A stretch of 63,433 bases of DNA, counting the filler, from Rozella allomycis CSF55 (lineage: Eukaryota), in assembly GCA_000442015.1 (NCBI GenBank). It is 8 parts of 8 records of this genome, joined end to end, with 100 filler letters (N's around TTAATTAATTAA, not from the genome) between each part and the next. Parts side by side here need not be neighbours in the genome. Positions count along the whole stretch, not along the records: positions 56,150 to 59,844 come from KE561010.1; 7 more parts are not named here. The stretch is one strand, 5' to 3'. Below are positions 1 to 63,433 of this stretch, one piece after another (the stretch's first letter is position 1; each line of letters starts with the position of its first letter). The translations under genes were made by a program, and so were the position numbers. The notes beneath the pieces were generated by a model. That model searched no databases, was not told the origin of the DNA, and saw only the letters and a program-made list of their open reading frames with translations.

Positions 1-29
1 TCGCTAGTAACCTGTCCACTCTGGACCCA

Positions 30-1000
30 GTGCAAATCCTGAAAAATCTTAATGACCGAGCAAACGAATTAAGACTTGCCGTGTCCCTCGTCGCCAAAAA
101 AGCATTTGAATGCCCTCCGGAAGCCTTCCCAAAAACACAAGCAAAACCTGAAGAAGAAAAACCAACAATTGCACAATCTGTTCTTTCACCTATCACTATT
201 CTGACTGACCCAGCCCAAAACGATGCTCCAACAACAACCCGTGCAATGACCGCAGAGGTCGTTACGAAGCTAACTGATGATAAAAGAGACGCTAAAGTCG
301 TGGCTCAAGTGTTTAAGAATAAAAGTGACGGAAAAGTCTCTGAACTCTATGGAAGTACGTACGCAAATTCGAAAGTATCGTCGAAGCTCACTCAAAGTAA
401 CTTCTTACTCTTTCGTCTTATGACGTAGACCGCATGGTACAGTGGGTGGCCATCCCTCACTTATCTTAAAAATGCGCTTCTAAAAGAATTTATAAGTCCT
501 TATTGGAAAACAGAAAAGATGACTCAAATTTTCCAAGTCCAATACAATTCCGTGATTGGCCAGGTAATGCTACAGACGTCGAATCGATGCGAGCCCATAG
601 TCCTGTAAAGCGTCAACTTAATCATAGTCCTAATTCTCCAAAGAAGAAGACTCGGGAAACATTCTTTTGCTAGTTTCATAAAAATAGAAATGTGAAGCAC
701 AATACGTCAGAATGCAAAATGCTAAAGAGAAACAATAGAGATAAAATTAAGGAAGCCGGGGAAAAGTTGGAGCGCGGAGAGTATTCCCCAAGAAGATGTG
801 CAGTCGCAACTATGGTCAACAATATGTGAAGGAACATAATCAAGTGGGTCCCAAAAGAAAACAAAAAGAACATCCTCAAATGAGGCGTATCGAGCGGACT
901 AAGTTAGACGAAATTCTTCAAGAAGACAAAAAGAGAGGCGGACGCCCCAAACTTCAAAATGATCAATGGGAAAAACGGCACCAAGTTTGTGTATACGTGC
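30..1000 (+). pseudogene. Degenerate retrotransposon gag-like remnant
   Basis: Broken ORFs; ~655-740 reads FC*FHKNRNVKHNTSECK, a gypsy-gag-type zinc-knuckle-like motif with an internal stop. Confidence 0.35.
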
Positions 1001-1254
1001 GCACATATAATCGATGTGAAGGTTAGAGCTGGGGTTGACCCAATGTGTACCCATGCCTTTGTATCTGATGTCGTACCAGACAATGACATGATGATATTAG
1101 ATGGATGAAACATTTGATATGGATCATACGATCGATGATATGTATTAAAACTCCCTAAATAGAATGTGAAGATAAGATACGGAAACCAATTCAATAACTA
1201 CTCCGAACTCATTGACTTTAGTTGGTACTTTTACAAATTACTTATCATTTTCTT

Positions 1255-1352
1255 ATCCGTGCTATGAGAGCACGGCAGTGCACTTGGAAGATAATCAATT
1301 AGTTACATTGCTAGAATCGTAATATTTTGGAGCGAGGAAGCTGCACCAAACT
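1255..1352 (+). pseudogene. Helitron Rep/helicase remnant, left part, interrupted by the copia element
   Basis: Encodes AVHLEDNQLVT, resembling the Helitron VHLxxxQxV motif that normally precedes KLTxxF; KLTEYF resumes after the copia insertion at 6443. Confidence 0.5.
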
Positions 1353-1531
1353 AATATAACTAGAAAAAGTAAGATGTAAAAGGTTTGTTTATTTAGTAAC
1401 TAAGTCGCTTTTAAAGGTTTCCAGCGTCGGAGACTTTTGAACCAATCACATTTCCTGACTTGATTATGTCTCCGAATCCATCCATAGTTCCATTAATCTT
1501 CTTTATTAAATCGTCGTTAATCATTCTGACA
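1353..1531 (-). repeat. 3' LTR of the copia element
   Basis: Near-identical to 6265-6442; starts TGTCAGAAT on the minus strand, directly after the PPT. Confidence 0.9.
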
Positions 1532-1540
1532 CCCTCCCTA
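1532..1540 (-). promoter_or_regulatory. Polypurine tract (TAGGGAGGG)
   Basis: Purine-rich run abutting the TG start of the 3' LTR on the minus strand. Confidence 0.8.
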
Positions 1541-2610
1541 GATTTCATTACTCCCATTTTCGACCTACGATAATCATTCAATTCTTGACTTAAACCCTTA
1601 GTAAGAATATCACTTATATGATCTTTAGATTTTTCATATTCAATTTTAATAATGCCTTTCTGAACATAATCACGAACATGATGATATCTTTCCTCAATAT
1701 GTTTTGTACGTCCATGCATTGAGGCCGTTTCTGCTAAACTGATCGCACCCGATTATCTTCTCTCAATAAAACACTTTTATTTTCAACCTTTCTCCACATT
1801 TTGATTTCCTTCAACAACTTTACGATCCACAACGCTTCCTTAGTCGCTTCACTTAATGCCATTTACTCCGCCTCTGTCGAACTTAACGCATTCACCCTTT
1901 GAGTTCTTGTCTTCCAACTGATTAAGCAGTTATTTAAATAAAACAAATATCCACCAATAGATTTTCTATCATCCACTTCACTTGCCCAGTTTGAATCACA
2001 ATACCCCACAAAACTAATCTTCCTATTACTATTTCCCTTATCATAACACAACACATAATCAATCGTGTATTTTAAATAACGCATTATGCGCTTTACCAGC
2101 TTCCAATGTAGTTCACCTGGATATTTGCAGTATTTACTAATAATGCCAACCGAATACGCGATGTCTGGCCTGGTCATATTGCTTATCCCCTGTAAATGAC
2201 CAACAGCTTCTCTGTATTTCACTCCTTGCATTTTTAATCTCTCTTCTCCATTCTGTGGACACATAGCGTCTGAATATTTCATACTTGATTCTATAGGGCT
2301 AAATACATCTCGGCAATTCTCCATATTGAATTCTTTCAGCATGTCTAAAATAAATTGTTTTTGACTTANGTGGACAAATAGCGTCTGAATATTTCATACT
2401 TGATTCTATGGGGCTAAAAACATCTCGACAATCCTCCATATTGAATTCTTTCAGCATGTCTAAAATAAATTGTTTCTGNTTACTAATAATGCCAACAGAG
2501 TACGCGATGTCTGGCCTTGTCATATTGCTAATCCACTGTAAATGACCAACAGCTTCTCTGTATTTCACTCCTTGCATTTTTAATCTCTCTTCTTCATTCT
2601 GTGGACANTT
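1540..2610 (-). pseudogene. copia RT C-terminus and RNase H fragments
   Basis: YREAVGHL, TRPDIAYSVG, GYCDSNWA, SSTEAE, HGRTKHI; duplicated across single-N joins. Confidence 0.9.
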
Positions 2611-3890
2611 TGGTTCTACTTCCGCTATTTCTTTTCTAAACTGTGTTTGGAAATCTTCCGTCTTTTGATCAATTTGTGTCTTTATACGTTCTTGAAATGT
2701 TGACTGTCTTTCGCCATTTCCAGTATCTGATTCGGATAATTTCTGAATGGTATTAGTATTTTGGCCAACATTTCCTCCTTGCTCATTTGATTGTTCTTCT
2801 ACTTTCGCTTGTTCATTTAATAAACTATCGAATACCCTATTCAACTTTGTTAATGAATTCAACATGTTTTCGTCATTTACTTTTTGTTCTTTACGGTGAT
2901 CAATAAATTTTACATGGGCTGTTGTAACAACAAAATTTGTTTTCTCCTTTCTTACCCTATATTGTCTAGTGTGTTCATCATATCCGACAAATGTTCCCAT
3001 TATTGCATTCGTGTCTAATTTCTGCCGTGTTTGTTTTGGAATGTGAATAAAGCAACTGCTCCCAATCGGTTTTAATATTTAAACATTTGGTCTTATCCCA
3101 CTGAATGCTTCTTCTGGTGTTATTTCATTTAATATTTTTGTTGGGGTTCGGTTTATCAAATATGCAATTGTGATCGCTAGTTCTCCCCACAATGATTTTG
3201 GCAAATTTGCTTGCTTTAATAAACAGCGAACCATGTTCATTATTGTTCCATTCTTTCGTTCTACAACGCCGTTCATCTCAGGTGTAAAACTATCAGTTTT
3301 TAAATGCTGAATTCCATGTGTTTCACAATAAGTCTTGAATGCATTATTACAAAACTCGCCTCCATTGTCACTTTTGACATTCTTTATTTTGTTCTTGCTC
3401 TGATTCTCAATGATTTTGAAAGGCTCAATCATCTCTTTCGTTGCATCGCTCTTGAGTGTCAATAGTCTCACAAAACATTTTCTAGAGTGATCATCCTCCA
3501 TCGTTAGCATGAATCGTTTCTTGGAAGGGGTTGCTGTTTCCATGGGTCCGACCAAATCCACATGTACCAAATCACCAACGTTTTCTCTTCTTCTCCATTC
3601 CACTCTATTCACGTTTCGCTTCGATTTATTTGTCGCGCAAATGTTGCAAATGCTCATTGGAATATCTTTGGGAAATTCGGGGATTCCAATGACCATTCTG
3701 TGCTTGCTCATGTATCGTAAATAGTCTTCATTAATGTGCCCCAATTTGATGTGCCATTCATCAATATCATTCGACGTTGCTTTATGGGCATTCTCCATTT
3801 CTTCCACCTTAGTCTTTAATATGTATAATGAATTCGCTCTGTCGGCTATTGCAATATTCTTTCCGTTTCGTTTAATATAGCAGCAATCCT
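2610..3890 (-). CDS. copia GAG-pre-integrase, integrase core and SH3-like C-terminal region
   Basis: WHIKLGH...CNIC zinc motif, VHVDLVGP, KSDNGGEF, NGVVERKN (DDE); GTFVGY downstream. Confidence 0.9.
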
Positions 3891-4320
3891 TNCAACGAGT
3901 GACTGTAATGCATTATCTATTGCCTTTTCCCTTTTTTCCTTTTTCCACACTTGTTATTGCTTTTTTGTAGTTCCTTGGAGTTTTGATTTCGCCAACAGTT
4001 AATGCATATTCCCGACCTGATGCTGCCATTTCTGCATAACTCACCGGTTTTAAATTTCGTAAACCAGGTCTTATACTTGCTCGTAAAGTTTCTGGATTTC
4101 TATCACCAAGTTTTGGTTCTACTTCCGCTATTTCTTTTCTAAACTGTGTTTGGAAATCTTCCTTCTTTTGATCAATCTGTTTCTTTATACGTTCTTGAAA
4201 TGTTGACTGTCTTTCGCCTTTTCCAGTATCTGATTCGGATAATTTCTGAATNTTCGGATAATTTTTGAGTAGTATTAGTATTTTGACCAACATTAGTTTC
4301 TTGCTCATTTGCTTTTTCTT

Positions 4321-4900
4321 CTACTTTCGCTTGTTCCATTCATCAATATCATTCGACGTTGCTTTATGGGCTTGCTCCATTTCTTCAACATTAGTCTTTA
4401 ATATGTATAATGACTTTGCTCTTTCGGCTATTGCAATATTCTTTCCGTTTCGTTTAATATAGCAGCAATCCTTTGTAAATTCAACATCAACATTTGCTTG
4501 ACTCATACTTTTAGAAATAGATAATAAATTGTGTTGCAGTTGGGGAATAAAGAATACATTTTGAAGTTTCAATTTATAAAGTTTTCCATGTCCGTCCTCC
4601 GCTTTTATAATGGCTTCACCAACACCTTCCACCACCAATTCCCTATTATCCGCAATAAAAATTTTAGGCTTCTTATTCATATTGATTGTGGTAAATAATT
4701 CCAAATGCGGCGTCATATGTGAACTTGCTCCTGAATCAATGATCCATTTGGTCTTGTTGTCCTGTTGCTCGTCGTATGCCATCAACGCTATTTCCTCATC
4801 AGTGTCGTCATTGTTATTGTGTGACTTAGCTTGTCTTATGCTGCTTGTTTTCTCTGGGCAGTTTCTAATTAAATGGTCACTGCTTCCACATCTAAAACAT
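4321..4900 (-). CDS. copia aspartic protease region
   Basis: WIIDSGASSHM ... NVFFIPQLQHNLLSI, preceded by the CFRCGSSDHLIRNC zinc knuckle. Confidence 0.9.
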
Positions 4901-6137
4901 TTTCTNATTGTTATTGCGTGACTTAGCTTGTCTTATGCTGCTCGTTTTCTCCGGGCAGTTTCTAATTAAATGGTCACTGCTTCCACATCTAAAACATTTT
5001 CTGGGCTCAAATTCCTTCTTCTTGCTGTTCTCAGAACTTTTGACCCTATTCGCTTCCTTTCGTTTTCCACCATTTTCGAATGGTTTCCTATTCAACTTTT
5101 TCTGCGCCTTCAANATTCCTTCTTTTTGCTGTTTTCAGAACTTTTAACCCTATTCGTTTCCTTTCGTTTTCCACCATTTCGAATGGTTTTGTATGTAACT
5201 TTTTCTGCGCCGTCAAAGCCAATTCACTCGACGTTTCTGTTTTGGCTCTTGTTGCCCTTCGTGCTGACTCTTCTTGAATTAGCTGTTGCAACATTTCCAA
5301 TACTGCTCTATGGTCATACTTTTTTGATTCGTCCAGATTATTGAAATAACAATCCACCTTGAACGATAACACTTCATTAATTCCATTCAACATTGCGCCA
5401 ACCAAGTCTTCACTACTAATTTTTCCTCCCACCTTTTTGTAGTCGCTTAACAAATTCTTGTGTATACGATTCTAAATCCATATCTTCTTCCATTTGAAGA
5501 TTCATTAATGCACGTCTTGCAGAGATTTTTAATCTTGCTGATTCGGCACCATATTTGCCTTTCACAAAATTCCANAATACTGCTCTATGGTCATACTTCT
5601 TTGATTCATCCAGATTATTGAAATAACAATCCACCTTAAACGATAACTCTTCATTAATTCCATTCAACAGTGCGCCAACCAAGTCTTCACTACTAATTTT
5701 TCCTCCCACCTTCTTGTAGTCGCTTAACAACTTCTTGTGTTCTCTGATAAACGATTCTAAATCCATATCCTCCTCCATTTGAAGATTCATTAATGCACGT
5801 CTTGCAGATATTTTTAATCTTGCTGATTCGGCACCATATTTGCCTTTCACAAAATTCCACACTTCATCTGCAAACTTGAACTCTTCAACGTCATCACGTT
5901 CGTAACTATCCATTGATAGCTTCAATATTCCTCCCGCTTTCATACATTCTTTGCGAACTTTTTCATTTGCAGTAGCTCCTTTTATTCGGTATGCTTCGTC
6001 CAAAGGTGTCTGCCAAACCCATTGCCGTGAGGTACGCTTCAAAGTCACTTTTCCAACGTAGGCAGGATGCTGATCCTTTCAGTTGCGAGATCTTCCCGCT
6101 TAAATCATTATATCTTGTAGCACTTGAGAGGCTCATA
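4900..6137 (-). CDS. copia gag (mosaic of overlapping copies)
   Basis: Begins MSLSSATRYND at the PBS; gag-like WNFVKGKYG..LMNLQM region; CCHC knuckle CFRCGSSDHLIRNC. Confidence 0.8.
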
Positions 6138-6249
6138 ACTCTAATATAACTAGAAAAAGTAAGATGNCACTTTTCCAACGTAGGTAGGATGCTGATCCAT
6201 TCAGTTGCGAGATCTTCCCGCTTAAATCATTATATCCTGTAGCACTTGA

Positions 6250-6263
6250 GAGGCTCATAACTC
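6250..6263 (-). promoter_or_regulatory. Primer-binding site GAGTTATGAGCCTC (internal tRNA-iMet, copia/Ty5 type)
   Basis: Immediately inside the 5' LTR; GTTATGAGCC is complementary to the initiator tRNA anticodon arm and contains the gag ATG. Duplicate copy near 6126-6141. Confidence 0.75.
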
Positions 6264-6264
6264 G

Positions 6265-6442
6265 AATATAACTAGAAAAAGTAAGATGTAAAAGGTTGTT
6301 TATTTAGTAACTAAGTCGCTTTGATAGGTTTCCAGCGTCGGAGACTTTTGAACCAATCGCATTTCCTGACTTGATTATTTCTCCGAATCCTTCCATAGTT
6401 CCATTATTCTTCTTTATTAAATCTTCTTTAATCATTCTGACA
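6265..6442 (-). repeat. 5' LTR of the copia element
   Basis: Direct repeat of 1353-1531 with scattered substitutions. Confidence 0.9.
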
Positions 6443-7860
6443 AAACTTACCGAATATTTTAATGTCTGTCAGCACGATGAGTTTGCCAAACAGCTAACAT
6501 ATGTGGACTTTGCTAAACATTACGTGTGTATAATTAATTCATGGCGCGGTAGACGAATATCTGAGAATGTTATACCTAGACGTTACTCTGTCTCTCCGTC
6601 TGAGTCTGAGCGATTTCATTTGCGAATGCTATTACAACTGTCAAAGGTGCGACGTCATTATCTTTCTTGCAAAGATTCAATTTACAAAGGAGCCGCGGCA
6701 GCCCGGGGATGAAAAATGACGGACTTTTGGCTCACCGCAAAGCCGCAAAATATATCCAAATTATGGAACGCACATAAGCATGCCCTTTTCGAAGTTCTTA
6801 ACAACTTGCCGGACAATGAAAAGTACAACAACGTAGCCATAGCTATTCGTGAACTGCTTAGTTTTCAAGGTAAACTTTATCATAAAATTCCAGGTCTCGC
6901 ACAAATATATGACGATCATGCGGGTGAAAGTACAGATCATGCCTTTAATGTCAATAAGTTGATCGCCGATGAATTGAATTATTCCGCAGACGAAAAAGAT
7001 GCCGGTTTGCAAAATATTACCCAACGATTGAATGCACGGCAACAAGCTGTGTTTGACCATGTAACGAACGTGGTGCTTAACGGTGGCGATCAGAAGAGTT
7101 GTTTTGTGGATGGCCCAGGTGGCTCTGGCAAGACTATCCTCTACTCGGCCATTCTGGCGTATCTTTGAAGTAATGGTAAGAAAGTCCTAGCTGTGGTATC
7201 GCCCCGTATTTGTGGCAAGGATGACGCAAAGCTCATTATCACTTCAAAATTCCTTTAGCATTAGATGCTCATGCTACATGCAACATACCACCAGTACGAG
7301 GCCGGTTAGCGGACCTGTTGAGAACTACGTCTCTTATTGTCTGGGCAAATGTCGTCGATAAGCCATTTAGCCCGTAGAGCTTGTGTACAGGATATGTACG
7401 CAATTGCAATAAATTGTTTGGCGGAGTGCCGTTTTTGTTTGAGGGAGATGTTTGTCAAGTATTGCCCGTCGTACTGAGAAGAACAACAACATGGACACAT
7501 TCATGAACACTGTGTTTCCCGACTTACATCAAAATCTTTCGAATACAGAATATCTTACACAACGTGCAATTGTAACGCCGCAAGACTCGGATGTTGATTT
7601 CTAAACCATAAAATCGGCGAGTCAATGCAAGGATTTTCAAAGACATATTATAGTGCTGATAGCGTCGAAGATGCAGACGAAGCCAGATTGTTTCCCACTG
7701 AATATTTGAACTCGCTTACTGTCGATAGATTAGCCGACCACAAACTATTTTTTAACATAGGCATGCCAATAATTTTGTTACGTAAATTAGATCTCCAACT
7801 CAACAAAGCGTGCCTCTCCTGTATCCCCTTGAACAATATATTTCTCCTTGCCAGGCTGGC
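6443..7860 (+). pseudogene. Helitron PIF1-family helicase remnant
   Basis: KLTEYF..LTYVDFAKHYV, ERFHLRMLL, LNARQQAVF, FVDGPGGSGKT (Walker A), FPTEYLNSL..HKL..GMPIILLR; several stops and frameshifts. Confidence 0.85.
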
Positions 7861-8526
7861 AGACCTGTTGTTTCCACTAAAGGACAAAACAAATCACTGT
7901 TCTTAAATACTCTTCCTAAAACAATATTTTATACAATAAAATATGCATTTTCACTTTGGCAAATATCTTCCTATTTTTATATAGAATAGAATAATCGACT
8001 TTTGAAAGTACAAATTGATAAAGGAGTTTCTTGAAGATTAAAAATAGATGATATTTGAATTAGAAAAATACAAAACATAAAAACTAAATAGAAATAAATT
8101 ATGAGGAAATGATAATGAATATTAAATTTTGAGATCATGTTGATGATAGAAATTAAGAAAGATGATAATTGATAATAAAAAGAAAACCTGACATATTAAA
8201 GATAAAAAAACATGGAAAGTTTCAATTGGTTTCTTGGCTCTAGAACACTTGAGGCGCAGGGAAAAAAAGCCTCCAAGAAGAAAAAAATAAAAAGTCTTCA
8301 ACGTGCCCTATTTTGACCTTTTCAAGCAAAGGATCCCTCGTACAACAAACCTATGTTATACAAATAAACTTTGGGGAGTCTCCTTATGCTCTAGGCGCTG
8401 CTACCATGTCACGAACTATTTTGAGAGTTTCTATTACCAGGGTCCCGAATTACAAGTCGTACTAATATTGTGCAAGATCGTCCGTGACAAAGCATCCATC
8501 CATTGAGGATCTGAATCTAAAGTTTC

Positions 8527-9212
8527 GCTAGACAATACCATGTCAGGGTCATTGAAGATAGCATAGAGTTCACAACCTTAATAGAGCTATTAAGGTTTCT
8601 CTATTGATAACTAACATAAATTTCATACACATTCATGAGGACCAAATATGGATAAGATATGCTAGACAATGCCCTGCCAAGGTCATTGGCGGTAGCATAG
8701 AGTTCAATCTATAACTGGGATACTATTTATAGAAAGAATCATCGATATAAAACTCTAAGGCGATATCATTCATTCTCAATCGACATTCGTTTTACTCTTT
8801 TATCTTTAAATTACTATACAATTTATGAGGATAAAGATACTATAAGCGCGTGGAGGGACATTTTTTCAATTAAAGAAGTAAATTGGTCAAGTAAGAGACA
8901 TTACGTTAATTAGGTCACCGAGAGAGGAGTTACTGAAATTCCAGATCTTTTTAAAACCCTTGCTGTATAACGTGGGAAATCGCCCCCTTTTGACCTTCGT
9001 GATCGAAGTCAACGTGTAGTCAGCTACCACATCGTCGACGCAAAACCATGTTATGGATCTAATACGATAGCAATTTACCCAATCATCTGTTGAGTTACAC
9101 AAGCTAATCTATGGATCCATGCTAGACAATTCCCTGCCAAGGTCATTGACGATAGCATAGAGTTCAATCTATAAATATGATACTATTTATAGAAAGAATC
9201 ATCGATATAAAA
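8527..9212. repeat. Dispersed direct repeats: ~45-bp core at 8527, 8661 and 9121; the last two extend to ~92 bp
   Basis: gctagacaatncc.tg.ca.ggtcattg..gatagcatagagttca occurs three times. Confidence 0.8.
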
Positions 9213-9338
9213 TTATGTTTTTGTAACGAAATCATGGATGGAAATTACTTTTATTGCTTTGTCATTTTTACTAAATAAATTTTAACCCTGGCTCTAAACG
9301 TTTTTGGTGTCTATCTAGGTTCAACACAAAAACATAGA

Positions 9339-10151
9339 ATGAAGTGTGAAACTCCCAAGCCGCTAGCAAAATATGGAAGGCCGCCTTTCACGCTCACAAG
9401 CACAATTCTTGACTCCTTTGGTGCCGAAGGTCTTCGATATCTTTTACGTGACGATTTCAAACCTCCGGAAGTCCCTGTTTTACTAAACGTTCCCGCTGCT
9501 CCCGTTCCGCTAAAAGCCAACGACAATAACAAGCTGCAAGTTTACCAAAGGGTTGACAAATCTATGGTCATGTTAAATCTATGAACAACGAAGCTCAGGA
9601 GAAGTANCAAGCCGCCTTTCACGCTCACAAGCACACAATTCTTGACCTCTTTGGTGCCGAAGTTCTTGGATATCTTTTACTTGACGATTTCAAACCTCCG
9701 GAAGTCCCTGTCTTACTAGACGTTCCCGCTGCTCCTGTTCCGCCAAAAGCCAACGACAGGGACTATGCTAACAAGCTGCAAGTTTACCAAAAACGTTGCC
9801 AAATCTATGGTCATGTTAAATCTATGAACAACGAAGCTCAGGAGAAGTATGAAAAATATTTTACAGATCAAGAAAAAGCCTTCTCTTTGTTGAAGAATTG
9901 TTTTCTTACGTGATAATGCTCCTAAGACTGTTCGTGAAGCCTTTAGTTTGTATGAGAGTGTATTTAAGGCAAAAGAATTATCTGGAAATGATTTAATTAG
10001 TTGGTTAAGAGACTTAATGCAAATCCCTTTAAAGAAAATTAGGCGCGATGACCCTGGTGAAATTCATAAATTTGTTCAAAGTTTGGTTTCAAACGCAAGC
10101 ATATTTCGAGAACTAATGAAAGAAGATATAGTTGAAACTAAAAAGAAGTAA
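9339..10151 (+). pseudogene. gag-like ORF remnant (two overlapping copies)
   Basis: Duplicated DFKPPEVPVL..YQ segment joined by N; Pro-rich then helical region typical of LTR gag; ends inside a solo-LTR-like repeat. Confidence 0.35.
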
Positions 10152-10265
10152 ACGTTAAAGGTAATTTATTGAATTTATGCTGAGTATATATATGAGTGAT
10201 AAATTAATTAGCGAATTTCCAATAATTAATTAAATTAATTGGAAAATAATGTAATATTCTTGACA
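10139..10265 (-). repeat. ~127-bp solo-LTR-like dispersed repeat (also 10463-10589; partial at 27713-27760 and 30939-31009)
   Basis: Starts TGTCAAGAAT on the minus strand; the same sequence occurs on three different contigs in different contexts. Confidence 0.6.
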
Positions 10266-10913
10266 TGCACCGGTATTAGACCTAGACGTGAGCTGAGGGA
10301 ATGAAGTCGAGGAACGTGACGAGCTTTAGTAAATAGATCGCTGAGCATTCTTTGACTTTCACAAAAAGTTACATGTATAGTTCGATTTTAATNATTTGTT
10401 CAAAGTTTGGTTTCAAACGCAAGCATATTTCGAGAACTAATGAAAGAAGATATAGTTGAAACTAAAAAGAAGTAAACGTTAAAGGTAATTTATTGAATTT
10501 ATGCTGAGTATATATATGAGTGATAAATTAATTAGCGAATTTCCAATAATTAATTAAATTAATTGGAAAATAATGTAATATTCTTGACATGCACCGGTAT
10601 TAGACCTAGACGTGAGCTGAGGGAATGAAGTCGAGGAACGTGACGAGCTTTAGTAAATAGATCGCTGAGCATTCTTTGACTTTCACAAAAAGTTACATGT
10701 ATAGTTCGATTTTAATGCGGCTGCCTAATAATATGATATGCAATGTCCAAATGCTTCAATCTATTTTGATGCGTACCAGATTNGAAAATCAGGAGTTACC
10801 CTCAAAAAACGCAGTACACGCTTTAGACATAACCAATGAATATTTCTTGGAGAATCTTGGAAACGAGAAAGATGGTTAAGTGCAAAACATATATCAGGCC
10901 TTGTCTTGATAGC

Positions 10914-11013
10914 NNNNNNNNNNNNNNNNNNNNNNNNNNNNNNNNNNNNNNNNNNNNTTAATTAATTAANNNNNNNNNNNNNNNNNNNNNNNNNNNNNNN
11001 NNNNNNNNNNNNN
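10914..11013. other. Artificial contig linker N-TTAATTAATTAA-N (also 12727-12826, 30839-30938, 32338-32437, 56050-56149, 59845-59944, 61164-61263)
   Basis: Identical 100-nt N/stop-codon spacer repeated seven times. Confidence 0.98.
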
Positions 11014-13218
11014 CATTTACCTTAAAACATAATCAGAGTCATATTAATAAAGTAATTTAAGTAATAAAAATAAAATCTTGTGTCGTCTTAACAGATTGTT
11101 TAAAAATAATCCATGGCTGAGGCGGATAGATATCTGGATATCTCGGACAATAAATAGGATGTAGAGCAACAGAGTGAAAATCAAAGCAAAATTCTTCATA
11201 TAATGCTTGCCTTGATATACTTTATGCATTGCGCTCAANCAGTTGGAAGTTAGAATAATGAGAAAGACATTAATTATTATTTATGTATTTTTGGACCGGT
11301 CAATATAGAGAACTGCTTGCCTGTTCAAACAGGGCAAACGATATCGTTGATAGCATTTTGCGGATATTTCAACGTGTTCTTGAAGTACCTGTTGTGTAAA
11401 AATTCAATATCCTACCGTGTCGCTACCCCGACGCTTGGCAAACCCTTTGGATGTTTCTATTAGACTCTTAGCNCAGACATTAATTAATATTTATGTATTT
11501 TTGGACCGGCCAATAAAGAGAACTGCTTGCCTGTTCAAACTGGGCAAACGATATCGTTGATAGCATTTTGCGAATATTTCAACATGTTCTTTAAGGATCT
11601 GTTGTGTTAAAATTTAATATCCTACCGTGTCACTACCCCGACGCTTGGCAAACCCTTTGGATGTTTCTATTAGACTCTAAGCTGCGCTAAGCGTCTTTGA
11701 TTTCCACGACATCATTTTGTCGACCGCTTACCTTGTCATTTTCGGCTCAATTGTACCGAGATCTTTAAAGTAGGCCCTAAAATCAATTGACCCGATCTGA
11801 AAAGAATTTATCGTTCCCGAATTGACCGGGAGATGGTGTGATCTTCAGCCATAATCATATTTTGAATTTAGAAACCAGTATCTGAGTGTACCAATAACGA
11901 AGGTTTCCCCGCTGCAGTCACTGCCCTTCCACGTCCATATTGGACCCTAAGCAATAATCTTTCATATAACCTTATTGTCAACTAAACATTCCCTAGCTTA
12001 CCGCAAAATAGATGACTAAGACTACCCATAAATATTCCGTGTTTTTTCTGAACATATGCAAGCAGCAGAAATCGGGACAAACACTTTCTAATGCCTCCCG
12101 GAAAGACGGTCGCGGCCTTACTAAACTATTGGGATAGCATCATCTATGATTTCCAACTGGCATCCGATTTCATTGTCCCCACGATATAGGTACATGCCAC
12201 TTACCTGTAATGTACGGGTTTCCCAAAGTTGAGACGACAAATTACCCGAAGCAAATACACGGACATCGAAAATTAATAGTCCTTTTACTGTTTACGCTTT
12301 TTCTTCAGTCTGGCCATTGCATGCGTACATATCCACGACATTTGCATAAATTATCGCTTCATTTGACAGTTTCTGTTTGAATTTCAAGCAAACAGAAGGA
12401 ATCTTTNATTTGACAGTTTCTGTTTGAATTTCAAGCAAACAGAAGGAATCTTTATAGAAATATTAATATCCTTACTTGAATCATCAGAAATGTTGTTTCA
12501 CCTGTATTCACAGTCACGAGATGTACATCTTACTCTAATGTTGAGTGCGAAAAATATCATCTGGCCTCGGATAATAGCTGTCCCTGTTACATTCAAGGAT
12601 GTGTAAAGTTCAAAATCCACCAAGGGTTAACTTTATCGCGCCTTTCATGCCTACATTTCTGCAAATTTAGATTATCTACCCTGGCTCTGGACTCTGGATG
12701 TTAGGATAAGAGTGCATTTTTTCAATNNNNNNNNNNNNNNNNNNNNNNNNNNNNNNNNNNNNNNNNNNNNTTAATTAATTAANNNNNNNNNNNNNNNNNN
12801 NNNNNNNNNNNNNNNNNNNNNNNNNNAAGTCGGGGTAATGAAGAAGTATGATTGGGGGATGCTGGGATGCACCAAAATGTCACATGTCACGTCAAATTTT
12901 ATGTACATTTGAGAGGGTTAGCGTTTAGTCTAAATATATCTTTCTACTTAGAATATTTGAAAAAAATNGCGATTCGCAAATCTTAAATTATACCAGTAAT
13001 CTACAAAACATTTCGCTTAAAAGTTAAACGACTCTAAAACTTTCATAAGCCGGCTCAACAACCTGAAAGTTATGACGAGATATCAAGCAAGTAGACTTCC
13101 TCACAATTTATTTACTTCGTGTAATTTATTGTCGACCATTGTACCCGGAATAAATAGACCTAGAATACTGAATAGCTAAAGCTTAGTCGCATTCCTATAA
13201 ATGGGGTAGATATATTTA

Positions 13219-13258
13219 CACCCGGGGTGTGCTTCACCCCTGGCAAAAAAGTCGGGGT
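13219..13258 (+). repeat. Left terminal inverted repeat with palindrome CACCC-G-GGGTG
   Basis: CACCCGGGGTGTGCTTCACCCCTGGCAAAAAAGTCGGGG versus the reverse complement of the right end, CACCCCGGGTGTGGCACGCCCCTTTAGAAAACCGGG. Confidence 0.55.
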
Positions 13259-13666
13259 AATGAAGAAGTATGATTGGGGGATGCTGGGATGCACCAAAAT
13301 GTCACATGTCACGTCAAATTTTATGTACATTTGAGAGGGTTAGCGTTTAGTCTAAATATATCTTTCTACTTAGAATATTTGAAAAAAATCACATTTGTCA
13401 TCAACATTTAAAATCAAAATATTGATACACTGTATTAAATTTAGCATAAATAAAAAGTCCATGGCCTTGTATAATACTCTTTGTAACTTTATCTTTGAAT
13501 ATACAATACATGTGATATCCTTTATGAATTTATACCTTGTAAATCTCTGACTTTATTTAGCCAAAAGTCGACATCCAAATATGGAAACCTTTTGTCTAAA
13601 ATACATGCGGCATCATATTATTGAACTCCTATATTACCTTAAATAGTCCGCCCCTGACTTAACCAC

Positions 13667-14238
13667 ATGTCTGCGCCAAACTTTATGGACAGTTTGTTGA
13701 CTGAGTATAGCGCACATATGATATGTTTTTTCGCAAGTTTAAAAGATATGAGTCTACATGGTTCGGTTTTAAAGGAGCGAATTTTAGCCGAATCTAAGCT
13801 TTTCCAATACGCACTTGGTGTTTCCAGATCAGGTCAAGACAAAATACAACTTGCGTGTAGCAAGACACGTTATCTAATTGTCCTGCTATCGTGCGTATAA
13901 ATTGCACTCAAAACGGTTGGGGTATTGGCGCACATGTTTTTGAACATAATCATCCTCCATCAAAGGATGTTAACTTTGAAGTATTTGATATTCAAGAATC
14001 TTTACGAGCGTTTGTGCAAGCACACATGAACTCCTTTCGACAAGGTTCTTCCCTTATCTACAATATCGCAAAAAGTCCGATCCTTAAGAACTAAAATATT
14101 TGGCCCAATTGGAAATGAATATGAAAAGCTTATTAAGAATTTAGAAGACGAAAAAGACAAAACCGTTTCAATATTTGTTGATCGTGACTCTCTTGGTACT
14201 GTATTGAATTTTATGTGGGCGGACAAACGTGCGCTCGA
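13667..14238 (+). pseudogene. MULE transposase N-terminal fragment, copy A
   Basis: Near-identical to 14564-15166; C..CPA..W..EHNH FAR1/WRKY-like domain; internal deletion near 14040. Confidence 0.75.
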
Positions 14239-14241
14239 NCT

Positions 14242-14510
14242 TTAGTCTAAAAATATCTTTCTACTTAGAATAATTTTTAAAAATTCACATATGTCGTCAA
14301 TATTTAAAATCAAAATATTGATACACTGTAATAAATTTAGCATCATTAAAAAGTCCACTGCCTTGTCTAATTCACTTTGTAATTTTTTCTTTGTATATAC
14401 AACACATGTGATTTTCTTTATGAATTTATTACCTTGTAAATCTCTGACTTTACTTAGCCAAATATCACCATCCAAATATGGAAACCTTTTGTCTAAAATA
14501 CATGCGGCAA
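14242..14510 (-). CDS. Small divergent ORF of unknown function upstream of the transposase
   Basis: ~77-90 codons open here; a frameshifted homolog at ~13350-13610 carries mostly conservative changes. Confidence 0.3.
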
Positions 14511-14563
14511 CATATTATTGAACTCCTTTTTTACCTTAAATAGTCCGCCCCTGACTTAACCAC

Positions 14564-16470
14564 ATGTCTGCGCCAAACTTTATGGACAGTTTGTTGACTG
14601 AGTATAGCGCACATATGATATGTTTTTTCGCAAGTTTAAAAGATATGAGTCTACATGGTTCGGTTTTAAAGGAGCGAATTTTAGCCGAATCTAAGCTTTT
14701 CCAATACGCACTTGGTGTTTCCAGATCAGGTCAAGACAAAATACAACTTGCGTGTAGCAAGACACGTTATCTAATTGTCCTGCTATCGTGCGTATAAATT
14801 GCACTCAAAACGGTTGGGGTATTGGCGCACATGTTTTTGAACATAATCATCCTCCATCAAAGGATGTTAACTTTGAAGTATTTGATATTCAAGAATCTTT
14901 ACGAGCGTTTGTGCAAGCACACATGAACTCCTTTCAAATCCATACCGCCCTAAAAACTATGTACCCTGACAAGGTTCTTCCCTTGTCTACAATATCGCAA
15001 AAAGTCCGATCGTTGAGAACTGAAATATTTGGCCCAATAGGAAATGAATATGAAAAGCTTATTAAGAATTTAGAAGACGACAAGGACAAGACCGTGTCAA
15101 TTTTTGTTGAACGTGATTCTCTTGGTACTGTATTGAATTTTATGTGGGCGGACAAACGTGCGCTCGACATTGTTGCCTCCCCTAAGTGTGATATTTTGTT
15201 AATTTATACCACTTATAAAGTAACAAAGTTTGATCAGTCTTTAGCGCTTTTTTTGTCAATGGACAAGCATGGAAATTATTACATAGTTTGTGCTGCAATG
15301 ATCGCGTTGGAAGATGCAAACACCTTTTAATGGAGTTTTCATAATCTTATGGAGTGTTGCCCTTCTTTTTCTTTGTCCACCACAGTAGTCTTCACTGAAA
15401 ATGACGCAGCAATGACTTTGGCATTTGAAAGTTTTCCGTTCGTAGCGCATTATTTAGATTTGTTCCATTTTATACAATGTCGTGATCGTCACCTACGTTT
15501 TAAGATGCGAAATTATCACACATTCAAAACAAGAATATGTAAATTGGTGAAGTCGGAGGAATCATCTATTGTCACATTGGAACTCGATAAATTGAAACGC
15601 GATCACGCTACTGCCGGTCGCCAATATATAAACACATATGTTAAACCAATACTACCTAAAGTGTGTGTTAAAGACCGAAGCCAGTACTTTGATTTAGGTC
15701 AGTCAGGAAGAAATTCTTGTGAGGATTTAATAGATTGGTCAAAAGTTATGGAGCTAACTTTAACTCACCTGCCTTATCCATAGTTCAAATTCATTCTGGA
15801 CTATATATTTGAAACGTACACCTACAAAAATCAGTGCCTTGTTGCTAAAACTCAAACATTGTTGAAAAGGAGTGACTTACGTGAAATGGAAAAGTCTCTC
15901 AAAATGTCCTTAGGAGTTTACGCTGAAACAAAGTTAATTAAACAATACGTAAATCTATTAGTAACACGCTAACCACATCAACTGACAACTGTTCTTTTGC
16001 AATAGTGGATTGCACAGGCCAAGGTTTTACTGTGCAAATCTATGACGATGCTACTTCCTTCAAGTGTTCGTGTGGCTATGTCCAGCGCAAAGTCATACCT
16101 TGCTGCATATTATATCGGTAAAACAAAAATTGGGCAAGCCGGTTACATACACTTATTGCATTAAACGTTGACATCTAGGTATCGAACCAATTACGTCCAC
16201 CTCCATTGAGGGCGCCACTACTACCACGCAACGCGCGCACACAACTATTCGCCACTATCACTTACAATTACTGTCATAACATAAACTTATCTACAACAAA
16301 ACGTACCACGACCTTGATGCGATTAAAGCTGCTACAGACGGATATCGTACTACCTTCACCTCCATTTTTCCAGGTACGCCCATTGATGGCCACAATGTGT
16401 CAACGGATCCGACTCTTCGAAAGGATAAAGTAAGACGACTTCGCAAACATTTAGCAAAAAAGAAACAATA
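14564..16470 (+). pseudogene. Mutator/MULE DDE transposase with SWIM finger, copy B (disrupted)
   Basis: EHNH domain, LLIYTTYKV (catalytic D to Y), VFTEND, HYLDLFH, NSCE, CSCGY..PC; stop at 15328 and frameshifts. Confidence 0.85.
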
Positions 16471-16486
16471 AATATTAATTGTTTTA

Positions 16487-16925
16487 TTAAAATATCGGCT
16501 TACGATCGTTAAGACCATTTTGATTTTTGCGTTTAAATGCGTATGTACAGTCTTCGGGATAGATTATGTACAAATCACCGTTGCTCACATTAACACCAAT
16601 GCCATTGCCATGAGGGCTTTCATCGTACCATATGCCACACACCTTGTCATTAATCTTGTTTTTAAAATGAGCTAATAATGCATCAATAATGTTATTGTCA
16701 TTTTCCAAATTTAACTTGCAACTTATTTGTTTTAGTACCTTCTTCGGATTGCATGATAAGGAAGCGCAGTGAATTGGAACATGACCGTCAATCTCGCATG
16801 AATGTATTATGCTGCTGGACTCTGGAAAAGTTATAAGAGTCCTTCGAAAATTCTCTAAATTATATGACATTGTCGATTCTAAACTTTGTTTGCCGAAACC
16901 AAACTTTTTAGATTTCCAAAGTCTG
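16487..16925 (-). CDS. PrimPol-like protein, C-terminal half (second copy, cut by N join)
   Basis: RLWKSKKFG... near-identical to 18259-18690; retains the 5 bp missing from the other copy. Confidence 0.75.
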
Positions 16926-16926
16926 A

Positions 16927-18243
16927 NGGCGCTAGACATATTTGCCTCCACTAAGTGTGATATTTTATTAATTGACACAACGTATAAAGTAACAAAGTTT
17001 GATCAGTCTTTAGCGCTTTTATTGTCAATGGACAAGCATGGACATTATTACATAGTTTGTGCTGCAATGATCGCGTTGGAAGATGCAAACACTTTTCAAT
17101 GGATTTTTCATAATCTTATAGAGTGTTGCCCTACTTTTGCTTTGTCCACGACAGTAGTCTTCACTGACAATGACGCAGCAATGACTTTGGCATTTGAAAG
17201 TTTCCCGTTCGTAGCGCATTATCTAGATTTGTTCCTTTTTACAATGTCTTGATCGCAACCTACGCTTTAAGATGCGTAATTATCAAACATTCAAAACGAG
17301 GATATGTAAATTGGTGAAGTCAGACGAATCATCCATTGTCACATTGGAACTCGATAAATTGAAACGGGACCACGCGGTTACAACTGCCGGTCGCCAATAT
17401 ATAGACACATACGTTAAACCTATACTACCTAAAGTGTGTGTTAAAGACCGAAGCCAGTACTTTGATTTAGGTCAGTCAGGAACAAATTCGTGTGAAGCAT
17501 TTAATAGAGTTGTCAAAAGTTATGGGGCTAACTTTAACTCCCCTGCCCTATCCATAATTCAAATTCTTGACTATATATTTGAAACGTACAGCTATAAAAA
17601 TCAGTGCCTAATAGCGAAAACGCAAACATTGTTGAAGAAAAGTGACTTAACTCAAATGGAAAAGTCTCTCAAATTGTCGTTAGGAGTTTACGCTGAAACA
17701 AAGTTAATTAAACAAATACGTAAGTCTATTAGTAACACGTTAACCACATCTACCGATAACGGTTCTTTTGCAATAGTGGATTGCATAGGCCAACGTTTTA
17801 CGGTTCAAGTCTATGACGATGTAGCTAGCTTCAAGTGTTCGTGTGGCTATTTTCAGCGCAAAGGCGTACCTTGCTGCCATATTATCTCGGTAAAACAGAA
17901 ATTGGGCAAGCCGGTTACATACACTGATTGCATTAAACGTTGGCATATAGGTGTCGAGCCAAGTGCGTCTATGTCCATTGAGGGCACCACTACCACCACT
18001 CAACGCGCGCACACAAATATTCGCCATTATCGCTTACAATTACTGTCATTACATAAACTTATCTACAACAAGACGTACCACGACCTTGATGCGATTAAAG
18101 CTGCTGCCGAAGGATATCGTACTACGTTCTCCTCCCTTTTTCCAGGTACGCCCCTTGATGTCCACAATATTTCAACGGATCCGACGCTTCGTAAGGATAA
18201 ATTAAGACGGCTTCGCAAACATTTAGGAAAAAAGAAACAATAA
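16927..18243 (+). pseudogene. Mutator/MULE DDE transposase with SWIM finger, copy C
   Basis: LLIDTTYKV, VFTDNDAAM, TNSCEAFN (D-D-E), CSCGYFQRKGVPCCH (SWIM), IKRWH; frameshift and stop near 17235-17252. Confidence 0.88.
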
Positions 18244-18258
18244 ATGTTAATGGTTTTA

Positions 18259-19411
18259 TTAAAATATTGGCTTACGATCGACAAGACCAACTTGATTTTT
18301 ACGTTTAAATGCGAATGTACAGTCTTCGGGATAGATTATGTACAAATCACCGTTGCTCACATTAACACCAATGCCATTGCCATGAGGGCTTTCATCGTAC
18401 CATATGCCACACACCTTGTCATTAATCTTGTTTTTAAAATGAGCTAATAATGCATCAATAATGTTATTGTCATTTTCCAAATTTAACTTGCAACTTATTT
18501 GTTTTAGTACCTTCTTCGGATTGCATGATAAGGAAGCGCAGTGAATTGGAACATGACCGTCAATCTCGCATGCATGTATTATGCTGCTGGACTCTGGAAA
18601 AGTTATAAGAGTCCTTCGAAAATTCTCTAAATTATATGACATTGTCGATTCTAAACTTTGTTTGCCGAAACCAAACTTTTTAGATTTCCATGAAGTTTTG
18701 ATTCGCGTTATACACTGCAACATCAAATAAGAAATGCAAATCTTCAACGTCGCGGTAAGGAATTAGTAGAGGCATGCGGCCAGTTTTCGAAAGAATATTA
18801 TGTACTCCTTGACCCGTCAACCCATCGTTTTCATATATTGGATATTCAACTTCATATAGTAAATTTATCAACCAACGCACCAGTGCCATACAATGTTCAA
18901 TGGAAGGGAACACAATGTCTGGATAGATCAAATGCAAACTAAATTTTTCTGGGCTGCATGCATCTAGAACAATAACATTGTCAACAATACGTTCTGCAGT
19001 TATTATTCCCATGGACTTCAATATTTCCGTAAGGTACCAATTGAGGCTACTAACCACCTTATCTGGCGTTACTAATTCTTTAAAAGTATCATTAACAGAA
19101 TCGTATACACAGTCAATATCAAGATAGAACTTTACAGGACATCCTTTGCGAATAATTTCATAGCAAGTCTTATTCTCTGCGCTCAAGGATGAGTAATAAT
19201 TGTAAAACGTTTCTAAATTTGTTGCACCAAATTTTCGAGCCCCAGACGAATTCACCTCCCTCCCTATTATCAAAGCGTCATCCAGTATATCCAGGGCACT
19301 TTTTAAGCATGTTTTGAGACTCCCCTGCCACGTGATGTCCGCTCGTAACTTTTTCAATTGAAAGAGCTCAATCGCTGACGGTTTAACCAAAGGTCTTTTG
19401 GAGTTTGACAT
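18259..19411 (-). CDS. PrimPol-clade archaeo-eukaryotic primase-polymerase (this copy has a 5-bp frameshift at ~18690)
   Basis: CYEII..PVKFYLDID (motif I), KFSLHLI (motif II SxH), FDVAVYNANQNF-RLWKS (motif III); no evident introns. Confidence 0.88.
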
Positions 19412-19526
19412 GAAATTATTCCGATATTTTGTCGGCGACTTTTATGATTCATCGGTAATTATTTTATTGGTCCCAACACATGCTTTTGTTCTTACTCTTG
19501 CTAATTTTAAAATTACCGGGCTTTTC

Positions 19527-20798
19527 ATGGGTAATAGAGGCCGACATTTTGTGATTAAACTATCTCACACCTCTAGCGATCAATCTATTGACGACCTTTA
19601 CTCTGTGGTACAGGAGGCAACAATGGCGCGCGTACGAGAGACACATAATTCCATCTTAGACCTAGAAGCTGTTGCAAGTACAAGTAGTAACGACGATTCT
19701 ATGCAACTATGCCTGATCGGATTCCTCGACGACGAGAATATGAAAAGCCTCTTTTTATCGTTTAAGAATACAAAACGAATTGGGAAGCACTTTACAAATG
19801 TTATGTTGGCACATAACATCGACGTACTTGATGTAAAGGCAAAAAAGGGAAAGTTGTCAGATCTCTCCTCAACATTTTGTTCTGATTGTGCCAACAATGT
19901 CTCGGTTATGTGCGGCTCTATCCCTTCAGCCAGATCATCTCGTGCATCATCCACTCATGCAATCACTATGATTCAGTTTTACCAACTAGCAAATGAGTAC
20001 AAATTTGTGGACGAAACAAGCCTCTATGCATTTATTCAACAGCACCTCTCCTCACCAGATCCTACTCTCCAAAGTAATGCCCTCAAGTTACAGCAATTTG
20101 TCAATAAGAATAGTTTTTCCAAAAGTATGAGAATACGAGTAGCAGAGGCAATTTGTTGGGGCAATGCGACCTATAAAGAACTCAGACGACAAAAATCAAG
20201 AATGCAATTACTAAGAGAGGCCTGTCCTCTTGACAGGCCATATGATGTAGACAATATTTACCGAATTTTACAGAATCATAATGTAGATATTACGCATTTT
20301 AAAAATGGTGTATTAAAGTACATTTTTGATGATGTTTCAAATGCGAAACAGCGATTGTGTATTATTGGGCCATCAAATACTGGTAAAAGCAGAATATTAC
20401 AAGGTTTATCTGAAATTTTAAACACTGAAACATTTATAAGTGAAAACACAGTTTACAAATTCAAACCCTTGCTTAATGCGGAGCTAATTGTCATTCCGGA
20501 GTTACAGAAACTTCTTGACTCTCGTGTTCTCAAAGAAACTGCGCTATTAGCTTTGCTATCTGAGTCCAGCTCGTTAAATATTCCAGTAAGCAGTGACGGC
20601 ACGCAGCACAAACTGAAGCAAGACCTCCCAATTTTCATTATGAACCAGTCATCACGTTTTTTATCTTTCAGTGACCTTCCTTCGCTAAATAACCGGTTAA
20701 GCATTGTTCGATTTAGCGGCCCACCATTTTCGAGCAACTTACAGATTCCAATCAGTGGCAAGGCACTCGCGTATTTTCTGTTACGTGATCAACAATAA
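19527..20798 (+). CDS. Superfamily 3 helicase (viral Rep/NS1/E1-like), intact ORF
   Basis: LCIIGPSNTGKS (Walker A), LIVIPEL (Walker B), PIFIMNQ (motif C), LNNRL (Arg finger); likely ATG at 19527, matching the start of the second copy. Confidence 0.88.
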   Translation: MGNRGRHFVIKLSHTSSDQSIDDLYSVVQEATMARVRETHNSILDLEAVASTSSNDDSMQLCLIGFLDDENMKSLFLSFKNTKRIGKHFTNVMLAHNIDVLDVKAKKGKLSDLSSTFCSDCANNVSVMCGSIPSARSSRASSTHAITMIQFYQLANEYKFVDETSLYAFIQQHLSSPDPTLQSNALKLQQFVNKNSFSKSMRIRVAEAICWGNATYKELRRQKSRMQLLREACPLDRPYDVDNIYRILQNHNVDITHFKNGVLKYIFDDVSNAKQRLCIIGPSNTGKSRILQGLSEILNTETFISENTVYKFKPLLNAELIVIPELQKLLDSRVLKETALLALLSESSSLNIPVSSDGTQHKLKQDLPIFIMNQSSRFLSFSDLPSLNNRLSIVRFSGPPFSSNLQIPISGKALAYFLLRDQQ

Positions 20799-20878
20799 AT
20801 GAAACTATATATTAAATATCTAACGCACGCATGTGCAGACCCCTCAGACCTTCCCGGTACCCCCCGCCTTTTTAAGAC

Positions 20879-21480
20879 CCTACCTTCCGCACACACGTAA
20901 TTGATGCTTTCTTATTATCTCAATATCAATGATTATATTCCCTATCTTTGACTGCACCACTCAACCAGGCGACATACATAAGTGCGACCTGACACCCATC
21001 TTTCAAATCCGTCGCCTCAAACCTATCTAAATTATTATAATTAGATATTGGAAACAACATTGTTTAAGGTGACATCAATCTCATAGTCAATTTGTTATAC
21101 TGCTGTCACTAGGCACTTTGTACAAAGTATACCACGTTTTTGAGATCCTACCTTCCGCACACACGTAATTGATGCTTTCTTATTATCTCAATATCAATGA
21201 TTATACTCCCTATCTTTGACTGCACCACTCAACCAGGCGACATACATAAGTGCGACCTGACACCCATCTTTCAAATCCGTCGCCTCAAACCTATCTAAAT
21301 TATTAGATTTAGATATTGGAAACAACATTTTTTAAGGTGACATCAATCTCATAGTCAATTTGTTATACAGCTGTCACTAGGCACTGTGTAAAAAGTATAC
21401 CACGTTTATGAGATCCTACCTTCCGCACACATGTAATTATTCCTTTCATATTATCTCAATATCAATGATTGCATTCTTTT
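20879..21480. repeat. 268-bp tandem repeat, ~2.2 units
   Basis: cctaccttccgcac recurs at 20879, 21147 and 21415. Confidence 0.9.
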
Positions 21481-21697
21481 TTTCTGACTGTACATTTCGT
21501 CCAAGCGACAGGCAGCAGTGACTTGCTATCACGATTCCTACTTTGTCATTATCATTTGGTAATACGACTTTCATAGATTTTGACACATAACTATCTCGCC
21601 CAGCGTATCCAAATAAAAGAGCCGTCATTTTTATAGTTTTTGTTTAAAAGAGTGACCCTGGCTCTCTTTTTAATGAGGAAAACAGTTTACAGNGTTC

Positions 21698-22957
21698 ATG
21701 GGTAATAGAGGTCGGCATTTTGTGATTAAACTATCCCACACCGCTAGCGATCAATGTATTGACGACCTGTACTCTGTTGTACAGGAGGCGACAATGGCGC
21801 GTGAACGAGAGACACATAATTCCATCTTGGATCTAGAAGCTGTTGCAACTACACGTAGTAACGATTCATTGCAACTATGCCTGATTGGATCCCACGACGA
21901 CGAGAAAATGAAAAGCCTCTTTATATCGTTTACGAATACAAAACGAATAGGTAAGCACTTTACAAATGTTATGTTGGCACATAAAATCGACGTACTTGAT
22001 GTAAAGGCAAAGAAGGGAAAGTTGTCAGATCTCTCCTCAACATTTCGTTCTGAGTGTGCCAACAATGTCTCGGTTATGTGCGGCTCTATCCAATCAGCCA
22101 GATCATCTCGCGCATCATCCACTCATGCAATCACAATAATTCAGTTTCACCAAATAGCGAATGAGAACAAATTTGTGGACGAAACCAGCCTTTATGCATT
22201 TATTCAACAACACCTATCCTCACCAGATCCTACTCTCCAAAGTAATGCCCTCAAGTTACAGCTATTTGTCAATAAGAATAGTTTTTCAAAACGTATGAGA
22301 ATACGAGTAGAGGAAGCAATTTGTTGGGGCAATGCGACCTATAAGGGCAAAAATCAAGAATGCAATTACTAAGAGACGCCTGTCCTCTTGACAGGCCATA
22401 TGATGTAGACATTATTTACCGCATTTTACAGAATCATAATGTTAATATTACTTATTTTACAACTGTCATATTGAGGTACATTTTTGATGACGTATCAAAT
22501 GCAAAAGAGCGATTGTGTATTATTGGCCCATCAAACACTGGTAATAGCAGAATATTACAAGGCATATCTGAAATTTTAAATACTGAAACTTTTATCAGCG
22601 AAAACACAGTTTACAAATTCAAGTCCCTTCCTTAATGCGGAGGTAATTGTCATTCCAGAATTACAGAAACTACGTGACTCTCGTGTACTCAAAGAAACTG
22701 CGCTATTAGATTTACTTTCGGAGTCCCGCTAATTAAATATTCCAGTAAGCAGTGACGGCACGCAGCACAAACTGAAGCAAGACCTCCCAATTTTCATTAT
22801 GAACCCGTCAACACGTCTTATATCTTTCAGTGACCTTCCATCGCTAAATAACCGGTTAAGCATTGTTCGATTTAGCGGCCCCCCTTCTTCGAGCAACTTA
22901 CAAATTCCAATAAGTGGCAAGGCGCTCGCGTATTGCCTGTTACGTGATCAAAAATAA
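21698..22957 (+). pseudogene. Second SF3 helicase copy, frameshifted
   Basis: Closely similar to 19527-20798; deletion near 22345, Walker A GNS instead of GKS, frameshift near 22625. Confidence 0.88.
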
Positions 22958-23058
22958 ATGTAACTGTACACTAAATATCTAATGTACGCACACATTTTTA
23001 CTCTCAAAAGAACACACTCTTCAGCCTCCCGGTAATCCATCACCTCCTTTTTTTAGAG

Positions 23059-23465
23059 CCTACCCTCCGCATTCACCTCATTTATGCTTTCATATTATCT
23101 CAATATCAATGATTGAATTCCCTATCTTTGACTGCACCACTCGACCAAGCGACATACATAAGTGCGAAATGACACCCATCGTTCAGATCCTTGGCCTCAA
23201 ACCTATCTAAATTATTATATTTATATACTGGAAACAACATTGTTAAAGGTGACTACAATCTCATAGTCAATTTGTGATACAGCTGGCACTAGGCACTTTG
23301 TACAAAGTATACCACGTTTATGAGATCCTAACTTCCGCACACACGTAATTGATGCTTTCATATATATTATTTCAATATCAATGGTTATACTCCCTATCTT
23401 TGACTGCACCACTTGACTAGGCAACATACATAAGTGCGACCTGACACCCATCTTTCAGATCCTCG
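23059..23465. repeat. Second array of the 268-bp repeat, ~1.5 units
   Basis: Unit starts at 23059 and 23327; truncated by hAT sequence. Confidence 0.85.
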
Positions 23466-23977
23466 CAATATATTTGATGATGAGGATTTCATTGCACGAT
23501 TCAATAACAAGCCGGCAAAACTGAGAAAGGTTAAGGAAATTGTTGATGAAAAGAATTTCTGGATGGAATGCCGGAGGGCCATCACGTTGATTCATCCACT
23601 CAATGACGCTCTAGCTTTATTTATACGTGATGATTGCTCTTTCAGTCTTGTGTATGAGTCATTCTTGAAGTTACTTAAACATCCTGCTTATACACAGCCA
23701 TCTGCAGATGTGTCTGGTTCGGAGAGAAATGCAATTTTGGAGTTAATCAAAGAGCGTTGGAATTTTGTTTATTCAAAGTCGCTGGGCTTTGCTTACTTGC
23801 TGGATCAGACCAAGAGCACTGCTGCCGTTGTTGGCCGTGATTTACAGGACACGATTGAGCAGGCAGTCACGATAATGGAAAGAATGGGGCTCCCGACAGG
23901 AATTACAACAAACGAATTTGGAGCGGCAATTGTCCGTCTTCATTATGAAAAGGCAAGCTGGACTGATGAGGAGAAAC

Positions 23978-26527
23978 GGAGATCATCATTCCCCCGCACC
24001 ACTAAAGACATTTCCCCGCACCACCAAAAAAAATTGAATTTCCCCGCACCACCGAGGGAAACCCGGATTTTTTGCATTTCCCCGCACCATCTTCTATTTC
24101 TCCGCACCACCTAGAAAACCCATAAGCGATCTCCGTCACGACCCCTTACCTTTATATATTTTCTGAATACGATTTGTTGCATGTGTGTGCATTGTGAAAT
24201 TCTACATACTTCGTAATAAAATTTTTTTAAAATATTTTAATCCCTAAATGCACCCTGGTCTCAAAATTTTTATGCCACCTTTTGGATTATGCAAAGAGGG
24301 AAACGCAGAAAATTTCCATGGTGCAAGAGAACAACTTATAAATGAGCTTAAGCTCGCGCCATTTGTTAACGGGGGTGGAGCTCGAAAGAGATTAAAATGT
24401 CTCGAGTGCGGTGAAAACTCGGCAGAAAGAAAGTAAAGATACAATTTAACTACAAAAGAATGTTTGATTGTCGATGTGGAAAAACTTGTTCTGTGAGGTA
24501 CAAGTTGGTCCTTTGCAATTGCAAAAAGTACTATTTTTACCGTAATGGAGAACAGCATGACCGTACGATACAATGCACTAGAAGCGTTCGTAAGATTGAA
24601 GAAGACATTGTATTGTTGGTTCAAAACAACCCCGTTGAGTCCAACCGAAAGATACGAAAACTAATGGAAATTGAAAAAAACATGGAAGAATAAGACGTTT
24701 ATTAAAATCAGAACAAATTAGTTCCTTGAAAAATCGAGTTAAACGCAAGTTAGGCCACACTAATCAGATTGGTGATCTAAGTAAACCTTGTTGTGTTTCT
24801 AAAATAGAAAAAAAAATTAATAATCTACCCGACGACATATTAATTTTGGCATCCGAAAATGAAGAAGGTGAAGTTTATCTTGGAGCAGGTACAGATGCCG
24901 GTCCTTTTTTAGTCGGTGGTTTTACCAACATATCCGCTCTACGTAGGTATGCTGAAGCAAACACAACCTTGAATGAGAAAATAATAATGCATTTTGATGA
25001 AACATTTAAAGTCTCCGAAATAAGGTAACATAAATTTTAAAGCTTAATTAGATATCAAGTCATTGTGTTCGGGTTGTCAGACATAAATGGACAGTTCCAT
25101 GTTGCTGGTTTGGAAGTTTCATCTCACCGAAGGGCAACGGAATACAAGACATTAATGTCAAAATTTGCGGATGTTTTAATGCAGCATGAACAAATACCAT
25201 TCCAACCTTCATTTTTAATGTCAGATTGCTCAAGCGCAATTTCCAATGCGGTTATTGCAGCGATTGAAGAGGGTTCAGAAACCCCGCCGTTAGTTCTTAT
25301 GTGCTCGTTTCATGTCATGAAGGCTATTAAAGCCAAATTTGACGAATATCCCATGCAACATGAGGCTAAAGTAGATCTGTGGATCACCCAAGTGAAGCCT
25401 ATTCTAAATGAAATGACAAAACCAAGATGCGATGGGGAATTTAGCCAAAAATCTAAGTTGCTGAAAAGAATTGTCTTAAACAACATGAATTTCGCTTTTT
25501 GGAAGTATTGGGATGAAACATGGTTGTCTAATCCTGTTTGGAGTTATTGGCAAACCTACCATACTCCACCAGGCTATGCGTGTACCAATAATGCTGTTGA
25601 ATCCTTTAACAAATTCTTTAAACGAGACTATACTTTAAAGAAGCATCACCCAATAGGAATGGTCATGGGTCTCTGCATTGAAGCATTAAGAGACTTCACG
25701 AATGCTGAAAGTCAACAAAAACCATTCATGACTAAAGGAACTATGTGAAGCAAGATCAGGACAAAGTGTTGGAGTTATGTAAAAAAATGGAGATTTTGAG
25801 AAGCAATGCTCACAGCGCTACATTGAAGTACAAGTCAAAGGAATGGAGATGCACAGTGAATCTAGAAACTCAAGCGTGTTCTTGCCGCACATACTTGTAT
25901 TGGGCTAAATGAGTTCATATTCCACTAGCGTACTTCCTGTTAAAGAGAGAAAGTCCAGATGGGGTTCCTGACATGCGCAAGTTAAGACCTCGCAAACAAA
26001 ACAAAAGCTTCCGATTCCTCTGGTGAAGAAGACAAAAATGCACCGAGAAATCGTAAGAAGGTTGTGCGAAGCAAGGCACTTCATTACGATTAAATAAATT
26101 CTTTTACAGAGTATTTATTTTGTTTTGTTTCTAATTTTTCAACCTTATGGGTTAAATATTAAAAGCATTATATCCCATACTTTATTAGGGAAGGGGTCCC
26201 TAATATGGTGGGATAAGGCCGCGACAGTTCTTCGTAACGGTTGACACCCATATAGCATACAACACCAGACGCAAGCATCTTAGCGTTAGCTTTCATACAC
26301 TCGTAGAGTGCTCTCATGCAATGGTAAGTGTTAAAAATATTTTATAAAGCAAAAAATTTTGGTCCGCAAGTACACCTTATGGGTTGTCCAGGTGGTGCGG
26401 GGAAATCTAATTTTTATTAAGGTGGTGCGGGGAAATAACAAATGGCGCGGGGAAATCTATTTCTTTCCAAGTTTTATTAAGGTGGTGCGGGGAAATGTCC
26501 AAAGTGGTGCGGGGAAATAATCTACCC
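23978..26527 (+). mobile_element. Mutator-like element with repeat-built TIRs and 9-bp TSD
   Basis: TIRs made of tttccccgcacc / ggtgcggggaaa repeats (23978-~24130, ~26375-26527); TSD aggagaaac / aggagaaaa; removing it restores the hAT frame DEEK-RRNNRYSPLQWW. Confidence 0.9.
24248..26093 (+). pseudogene. MULE transposase (intron-containing, degraded)
   Basis: MHFDETFK, LMSDCS, LMCSFHV, TNNAVESFNK, SWIM-like CSC..W..(stop)VH; tiny introns near 24432 and 25025. Confidence 0.85.
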
Positions 26528-26965
26528 AGGAGAAAAGGAGAAACAACAGGTATTCACCGCTGCAGTGGTGGTCACTACGAACAGACTTTCCACTGCTCCA
26601 GCCCCTCGCAAGACGCGTTTTGTGTACGCCGACATCTTCTGCTGCAAATGGGTGGTCATGGAGTATCCACGAATTCATACATTCAAAAAGAAGAAATAGA
26701 CTTTCTGCGGAAAAGGTTGAGAGACTGGTGTTTATTTACTCTAATATAGATGATACAGCAACGGACGATCACCTTTTATACATGCTACATCCAGAAGCGG
26801 AGATGAATGATGATTTGGACGAAGAAGACGAAGAAGTAGAATAGGCTTTCTATATGGCAATTAACTGACTAATAAAGTTAATTAACTGTTAATTAACTGT
26901 TAATTAACCGTTAGTAACCGTTATTAACGCACTAAGTTAATTATATTGTTATTAGTAGGCGTTAN

Positions 26966-27036
26966 AATTGTTGGATTTTTAAGTGTATATGTTGATGATT
27001 TGATTATTACAGGCGTCATAATTGAAGTAATTAAAA
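26966..27036 (+). pseudogene. Tiny copia RT fragment
   Basis: IVGFLSVYVDDLIITG (YVDD motif). Confidence 0.6.
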
Positions 27037-27334
27037 TTCATTCGATAGCAAAGATGTGATATACCGAGGTATTATTTTTTTTGAAATCATCAGCTCAAGC
27101 GGCAGACAGCAGTCACTTGCTACCACGATTCCTTATTTCTCATTTTCATTCGGTAATACAACATTAATAGTGTTTGACACTTTTAATCTCTNCTTGCCCA
27201 CATCAAAAATGGTTTCATTGCGAAATTAGAAAGAAAGGCTATGTCGTTCTGTCGCCTGACGTTGTTTCGTCTTTTGGCATAGACGTCGTCGCATTGAAAA
27301 ATCATATCCTGACATCAAATACTGACTTTGANGG

Positions 27335-28381
27335 GATGACCCTGGCTATTTATTCAATGAGGAAAAGTGTTTACAAAGAGAAGGTAGAGCGCAGACAAAT
27401 AAGGTTGGCAAATCAAAATATCGCGCAGACCCCGATAATAAAAAAAGGAAGCTGAGAGAGCCAAAGTTTATAAAGAACAAAAGAAGCCAGTTACAAAGTA
27501 TATAACGCAACGGATAAATCGTTAAAATTGCCCACCTTAAAATTTTTTCATAGTGAAATTAGAAAAATGGCTATGTCGTTCTGTCGCCTGACATAGTATC
27601 CGGTATCGTCTTTTGGCATAGATGTCGTCGCATTAAGAACTCATATCCTGAAATCAGATATTGACTTTGAACAAGTATTTAATTCGGAAAAAGATGCGTT
27701 TTTATTAAGCTCTAAAAAGAAGTAAACGTTAAAGGTAATTTATTGAATTTATGCTGAGTANTTATTAAGCTCTAGTGCAAAATTTAGAAATTCTTTCAAG
27801 TCCCCTCGGCAACAAGCACACCTAAATTTAAATGAGAAAGAAAAAGAATTTAATGACATTATAAAACATTATATCGACCCATATTACCATGGGTCGGAAT
27901 TTGTTGCTTTAAAGTCGTTGCCAGGCTGCCCTTCTCAAGCGGTACACCGGGATTATTTTGACTCAAGAAAATCATTAATGGACGAATACAAAGAGAATTA
28001 TCCAATCGGTGCAATTCTTGCTCTTGACGATCACACAAATCTTAACGTTTTCAAGGGTAGTCNTGAGGCGCATATCTGCCCTTTGAATCCGTCAATCATA
28101 TTTACTTTATCAAGTGGGGTGTATACACCCCGTGTGTAATTATCTTTAGCCACGTTTTCAAGGGTACAAAGAAAAGTATGATGAAAAAAATCGAGGTTGC
28201 AAAAGGAAGCATTATTTTCTTCAGTGTGTTTTTCCCACACTCCGGAGGGAGTTATGACAATGAAAATTTGAGGATCCAATTCCTCTGTTCGCATCAGAAC
28301 CACACAGTCGACACTGTGTCTACATCAATAGTAGACTTTGTTAATGAAGACATTTCAGACCCTGATTATGATATTAATTGA
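27335..28381 (+). pseudogene. 2OG-Fe(II) dioxygenase, PhyH-like fold (fragmented by N joins and an insertion)
   Basis: GYVVL N-terminal strand, SLPGCPSQAVHRDY (HxD), GAILALD, KGSIIFF..FPHSG (distal His), NLRI (Arg). Confidence 0.7.
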
Positions 28382-28739
28382 TAATAAATCTTTTATTTAA
28401 TTTATAACACTTCACTTTTTCCACATTGCAGTTCCTAACGTTTATAAATAACTTCTCTGCTAAGCCTCTGTCACAAAGACGTGACACTACCGTGACAAAA
28501 TTTCAACCAATAAGGTCCCGGTTTTCTAAAGGGGCGTGCCACACCCGGGGTGATTTTGTCGTTAGCCCTGTAAATGTACAAAGTAAACTCAATACCAAGG
28601 TGCGAGGACCTAGATGTCAAGATANATTTATAGCACTTCACTTTTTCTACATTGCGGTTCCTAATGTTATAAATAACTTTTCTGCTAAGCCTCTGTTACA
28701 AAGCCGTGACACTACCGTGACAAAATTTCAACCAATAAG

Positions 28740-28777
28740 GTCCCGGTTTTCTAAAGGGGCGTGCCACACCCGGGGTG
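28740..28777 (-). repeat. Right terminal inverted repeat (duplicate at 28515-28552)
   Basis: Ends in CACCCGGGGTG, followed by host-gene-like sequence. Confidence 0.55.
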
Positions 28778-28949
28778 ATTTTGTCGTTAGCCCTGTAAAT
28801 GTACAAAGTAAACTCAATACCAAGGTGCGAGGACCTAGATGTCAAGATAAAGTCGATGACGAGTCAGTGCATCAAATTTTGATTGAGTTCTATAAAATCG
28901 TCACATATTATCAACGCCACCAGCTATTGGAAGGGGGTGATCATAGGGA

Positions 28950-29112
28950 GTTCTGGGAGTTTTGTCTCAGATCTGAGTCACAATTAGTACCCTGAAATTC
29001 CATTGAAAGTCGTTAACATAAATCTGACATTCATTGTTGAAAATCTCGAACTATGTTGAAACTCACCCTAGGGGGTCCTGGAAGTCTTTTTGCAGATCAT
29101 AATCCAAACAGC
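28950..29112 (-). pseudogene. Paralogous fragment of the acidic membrane-protein gene at ~35710-35870
   Basis: Shares the stretch ttagtaccctga..ttccatt..cattgttgaaaatctcgaactatgttgaaactcaccct..ggtcctggaagtcttttt. Confidence 0.6.
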
Positions 29113-29559
29113 CTAATAATGTTCAACTAATGATAAATAACATTAATTGAATAGTCATTAATGTTAACAATTGATGGATCTCATACAAACTGTAAAATAC
29201 TATTAATAGAACAATCAACAAACCGAGTTAAAAGGCTCGGAGATATTAAATAAATCGTTCTCATAAGACTTACGTTGTATTCTTAACTAATTTTCTTTCT
29301 ATTTCACTAATTTAGATCTATAAAGCCGTAATGGTGAGCCTCATTACGACATAAATCACAATTTCCATGACATCTTCAAACTAATGTCAAAAAATGATAA
29401 AGATAGAAAACATTTGTTTTGTGTGAAGAAATTTATTTTATAAACTCCCCGTTCGATTTAACGAGCACTACGAGACTTGTCTTTGTTAAATGATTTCCGA
29501 TTTCATCATGTCATTATGTCATCATGCCATCATGAGCAATAATTTCTAGTGCAATTAAC

Positions 29560-29965
29560 AAAATGTAAAACAATTCTTAATTCTCTAGGTTTAACTCTAG
29601 TGTCACCCATTAACAATTTACCAACTCTGGCGTGACCGTTATGGGATGACAAACAGATGGCTTGATTATTCATATCACAAGGGTCAACCCTCAAGTAAAA
29701 GTTTTACAACTGCTGTATGACCGTTCTTGGATGCAATAGCATAATTATGTGGATCAACCCTAGAATCATTTAGTAAAACTTTAACAACTTCGGTATGCCC
29801 GATCTGTGATGCCAAACGTATGGCCAGATTACCCATATCACCTGGATCAGCACTAGAATCTTGGAGTAAAACTTTAAAAACTTTCTGCATGTCCATTCCG
29901 GGATGCCGACCAGATGGCCATATTATCTCTATCACCTGGATCAGCCCTAGAATATTTTAGTAAAT
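29560..29965 (-). pseudogene. Ankyrin-repeat protein remnant
   Basis: DP..NLAIRLASQIGHTEVVKVLLNDSRVDP..ASKNGHTAVVKLLL repeats with frameshifts. Confidence 0.75.
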
Positions 29966-30269
29966 CCATCTGCTGAAGGGTTTGGCTTTATGCTATTCGC
30001 CACATTAAGTAATTTTTGAGTGCAGCAATTTTTGAGTGCAGCTTGAGATAACATTCTTCCTATCTGTATCCCTAACCCTTATTGCACATAAATGCTCATT
30101 TCGTATATCAAAATGATTTTGTAAAAGTCAAGGAAAAATGTTTTATTGCAAAGTTAATAGGAAACATTACGGTTCACAGTGGGTTCCATAAAAAGTCTCT
30201 TAAACTACTGCCTTCTGTTAAAACCGCTATAAAAACATTTAGTTCTATGTATCAGATTGATAGATGACN

Positions 30270-30838
30270 GTACTAGAAACTGTTAAATATTCTTTGATAA
30301 GATTAAATTCATTTTTAATTTCATTGATATGGTCAAACATGTATATTTCGTTTGGTTGTCTGCTAATGAACTCTATTTTTTCCTTCCAACGTTCGAAAGC
30401 CTTTTCATCAAGAGTTTCCTTTTCAAGTTCTTTTTCCATTTTTGTAATCAGTTTTATTCGCAACATATTTGCCTTATTCTGTGCCTCATTCTGCACTTTT
30501 AGTGCCTCATTCTGCAACTTGAGTTCCTTCGTAGCCTCATCTATTAAATCCTTGTAGGCTTGAGCTTGAGCTAAAGTCGTACCTGTTTGTTGATTTTTCT
30601 CAAGTTTTTTTAATTTTTTAACATATTTTATTATATCTTGTTTTATTTTATCAATTTCAACCGGTTTACGTTCACTCACTTGTCGGTCTTCCAGTAGCCT
30701 TGCCAATAAGTCTGCTATTTTCTCTGGGCCTTTTTGTGCATCTATTTTNTGTCGGGCTTCCAGTAGCTCTGAAACGCTTTGCAATAAGTCTGCTATTCTC
30801 TCTGTGCCTTTTTGTGCATCTATCTTTCTTCTCTTGGA
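30270..30838 (-). CDS. Coiled-coil protein fragment, unknown function
   Basis: Open K/E/Q-rich helical frame broken by N joins. Confidence 0.4.
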
Positions 30839-31050
30839 NNNNNNNNNNNNNNNNNNNNNNNNNNNNNNNNNNNNNNNNNNNNTTAATTAATTAANNNNNN
30901 NNNNNNNNNNNNNNNNNNNNNNNNNNNNNNNNNNNNNNGTGATAAATTAATTAGTAAATTTCCATTTAATTAATTAAAATAATTGGCAATTAATTTAATA
31001 TTCTTGACATTAAATGATCGTAAAATAGATGAAATATTATTCATATAGAA

Positions 31051-31467
31051 ATGCAATGTTTTCCATTGGCGAGGGCTGCGAAGGAAAATATTCATTTATG
31101 TCCTGTTACCTGGTTCAATATTTGGACATACAAGTTTGGGCAAAGAGAAGGACCCCTGTTTGTGAATATTAATGATGATGATCAACCAATACCTTCTTGT
31201 CCTATGACTCGTTCGTTCTTTATGAGACATTTCAAGCAACATTTGCAAGCTATCGGTTTAGATCCAGCGTTCTTTGGAACGCATTCGTTCCGCAGAGGAG
31301 GTGTACAGTTTTTCAACAAGAAGGGTTTAAGTGTGTTGTCAATTATTGAATGGGCCGGTTGGTCTCCTAAATTTAATGAAGGTGTTATCTTACGATATTT
31401 GAAGAACGAAGGGCAGAGTAAGGTTGATGGAGTGAAGCTTATGCGTAAACTGGAACTTGGCAAATAG
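31051..31467 (+). CDS. Tyrosine recombinase catalytic C-terminus (DIRS/Crypton-like)
   Basis: LCPV..PLF..FGTHSFRRGG (H-x-x-R), AGWS, LRY (catalytic Tyr). Confidence 0.8.
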   Translation: MQCFPLARAAKENIHLCPVTWFNIWTYKFGQREGPLFVNINDDDQPIPSCPMTRSFFMRHFKQHLQAIGLDPAFFGTHSFRRGGVQFFNKKGLSVLSIIEWAGWSPKFNEGVILRYLKNEGQSKVDGVKLMRKLELGK

Positions 31468-31554
31468 TTAATAAACGAAAAGTTTCTCAAATTATGACTT
31501 TATTGATCAACGATGTCTTAATCATTTGTCTCTCATACATACCAACGGTANATA

Positions 31555-32060
31555 TTTGTAACGACCATTCTTGCATTAAGGCAGCAAAATATTCCACAAT
31601 TAAATGCATCAGTTTGTCGTGGGCATTTCATACTTGTAGCTTTCAATTCATTTTCACATGGTGATTGAAAATACAATTCCCATTCCATTTTCATAAATCT
31701 TTGAAGCAACTACATTGTAAAGACAAAACCATGTTACCATAAGTGGTTCACTTGGAAATCCATCAAAACTATTATACAGTCTAATACATCCTTCTTGTGG
31801 ATAGACAACAGCTAGTTGCCAATGGGAAGCATAATGCACTGGAACCAACAGTATGTCCTTTTCAAAAATTGCTATTCTTTTGACAAATGGGTGTGCTTTT
31901 TCGAACCCCGCTTCTTTCATAAACACGAGCATAAAAGTCGAAATTGACGCAACATTTTCATTTTCCTCCTCCAAGAGCTTAAAGTATTTGTTGATAATCT
32001 ATTTACGTCTTGTAAATTTCGTACCTGATCGTCAAGCCATGCACTATAAGAGTCGAGTGC
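31555..32060 (-). pseudogene. Ulp1/C48 SUMO protease domain fragment
   Basis: ILLVPVHYASHWQLAVV..YNS and, downstream, CPRQTDAFNCGIF (His, Gln and Cys catalytic motifs). Confidence 0.75.
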
Positions 32061-32437
32061 TGACAACCAACTCGATATTCGTCCTCACGAGATGCCTGTC
32101 ACAAATCAATAACATTGCTTTCTTCTGGCTTTTCTTTTTTCCAATGTCGTGCTGCCTGACGGATACTATCGTAACTAGAATCTTTATGCAGAACTAAAAA
32201 TTTGTCATAAGTTTCAAATGATTTGATAAAAAAGTATACCGCCTTTGCTGATTCATAGGAACCTTTTAACTTTGATGTCTTGTTAACCCACGTTTTTCAC
32301 CACTGCAATGGTGGAATAAGAACATCATTTGGAAATCNNNNNNNNNNNNNNNNNNNNNNNNNNNNNNNNNNNNNNNNNNNNTTAATTAATTAANNNNNNN
32401 NNNNNNNNNNNNNNNNNNNNNNNNNNNNNNNNNNNNN

Positions 32438-32642
32438 CTTGAGCAGTCTCAAGAATCAAATTCTCCCAGAATTTCTCGTCTTCTTCGAGCTTGGTGAGTG
32501 TTGTTTGCTGGAAGGCCAATCTGGCTTTAGCTGCATTGTCCCCTGGATTATTTTCAACTCGTTCTAGTTCTACTAGAATTTCCTTGTTGAGTGCCTTTAT
32601 TTCTTCTTGGATGGTCTTTAGTTGTTCAAAGTAGTCTGCCAT
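32438..32642 (-). CDS. Helical protein N-terminus truncated by the contig end
   Basis: ATG-initiated coiled-coil-like ORF running into the linker. Confidence 0.35.
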
Positions 32643-33014
32643 GAGGCGCAGTATCTTTTAACTGGGCATGGATAGTTGGTGGAGTCCCTTATTGATAGGA
32701 ATGAGCCAGTGCGACTATTGAGTTTAGTGCGCAAGCGACAGCGAGCTGTCTGTTGGAGAGTCGGCCATCTGATATTGGATTTGGGGTCTGTTGTCATCAG
32801 GGTTTTGTGGAGCGGAATCTTGGATCCAAGCAGATTTGAACTTGGTTGATTTGATGCTTGAGATAAAGATTACAACTTGACCCTATACTAATGCTCCCGC
32901 GAAAGCGATCACAACGCTGACTTAGTTATCATAAATTAGAAATTGTGCACATAAATATTAACCTAGATTAATTATATCCAATAGTTTTATTGAAGTCATC
33001 TATGTAGGAAAGTA

Positions 33015-34301
33015 TTAGATTACTTGCCCAGATTCCGTGATTTGATCTCTGGAGTCTAGAGACCTCATGTCTGTAACAACAAGTTCCGACACACGAATAC
33101 TTCTATTTGTCTTTGTAATATCATTCTTCGAACGTGAGTGGACTTCAATGTCATTATTATCAGAATTGTCTACTGCATCTTCAGTTGCCAAAATGTCAAT
33201 GTTAGATTGACTTTCTAGGTCATCGACAGGCTCTGCTTCTATCTCTGAGCTCAATTCTGGACGACTTTTTGAAACAGCATTACGAATAACTTCTGTGGTT
33301 GGATGAAAATACTTGTAGGACGCCGATTTAAGCATTAAATCTGTTCTTCTCATATATTTCTTCTCTACAGGCACTCTACCAATTGTATGTCTATATGATC
33401 GCACCGCTTTTCTTTGTTGCATTTCCTTGATTAATGAATTCCAATCGAATCCTTCAAAAAGGTCAGATTGCATGGCCATTTCGTAAGTAGTTTCGGGATC
33501 CATAAGGTCACTGATGAGCTCCAACATGTCTCCGTGTTTTTCACATAAGTCTTCATTAAAAGGAATTTGGTTGCTCTCTCGTTCCCATTTACCAGGCATA
33601 AGTCTTGTAACTTTGAACGGTTTCCAATTAAGTTCTGGAAATTCATTGTGCACTAAAACCCAAAGTAAAGTTTGAGCTAAACTGAACATGTCGAATTCTG
33701 GAGAGTAGGGAGCCGGGCGTTGGCCATTGATAAATGCAAACATAGGATTTGACATTGTATCGAAAGTGCCTCTACGGAGCGGAACATCGTACAAGTTCAG
33801 GTCAATGGCGGTCTCCATATCGATCAAGCTGAGATGTTCACCGTCCATAACAAAGTTTTGTGGTTTTATATCCAGATGCAAATAGTTTCTGTCAGTCAGA
33901 CCCTTGAGAATTACTATAGATTGTGCAGCGATCAGTTGAAGCTGTTTCTGAGTAAAAGTTTTGGAAGGACGTAAGAGATCACCGTTTGGAAAAAAGTCGG
34001 TAATAATAATAGAGTCCCCGTTAACGTTGAGCGAGCAGCAACGCATCTGCGCGATACCGGGAATGTTCTTCAATGCCTGGTAGTTTTTAACTTCGTCTAT
34101 AGCATGCGAATAGAACTTTCTTGGTATGACCTTGTAAGCGTAGGTGATGTCATCCTTTATTGCAACTTTGACTCGTTCTTCAGATTGCAAGTGGCTTTGG
34201 AAAACGCGATAAGCAGAGCATCCATCGGTAACACATCCCAAGTCACAAAGAGCTTTTGAACACCAACAAACTATACTCAAGAAAAAAAATAATTTGGACA
34301 T
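33015..34301 (-). CDS. Intronless protein kinase with N-terminal signal peptide
   Basis: MSKLFFFLSIVCWCSKALC signal; YAYK, HLDIKPQN, DME (DFG variant), GT, DMFSL; acidic tail. Confidence 0.85.
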   Translation of the reverse strand: MSKLFFFLSIVCWCSKALCDLGCVTDGCSAYRVFQSHLQSEERVKVAIKDDITYAYKVIPRKFYSHAIDEVKNYQALKNIPGIAQMRCCSLNVNGDSIIITDFFPNGDLLRPSKTFTQKQLQLIAAQSIVILKGLTDRNYLHLDIKPQNFVMDGEHLSLIDMETAIDLNLYDVPLRRGTFDTMSNPMFAFINGQRPAPYSPEFDMFSLAQTLLWVLVHNEFPELNWKPFKVTRLMPGKWERESNQIPFNEDLCEKHGDMLELISDLMDPETTYEMAMQSDLFEGFDWNSLIKEMQQRKAVRSYRHTIGRVPVEKKYMRRTDLMLKSASYKYFHPTTEVIRNAVSKSRPELSSEIEAEPVDDLESQSNIDILATEDAVDNSDNNDIEVHSRSKNDITKTNRSIRVSELVVTDMRSLDSRDQITESGQVI

Positions 34302-34659
34302 GTGAGTGGCTTGTACAACGTGCTGCAGGGCTAAAATACTCGAGTTAATGAAATGATCTTCTCAAAATTTCGATATCTCATTTCTAGCATTAACTTTTAG
34401 AAATATTAGTTGGAGACTTGAAGTCTTAGTAATTGCCATATTACATCATGTGATGCAAAAAATTACAATTAATTGCGATTGACTTACGACAAACTGCCAA
34501 TTCTCATGTTTCAGGTTTGGTTACTTGCCATGTGGTTAATGATGGTTAATGACCCATCAGGTATGTATGGTCTTTTGTACTTCAGTCACATGATAATTTT
34601 GTCCAAATATTACAACTTCATACTTGTAATTATGTACAAAAATGTTATTTATTAGTTAT

Positions 34660-36621
34660 TTAACGGCGAGTTCTTAATAAAATTTGTTCATGTGCACCTC
34701 TTCTATTATATAACATGATACCCATTCCAAGACAAGCACTAACTGATAAACTTGAAATTACTAGCAAAATGATACTTTGGGCATCTGTTTCATCGTCTTC
34801 TTTTATTTTCTTATGTTTGCCCTTGATTTTATCAGCTGTCAATTTCAATGGTTTTTCAACAGAGATTTTTGGAAGCCTCTTTCGTTTTGTTCTTTTCTTT
34901 TCGTTTGCATTCACATTTGAAGATATTTCAGAGTCAACAAGGTTATAGTTTCTAAGAGGTACCATATTCAAAGTTACGTGATCTTCTTTAGGTACGGGAT
35001 GATTACTATTGGTTGCGTGGGACGAAATAGAAGGATCAGATTTATTTGGAGGATTTTTAACAGATTGACATTCCCTATCAAAATCAACATCTCCTGGATC
35101 TTCTACAACCATATTTTCAACAACCACTTTATTGACAGGAACTCTTTTATCATTTTGAAAGAGAATATGATCAAAATTCTCAGTTTTGATGTTATCGTCT
35201 TCAAAATTAACATGATCGACACTCTCAGAATTATCTTCAAAATTTAAATAATCGACATTTTCAAAATCTTCTTCGAACTTGATATTATTAGAAATCTCAG
35301 TATCACTATCCTCGTTATCTTCATCGTCATAATTATCGTGATTGTCCACAGTTTCGACATCTCCCTCGTCATCCCCATCATCCTTTACAGACTCATGTTT
35401 GACTGCAGTATCAAAATGACCAGCATTTTTGACATAATCATCGATGCCTTTATTATCAATATCATTAACCCAATCGCTAACTTCACTGATATCTTCTGCC
35501 ACGCTTTCACCTGCACTGTCAGTAAAAGTGTGGTCAACATGAACATTAACGCTATCTCTTTTTTCAGCATCAAAATTGTCACTGCCATTATTTACAGCAG
35601 AATCATCATAAAGACGCCTATCATCAACACCAGCGACGCTATCATTTTGATGTTCATGATCATCTGCACGTATTATGCTTTGATTAACTTTAATATTTCC
35701 TTTGTNGTCCTGGATGTTTTGTCTCAAATCAGAGTCATAATTAGTACCCTGAGATTCCATTCGAAGTCCTTAACATCTCTCTGACGTTCATTGTTGAAAA
35801 TCTCGAACTATGTTGAAACTCACCCTGGGGGGTCCTGGAAGTCTTTTTGGAGATCATAATCCAAACCAGCTCGCAGTGCTCGTTAAATNGACATTCTCTC
35901 GTATGGTAACACACTTTTCTTTAGCGATTGGAGTAACTATACCACAATCGGCAACTAATTTATGACTAGAAGGACCAATTATATCACGCTCTTCGATTTC
36001 ACTTGTGTTAAGATCTTNTTTCTACATCATTTGATTCCTTATTCTCTTTTGTAACACTGACTGGACTATTTTCTTCCATAACATCACTATCTTTTTCCTT
36101 TTGAACTTCAGGTGTTNCTTTGATTCCTTATTCTCTTTTGTAACACCGACTGGAATATTTTCTTCCATAACATCACTATCTTTTTCCTTTTGAACTTCAG
36201 GTGTTATAATATTAATTTCAGAAAATGCAGAATCGCATCTTTTATGCCTTTGGTTCCAAAATTTAGATCTTCCAACGTTCGAGCATATTCATCAGCAAAA
36301 TAGAAATAATTATTATCTAAATCTTGATTATTAATTTCATTGTGGATGGTTTTCNGGAACAGACAATCGAGAATATTCATCAGCAAAATAAGAATAATTA
36401 TTATCTAAATCTTGATTATTAATTTCATTGTGGATGGTTTTCAAACCTTTGAATATGTCATTGACATTCTCTCGTATGGTAACACACTTTTCTTTAGCGA
36501 TTGGACCACTGGAAACTAATTTCTGACTAGAAGGCTCTTCGATTTCACTTGTGTTAAGATCTTGAATGTCTTCAGTTTCAGCAATAGCCTTGGATGTGAC
36601 ACGCCGTGCGAGCTTGTTCAT
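34660..36621 (-). CDS. Acidic low-complexity protein with C-terminal transmembrane helix (fragmented)
   Basis: D/E/N-rich ORF ending SIILLVISSLSVSACLGMGIMLYNRR; upstream pieces joined by N. Confidence 0.6.
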
Positions 36622-37265
36622 ATCTTGGTGCTTATAAAATTTACTATTAATTTTACTCCATCGTCTAATATCGCATTTATATCGTGAAGAATTTTTAAAT
36701 AGAATTCAAATGACGTCCAACAATTAGCACTCCTTCATCATTTTGTATTGTATTATCGTATATTTGAACTTTCTCGTTTTGTCTGTCACTTCTAGTTATA
36801 CTTTGCTCTTTATTTGCAACTCTGGTTTGGTCCAAAACTCCATTAAATACTCGATGCCCACTTGGCCTGGATACTAATAAGAAAATGAAGTTATTTTTAC
36901 CCTGACGGTTAATGCCCAATCCGTTTCTGAATTCACGATCTTGGGTAACGACGTGGTTGGGCTTATAAAGAATTTTCGCTTATCAAATTGGATATAGTGT
37001 GTTTCATCATCAAGTATTCATAAGTCAAGTTCAGAAATTTTGTGATCTTTNTATCGTATTTATATCGTGAATAATTGTCTTAATAGAATTCAAATGACGT
37101 CCAACAGTTAGCACTCCTCCTTCATCATTGTGTACTGTATTATCGTATAGTTGAACTTTCTCGTTTTGTCTGTCACTTCTAGTTATACTTTGCTCTTTAT
37201 TTTCAATTCTAATTTGATCCAAAACTCCATTAAATATTCTATGCCCACTTGGCCTGGATATAGGT

Positions 37266-39578
37266 TCATCCTTTATAAGAAAATGAAGTTATTTTTACTC
37301 TGAAGCTTAATGCCCAATCCGTTTCTGAATTCACAATCTTGGGTAATGCCCTGGTTGGGCTAATAAAAAATTTTCGCTCATCATCTTCAGTTTCACTCTC
37401 TGAATCACCTTCTTCATAAAATTTGATCACTGTATCAATATCACCACTACATGTTTCGCTTTCATTGTCTAACTCTTCTTTGTGAGTCTCATTCACTGAC
37501 TCATCATTCTGTAATGCACTGTTTTCTTGTAGAGATTCCGATTCATTTAAAATATTGTCATCGATATGGGCAACATTCATGGGATTCTCGGTATTAGTCG
37601 GATCAGAAATAACAGTATCATCAACAGATACATCTAGCGGATATATTGGTACTGGTACCTTCACAGACGATGGTTGCAAATTTTGTATATTGGTATCGGG
37701 ACTTGCTGTTAAACCAGGATGACCATTTTCAATTGTATTTTGTTCAATAAAGTCATTTGAGATTTGCGATTCGTGGGAATTTCGTTCAGTGATCTCGGTA
37801 TCATCAAAGCGTTTCGTTTGAGAAGATTCAGCTGAAGCCGCTTGAGTCTTAGAAGGATTATCTTTTTGAAAAATTCGTTTTTTCAATGACATCAACATTT
37901 TATAGCCAGATTTTTGGGTCTTGACAGGCGGTACTAGGTTTGTTCTTCTCGGCAAACTGTTTGAAGCAGTCACATTCGTTTTGATTCCTGTTAAACTATC
38001 TGGCTTTTCTTCATGTGCATGCATTTTAATTAATTTATCATTAGACTGGAAAATGTGCATAATTTCGGGTGTTGATAGTGTTGATAGTGTAAAGGACTCT
38101 TGAAAACCACCATCTATTTCTGATGACTCGGGCTCTAGAATGAAACTAGGTAAAATATCGGCTATCTTGTGGGCTCCTAGCAATAAATTATATAATCAGA
38201 AATTACCATGATCAGGCGTTGACATGAACAATTCAATGTCATCATTCTTAAATGGTACTTCTACCTAAAGTTTATTTAATAAAAAGATGCTACATAGTCA
38301 TCGAGTTCGTCATACAGATTATACAACGATGGATCATTTGAATAAAAGTCCTGCTCTGAAGCTAAATGATTTTGAAACACATAGTAATGCTCAATTCTAT
38401 TCTTCAAATATTGAGCAAGATCATAGCTATTAGTAATGTTCAGGTTTTCATATTCTCGGATCGGTAAAAGACTTTTGAATATACTTAACACATCATTCAT
38501 CTCCTTCTTCAATTCGTTTCTTTCCTTTCTGCTATTTTCTTCCAAATTATTTATATATAGTTTCAAGCTTTTCTTAAAAGTTTCAACAGTCTTCTTGCTC
38601 ACTATGTAAAACGTTTCTTCATTGCCATTCTTTGGTTCGGATGAATCTTGAGATGACGACGACTTTTCATTATACTTTAATTCTGGGATTACAACTTGCT
38701 GGCAATCCTGACAAGGAACAGATTCGCAAATAGATTCGTTTCGCGATTCATCCTCCGGCTGTTCTTTGATTGGTGACATACTAGCCACACTAGCACGTCT
38801 TTTAGAAATCATAGGTTTCGTTGCGCACGAAGAAGAAGGGGGAGGCTTGCCATGTGACTGAAATGCACAATCAGATTGCGAAGAGCTTCGTACCCCGGCA
38901 TTCCACGCTTTAGGATGCTTCACACTACCAGATGATGATGCAACAGAACTGGCTTTATTAAATCCTCGGGTGCTATGTAAAATAATTAGAAAATAATTAC
39001 TCTTCAACAAGAAATGCTGAATCAGATTGCGATGAACTTCGTACCCCGGCATTCCATGCTTTAGGATGCTTCACGCTATCAGATAACGATGCGACAGAGC
39101 TTCGTGCGTTATATGGCGTATTTTGAAAAGATTCGTCTTCAACAAGAAATGCAGAATCAGATTGCCAGGAACTTCGCACCCCGGCATTCCATGCTTTAGG
39201 ATGCCTTACGCTACCAGACGACGATGCAACAGAGCTGGCTTTCTTAAATCCTCGCATGCTATATGGCGTATGCCGAAAACTGGACATTGAGTGCTCCTCT
39301 TCCACATGTTCCTTTATAGCCTCCAAACACTCGATCAAGTATCGGTACCTCTTCTCCTTAAAAAGACTAAAAAGTTCAGATCCTTGTGTTTTAAATTTTT
39401 CCCTTAGAAATGAAGAGTCCTTGCAGATTCCTCTCATCTCTAGATCTTGATCTAAAAAGTGCTCCGCCTCTGCCCATTCGCCTTTTTGAAACATATCTCT
39501 CAAACGGGGAGCTTTTGCTGTTGTTGCAGCTAGTGAAGAAGAAAACACTGATAATCCAAATATACAAAAAAGTTTCAT
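37266..39578 (-). CDS. Putative secreted Ser-rich repeat protein (multi-exon)
   Basis: MKLFCIFGLSVFSSSLAA signal; three HPKAWNAGVRSS repeats; tiny introns near 38974-39000 and 38265-38290. Confidence 0.65.
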
Positions 39579-40171
39579 GGAGGCTTGGAACACGGGTGCC
39601 AACTGCATCGCGACAAGGGTGGGGTGTCGATCTGACTATAACAATTCATGCAAGAAATGATTCTATTATCTTTAACAATGAATAACTGTATGTTGACCAT
39701 ATTTTTAGTGAAATATTTTTCTCCGTTTCCCACCAATCTGTGAGCAATTCTGAAAACGGAAAAGTCTAGACCTGTCCTTTTTCCTTTTTCAGAAAATGGT
39801 CAAAAAACCTTCTTAACATTAAAATGTACCGAAATCTAGTTCTATTTTAGTTGAAAATTGTTTTATCGATTAAATTGCCTGATCAATTGCAATTTAACAT
39901 TTTACTTCAAGTCTCAATATCAGACATTGAAATTAAAAAAATTAAGAACAATAAATGAGATAATTCTTTGCAAATGCAATTATGCATATTTAAAATCGCT
40001 TGGCTTATGGAATCATTTGATTATTCACCTTCTACTTTGCATTCAAAAATCAATGGAATGCGTTCATAAATTCATCTGACTATCTATAGAGTATAGACTA
40101 TAAACCAAATTATTATTTGACAAACTTTGAAACGACTCAAATTCAACTATGGATCCAGCGCCCCAGCCACA

Positions 40172-41416
40172 ATGACCCAAGACTTTTTATCGATAATAGA
40201 ATCAGCCAAGAACGTTTTAGCCCCTATGGTAAAGATTGTATTTTCGTTTTTACAAGGTTGATCAATCTGAGTTGGCCTGGAGAATCCTGTCTAGAAAATA
40301 TGGAGCAGATTTATGTTATACTCCCATGATTAACGCTAAAATTTACGCTGACACTAAAAACAAAAAGTACAAGGAAACTATTTTTTCTACAAATGAACAA
40401 GATCGTCCTCTTATTATTCAAGTAACATTTGCACTGTACCCATATTAGTTTTGTGGAAATGATCCTGAATTAATTCTTAAAGCTGCATTAGATTTACAGG
40501 ATAAATGTGACGCAGTTGATATTAATCTTGGTTGCCCCCAAGGGATTGCAAAGAAAGGACATTATGGAGCTTATTTACAAGATGAATGGCCTTTAATTGA
40601 ATCAATAGGTATTAAGAATAGAATCATATCATATTAGTTTCATTATTGAAGGCAAACTTAAAAGTTCCTGTCACATGCAAAATTAGAATCTTTCCTGAAT
40701 TGGAAAAGACGATTGCTTATGCGAAGATGCTGGAAAAAGCCGGATGCTCATTGCTTACTGTTCATGGAAGAACTAGAGAACAAAATAAGGATAGGTCTGG
40801 ATTGGCTGACTGGGAGGTGATTAAAGCTATAAAGTAAATTGCTTAATTTCGCTTGATAAGGGAAAATGTGTCTATACCCGTGTTTGCCAATGGAAATATT
40901 ATTTACAATGAAGATATCGACAAATGCATTGAGCTTACAGGAGTCGATGGCGTCATGTCAGCAGAAGGAAATTTATACAACCCGGGAATCTTCTTAAAGG
41001 ATTGTCATCCATTTATTCCGGATGTTATCGACGAATATCTTGAAATCTGCCAGACAACGCCAACACCTCCAACGTGCATTAAAGGGCATCTATTTAAATT
41101 GCTCCGACCTTGCATAAATAAATACACCGAGCTTAGAGACGAACTGGCAACATGTACGAATGATTTTACGCAAATCGCCAAAAAGTTTAGAATTGTTTTG
41201 GAAAAGGATCGTGAAGCTGCCTCGAATAGTACCGCGCGGTCTGATAATGAATTCGAAGTCGATGAAAACGGTTACAAGATAATTCCTCATTGGTTATGTC
41301 AGCCTTATTTCAGAGATAAAACGCTAGGAAATATAGAAAGACGACTAAAAAGAAATCCCGAAGTAATTGAAGAAGAAACCAAATGTAAAAAACAAAAGAA
41401 GGAACTCGAAGAATAA
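40172..41416 (+). CDS. DUS1: tRNA-dihydrouridine synthase
   Basis: [53 protein letters not shown]; ~28-nt introns. Confidence 0.92.
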
Positions 41417-41905
41417 ATTCATAGATATTTTTAGTTTCCATTTTTTACATGGCAGTTAGATTAAATGCATTGATATGAAACATGACAGCTGTTAAACCAT
41501 ATGTAGTTCTGCTTTAGTGGATGCTGTTCAGCAGGTACGATTGTAAATAGGCCAATTCTTCGCTTTCAATGGTATTGGTCAAACACTCATGCCAAGGTGC
41601 CACATATTGAATATAGGCGGGTGAAACATGGTGAATCATAATAAACTCGATCCTTGACTTTCCCGTTGAATCAGGTGGCAAGTGGACGTTTTTGTCGTCA
41701 TTATCAACAAGATATGCCGCGGTCCATTCCCCGCGTGTCTGCCATCGAAATTCTTATCGGGAACCGCCCATAAACCTTAGAAGTATGTTTACCTTTAAAT
41801 GTAAAACAACAAAAGACCTACAAATTGTTTATTGAACTGTAGGTCAAAGGATGACTGACAAATAAAATATTTATTTTTTGAATATTTTTATAATGCATTA
41901 TATAT

Positions 41906-42933
41906 TTAACACCACATTCTTACAGTACCATCAGCACCACCACTGATCAAACAATCGTCTTTTGGATGATATTGAATTGAAGTCACAACGCCATGATGCC
42001 CCTCCAATGTATTAACAATATTCGCCTATAAATTTATACAACCATAAATATTTACATTAACTAACTCCCAAAATCGAATTTTGCCATCTTCAGAACCGCT
42101 CACTACATGGGCGTCCTTATTATCCAACACACTCTGAATTTTCAGTGTTTTGTTTTCATGCCCTTCGTATTCATTTAATAACTCGCCGTTATCTTTGTCC
42201 AGTAATCTGATCTTTCCATCCAAAGTGCTTATCAAAATGCAATTATTGTCATTGGAGAATGACGAAGATGTTACAGGATCTAATTGAAAATGTTTTACAA
42301 AAAATACATGTTATATTGTCGTCTTTAAGAGATCCAGCTCTTATATCATACGTCCTACAATGACCGTCCACCGATCTAATAAATATACAACATGAAGGCT
42401 ACCCAGTTAAAATTTCGTGATCATTAACACAAACACTAGAGACTGAATCTTTTGCTTCATTCAAAATTTGTATTGGCTGTCGATTATTAGATCGCAAGTC
42501 CCAAACACGCACAGTGGCATCATATGACGCAGAAAACACCAAACTAGATTCGCTGTTAATTGCAACAGAATTCACCCTGTGGGTGTGTCCAGACATTTTG
42601 CGCACTATGCGACCGGCGAGGACATCCCAAAGCAATACCATCTTGTCACCTCCACCTGAAGCGAATTTTGTATTGTCTGGTGATCTATACGTTGCAACAA
42701 CAATAGTTACACTGCGATTCCATGGACTTCCCATCCATGACCTGTATATTCTTTTATTAGTTTGGACTTGTGAGGATTCCACAGACGAATAATCTTATCT
42801 TGACCTCCAGACAAACAGTATTGGCCGTCCGCTACAATATGAATTGAAGGAAATTATTACCGTTAAATTTTACTGTTAGAACAGGTCCTTGATGCCCTTT
42901 AAGAATCGCCGCTTGCTTTTTGGGTAATGGCAT
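41906..42933 (-). CDS. WDR83: WD40-repeat protein, WDR83/MORG1-like
   Basis: GHQGPVL..FN, YCLSGGQDK, FASGGGDK, SASYDATVRVWD..PIQILNEAKDSV, STLDGKIRLLD..Y.GH.N. Confidence 0.85.
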
Positions 42934-43017
42934 TCGTAAAATTCGTTGTAGGTTTTTGAGAAGGAACGCTTAAAAAATAATGATGAAATATTAGTGAAGG
43001 GCTTTTAAAATAAGTAT

Positions 43018-45083
43018 TTATTGATAGATAAGATCATTTACAGAAGTGGGTGTTTGTTGATAAAACGATTTATGTTTCTTTCTTGTCATGTATACAATAG
43101 CAAATAATACAAGTGGACACAGCGATATTAATCCAATTTTCAATCCAAATCGTCCAGTAGATTTGTCGTTGGTTTCTTTCTCTTGCTTTGAATTATAGAG
43201 GTTAAATGAATCCTATTTTATAACACTATTAATCATTCTTACAAAAGCATCACAAGTAGAAGGTGCTTCTAATTCGTGACCATAAAGATTTAAAAAGTAT
43301 AAAACAACGCCATTAGTCCAGCCAAAGCCATCTTGAACTAGATATTCACCACCAAACCCAGCGTATCCAGGTTTTCTAACATCGTATTTTTCAAACAATA
43401 AACCTATTCAAGACAATAGTCGAGAATTACCTGTTCGATTCCAACCACAGAACGTTGAATTGATCCACCGCCTAACAAGATGCATCATCTCTTTGTGATA
43501 ATCAAGATTTTCTTCGTTATAGAGTTTCAAATACATTGCATGAAGATAATATTGATGTGGAGCCCATGCATTAGGAAAGTCCCATTGTTGGGCTGATTCA
43601 ATTAACGACGTAGGAACTCCACCAGGAAACAATTGTAAAGGATCATTTAAAGATGTGAATATATTTTGGATCAAAGGTTGCTTAAACATTGACTTTTTAT
43701 AAGCTCCAGACCAAAGGGGTGAAAGATTGGAGATGTGATAATTGTCATCACGTTTATTCATGCTTGTTATATTAAAGTCAAACCAACATCCAGCTGCTGA
43801 ATCCCAGAAAAATACTTCCATAGCTTCTAATCTATCATGGGCAGCTTTGCTATATTTTTCACTCTTTTCATTATTTTTAACATAAGAGTGAAATCTAGAA
43901 AGAATTATTTCATTTTGATAAAGAATAGAATTTAAATCTACAGGAACTATATTTTTTACATTGATAGATCTCAAAGATCTTGAATCACTAAGCCACCTTG
44001 AAGTAAAATCCCATCCAGATTCTGCGCCACTGGCTACATTAGAATAATATCTTTTATGGACAATTGGATCATCACTTATTGCATGAGCTGCTTCGAAATC
44101 TTCAATGTAAGATTCTGGTCTGGGTATGTCATTTTCACCCCTGTACAAATTTAAAACATGTTTATCCTTTAAACTCATTTTTCCCTTGATGTTTGGCAAT
44201 GTTAAACTGCGATGTTTCATCCAAAAGTCATATTCCTTATCAAGTAGATCTAATGACTCAGCCAGGAACTCAAAATCCCCTGTTGCATTGACATATCTAT
44301 CAATCATTTGAACCAATAAAGGAGGTTGGCTTCTATTCAAATAATATATTCTAAACCCATTAGGTACAAACCCAAAGGTTTTCACCGCTTCTAGCATATT
44401 CATTATCACTCCCTTGATCGTAGCATGCATTTCACTGACCAAGAGTCCTTCTACTATCCAGAATGTATCCTTGTTTGAAATAAAAGCATTTATTTTACCC
44501 AATAATAAAACTCTCTAAATCTACCTCCAGGAATCACAAATGGATAAGGCGCATTCAAGCTACTTACAATACACCCATCACAAACCACGCTTTTATCAAA
44601 CTTTCTCATTAAAAATTTCCACTTGACATGAATCGATCTAGCAAAGTCTCTTAATTTCGCATCCTTTATTATGTTCAAGAAATTCGGATTCGACTTCCAA
44701 TCTGCCGGTCGAACAGGCTTCAATTCGTACCCCGCGGCATAGAAATTCCTTTCCACAAAAGCCCTGATTTCCTCATAGTCTGTAGAATTCCACACGCTGG
44801 AATAGTAATCTTCCAGAACCTACTTGCATCCATCCAATATCCTTACCACTTTTTCAGCCCGCTTCGTAGGCATATCAACAAACGTTTTAGAGTCGTTGAA
44901 TATCTTTAGCGATTGGATTTTGGAAAGCAAATCTCCATTACAATAGAGTCTAGATGTACACGAAAAATCACCCAGATGACTTCTCTTGGTAAGTAAATGC
45001 TTATTATATTGGGTAAATGCCTCACTTGTCACCAAAATAGACAGGTGAATGAAAGCCAAAAGTGAACAACCCTTGTAATTCAT
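43018..45083 (-). CDS. GH37 alpha,alpha-trehalase with signal peptide and C-terminal TM segment
   Basis: [57 protein letters not shown]; last exon ends [19 protein letters not shown]... Confidence 0.93.
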
Positions 45084-45265
45084 ATTGGGTGGCGAAGTAA
45101 TCAAACTCTTTTTAATTGATCGTGACTTGATTTTTAATTTTAACAAACGGTGAATCAATTTACTTTTCTATCTTGTTTGAATTAAACTAGCAGAAAATGA
45201 ATGATTGATTGTAAGAACACGCCCTACATATTATCGCGGCATTTTTTTGTTTTGTTTTCCGTCCA

Positions 45266-47576
45266 TGGATGATAAACATTTTCAAATCCTTTCTAAGCTT
45301 TTATCAAATATCCATCAAAAAGAAGAGAATGGATTATCGCTAAAATTCACAGAAGAAACAGAAGATCTGAATCTCTTTAATAGTGATCCCCTGCTATATC
45401 CTAGTTCTTTCAATGTTGCAAGATTTGAAATCACACCTACTGAGAAATACTCTTCAGAAGACGAATTAATAAATTATGTGTTTGAAGACTGTGAATTAAA
45501 TGACCTCGAAAAGAATTTGATCATTGAATCGTTTCATGAAATCATGAACAACCTCAAATTGATACAAGTATTTCTTAAAAGTATTGGATTTAGGTTATTT
45601 TATGGAGCTTCTATAACATATGCTCGTTTGAATATAAGCATGAAAATGACATTCAGTTTGCAAGTAAGAATTGACTGCTTGTGATATCAGTTTTGATCAA
45701 CATGCTATTTAATAGGCTTCCAAAATACTCATCGTTTAATGAATTTACATCTGCTTTTGATCTAGAAGTGTTCAAGAAACAAGATGTTGTGCGCTTCCTT
45801 GATGTTGTCGGTGATCCTGGCATATTGAAGAATCACTTGATAAACGGCCTTCTTTGCGCCTTCGACAGGGATTTTTCCACGGTAATAATCTAAATGCTCT
45901 CTCAAAGAAAATAATCGAGCGGATACTGCCCTTCTGTGATGGAATCAAGGAATATTTAGCACAATTCAACAAGCCTCGAAAAATTATCAAAAAGAAACCA
46001 ACAAAACGTAATTTGTTTTACCTTTATCGAAAGCCCAACCATTTAATTTGACTATACCGCATCCAAGGATAGTCCCCATCGAAGAGGATTTCCCGCGCTG
46101 TGTTGCATCAAGACGACCTCCCAAAACAACATATGAGCCGAGTGCTGTTCAAGAAAAAATCAATAGATTGAAAGAAAAGAACAAGGAAACGTAACTAATA
46201 AGTATTTGTTGATGATTAGGAAACCACCCGTTAAGCAGTTCCGAGTAGCTCAGTTACCATTGAAAGAGAAAAGCAATGAAGGATTGCCAATAAATTTCGA
46301 AAAGAGCAAACGGTTATCTGAACTGGCCAAGAAGAGCGAAGAGTCCATGAAACGGGCCTTTGGCCCACCTCGCCAGGAGCCGAAAGCCACTGCAGCTGCC
46401 ATATTACGAGAAGAAGCGGTAAAACAATAAGTGTGATATACCCAGTTGTTTAGAAAACGGCAAGAGGAGGAAGAAAAACAAATCAGGGAAGCAGAGATTG
46501 GCCTGAGAAATGCAAAACTGATTGAGAGATTGGAGCTTGCGATGAGAAACGAGGAGGAGTTGCAGAGACAGGTAGAGTTGGAGCGCAAGAGGCTTGAAAT
46601 ATTGCTTATCAGAGAGGACGCTGTTATATCAAAGCAGCAGAGCATTGAGAGCAGACGGGCTATAGCTGACGACGTGCGCCAGGAGCAAGCTGAAATCCGG
46701 GAGAAGATTGTGGAGTTAAAGAAGCAAGAGATGGAAATTAATGCGAATAAAGTATTGCTTGCGCAGACTATTCAAGAGAATGCCAAGAATGCGGTGAGCC
46801 GGGTGATTGCCGAAAAGAAGGAAATAGGTAAACTGTATTGCTGTGTGGAGAGTAGCTGAAAAAGTTGCCAAGGAGAAGCAAGAAATGAAGGTGCAAGCGA
46901 ATGAAGAAGCGAAGAGGGAATTGGAANGTGCAAGCGAATGAGGAAGCAAAGAGGGAATTGGAAAAGAAGATTAAACTGATCAAGCGAATCCGGGCGCTTG
47001 AGCAGGTAGCCTTGGAGAATAGGAAGCAGAGTGAAGAAGAGTGCAAGGTTGATTTTACAGAGACGAGTGGCTACGGAGTATTGAATGAAATGTCGATTGT
47101 CGAAGTACGATTGTTGTTGACTGGTGAAATAGTTGCGAGAAAGGTTGGCGTATTTAAAGACCCGAGAAAAGTATGACGAGGAAGAAAAGAGACAGAAAAT
47201 TATTAATGAGAGAACCGAGAAGAGTTCCGAGATGAATAGAAAGGTTGAGGCTATTAAAAAGTTTAGAGGGATGGAGCAAGAGAAAAGGCAGGAGAGACTT
47301 GAAAAGGGGTATGAGTATTTTGTGGGTGATAGAGGATTGGGTCTTTGTATTCTGGAAAAAGTAGTTTGTCTTCAAAGAGTTTTGTGACATCGTTGTCTGA
47401 GAGAATGATTAGAGATCCAAAGATGCAAGAATTGCAAATTAAATTGAATGAAAAGAGGCAAGGTATTGCTTAATGGAATGTGAAATAGAAAAACTTAGAT
47501 TGCTTTTAAATCAAAATGAGAATAAAAAGAAACAAGGCAACATTTTTGATCCAATTGTTTTAATAGAAAGAAATTA
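45266..47576 (+). CDS. CFAP99: Cilia- and flagella-associated protein 99-like (multi-exon)
   Basis: TAAAILREEA, long coiled coil, DFTETSGYGVLNEMSIVE-LRERL motif. Confidence 0.65.
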
Positions 47577-47629
47577 AACAAAATAAAATCATTAAACATT
47601 AAAATAGAAATTTATTTGTTTAATATTTA

Positions 47630-49972
<2,343 letters not shown>

Positions 49973-50251
49973 TTGCAAGGGTGTGGATGGAGGAGGAGGA
50001 AATGATTGATCGGTGATAGAGTTATGGGGATTGGAGTTTTGGATAAAAGAAGGAAATGGAGGAGAATAATTAGAGAGATGGTGGTGAGAGTTTTGATGGT
50101 ATTGTTGGCACCCCTATTCAAGATGATTGGGCTTTTGCGCAGACCGAGGAAAAGAAGGTTGATTGTTTAAATTTTGTTTTAAATAAACTAGTTTAAAATA
50201 AAGAGTGAATTTTAGTATTTTTGTACTGTTGGCATACTCTGAATTTCTGAA

Positions 50252-53200
50252 ATGGCAGATCAACTGTTTGGAGGTTCCGACAACGATCCTTTTGCGACGA
50301 TAAGTAAGACGAGTGTTTGAATGTTATTTGTAGAGGCAAGTGACTTTAACAAGGATACGCAGCCAGGAGACAATGTGCAAACTGTGCAAAATGGCGAGAC
50401 TGTGGGGCAGGGTGAGCAGCAGTATTACTATTATTACGATGAGAGTGGGAATGTGGTTTATTATGATCCGAATGATCCTGCGTATGCTGGAATGTATTAT
50501 GGCGATGGCAGTGGGCAGTACCAGCAGGGATATGGGCAACAGGGATACCAGGAAGAGATGTATCAAGGAGAAGTGGTTCAGGGACAGGAATATCAACAAG
50601 AAGCTTATCAAGGAGAGGGATATCAACAGCAAGTATATCAGCAAGGAACGTATCAATATCAAGAAGGATATACTGAGCAAGTTGCATATCAAAATCCTGA
50701 TATTAATAACAATGCAGCGGCAGTTTACGAAGATGTTAATAATGGTTTTGGATACGATCAATCCGCGAACGTCAATGTGCATAATCAATATGATNGGCAG
50801 GGTGAGCAGCAGTATTACTATTATTACGATGAGAGTGGGAATGTGGTTTATTATGATCCGAATGATCCTGCGTATGCTGGAATGTATTATGGCGATGGCA
50901 GTGGGCAGTACCAGCAGGGATATGGGCAACAGGGATACCAGGAAGAGATGTATCAAGGAGAAGTGGTTCAGGGACAGGAATATCAACAAGAAGCTTATCA
51001 AGGAGAGGGATATCAACAGCAAGTATATCAGCAAGGAACGTATCAATATCAAGAAGGATATACTGAGCAAGTTGCATATCAAAATCCTGATATTAATAAC
51101 AATGCAGCGGCAGTTTACGAAGATGTTAATAATGGTTTTGGATACGATCAATCCGCGAACGTCAATGTGCATAATCAATATGATGTGAATGGTTCTTTTC
51201 AAATAAACAATAATGTGGCTCCACTTGGTAGTATAGTGATTGATGATGTGTTTGCTGTTGGGAGTGGTTGGAATTTGGATGACGATATTTTTAATGGAAT
51301 TGATATTGAGGAAAAGGAGGATAAAGGTATTGAAGGAAATGAAATCATGGGTGATCAAGAAGTCGAAGAGAATTTAAAGGATGAAACCAAAGATAATAAG
51401 AATGATGAAAGTTTGAACGTTGAAATCAAAGAAGAACAGTCATGTGCTAAAGATGAAGAAATTGAGAAGGTTGTGCAACAAGTAGATGATATTTTGCCTA
51501 CTACCAACGTTGAAGATATGACAATTGAAAATGATAAAGTGATATCATTGGTGGCACCAGTGGTTGAAGTAATAAATGAGCCTGTTACAGTGCAAAGTTT
51601 TGTTAATGAAGAAGATTTGATTATTGATGAGCTTCATGAATTAGTTTTAAATGAAAAGGAGAATTTAATGAGATATAAAGAAGATTTAAAAGTTGTTGAG
51701 AAAGCGATTCAAAGTAACGAGACTGATGTTGTTGAAGTTGAATTGAAAGAGAATGTTGATGAATTTACTAATGAAATTATCGTTGAAAGAAAAGAAAAAG
51801 TTGTTTCCAATGATTTAAAGGGTGAGGATGTGAGTGATCTACAATATAATATTCAAAGCCAATATGAACAGTCAAATCCAATCGAGTTTAGTAATGTTGA
51901 ATTTGATAAGCATATTAATCAATACGATGAACAATTCAATCAAAGTGGAAATCAACTTGTTGAGGAACCTAGTAACAATGTTGATGAAGAAGATTTTAAT
52001 GACACTGCATGGAATAACCAATATGAAGACTACAACCATCAACAGCAAGCTATGAACAATGAAGAGGTATTGAATGAGCAACATTTGACAGATCAAGTAT
52101 TCAATGAGCAACAGTTGAGTGAGCAAGTAAACTATACTGATCCACAGTATCAACAATACAATCAACAGCATGATGAGCAGTACAGTGAGCAATATAATGA
52201 GCAAGATAATGGGCAGTACATTGAAGAACGCGGTGAAGAGTTAAAAGAACCATACAATAAACAGTATAACGAGCAGTATAACGAGCAGTATAAAGAAGTG
52301 AATAATGGAGAACAATTAGTGAATGAATATTCAAATGAATTGTATACTGATCCATATCAACAGTCATTGGATGTGCATGAACAACAACCTTATGATCATT
52401 ATTATCAACAGCCTATTCANTATCATGAACAAGACAATGAAATTCATAATGAGCAGTACAGTGAGCAATATATTGAGCAAGATAATGGGCAGTACATTGA
52501 ACAACACGATGAAGAGTTAAAAGAACAATACAATGGGGAGTATAACGAGCAGTATAAAGAAGTTAATAATGGAGAAAAATTAGTGAATGAATATTCAAAT
52601 GAAGTGTTTACTGAAGGACAAGTTAATCCATATCAACAGCCATTGGATGATGTGCATGAACAACAACCTTATGATCATTATTATCAACAGCCTATTCAAG
52701 AAGGTGAATTAACGAATGAGTTTGAATACCAACAGCCCACAAGTGATGTGGCCTATGATCAAAGTAACGTTGAACAAGTGTACGCAGTTGATACTGGGAA
52801 TGAACAAACATATGCTATAGGCTATACAGAAGATCAAACTAATTACGAGCAAAATATTGATAATACACAATGGAATGACCAATATCAAGGGGATGATGTG
52901 CAATATCAAGCGGCAGTTAATGGAGAACAGTTCGATTATCAAAATGAGCAAACAGAAGTGGATTATCAACATGTTTCAAATGATCAATATCAACAACTAA
53001 ATGAACCAACGTATGAACAAGAGTATAACGAGTACTCTGAGAATCAAGTTGTGTACGGTGAAGAGTATAATCAGTATGAAACTGAAGGTACTAATAACTA
53101 TAATGAATATGATAATCAAAATGTTACGAATGAGAACTATAATAAGTATGAGACCCAAGTTGTTGAAGATATGAACTATAATGAGTATGTGAATCAAAAT

Positions 53201-55940
53201 GTTCAAGATGCAAATTACTACTACCCAACGTATTCTAATGACTACCCTACTACTAATGACTACCCCACTACTGCGAATGACTACCCTACTACTACTAATG
53301 ACTACCCCACTACTACTAATGATTACACAACTTCTCCTGCTAACACTTCTCCTGTTAATAGTGGGTATCCAGTGTTTGGTAATTCAGAGTCACCTAGTGT
53401 AATGTCAGAGATTGTTCAGGGGAATAAGAATACACCGCTGAATTTTGTGTCACAATCAGAGGTTGGCGACAAGGAATATAAGTTGTGTAAAAAGTGCAAG
53501 AGAAGCAATGAATTTGATGCCAATTTTTGTTCTAAATGTGGCAATAGATTATCAATTGAGCATAAAAGATCATTTTCAGCGCCTAAAACAATTTCAGCAA
53601 TTCCAACACCATTTGTGCCTAAATTAGAGCCAATTAAAAAGATTTCATTTCCAGTAATTTCATTTTCTCCAAATGGATCTTTAATAACAATATTTCCACA
53701 GAAACAACAGAGATTTGGAAATAATTCAATTTCTACTGTTTGGTTCCCTGGTCTAGTCAATGTGAAACCAGTTCATGAAATTATTAAAATTAATCATTTG
53801 AAACATCCATTGAAAAAGAAACAAGTTGCTTTGGATTATTTAAAGTTTGTTGATTCTTCTTTTTCTGTTATTTTGAAATCTCTACTAGAAAACAATTCAC
53901 AAAGTTTACTTGAGCAATTTAAAGAGTTTGAGAACATAAGAGATCTTAACTCCATTGATACTAACACTTTGATTGATACTAGCACTTTGATGGAACAACA
54001 TTCCAATATTAATTCAAATTCAAAAGACTTTTTTAGTTTGTTGGTTGAGGGTAAGAGAAAAGAAGCTGCGTTGGTTGCAGCAAACAACAATCAATGGACA
54101 CACGCATTCCTAATAGCATCACACACTGATAAAGAAACATTTTACAATCTAGTTTCTAAATATTCAAATCTAACATTAAATGACAATCCATTGCTTAAAT
54201 TTATTTATCTTTCTCTTTCTTCTGACTCTTCTGCTCTAAATGGTTTCAATCTTTCCTCCAGTTGGAAATCTCTGTTGTTTATTTTAATTAAAAATAATCT
54301 TTCTGTTAAACTATTGTTGGAGAAATTGTATTCTGAAGGTTTGTTTAATGAATATTTAATGGTAAACATGATTGCCAAGGAAAAGGACTTTCAGTTGCCA
54401 ATTGTTCATTTAGATTATTTAATCATTTATCAAATTTATGACTTTTCAATCAGTGCAACCAATTCAACATCTTTGAATTCTACATCTATGAATTCAACGT
54501 CTGTAAGTACAACGTCTATAAGTTCCGTTTATAAATTATGGTACGCTTGCCTCTTATTAGACTACGGCCTATCAGAAGATTCCTTCAGGTAACCACTCCA
54601 TCACCCATCAAATAGATTTTGTGACTCGCTAGCCCTGCAATTAAAAAACAAGGAAATTTCATTATCTAAATCATCTTTAAATTTATTATCAAACATGCAT
54701 GAAATGTTATCTGCCATGGGGAACGTTGCATTGTCTGAATCTTCTTCCTGGCTAAGCAAAATGCAAAGTGGGTTCATGGATGTCTTTGACAAGTCTTTAA
54801 ACAAAGTCATTGGGGATGTTGAAGACAAGAATATCAGTGGGAATACTAGGAAACAGTCTCAAGGTTTGAGTGAGAAAAGTTCCAATATGCAAACATCAAA
54901 TGTTCAGAGTTCTAGTGTGAAAACATCAAATAATTCTAATGTTTATCCTCAACAGCCAATTCAATCTAACGTATATCCTCAAGAATNGCAGTCGCAAAGT
55001 TTGAGTGAGAAAAGTTCCAATGTGCAAAGTTCTAGTGTGAAAAGTTCAAATACTTTTAATGTTTATCCTCAACAGCCAATTCAATCTAACGTATATCCTC
55101 AAGAATTAAATGGTTATACTGAATCTTCTTATCAGCCAAGTTCTGTTTATCCTCAGTATTCAACTCTACAATATCCGCAACAAACAACTTCTGCTTATAA
55201 CAACGATTCTTATCAACCTACTAGCTATCAACAATTCAATAATGAAACTGTACAAGATACATCCAACAATAGTTATCAACCAAGTTCATTTCAAGATACT
55301 CCAAATAATAGTTATCAACCAAGTTCATTTCAAGCAAATATTGGATATCAACCATCTTCTTATCAAGATACCAATGGATATCAACCATCTTCTTATCAAC
55401 CAGTCCAACAATCATCATATCAACCACAATCAACAGAAGATTCCACCCAATCGTACATTTCAGCCTCCCAATCAGTCTACGACTCGCCAACTCTAGACAC
55501 CCAAGATCAACACCAACCAGACCACCCAAATCAAAATCAACCAGAATCAGCCTCCCAGCAAAAACAAGACGAGAAAAAAGAACAAGGTAATTTCACACTT
55601 GCACATCTCAACAGGCTCCTACTTTTCTCTCTTTTCAAAATTCCTGCCAACACTCTCGTCATCCAATTCTACTGAAAAGAAACCAATTAAAGCTAACCTT
55701 GGAGATGAGAATAAGCTGGTGTATGACAAGGAACTGAAGAGATGGGTGCTGTCGAATGGAGAGCTGCCGGCTGCTGCACCTGCACCTGCGCCGCCGCCGA
55801 AACCTGCTGCTACTGCCGCTGCTCCCGTTGCTGGGACACCACAGAGTGTCAATTATAGAAGAGGTACGTGTTTGTGTTTTTGATTAGTAGGGGCTAAAAG
55901 AAGCGCAAAGGCGAAATATATCGACACTTTCAATCAATAA
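50252..55940 (+). CDS. SEC16: Sec16-like COPII/ER exit site protein (with N-join duplications)
   Basis: Long Y/Q/E-rich N-terminus, FSPNGSLIT, LLVEGKRKEA..WTHAFLIAS, YACLLLDYG, KANLGDENKLVYDKELKRWV, terminal AKYIDTF. Confidence 0.8.
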
Positions 55941-56149
55941 AGTCTTATTTGAATTAGTTATTTAGAGAACAGAATTTAATAATTTAAAAATGATAGTTTG
56001 GAGAGAATTAAAAATAATCATAAGATTGTGAAAGAATGTTTATTAATTCNNNNNNNNNNNNNNNNNNNNNNNNNNNNNNNNNNNNNNNNNNNNTTAATTA
56101 ATTAANNNNNNNNNNNNNNNNNNNNNNNNNNNNNNNNNNNNNNNNNNNN

Positions 56150-59100
56150 TATTAGGTACCTTTGAATAGTGGAATATCTTGAGCCAAAAATTTAGGCAAA
56201 TTAACATCAATAATAGATCTCAACACGAGAATATTTTCATTTTCATTTGGATATTTTTGTTTTAAATTTCCAGCAGCTGAAATAACAGATTTAACTGCTC
56301 TCATTCCATAATCATAATGATCCTGTGATGATAACTGTTCTGAACATAATCTATACGTTGCTGTTATCTTGACTGCTAATCCTTTGGCACCTCTAAAGCC
56401 AAATGAATACAATGATATTTCTGCTATCAATGTATAATTAGGCACCATCTTTGTTACATTTAATATAATTTAGGATTACCATTGCTACTGGTCTAAATAA
56501 TGCTTTCAAATTGTCTGGTAATTCTGATCTACCAGCATACCCACTTACATTAAACTCAATTAATAATATTACGGATTCATTGTAATAAAGACAGCACAAT
56601 GATCATTTAATTTTAATTCAGTTCCTTCAAACACAAATGTTACTGAATGATTTATTTTAGCTCTTTGTATTGTCAATATCTGTTGAGCAACTACTGAAAG
56701 TACTTCCAAATCTACATTCAAGATGAATAAATTAGTTTACCTATATAACATCCTATCATCTTAGTTTACCTATTCTGTTAAATTCATCAAAACATATCCA
56801 TGACCCACTACTAGCTATTCCCTTGAAAAACTTTCCCATGCTAATGTAATCTAAACTATCTGAACAATTATAAACAACACAAAACATTCCCAATGCTTTG
56901 GCTAAATCTTTAACTGATTCTGTCTTTCCTGTTCCTATCAATCTCAAATCTATAAATGAAGTACCAGCTGGACCTTCAGGTGCGCCACCTAGATTCAATT
57001 GTAGAGCACCAAACAATGTTCTGTAGCAACGATCAGTCAATGGTGTAATAACCAATCTACTAGTATTACCTTGATAAAGTAGTAGAAACTGTATTTTACC
57101 TTTAATGTTAAATAGATATCATTGTTACCTTTGATTTTAAATAGATACCCCACTTACCTATTCTATTTCAGTTTTACCACACTTACCTATTCTATTTCAA
57201 TTTTACTTCACTTACCTAAATACTCAAATCCATATGGCAAACTAGAATTCATCATCTTAACAACAATCCCATCAACACTATCAAAATAATACCTCAACTG
57301 ACTCGTCCACTCAAAACTAGTAATCTCCTCCACCTTCATCTCCACCAGCTGCCCAACAACTTCCTTTGCATGCACATCAATAACAATCTGCGCCTCCATA
57401 TTAATCCTATTCAATTTGCTCAAATTCCCACGAACCATATCAACATATTTATTCAACCGCTCTGTACTCTTCACCAAATACTTGCTCAATGAGTCCTTTT
57501 CCTTTTTGTTTGAAATCGCTTCCTCAACTTCCATGGTCCAGTACGCTTGACTCGTCGCTATTATTATTTGGCCAGGCCATTTTAAAACCCATTTGCTCCT
57601 TTCTGTTACCAGATAGTCATTGTAACATTCATTGGAGATTGTTTTGAGACTTGATATCATTGTTTTTTCTACATCCACTAGCCATCTTTCTACCGCTCCA
57701 TTGGTCTTTGATGTATTGATTGTTGAATCAAATTTAACATACTCTTTCTCTGCTGAATACTTTTTCAAGTTTATTTCTATTTATTTACCATTCCTGTTAT
57801 ATCATAGTTTGGTTGGAACTCTAATGCATTTAACCCTTCAAAACACTTCTTTAAATGTGGTTGGATTCTGGTGCAGTCTCTAGTTTCAGATAAGATTAGC
57901 AACATTTCATCATTTGAAAGAAAAAAGAATCTTGGAAAGAATAATCTCTTTGTTTCCAAATACTGATTCAACCCTTATTTCATGTACACCCATTTCATTA
58001 CCTATATCACTTCAACTGCAACTAAATTACCTTTCATGACAATCTCTAAATCTTCATTGCTCTGCTTCAGCTTGTTCAACATATCCTCAATTTCAATAAC
58101 CTTCAAAACATGACAATCACTCGCCACAAGCTTAATCAACTCTCTCAACGTAGAATCAACCAACTGAAACTTTTTTCCTTCAACAGGCATCTGTCTCATA
58201 ATATCCTCACTTCCAAAGATCGGCTCCAAATACAACCAACTACTCTGCACATTCAACCATTCATCCAATATCTCTTGAATCAATATCAACTTGTTCTCCC
58301 ATTCTTTAGCTTCACTCTCCAATGCCTTGATAAACGGCGATCCCCTCATCGTCTGTGTTTTAACCAAATGGTCATCCAACAATGTCTGAATATCTTCAAC
58401 TGAACTCAGAATCTTTGTGCCTGTTTCTCTATAATCAATCAACACAAATTCAATCGGTTGCCACTCTGATATCATCTTGGAAAACGCCTTTTCAAACGAA
58501 TATTCTTTACTCGCTCGCACAGTAATCTCTTCAAATTTATCCATAAAAGACTCCAACTTCATCTCCAATACCATCTCCAAACTAGTCTTGTCATCAGGAT
58601 GGAATGAATAGCCAACTATTCTACTCATCTCCTCCCAATGTCTATCTCTCAACCCCGGATTGCTCAGTATTTGTATTATCGGCAAATTCAACTTGAACTT
58701 TTCCAACGATTCTCTCGTCTTATTCGTAATCTCCAATGGCAGGGGTTTATCTTGAAAGACTTGCGATATTTGATATAAATTTTTATACATTGTTGAAACT
58801 TGCTCTTCAATCTCATCAGAATTCAACTTCAAAATTGATCCAGTCATCCACAAACTCAAATTCTTTTGAAACTCAATACACGTCTGATAAAGAGTTAGAA
58901 ATGGTTTCGCGTTGCTCATTGTTTCATTCAGCAACGGATACTTGGTCACCTCCCATCCAAACACATTCTCCTCTCTATTAAATTCTTTCACTCTCTCTTC
59001 CAACACCTCCAATTTATTCTCAATCTTTTGCACAATCTTCAAATACTTTCCAACTTCATTCATCTCCCCAAACGTTTTAAACTCTTCAACCTGCTTGGAA

Positions 59101-59844
59101 TACTCTTCCAACTCATTAACCAAATTCTCTCTTCTTTCTCTCAATCTGTCTTGATTCTCAATCTTTGATTCACGCAAATTCTTCTCCACTTGCTCAAACA
59201 TCGGATCAATCTTTTGGGGCCATCCAAACAACTCGCTATTAATCTCAAAATCTTCCTTTTTCAAATCACAATGATCAATCATCAACACAAGTCTTTCTAA
59301 CATCTTTCATTCATTCTTACCTCCTTCTAGAATCCTCCAACTGATCATTCAAATCTCTCATATCTTTATTCTTCACTTGCTCCACAAACTGTTGCAACTC
59401 CAACATCTCATCAATCCCATTAGGTCTATTCAACATTTTCTCATATATTTTCTCAAACGTTTCTATTATCCTATCATTACAATCATCACACCCCCTTACT
59501 GTCTGCTAACATTCATATTATCCTTGGACACTTTATCACACGTTATCTCTATAAAATACTCACATCTCTCATTCATCACCTTAATCATCTTTCTCTTCCC
59601 CATCAATTCACCTTACCTCATCCTGATGCAATATTATATTCCGAAAATTCACATCTTCTCCAAACGAATACAGAATTTGATTAGATTCCCTTCGATACTT
59701 TTGTATTTCCTAAATTTCCTAAATATCAATCAAAAATACCGCAAATTGTCTATCAATTGAAACATCTGTTTTCAACAATTCTTTCAAATCACTTTCAGCA
59801 CTCCCATTAATAATCGCCTTGAATCTATCAAACTCTTTAATATA
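56150..59844 (-). CDS. Axonemal (inner-arm type) dynein heavy chain fragment: tail/linker and AAA1
   Basis: [72 protein letters not shown]. Confidence 0.93.
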
Positions 59845-59944
59845 NNNNNNNNNNNNNNNNNNNNNNNNNNNNNNNNNNNNNNNNNNNNTTAATTAATTAA
59901 NNNNNNNNNNNNNNNNNNNNNNNNNNNNNNNNNNNNNNNNNNNN

Positions 59945-61163
59945 AATCCGTCACCTCCATATGTAAAAGAATTAAACGGATTAGATGAAAGAAATATTCA
60001 AACTTTAAAATCAATGCCTTCTAGTATGTTAACTCAAGTTCAATTACCTGGACAATATGAGCCTTATGCTATTGTATATGCTGCATTTATTAAAAATAGA
60101 ACTAAGAGAAATGATCAAGAAGTTACACACTATGAAACTATTTATAATCATGAACCAAGAAATATTGTTCATTCCTTTGGGTGTCTAGTTGTTATCTATC
60201 TTTTTCCTGAAAAACGCCCAAAAAAGCTTAAGACTACGAAAGGAAAGTTTGGTTTGTTTTTAGGCATGAAGGGAAACAATATCTATAAGTGTTTTAATTT
60301 TGAAACAAAGAAAGTGTTAGAATATTATCATGTTGATTTTTATCCTAAATTTTTTCCTGGATTGACCGATTCAAAGTTAAAAGGGGAGAATTCATATCAT
60401 TATTAGAAAACGCATTTCAAAGTGACACAATTGTACAACGATATGAGACTGAAGCTTTAACTTTGAACTCTAGTAAGTTGAATATCACTCTACCAAGACC
60501 TATAAAAGAAAATATTAAATGGCCTTCTCAATCTAAATCAAATTATCCAAAACAAAATAATGTTTTAATCAAACGATCTGATTGTCGATCTCCGCCAAAA
60601 TCAGTAAAACAACCTATGGAAGGACCATTTAGAGAATATTTTATAACAGCCATGTATGAGGAAATGGGATCTTTAAAGAAACATAATACATGGAAAGTTG
60701 TCACTCCACCTCCTAATAGAAAGGTAATTCGATCAAAATGGGTATTTGATTATAAAGTTGATCAACATGGGTATATAGAAAGATTTAAGGATCGCTTGGT
60801 TGCTATGGGTAACCAACAGGTTGAAGATATAGATTATAAATCCACTTTTTCCCCTGTCGTCAAAATCCAATCTGTTAGATATATTCTTTCTCTTTCTGTT
60901 TTACAAGGGTGGATCATTGAACAAATTGATATTAATACTGCGTTTCTATATGGCAAANCGTTGCTATATGGAAAACTTTCAGAACCCAATTTCATGAAGC
61001 TCCCAACTGGTTTTGAAGAATATCATAAAGAAACAAAAGTTGAAATGGTTGCTCAATTACTTCAATCTCTTCATGGTTTACATCAAGCATCGTCGGAATG
61101 TTACAAAACTTTTAGTCAATATGTGTCTGATTCTGGACTAATTGCCTGCAAAAGTGAACCATG
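59945..61163 (+). pseudogene. Second copia pol fragment (integrase C-terminus and RT)
   Basis: FGCLV..GLFLG; AMYEEM..NTW..SKWVF..RLVAMG..TFSPVV..IDINTAFLYG; stops and frameshifts. Confidence 0.85.
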
Positions 61164-61263
61164 NNNNNNNNNNNNNNNNNNNNNNNNNNNNNNNNNNNNN
61201 NNNNNNNTTAATTAATTAANNNNNNNNNNNNNNNNNNNNNNNNNNNNNNNNNNNNNNNNNNNN

Positions 61264-61691
61264 TCGATGAAATATCTTACCGGCAACATATGATAAATCA
61301 TACTAGCAAAGTTTCTGTTTGCGAAGTTTGCTTCAGGAACTTTCCCACTCAACTTTCTCTTGTTCAGCATTTTGTTGAAAATCATCAGAATATTTTGAAT
61401 CCGCCAAAGCAAAATGCCAATGATGTCCAAAAGAAAAGGCGCGATGACACAGCCAATAAGTCTAAAGAAACAAAAGCGAAACTTTCTTATGCTTGCCCAG
61501 AGTGCGGTAAAGAGTGGCCTACACCGTCCCATGTAGAAAGGCACATGACAGTTCACACTAAACAGAAATCGTATCAATGCCCGCGCTGCCATAAATTATT
61601 TTCCCGTAAAGATAACTTAAGAACTCATATGAATAAAACGATGAAATGCAAGTTAAAAGATAATGATGAGGGAATGCCCTACCTAACGTAA
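61264..61691 (+). CDS. C2H2 zinc-finger protein (5' end possibly truncated)
   Basis: CEVC..HFVENH, CPEC..HMTVH, CPRC..FSRKDNLRTH. Confidence 0.85.
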
Positions 61692-62111
61692 TAAAATTAA
61701 CCGCGCAGCGGTGTTAAACAAAATTGATTGAGAAGATTATGTTTAATGAAATGGAAGGATATTGATTGGCTTAAATATGATTTATTAGATTGAATGTTTA
61801 ATGAATTTCAACGTATTCACCCATGAGTGCATTTCGACAGTATCTCTTGCCATGAGCACAAACTTTTTCTCTGCAAATTTAATTTGAAATACTGCGGTTT
61901 CTTCATCCATAACTTTTACGATCGTATCTTTTTCGATCTTGTATTCTTTCACATCTGTAGAATCCTTTGATTTAAAGTAGATGAAGGATGTCCCTTCAAC
62001 TTCAAAGTATCTCAGATACCAATTGAAATTCAANTGTTAAACAATATTTTCGGCAATTGATTGAGAAGATTATGTTAATGAAAAGTTATTGACTGGCTTA
62101 AATATGATTTA

Positions 62112-63433
62112 TTAGATTGAATGTTTGATGAATTTCAACGTATTCACCCATGAGTGCATTTCGACCGTATCTCTTGCCATGAGCACAAACTTTTTCTCTG
62201 CAAATTTAATTTGAAATACTGCGGTTTCTTCATCCATAACTTTTATGATCGTATCTTTTTCGATTTTATATTCTTTCAAATCCGTAGAATCCTTTGATTT
62301 AAAGTAGGTAAAGGATGTCCCTTCAACTTCAAAGTATCTCAGATACCAATTGAAATTCAATGGCATTTTGGAGCCTGATTTTCCCAATTGACCTTTAATA
62401 GAGAGCATTTCCTTTTTCACTTCAGCTTTAGCAGATTTAGAAGAGGCGGAAACAGTCCTTTCAAGTGCCTTGTCAACCAGATCTTTGATATACGCCATGA
62501 AAAATGGCTGCTTACCTGTCTGCACTTGAGCATCAACCTTTTCAACCTTTGTCAATTTTGGGAACCAGCCAACCTTTTCAACTTCAGCACCAACGTTGTT
62601 TGGCAATGTGTCATCTTCCTCCTCGTTTTCGTTAGTTTGGCAGGCTGTGTCATTCTTTGCGGAAAATGGCCACCAACCGACCCAATTGGAATCCTTTTCC
62701 ACACCTTCAACCATGTCATCGTCTTCCGAGGATGGAGCTGGTAGTGCATTTTCAGGTATTTCAATAGCTTCCCCTACTACTTCAAGATCGTCTTCGACAG
62801 CTGAATCGTTGTCAGCTTTTCCATCCAAAAATATCTGGTACGTTTCCTTATGAGCCTCAAAATCGAATGGTTTAAAATTTTCGATAGCCTCTTCAAAGGC
62901 ATCCATCCAGTTATCAAATTGGAGTTGACAAACGATCAAAAAGGANACATCTTTAGGTATTTCAATAACTTCCCCTACTACTTCAAGGTCGTCTTCGACA
63001 GCTGAATCGTTGTCTGCCTTTCCATCCAAAAATATCTGGTACGTTTCTTTGTGAGCCTCAAAATCGAATGGTTTGGAATTTTCGATAGCCTCTTGGAAGG
63101 CATCCATCCAGTTATCAAATTGGAGTTGACAAACGATCAAAAAGGATGTGCCATCTTTCATGACAAGCTCGATGGCATGTTCCTTTTCTTTGGATTGTTT
63201 CACTTCTTTGACGTCGTTTAGAAGAACAAGAACGTTTACCTGGCGCATGTATTCATCGTCGTAAAAAGCTAGAATGTTTCCATGCAAAGTGGCGATGGTC
63301 ATTTGACGTGCGAGTTCACCTGAAGCTTGCCCATTTTTGAGATATCGTTTGTAGTAAGCTTCTAAAGAATCAAAGGGAATTGGATCTTTATGGATGACTG
63401 CGTGATTCTTGCGCCAAGTGAAAAGACGACCGG
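62112..63433 (-). CDS. Tandem PH-domain protein (5' end beyond window; 3' part duplicated at 61785-62033)
   Basis: KGQLGKSG..WYLRYF..YFK..EMHSWVNTL, plus an upstream PH-like unit ending FDNWMDAF. Confidence 0.75.
   Translation of the reverse strand, partial: GRLFTWRKNHAVIHKDPIPFDSLEAYYKRYLKNGQASGELARQMTIATLHGNILAFYDDEYMRQVNVLVLLNDVKEVKQSKEKEHAIELVMKDGTSFLIVCQLQFDNWMDAFQEAIENSKPFDFEAHKETYQIFLDGKADNDSAVEDDLEVVGEVIEIPKDXSFLIVCQLQFDNWMDAFEEAIENFKPFDFEAHKETYQIFLDGKADNDSAVEDDLEVVGEAIEIPENALPAPSSEDDDMVEGVEKDSNWVGWWPFSAKNDTACQTNENEEEDDTLPNNVGAEVEKVGWFPKLTKVEKVDAQVQTGKQPFFMAYIKDLVDKALERTVSASSKSAKAEVKKEMLSIKGQLGKSGSKMPLNFNWYLRYFEVEGTSFTYFKSKDSTDLKEYKIEKDTIIKVMDEETAVFQIKFAEKKFVLMARDTVEMHSWVNTLKFIKHSI

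Follow-up and report, generated by a model that had tools for sequence, protein, structure and literature searches.

Introduction

Few eukaryotic transposons are known to bring their own replication genes, namely Polintons, Teratorn and the rolling-circle Helitrons. Where primase and SF3 helicase form a module in viruses and integrated elements, the two domains are usually fused and occur together with tyrosine or rve integrases or without integration. Fungal KDZ transposons carry 2OG-Fe(II) dioxygenases of the TET/JBP type. The pairing of an AEP primase with an SF3 helicase has been described as a minimal replicon module of small DNA viruses and integrated elements (PMC5862659 and PMC4642659), and Teratorn as enclosing virus-type replication genes, primase and helicase included (PMC6431247 and PMC5601938). 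The literature searched yielded no MULE that carries either a primase or a replicative helicase.

The locus described here stems from Rozella allomycis CSF55 and is part of a window of 63,433 nucleotides, i.e. the whole stretch of DNA that was analysed, in which positions 12,827 to 30,838 represent scaffold KE561004.1 (18,012 bp). We consider it probable that R. allomycis contains a family of ~7-kb MULE DNA transposons, and equally that these go back to a MULE that took up a virus-like module of PrimPol and helicase and now moves with it as one unit. Our observations support a ~7-kb unit that is bounded by terminal inverted repeats (TIR) and a target-site duplication (TSD) and combines MULE transposase, PrimPol and SF3 helicase, a linkage kept in several diverged copies. 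The genes are arranged in the order transposase, convergent PrimPol, divergent SF3 helicase, 268-bp tandem repeat and, possibly, a PhyH-like oxygenase.

Ends, target site and empty site

Imperfect inverted termini had been reported in an earlier note on this DNA. They are present, but the TSD places the true ends at 13204 and 28792 and not at 13219 and 28777. The left TIR (13204-13240, plus strand) begins with GGGTAGAT and agrees with the reverse complement of the right TIR (28756-28792, minus strand) in 23 of 37 end-anchored positions. At 37 nt this repeat is short as well as imperfect; among 19,111 pairs drawn at random from the scaffold none reached the same agreement, and the 12-nt core occurs nine times with 0.97 occurrences expected. 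The TIRs are flanked by a 9-bp TSD, CTATAAATG on the left (13195-13203) and CTGTAAATG on the right (28793-28801), with eight of the nine letters identical. TSDs of MULEs range from 8 to 11 bp and typically comprise 9. The empty site is represented by X5 and X6 contigs that join 13197 to 28796 with six letters shared, and by six X2 contigs in which the left-flank letters stand directly before the right flank. The joining contigs stem from two of the four sequencing runs compared, with loose ends in a third, and contigs of the same flanking repeat exist without the insert. No second TIR was found adjoining the transposase stop or between the stops of transposase and PrimPol.

A second version of the right end and flank is located at 28531-28567, and both right-end versions have the same flank. 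As R. allomycis has been reported to be triploid (passage in PMC6784888), some of the "copies" might represent haplotypes or segmentally duplicated DNA and not separate transpositions. Relative to single-version parts of the scaffold, depth is ~30-55x in the terminal regions and 2-8x in the genes, a pattern that suggests short derivatives sharing the ends of the element.

Layout of the assembly and versions of the element

In the scaffold, separate contigs of ~90% identity are interleaved at single-N gaps. About a dozen single-N joins fall within the 15.6-kb span, and contigs overlap or are misplaced. The "two copies" are not local duplicates; they adjoin a single N each (14239, 16927, 21693), and public contigs join 14232 straight to 16935. 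The contig 14240-16926 (contig B, plus strand) is thus an alternative version inserted into the scaffold by the scaffolder and not a tandem copy. It comprises the left arm, the transposase and the PrimPol 3' end in one contig at ~92% identity (13346-14238 versus 14241-15167; 15160-16918 versus 16929-18690), and it has an in-frame stop at 15328-15330. One copy of the element, measuring ~7 kb and not 15.6 kb, is made up of four genes and the repeat; the "two-copy" layout of 15.6 kb is an artefact of the assembly. The gap-free contig 16928-21692 unites transposase, PrimPol, helicase and repeats; the full length of the element is not covered by any one contig or read. The first part of contig C (21694-23436, plus strand) encodes a second, frameshifted helicase version (89%) followed by 268-bp repeats. 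The right arm of the scaffold is 84% like the end of contig A and hence originates from another version. All element copies visible in the scaffold contain frameshifts or stops, in version A in the transposase (~17240) and PrimPol (~18688), in version B one stop plus frameshifts and in version C the frameshift in the helicase. The copies seen are decayed and the family may therefore no longer be active.

Version C alone features the C-terminal half of a hAT transposase (23434-26844, plus strand; Pfam Dimer_Tnp_hAT, 50 bits; inverted repeats I2-I5), split by a nested TIR element of 2,551 bp (23977-26527) with an 8-bp TSD, AGGAGAAA. The nested element contains a weak MULE-like ORF (24675-25748; MULE domain 21.4 bits, below the cut-off). 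The hAT remnant and the nested 2.55-kb element, which lie within the inflated 15.6-kb span, are unrelated to the MULE unit and were absent from the earlier note.

Genes of the element

The 5' part of the version A transposase (13667-14238, plus strand) stops at the N gap and was located by tblastn with residues 1-200 of the Rozella MULE protein P0019 (564 aa). Via the joint from 14232 to 16935 it continues into the DDE and SWIM part (16929-18243, plus strand), which is frameshifted near 17240. Pfam MULE (PF10551) is matched on 16785-17252 with 48.8 bits (cut-off 27.6), SWIM with 32.8 bits (cut-off 19.6) and ZSWIM1-3_RNaseH-like with 30.3 bits; the paralogue P0019 contains MULE, ZSWIM RNaseH-like and SWIM domains. 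The transposase ends at 18241-18243 and the converging PrimPol at 18259-18261 (minus strand), such that either version has 15 nt between the stops, just as had been read from the sequence.

PrimPol (18259-19411, minus strand, ~385 aa) is an archaeo-eukaryotic primase of the PrimPol clade with one frameshift near 18688. The profile comparison with human PrimPol (7JK1/5L2X) yielded an E value of 8e-12, and the catalytic motifs I (DxD/E), II (SxH) and III (hD) all align. Pfam AEP_C962R is matched with 24.3 bits (cut-off 23), and the full length is given by the intact paralogue P0015 of 376 aa. For a putative UL52-like zinc finger at the C-terminus, a Cys/His cluster is common to the window copy and P0015, no profile matched, and the AlphaFold model has a pLDDT of 38.9, too low for use. 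PrimPol and helicase start codons lie at 19411 and 19527, in agreement with the divergent arrangement noted before; for the 115-bp spacer (19412-19526) we infer a promoter role.

The helicase gene (19527-20798, plus strand) is intact and encodes 423 aa with an N-terminal domain without assigned family. Foldseek retrieved AAV2 Rep40, papillomavirus E1 and B19V NS1 as top matches (E 5e-10 to 1e-7, probability 1.00), using a model with a pLDDT of 76-96 for the C-terminal domain and a poor N-terminal part. The G..GK motif is invariant; the remaining SF3 motifs (Walker B, motif C) were read by eye. The window helicase scores 22.8 for Pfam PPV_E1_C, below the cut-off of 26.5, while its paralogue P0010 attains 29.8 against this cut-off and 24.8 against 20 for Parvo_NS1; the relative P0003 passes PPV_E1_C and/or Parvo_NS1. 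Only nine relatives were found among 1.84 billion proteins; the helicase belongs to no cellular family and folds like viral SF3 helicases. Residues 1-225 come closest in the ESM Atlas to the clusters Viral_Rep, Gemini_AL1 and Rep_OBD, with scores of 0.79-0.82, under the 0.9 level, and a search for an N-terminal HUH endonuclease domain, as in the Rep proteins of CRESS-DNA viruses, gave no Pfam match at E up to 10 in any of the seven family members. P0005, a relative from outside Rozella, is encoded on a metagenome contig of 5,557 bp with an exact terminal repeat of 123 nt, implying a circle of 5,434 bp; this contig also contains an arginine-rich capsid-like ORF. The 268-bp tandem repeat 3' of the helicase, likewise seen before, occupies 20869-21470 (2.2 copies, 95% matches, TRF score 1099), recurs 3' of the second helicase version (23049-23436) and shows no evident palindromes or iterons.

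The right arm begins in version A at 21502-21692 (plus strand) with a ~84% match to two stretches further downstream, and this previously recognized similarity was recovered (21502-21586 versus 27096-27180, 83.5%; 21653-21691 versus 27337-27375, 84.6%). The 64-66 letters between both matches are also present in public contigs (joint 27181 to 27333). In the downstream right arm (27096-28381, plus strand), a broken ORF may encode a PhyH-like 2OG-Fe(II) oxygenase. Here, 29 of the 30 nearest named ESM Atlas clusters are PhyH sets (score 0.90), a language-model lead only, and the HxD motif and distal His of the presumed iron triad were recognized by visual inspection. A break at N28063 interrupts the ORF, and public contigs differ from the scaffold sequence around N27192, N27332 and N28063. 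The three ORF pieces gave no Pfam match at E up to 5. The dioxygenase of the earlier note is retained as a PhyH lead from ESM Atlas without Pfam support, and we link it to the element tentatively; for the other three of the four proteins, profile searches confirmed MULE/SWIM and PrimPol, and the structure search the SF3 fold of the helicase.

Other copies and selection

In an independent single-cell assembly, a contig of 5,122 bp encodes RKP17830 (MULE, 99%) and, three accessions further on, RKP17833 (helicase, 98%), and a contig of 10,068 bp encodes RKP19592 (MULE, 70%) and RKP19594 (PrimPol, 78%). Both genes of the MULE-PrimPol(-helicase) linkage are also found at ~86% on an X5 contig of 3,673 nt, and transposase, PrimPol and helicase each have a paralogue of ~45-54% identity in Rozella. 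Between copies, dN/dS is 0.24 for the transposase (Fisher P 6e-10) and 0.22 for the helicase (Fisher P 8e-13): both diverged under purifying selection. The 3' part of PrimPol (dN/dS 0.72, P 0.66) gives no signal of selection because it is 98% identical between the versions.

Alternative explanations

The same neighbourhood could have arisen if part of a small DNA virus or a plasmid, with Rep-like SF3 helicase and PrimPol, became endogenized and lies by chance beside a MULE or was invaded by one; the composite would have multiplied solely through segmental duplication or in the form of triploid haplotypes, and not as a transposon. We regard this as unlikely. TIR and 9-bp TSD enclose PrimPol and helicase and the empty site is present, the stops of transposase and PrimPol are separated by 15 nt and by no TIR, and the linkage survives at 70-78% protein identity on another contig. 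Dead resident copies would not be expected to show dN/dS values of 0.22-0.24, and the ~7 kb are filled by four genes and the repeat, with no capsid gene among the Pfam matches. On the other hand, the circle implied for P0005 with its capsid-like ORF, the common flank of both right-end versions, the reported triploidy of Rozella (passage in PMC6784888) and MULEs nested in endogenous viruses in Halocafeteria (passage in bioRxiv 10.64898/2026.07.28.741278) all speak for this reading.

It is less likely still that PrimPol and helicase are passive cargo, captured in Pack-MULE-like fashion and without a role in transposon propagation. Gene capture is known for MULEs, and among solved structures the primase is most closely related to the cellular human PrimPol; Pack-MULEs, however, contain fragments of genes and only rarely whole ones (passages in PMC6431247), whereas two complete genes on a shared divergent spacer are found here. 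Purifying selection on the helicase between copies, its nine matches among 1.84 billion proteins, the lack of a cellular family and the viral SF3 fold also argue against mere cargo. An assembly chimera of unrelated repeats, finally, is highly improbable as the cause of the adjacency: despite about a dozen single-N joins, overlapping and misplaced contigs and disagreement of public contigs with the scaffold at 27181-27333, 27331-27762 and 28060-28170, the core, from the 3' part of the transposase through PrimPol and helicase to the repeats, lies on one contig without gaps and is reproduced at 98-99% protein identity on the 5,122-bp contig of the separate single-cell assembly and also on a third contig.

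Proposed mechanism

For a MULE moving with its PrimPol/helicase module, we propose that the transposase would cut and paste the whole unit and that the gene pair would be a replication module whose source was a plasmid or a small DNA virus. The element would be opened by the helicase, for which the 268-bp repeats are a possible site, and primed by PrimPol. Copying, of either the excised or the integrated form, would be left to host polymerases, such that copy number would rise before reinsertion. That the module replicates the element is possible, albeit on balance somewhat doubtful. Pfam detected no DNA polymerase domain, family B included, in any ORF of 13204-28792, so that the term self-synthesizing does not apply in the Polinton/casposon sense. 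The self-replicating mobile element of ~6-7 kb suggested earlier survives as a ~7-kb unit bounded by TIR and TSD but without a dedicated DNA polymerase. The other earlier suggestion, an endogenous virus integrating through a MULE transposase, was not borne out because Pfam profiles revealed no capsid or other virion domain in the element ORFs; a divergent capsid might escape these profiles. More doubtful again is a third way for a eukaryotic transposon to become self-replicating, in which a MULE would have captured a minimal viral replicon (PrimPol, Rep-like SF3 helicase, repeat-type origin DNA) and would amplify as an excised episome or by over-replication in situ, followed by DDE reinsertion; such an element would correspond to Teratorn on a miniature scale and without a polymerase, and would be a living intermediate between small DNA viruses and transposons in an early-diverging fungal lineage.

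Comparison with known systems

With primase-polymerase and replicative helicase on a MULE, integration and replication modules would be combined in a new way. If true, DDE cut-and-paste elements beyond piggyBac can recruit viral replicons. With ~7 kb and four genes, the element would provide a small tractable system for the effect of primase and helicase on transposon copy-number dynamics, and its near-empty helicase family links Rozella to uncharacterized small circular virus-like genomes.

With MULEs and Pack-MULEs the element shares the DDE transposase with SWIM finger, TIRs, a 9-bp TSD and, probably, short end-sharing derivatives; the cargo of Pack-MULEs consists of gene fragments, that of the Rozella element of a complete two-gene replication module. 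Teratorn, a piggyBac transposon fused with a herpesvirus, is likewise a cut-and-paste DDE transposon enclosing virus-type replication genes including primase and helicase, but comprises ~180 kb and ~90 genes, polymerase and capsid among them, whereas the Rozella element has ~7 kb, no polymerase, no virion genes found and a transposase of another superfamily. Polintons/Mavericks and casposons, too, combine an integrase or transposase with genes for part of the machinery that replicates their DNA. Their defining feature is a family B DNA polymerase, which is protein-primed in Polintons, with rve integrase or Cas1, in contrast to the PrimPol, SF3 helicase and MULE transposase of the Rozella element, in which no PolB was detected. 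In small DNA viruses, virophages, polinton-like viruses and archaeal or bacterial integrated elements the same primase and SF3 helicase module is present; in Rozella it consists of two divergent genes inside a MULE, and eukaryotic PrimPol is the closest counterpart of the primase. KDZ transposons are comparable as fungal DNA transposons with a 2OG-Fe(II) dioxygenase, although the candidate from Rozella, itself putative, resembles PhyH and not TET/JBP.

Assembly artefacts and alternative versions

The scaffold carrying the element (12827-30838, 18,012 bp) was described in the earlier note as holding the convergent transposase and PrimPol in two copies, but its tandem duplicates are an artefact of assembly. 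A single N adjoins every duplicated block, i.e. between 13346-14238 and 14241-15167 and between 15160-16918 and 16929-18690, and 19524-21283 is duplicated by 21695-23466 just past N21693. The same pattern is seen elsewhere in the window. When public contigs from four runs were compared with positions 12827-29500, those from runs X1 and X2 joined 14232 straight to 16935, and contig B (14240-16926) is thus an approximately 92% alternative version of the sequence on both sides. The start of contig C (21694-26964) is an 89% version of the helicase and likewise an alternative version. The single-N borders and the direct 14232-16935 joins led us to reject true tandem copies. The 3' part of the PrimPol gene is 98% identical between versions and was therefore collapsed by the assembler, with 'bubbles' on both sides. 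R. allomycis has been reported as triploid (PMC6784888), and the versions could represent either divergent haplotypes or paralogues; whichever applies, the gene order is kept in each of them. Comparison of 18262-18687 with 16480-16926 yields a dS of 0.024 for the PrimPol 3' part versus 0.25 for the adjacent, about 90% identical transposase, a contrast that suggests gene conversion or chimeric phasing.

Exact or near-exact duplicates flank single Ns throughout the window (among other sites at 10070-10716 and 50406-51184, with 10070-10392 equal to 10394-10716 at 100%), and false tandem repeats and broken ORFs resulting from such unmerged overlaps will have to be expected elsewhere in it. N44-TTAATTAATTAA-N44 linkers lie at 10914-11013, 12727-12826, 30839-30938, 32338-32437, 56050-56149, 59845-59944 and 61164-61263; each marks a border between scaffolds, and what lies to its left is not a genomic neighbour of what lies to its right. 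Further features of the window are a Copia-type LTR retrotransposon with gag, integrase and SH3-like domain on the minus strand at 1863-6078 and an ankyrin-like coding repeat with a 94-nt period at 29600-29965, adjoined by sequence with a contig depth of thousands versus about 60.

Ends of the element and empty sites

The flanks, 12969-13203 and 28802 onward, consist of a repeat whose depth in public contigs is about 30-fold that of the scaffold's single-version parts. This repeat (12969-13203, 28802-29109 and also 35707-35866; about 30x the assumed single-copy depth) is the target of the insertion. Copies without the insert exist, because in contigs from runs X5 and X6 position 13197 is followed directly by 28796, with six letters common to both sides, and six X2 contigs carry the left-flank letters immediately before the right flank. 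The target site duplication reads CTATAAATG on the left (13195-13203) and CTGTAAATG on the right (28793-28801), and a 9-bp duplication is the usual signature of Mutator elements. The insert starts with GGGTAGAT. Its imperfect inverted termini, already proposed earlier, are borne out by 23 of 37 matching positions between the first 37 nt and the reverse complement of the last 37 nt, a value that no pair attained among 19,111 drawn at random from the scaffold. No TIR-like sequence is present next to the transposase stop, which places PrimPol and helicase inside the transposon. Without the interleaved contigs, one copy amounts to about 6.9 kb, made up of 13204-14238, 16929-21692 and a right arm equivalent to approximately 27376-28792.

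Also part of version C is what remains of a hAT transposase, its C-terminal half (Dimer_Tnp_hAT, 50 bits). Nested in this remnant is a TIR element of 2,551 bp (23977-26527) with an exact 8-bp target site duplication, AGGAGAAA, several subterminal ATTTCCCCGCACCACC repeats and a weak MULE-like ORF (21.4 bits), the similarity of which to the main transposase is not significant. Its right end reads GGGTAGAT in reverse complement, like the start of the insert; the common end may be due to chance, given that three pattern matches were seen where 0.81 are expected and that shuffling produced at least three in 6 of 100 cases.

Genes of the element

Profile searches confirmed the transposase, with 48.8 bits for the MULE domain (cut-off 27.6) and 32.8 bits for SWIM (cut-off 19.6). 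The ORFs at 18259-19411 on the minus strand, assigned to PrimPol in the earlier note, indeed encode an archaeo-eukaryotic primase: a profile built from the window primase and its Rozella paralogues matched human PrimPol (7JK1, 5L2X) at an E value of about 1e-11, and motifs I, II and III fall into register in the alignment. The Pfam AEP_C962R score of the window primase is barely over the cut-off, and the AlphaFold model of the paralogue P0015 (pLDDT 38.9) is too poor to use. O9G_001815 is one of the intact paralogues of this primase. A word-based search returned no PrimPol relatives outside Rozella, and an IMG/VR scan none for P0015.

The 423-aa ORF at 19527-20798 is an SF3 helicase, as proposed. 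Its modelled C-terminal domain (pLDDT 76-96) best matches AAV2 Rep40, papillomavirus E1 and B19V NS1 (E 5e-10 to 1e-7), and the paralogue P0010 scores high enough for Pfam to assign it to both PPV_E1_C and Parvo_NS1; the window helicase itself stays below the PPV_E1_C cut-off (22.8 versus 26.5). At the sequence level, a PDB search with the single helicase gave just a P-loop match to ClpX, and a profile search weak matches to Rep40/Rep68 (E 0.003-0.009) and E1 (0.06) among general AAA+ proteins. The N-terminal domain weakly resembles CRESS-virus Rep domains (0.79-0.82) and is without Pfam support. The spacings of 15 nt between the transposase and PrimPol stops and of 115 bp between PrimPol and helicase were found as claimed, as were the 268-bp repeat and the sequence match between 21500 and 27100. 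Neither hairpins nor iterons were detected in the 268-bp repeat and the 115-bp spacer. The right-arm ORF, a dioxygenase in the earlier note, has no Pfam match; PhyH sets account for 29 of the 30 named ESM Atlas clusters closest to it, at 0.90, a lead rather than a finding.

Linkage, copy number and selection

In the 2018 single-cell assembly, a 5,122-bp contig encodes transposase RKP17830 (99%) and helicase RKP17833 (98%), three accessions apart, and a 10,068-bp contig encodes transposase RKP19592 (70%) and PrimPol RKP19594 (78%). Both genes also share a contig of 3,673 nt in run X5, at about 86%. Rozella further encodes 45-54% paralogues of all three genes (P0015/P0016, P0002/P0010 and P0021), which would fit co-divergence of the unit. 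Comparison of the versions gives dN/dS values of 0.24 over 314 codons of the transposase (Fisher P 6e-10) and 0.22 over 417 codons of the helicase (Fisher P 8e-13). Summed contig depth, a rough measure relative to a single-copy baseline assumed from exact-match contigs at 23428-26944, suggests that two to eight copies bear the genes and that the terminal 180 bp or so are present in many more. Indirectly, the evidence supports one unit bounded by TIRs and target site duplications that would have multiplied without separating transposase, PrimPol and helicase, which stayed under selection.

Origin of the putative replication module and possible mechanism

An exhaustive HMMER search among 1.84 billion representatives returned nine relatives of the helicase: three of the nine rows are from Rozella, one is P0003, a 36% protein encoded on an 8,878-bp contig, and four are proteins of 532-610 aa at 27-30%. 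A word-based search with the helicase gave no match, and IMG/VR scans with two helicase alignments no relatives. The sole locus returned by a JGI metagenome scan is the contig L001 (1-5557), which encodes one of the four 27-30% relatives, the 570-aa SF3 helicase protein P0005. A 123-nt exact terminal repeat of this 5,557-bp contig implies a circle of 5,434 bp, which also carries an arginine-rich capsid-like ORF and an ORF of about 770 aa with a class 3 lipase domain and may represent an undescribed group of small circular DNA viruses. PHROGs yielded no match for helicase, PrimPol, P0005 or the capsid-like ORF.

The whole unit would be moved by MULE cut-and-paste, and helicase and PrimPol may form a borrowed replicon and provide the priming from which host polymerases copy the element. 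As an origin, the 268-bp repeat is a candidate, though without evident iterons. Frameshifts or stops occur in every version seen and count against activity today. No read spans the element from one end to the other.

Comparison with known systems

A survey of fungal cut-and-paste elements lists both MULE and hAT in Rozella (PMC5751038). In the portions of the literature searched, which included that survey, a review of giant transposons (PMC6431247) and a preprint that deals with MULEs inserted into endogenous viruses, we found no MULE described as carrying a primase or replicative helicase. The earlier note had proposed a self-synthesizing transposon or an endogenous virus. The element lacks the defining feature of the former, since no PolB is encoded, and that of the latter, since Pfam searches show no virion gene, while it agrees with a MULE in the features tested. 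In its way of working, it would most resemble a miniature Teratorn.

Follow-up and report, generated by a model that had tools for sequence, protein, structure and literature searches.

Abutting minimal introns in a dynein gene of Rozella allomycis suggest that longer intervening sequences are removed one tiny intron at a time

Between two exons of a dynein heavy chain gene of Rozella allomycis lies a sequence of 146 nt that can be read as one intron or as five very small introns set end to end. Is such a sequence removed in one step or unit by unit? Rozella allomycis, a member of the Cryptomycota, parasitises the water mould Allomyces and has flagellated zoospores. The stretch of DNA analysed here, which we term the window, comprises 63,433 bases of a rough eukaryotic draft containing 878 N, in which seven N44-TTAATTAATTAA-N44 linkers join separate contigs. 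Single N followed by duplicated stretches were also observed. The standard genetic code suits the window, where one open ORF extends for 1423 aa, and an Rfam search of the window gave no matches. MCM5 exons from other parts of the window share 99-100% identity with an MCM-domain-containing protein of Rozella allomycis CSF55; the best match of a 203-aa exon is the protein of this organism, and two further exons match it at 94/94 and 146/147 residues. The dynein contig is assigned to this organism because it is part of the same record and its introns are identical in style.

The dynein contig occupies positions 56150..59844, with N44-TTAATTAATTAA-N44 linkers at its bounds, and encodes on the minus strand part of an axonemal dynein heavy chain of the inner-arm (DNAH7-like) type, covering its linker and AAA1. 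Homologues of this gene carry Pfam domains DHC_N2 and AAA_6 (PF08393/PF12774) and are named 'dynein heavy chain 7, axonemal'. A DHC_N2 linker and an AAA1 P-loop, as expected of an axonemal inner-arm dynein heavy chain, were both identified, the best matches being DNAH7, DNAH3 and DNAH12, and the motif GPAGTGKT is found in the spliced product. The contig (3.7 kb) includes 11 intron sites and a twelfth that is truncated by the contig end. Removal of 17 units at the 11 sites yields a stop-free product of 1062 aa, which aligns collinearly with residues 158-1218 of the metagenomic relative P0001, with 68% identity and only 1 gap in 1062 aligned columns. This open and collinear product argues that every unit must be missing from the mRNA, and that none substitutes for coding sequence. 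P0001 is the best dynein relative (64% identity for the query exon and 68% for the entire spliced product); it forms a single open frame across the whole region and has none of the 11 dynein introns. Protein searches found no dynein relative closer than P0001 and no orthologous array for comparison.

According to the original prediction, this gene contains a 146-nt intron made of five abutting GT-AG mini-introns of 29-30 nt. The sequence at 57070-57215 on the minus strand reads exactly as quoted, with AG|GT at offsets 29, 58, 87 and 116 and units of 29/29/29/29/30 nt. The upstream exon (57216..57759, minus strand) ends with ...PYGFEYL and the first base of a Gly codon, its last bases being TTTAG. 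On the same strand follow unit 1 (57187..57215, 29 nt, GTAAGT...AATAG), unit 2 (57158..57186, 29 nt, GTAAGT...AATAG), unit 3 (57129..57157, 29 nt, GTAAGT...CAAAG), unit 4 (57100..57128, 29 nt, GTAACA...TAAAG) and unit 5 (57070..57099, 30 nt, GTAAAA...TCAAG), the last of which has no detectable likeness to units 1-4 and is in frame and stop-free. The downstream exon (56965..57069, minus strand) supplies the other two bases of the Gly codon, which is split in phase 1 between the two dynein exons, and continues with NTSRLVITP and later ...GGAPEGPAG. The location claimed for the array, between an exon ending in YL-G and the next dynein exon, is borne out by the metagenomic relatives P0001, P0006 and P0007, whose proteins are uninterrupted at this site (...YEYLGN(S/T)(G/A)RLVITP); the 146 nt thus have no protein counterpart.

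The units join directly, as had been proposed, with no exon between them: the four internal junctions are ATAG|GTAAGT (twice), AAAG|GTAACA and AAAG|GTAAAA. Because the downstream exon itself begins GTAATA, the hexamer AGGTAA is present at 6/6 unit boundaries of the array. At the level of sequence, joining the upstream exon end TTTAG to any later unit gives TTAG|GTAA.., so that the donor context is unchanged. Retention of any of units 1-4 causes a frameshift with stop codons within about 25 codons; when unit 5 is retained alone, the frame stays open.

Two further arrays were identified in the dynein contig, both on the minus strand, and the observation is therefore stronger than first claimed: there are three arrays, not one. 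The second, at 57974-58030, consists of units of 29+28 nt without detectable similarity to each other and lies between ...EIVMK-G and G-LNQYLE. The third, at 56712-56769, consists of 29+29 nt, lies between ...FDEFNRI-D and D-LEVLSVV, and both of its units start with GTAAACTAA. All nine units of the three arrays begin with GTAA, end with (A/T)AG and are 28-30 nt long. All three arrays are in the dynein gene, and none of the 20 intron sites elsewhere in the window is an array. By our own arithmetic the chance that all three would fall among the 11 dynein sites of 31 is about 0.04, which suggests that the dynein gene may be special for the presence of arrays.

Searching the window for every GT..AG that spans 15-300 nt and has open flanks was useless, giving 5758 candidates with a flat length spectrum, and introns were defined instead by junction-by-junction reading. 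In this way 37 intron units were defined in the window, all of 26-31 nt with a mode of 29. They occupy 31 intron sites, comprising 28 single introns (26-31 nt) and the 3 arrays; the array units, at 29-30 nt in the five-unit array, are indeed of the size typical of introns in this window, as had been stated. The 36 tabulated units are distributed by length as 26 nt (1), 27 (7), 28 (6), 29 (15), 30 (5) and 31 (2); all 36 begin with GTA and 29 of them with GTAA. The dynein contig contributes 8 single introns and 9 array units, which are backed by homology. Another 19 single introns are found in Dus, a coiled-coil gene, a Sec16-like gene, MCM5, trehalase, a WD40 gene and one unnamed gene; these 19 non-dynein introns were defined by reading-frame continuity and consensus, three of them (in MCM5) being backed also by a public protein model. 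At a further MCM5 intron, of 26 nt (49319-49344), the public model removes 50 nt. The 8 extra residues that the shorter intron leaves in the protein are kept by 10/10 aligned fungal homologues, so the public 50-nt intron is better read as 26 nt. The only longer intervening sequences in the window are three (146, 58 and 57 nt), and all are exact arrays; a search of the window that favoured short GTA introns met none that was verified in the range of 32-56 nt, and none that was long without being an array. Published descriptions of Rozella give introns of about 30 nt in S23 (PMC6349667) and an intron density of 2.5 per kb (PMC8476143).

Could an array of this kind arise by chance in such DNA? 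We generated 200 first-order Markov simulations of the window and counted chains of abutting GTA..AG units of 26-32 nt. Chains of two units occurred 2.2 times per simulated window and chains of at least three units 0.015 times, and in none of the 200 simulations was there a chain of at least four. In the real window a chain of 5 abutting units occurs once, which is far beyond chance. A stricter three-unit pattern matched the window only inside the five-unit array (2 overlapping matches) and matched none of 100 dinucleotide shuffles. Since chains of two units are common in the simulations, the two-unit arrays are credible only through their exact placement at junctions defined by homology.

The original prediction had also noted a likeness between units 1 and 2 and between units 3 and 4, and had suggested tandem duplication. 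Both points hold: units 1 and 2 are alike at 26/29 positions and units 3 and 4 at 22/29, TRF calls each pair a period-29 repeat, and neither score is reached by any of 618 pairs of units from different sites, whose core scores average 9.4 and peak at 15 of about 24. Judging from these scores, units 1-2 and 3-4 are recent duplicates. The similarity of units 1-2 to unit 3 is borderline, with a score reached by 5% of the null pairs, as is that between the two units of the third array (7%). Scores for unit 5 against units 1-4, and for the pair in the 29+28 array, are like those of unrelated introns (26-94% of the 618 null pairs reach them).

These comparisons suggest that the array may have grown by unit-length tandem duplication at a single, old intron position. 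The recurrence of the 6-nt AGGTAA at every unit boundary speaks for replication slippage or unequal exchange as the route; direct repeats of 6 nt at 29-30-nt spacing would presumably offer a substrate for either process. The position itself leaves some trace in metagenomic relatives. The ORF of relative P0128 ends exactly at EYLG|, the site of the five-unit array (1 of 141 informative ORF ends), and three other relatives have ORFs whose ends fall on the site of the 29+28 array or close to it (3 of 141). These ORF ends are weak evidence that the sites of the arrays are probably old intron positions and not fresh insertions.

We propose that the 146 nt represent five autonomous minimal spliceosomal introns, in an organism whose introns all appear to be about 26-31 nt long. 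Splice sites would be paired across the intron, with each donor taking the acceptor that lies 29-30 nt further downstream, at the spacing usual for this genome; if pairing follows this rule, the units would leave singly. Each internal AG|GTAA junction would then act as a zero-length exon. When a unit is removed, the upstream sequence, which always ends in AG, would meet the next GTAA and a normal 5' splice site would be restored. Adjacent units have a phosphodiester bond in common, so neighbours could not undergo catalysis simultaneously, and any order of removal would lead to an identical mRNA. Sites that are chosen first also define the smallest possible intron in the complex introns of Lipomyces (PMC7138796). 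We looked for additional signals and found neither a definable, positioned branch-point motif (TGAW is weakly enriched, in 20/36 units against 8.4 in shuffles, at scattered positions) nor any special structure in the folded array RNA (-21.8 kcal/mol, z -1.49, a stability reached by 13 of 200 shuffles). A search of sequencing runs found the dynein contig in no RNA run; X10, an RNA run (share 0.00), yielded 13 short pieces of 85-99% likeness with loose ends, which come from conserved parts of the dyneins of other organisms. The best-supported reading of the arrays is removal in steps through zero-length exons, which we put forward with moderate confidence. We infer from the 31 intron sites in this one window that the spliceosome may be limited to a narrow range of intron lengths. 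A broader version, in which the spliceosome would take only introns of about 26-31 nt, intervening sequences would lengthen in whole-intron quanta by unit-length slippage at AGGTAA and persist as arrays of autonomous units, and serial removal would be obligatory throughout the genome, is offered tentatively and is the less probable form of the idea.

The arrays would need no splicing explanation if repeats had been mis-assembled in a draft genome, or if the gene were a decaying pseudogene. The draft character of the window, with its linker-glued contigs, its 878 N and its single N followed by duplicated stretches, is what recommends a mis-assembly, but there is no N in or near the five-unit array, and its units differ among themselves. 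Moreover, a 2013-nt contig from another study's run (X5) spans 56681-58562 with 0 differences and 0 gaps, hence is identical across the array, and runs of two samples contain all sampled words of the dynein contig. The arrays are thus real DNA in an independent sample, although the X5 sample is probably of the same strain. A dead gene does not agree with a spliced frame that runs open through 1062 aa and shares 68% identity with a relative, and we regard artefact and decay together as most improbable. The array might alternatively be a store of alternative splice sites for protein variants, for example one in which unit 5 is kept and adds 10 residues just before AAA1. This has in its favour that unit 5, being 30 nt long, in frame and free of stops, can be retained alone with the frame open. 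It is nevertheless highly unlikely, given that any of units 1-4, if retained, shifts the frame and brings stops within about 25 codons, that P0001, P0006 and P0007 have no insertion at the array site, and that only 1 gap occurs in the 1062 columns aligned with P0001. A plain minisatellite inside one intron also fails to describe the array, of which three of the five units are unlike, every boundary is AG|GTAA and every unit measures 29-30 nt, the modal length of the introns.

A more serious alternative is that the 146-, 57- and 58-nt sequences are ordinary longer introns, each removed in one step through its outermost donor and acceptor, with the internal AG|GTAA junctions persisting as relics of duplication. 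Most eukaryotic spliceosomes process an intron of 146 nt easily. Among related microsporidia, splicing works better on a 76-nt intron than on short introns (PMC6349667), and a low ceiling on intron length is therefore no rule of the lineage. The recent duplication of units 1-2 and 3-4 also fits removal in one step, since signals within young copies would be intact under either mode of removal and need no selection. The same cannot be said of unit 5 and the 29+28 array: these units are dissimilar yet keep GTAA, (A/T)AG and a length of 28-30 nt, which is unexpected for the neutral interior of one long intron and favours each unit being a working intron. By our own arithmetic, which uses base frequencies, an in-register AGGTAA is expected only about 0.002 times in a random AT-rich interior of 57 nt. 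Removal in one step would further require that a consensus acceptor at the standard distance be passed over four times, and the 28 single sites all measure 31 nt or less. We therefore consider one-step removal possible but doubtful, and stepwise removal of the units remains the reading that we prefer.

Arrays were also sought in public sequence collections, with a scan pattern for three units in a row (AGGTAA N21-23 WAGGTAA N21-23 WAGGTAA N22 WAG) tuned to units of 28-30 nt. The scan matched at least 110 stretches in public metagenome contigs and, as a control, 96 in prokaryote genomes. Four loci with multiple matches were examined; three proved to be microsatellites of the (GGTAAA)n type and one a 29-nt minisatellite. 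Among the matches listed, 17/135 from metagenomes and 12/100 from the control were non-repetitive after filtering. Non-repetitive matches with at least 40 open codons on both sides numbered 2 in the metagenomes and 1 in the control among the matches listed, and these resemble coding repeats. No further convincing array was found among the matches listed from the metagenome contigs; the two collections are alike after filtering, and this result is weak evidence.

The arrays suggest that in this organism longer intervening sequences are removed in steps, each of which takes out one tiny intron. If the units are indeed spliced singly, the four zero-length exons within 146 nt would be the densest known, and this would be the first recursive splicing to serve a minimal-intron spliceosome instead of very long introns. 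Such arrays would provide a natural test for the upper as well as the lower limit of intron length in tiny-intron organisms, and tandem duplication of whole introns would be a nearly neutral route for adding introns. Lengthening in whole-intron quanta together with serial removal throughout the genome, if true, would amount to an obligatory form of recursive splicing and a new route of intron multiplication. There is also a practical consequence: gene finders would annotate the arrays as single long introns and so distort intron-length statistics, and side peaks near 58, 87, 116 and 146 nt are predicted in public annotation.

At the sequence level the arrays have the features of recursive splicing: 3' and 5' splice sites abut, and joining regenerates a donor. 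Long introns of Drosophila and mammals contain zero-nucleotide exons, or ratchet points (bioRxiv 10.1101/224170; PMC8605326). As in those introns, a 3' splice site stands directly against a 5' splice site (AG|GTAAGT), the donor would be regenerated, and the mRNA would retain no trace. Animal ratchet introns, however, extend over many kilobases and have one or a few ratchet points with a pyrimidine tract, whereas the Rozella array has four junctions in 146 nt, is A-rich, is composed of pieces the size of minimal introns, and is known from its sequence alone. The host introns of recursive splicing are unusually long, and in relative terms this is true here (146, 58 and 57 nt against singles of 26-31 nt), although the absolute lengths are far below those of the described cases.

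Closer in lineage are two fungal examples, a zero-length exon in a 336-nt intron of Schizosaccharomyces pombe SPNCRNA.445 (bioRxiv 10.1101/226894) and a 375-nt intron of Cryptococcus neoformans BOT1 that is split 210+165 at a zero-length exon (bioRxiv 10.1101/224170). Rozella would share with them its fungal affinity, splice sites that pair over a short intron, and what is annotated as one intron but made up of abutting introns. In S. pombe and C. neoformans a single pivot divides an unusually long intron, and spliceosome profiling supplied the proof; in Rozella the genomic sequence shows arrays in which 2-5 units of standard length adjoin and tandem duplication is visible. Stwintrons likewise are removed by consecutive standard splicing reactions, and their proposed origin is in small duplications of donor elements (PMC7138796). 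Consecutive standard reactions are what we propose for Rozella. In a stwintron, however, the internal intron lies within a donor, branch or acceptor element of its external partner and interrupts it, which makes the order of removal obligatory. The Rozella arrays are not stwintrons, as each unit has an intact GTAA start and (A/T)AG end and abuts the next without overlap. Nor do the units behave as introner-like elements, likeness being confined to neighbours in the first array when 618 pairs from this window are compared.

In the classical AGGT model of intron gain, a duplication of exon sequence creates a first intron. Tandem duplication of an AGGT-containing segment is named among the mechanisms of intron gain (PMC12862383, PMC13685798). 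The Rozella arrays would resemble this model in that an AGGT-bounded tandem duplication gives rise to a new spliceable unit; they would differ from it in that a whole existing intron is duplicated and a second intron is added at one position.

Paramecium and other ciliates have genomes with only tiny introns. Tiny introns are found also in dicyemids, with a median of 27 bp (PMC6543705), and in the genomes of myxozoans (PMC13644364). Like these, Rozella has a narrow distribution of intron lengths near the lower limit for spliceosomal introns. The abutting arrays are a feature of Rozella of which no mention was found in the searched parts of texts on tiny-intron genomes, and no description of abutting arrays of minimal introns was found in the literature searched, which included few subscription papers and no supplements. 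On the best-supported reading, recursive splicing at zero-length exons is a known process, and what appears to be new in Rozella is its occurrence in dense arrays within a minimal-intron genome.

The window is made of separate contigs strung together by seven N44-TTAATTAATTAA-N44 linkers (10914-11013, 12727-12826, 30839-30938, 32338-32437, 56050-56149, 59845-59944 and 61164-61263), so gene order across the linkers is without meaning. Stop codons are present in all six frames of these linkers. Single N's occur at about 50795 and 62946, and at each the preceding stretch is repeated after the N. At single-N sites of this kind, about 130 amino acids of a Sec16-like ORF and one stretch of a PH-domain ORF are present twice, with slightly different copies. 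These duplicated stretches are probably uncollapsed overlaps or alleles of the draft.

Pieces of Copia-type LTR retrotransposons were identified at 59945-61161 (plus strand) and 1414-6078 (minus strand), with RVT_2, retroviral SH3-like and copia-type gag domains. In addition, a 253-amino acid ORF at 18683-19441 (minus strand) has a match to PF23162, the Pfam entry for the AEP domain of C962R-family primases, with an E value of 4e-5 that is just above the cut-off; this ORF could be what is left of a virus-like or mobile element.

The pattern of abutting mini-introns can be imitated by plain repeats. Four loci from the scan for three units in a row (L013, L014 and L047, on metagenome contigs, and L029) were rejected as intron arrays, being kilobase-long, imperfect (GGTAAA)n-type arrays plus one 29-nt minisatellite, the copies of which start with GTAAAC and finish with TAG.

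The public Rozella protein model for MCM5 takes out 50 nt at 49296-49345 (minus strand). An alternative intron of 26 nt (49319-49344, minus strand; GTAATT..GATAG) keeps the frame and gives back 8 residues that are present in all 10 of the 10 aligned fungal homologues.

The first intron of the dynein heavy chain gene (59710-59739, minus strand) has two candidate acceptors 9 nt apart, arising from a 9-nt direct repeat and giving an intron of either 21 or 30 nt; homology favours neither of the two. The closest relative of this dynein, the 1586-amino acid metagenome protein P0001 (64% identity across the query exon, 68% when the spliced product is compared), runs as a single open frame through the region holding the 11 Rozella intron sites. 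The ORF ends of other dynein relatives fall at the Rozella sites near GPAG|TGKT, ITMNP| and RPVAM|, so these sites are old and are shared with Rozella.
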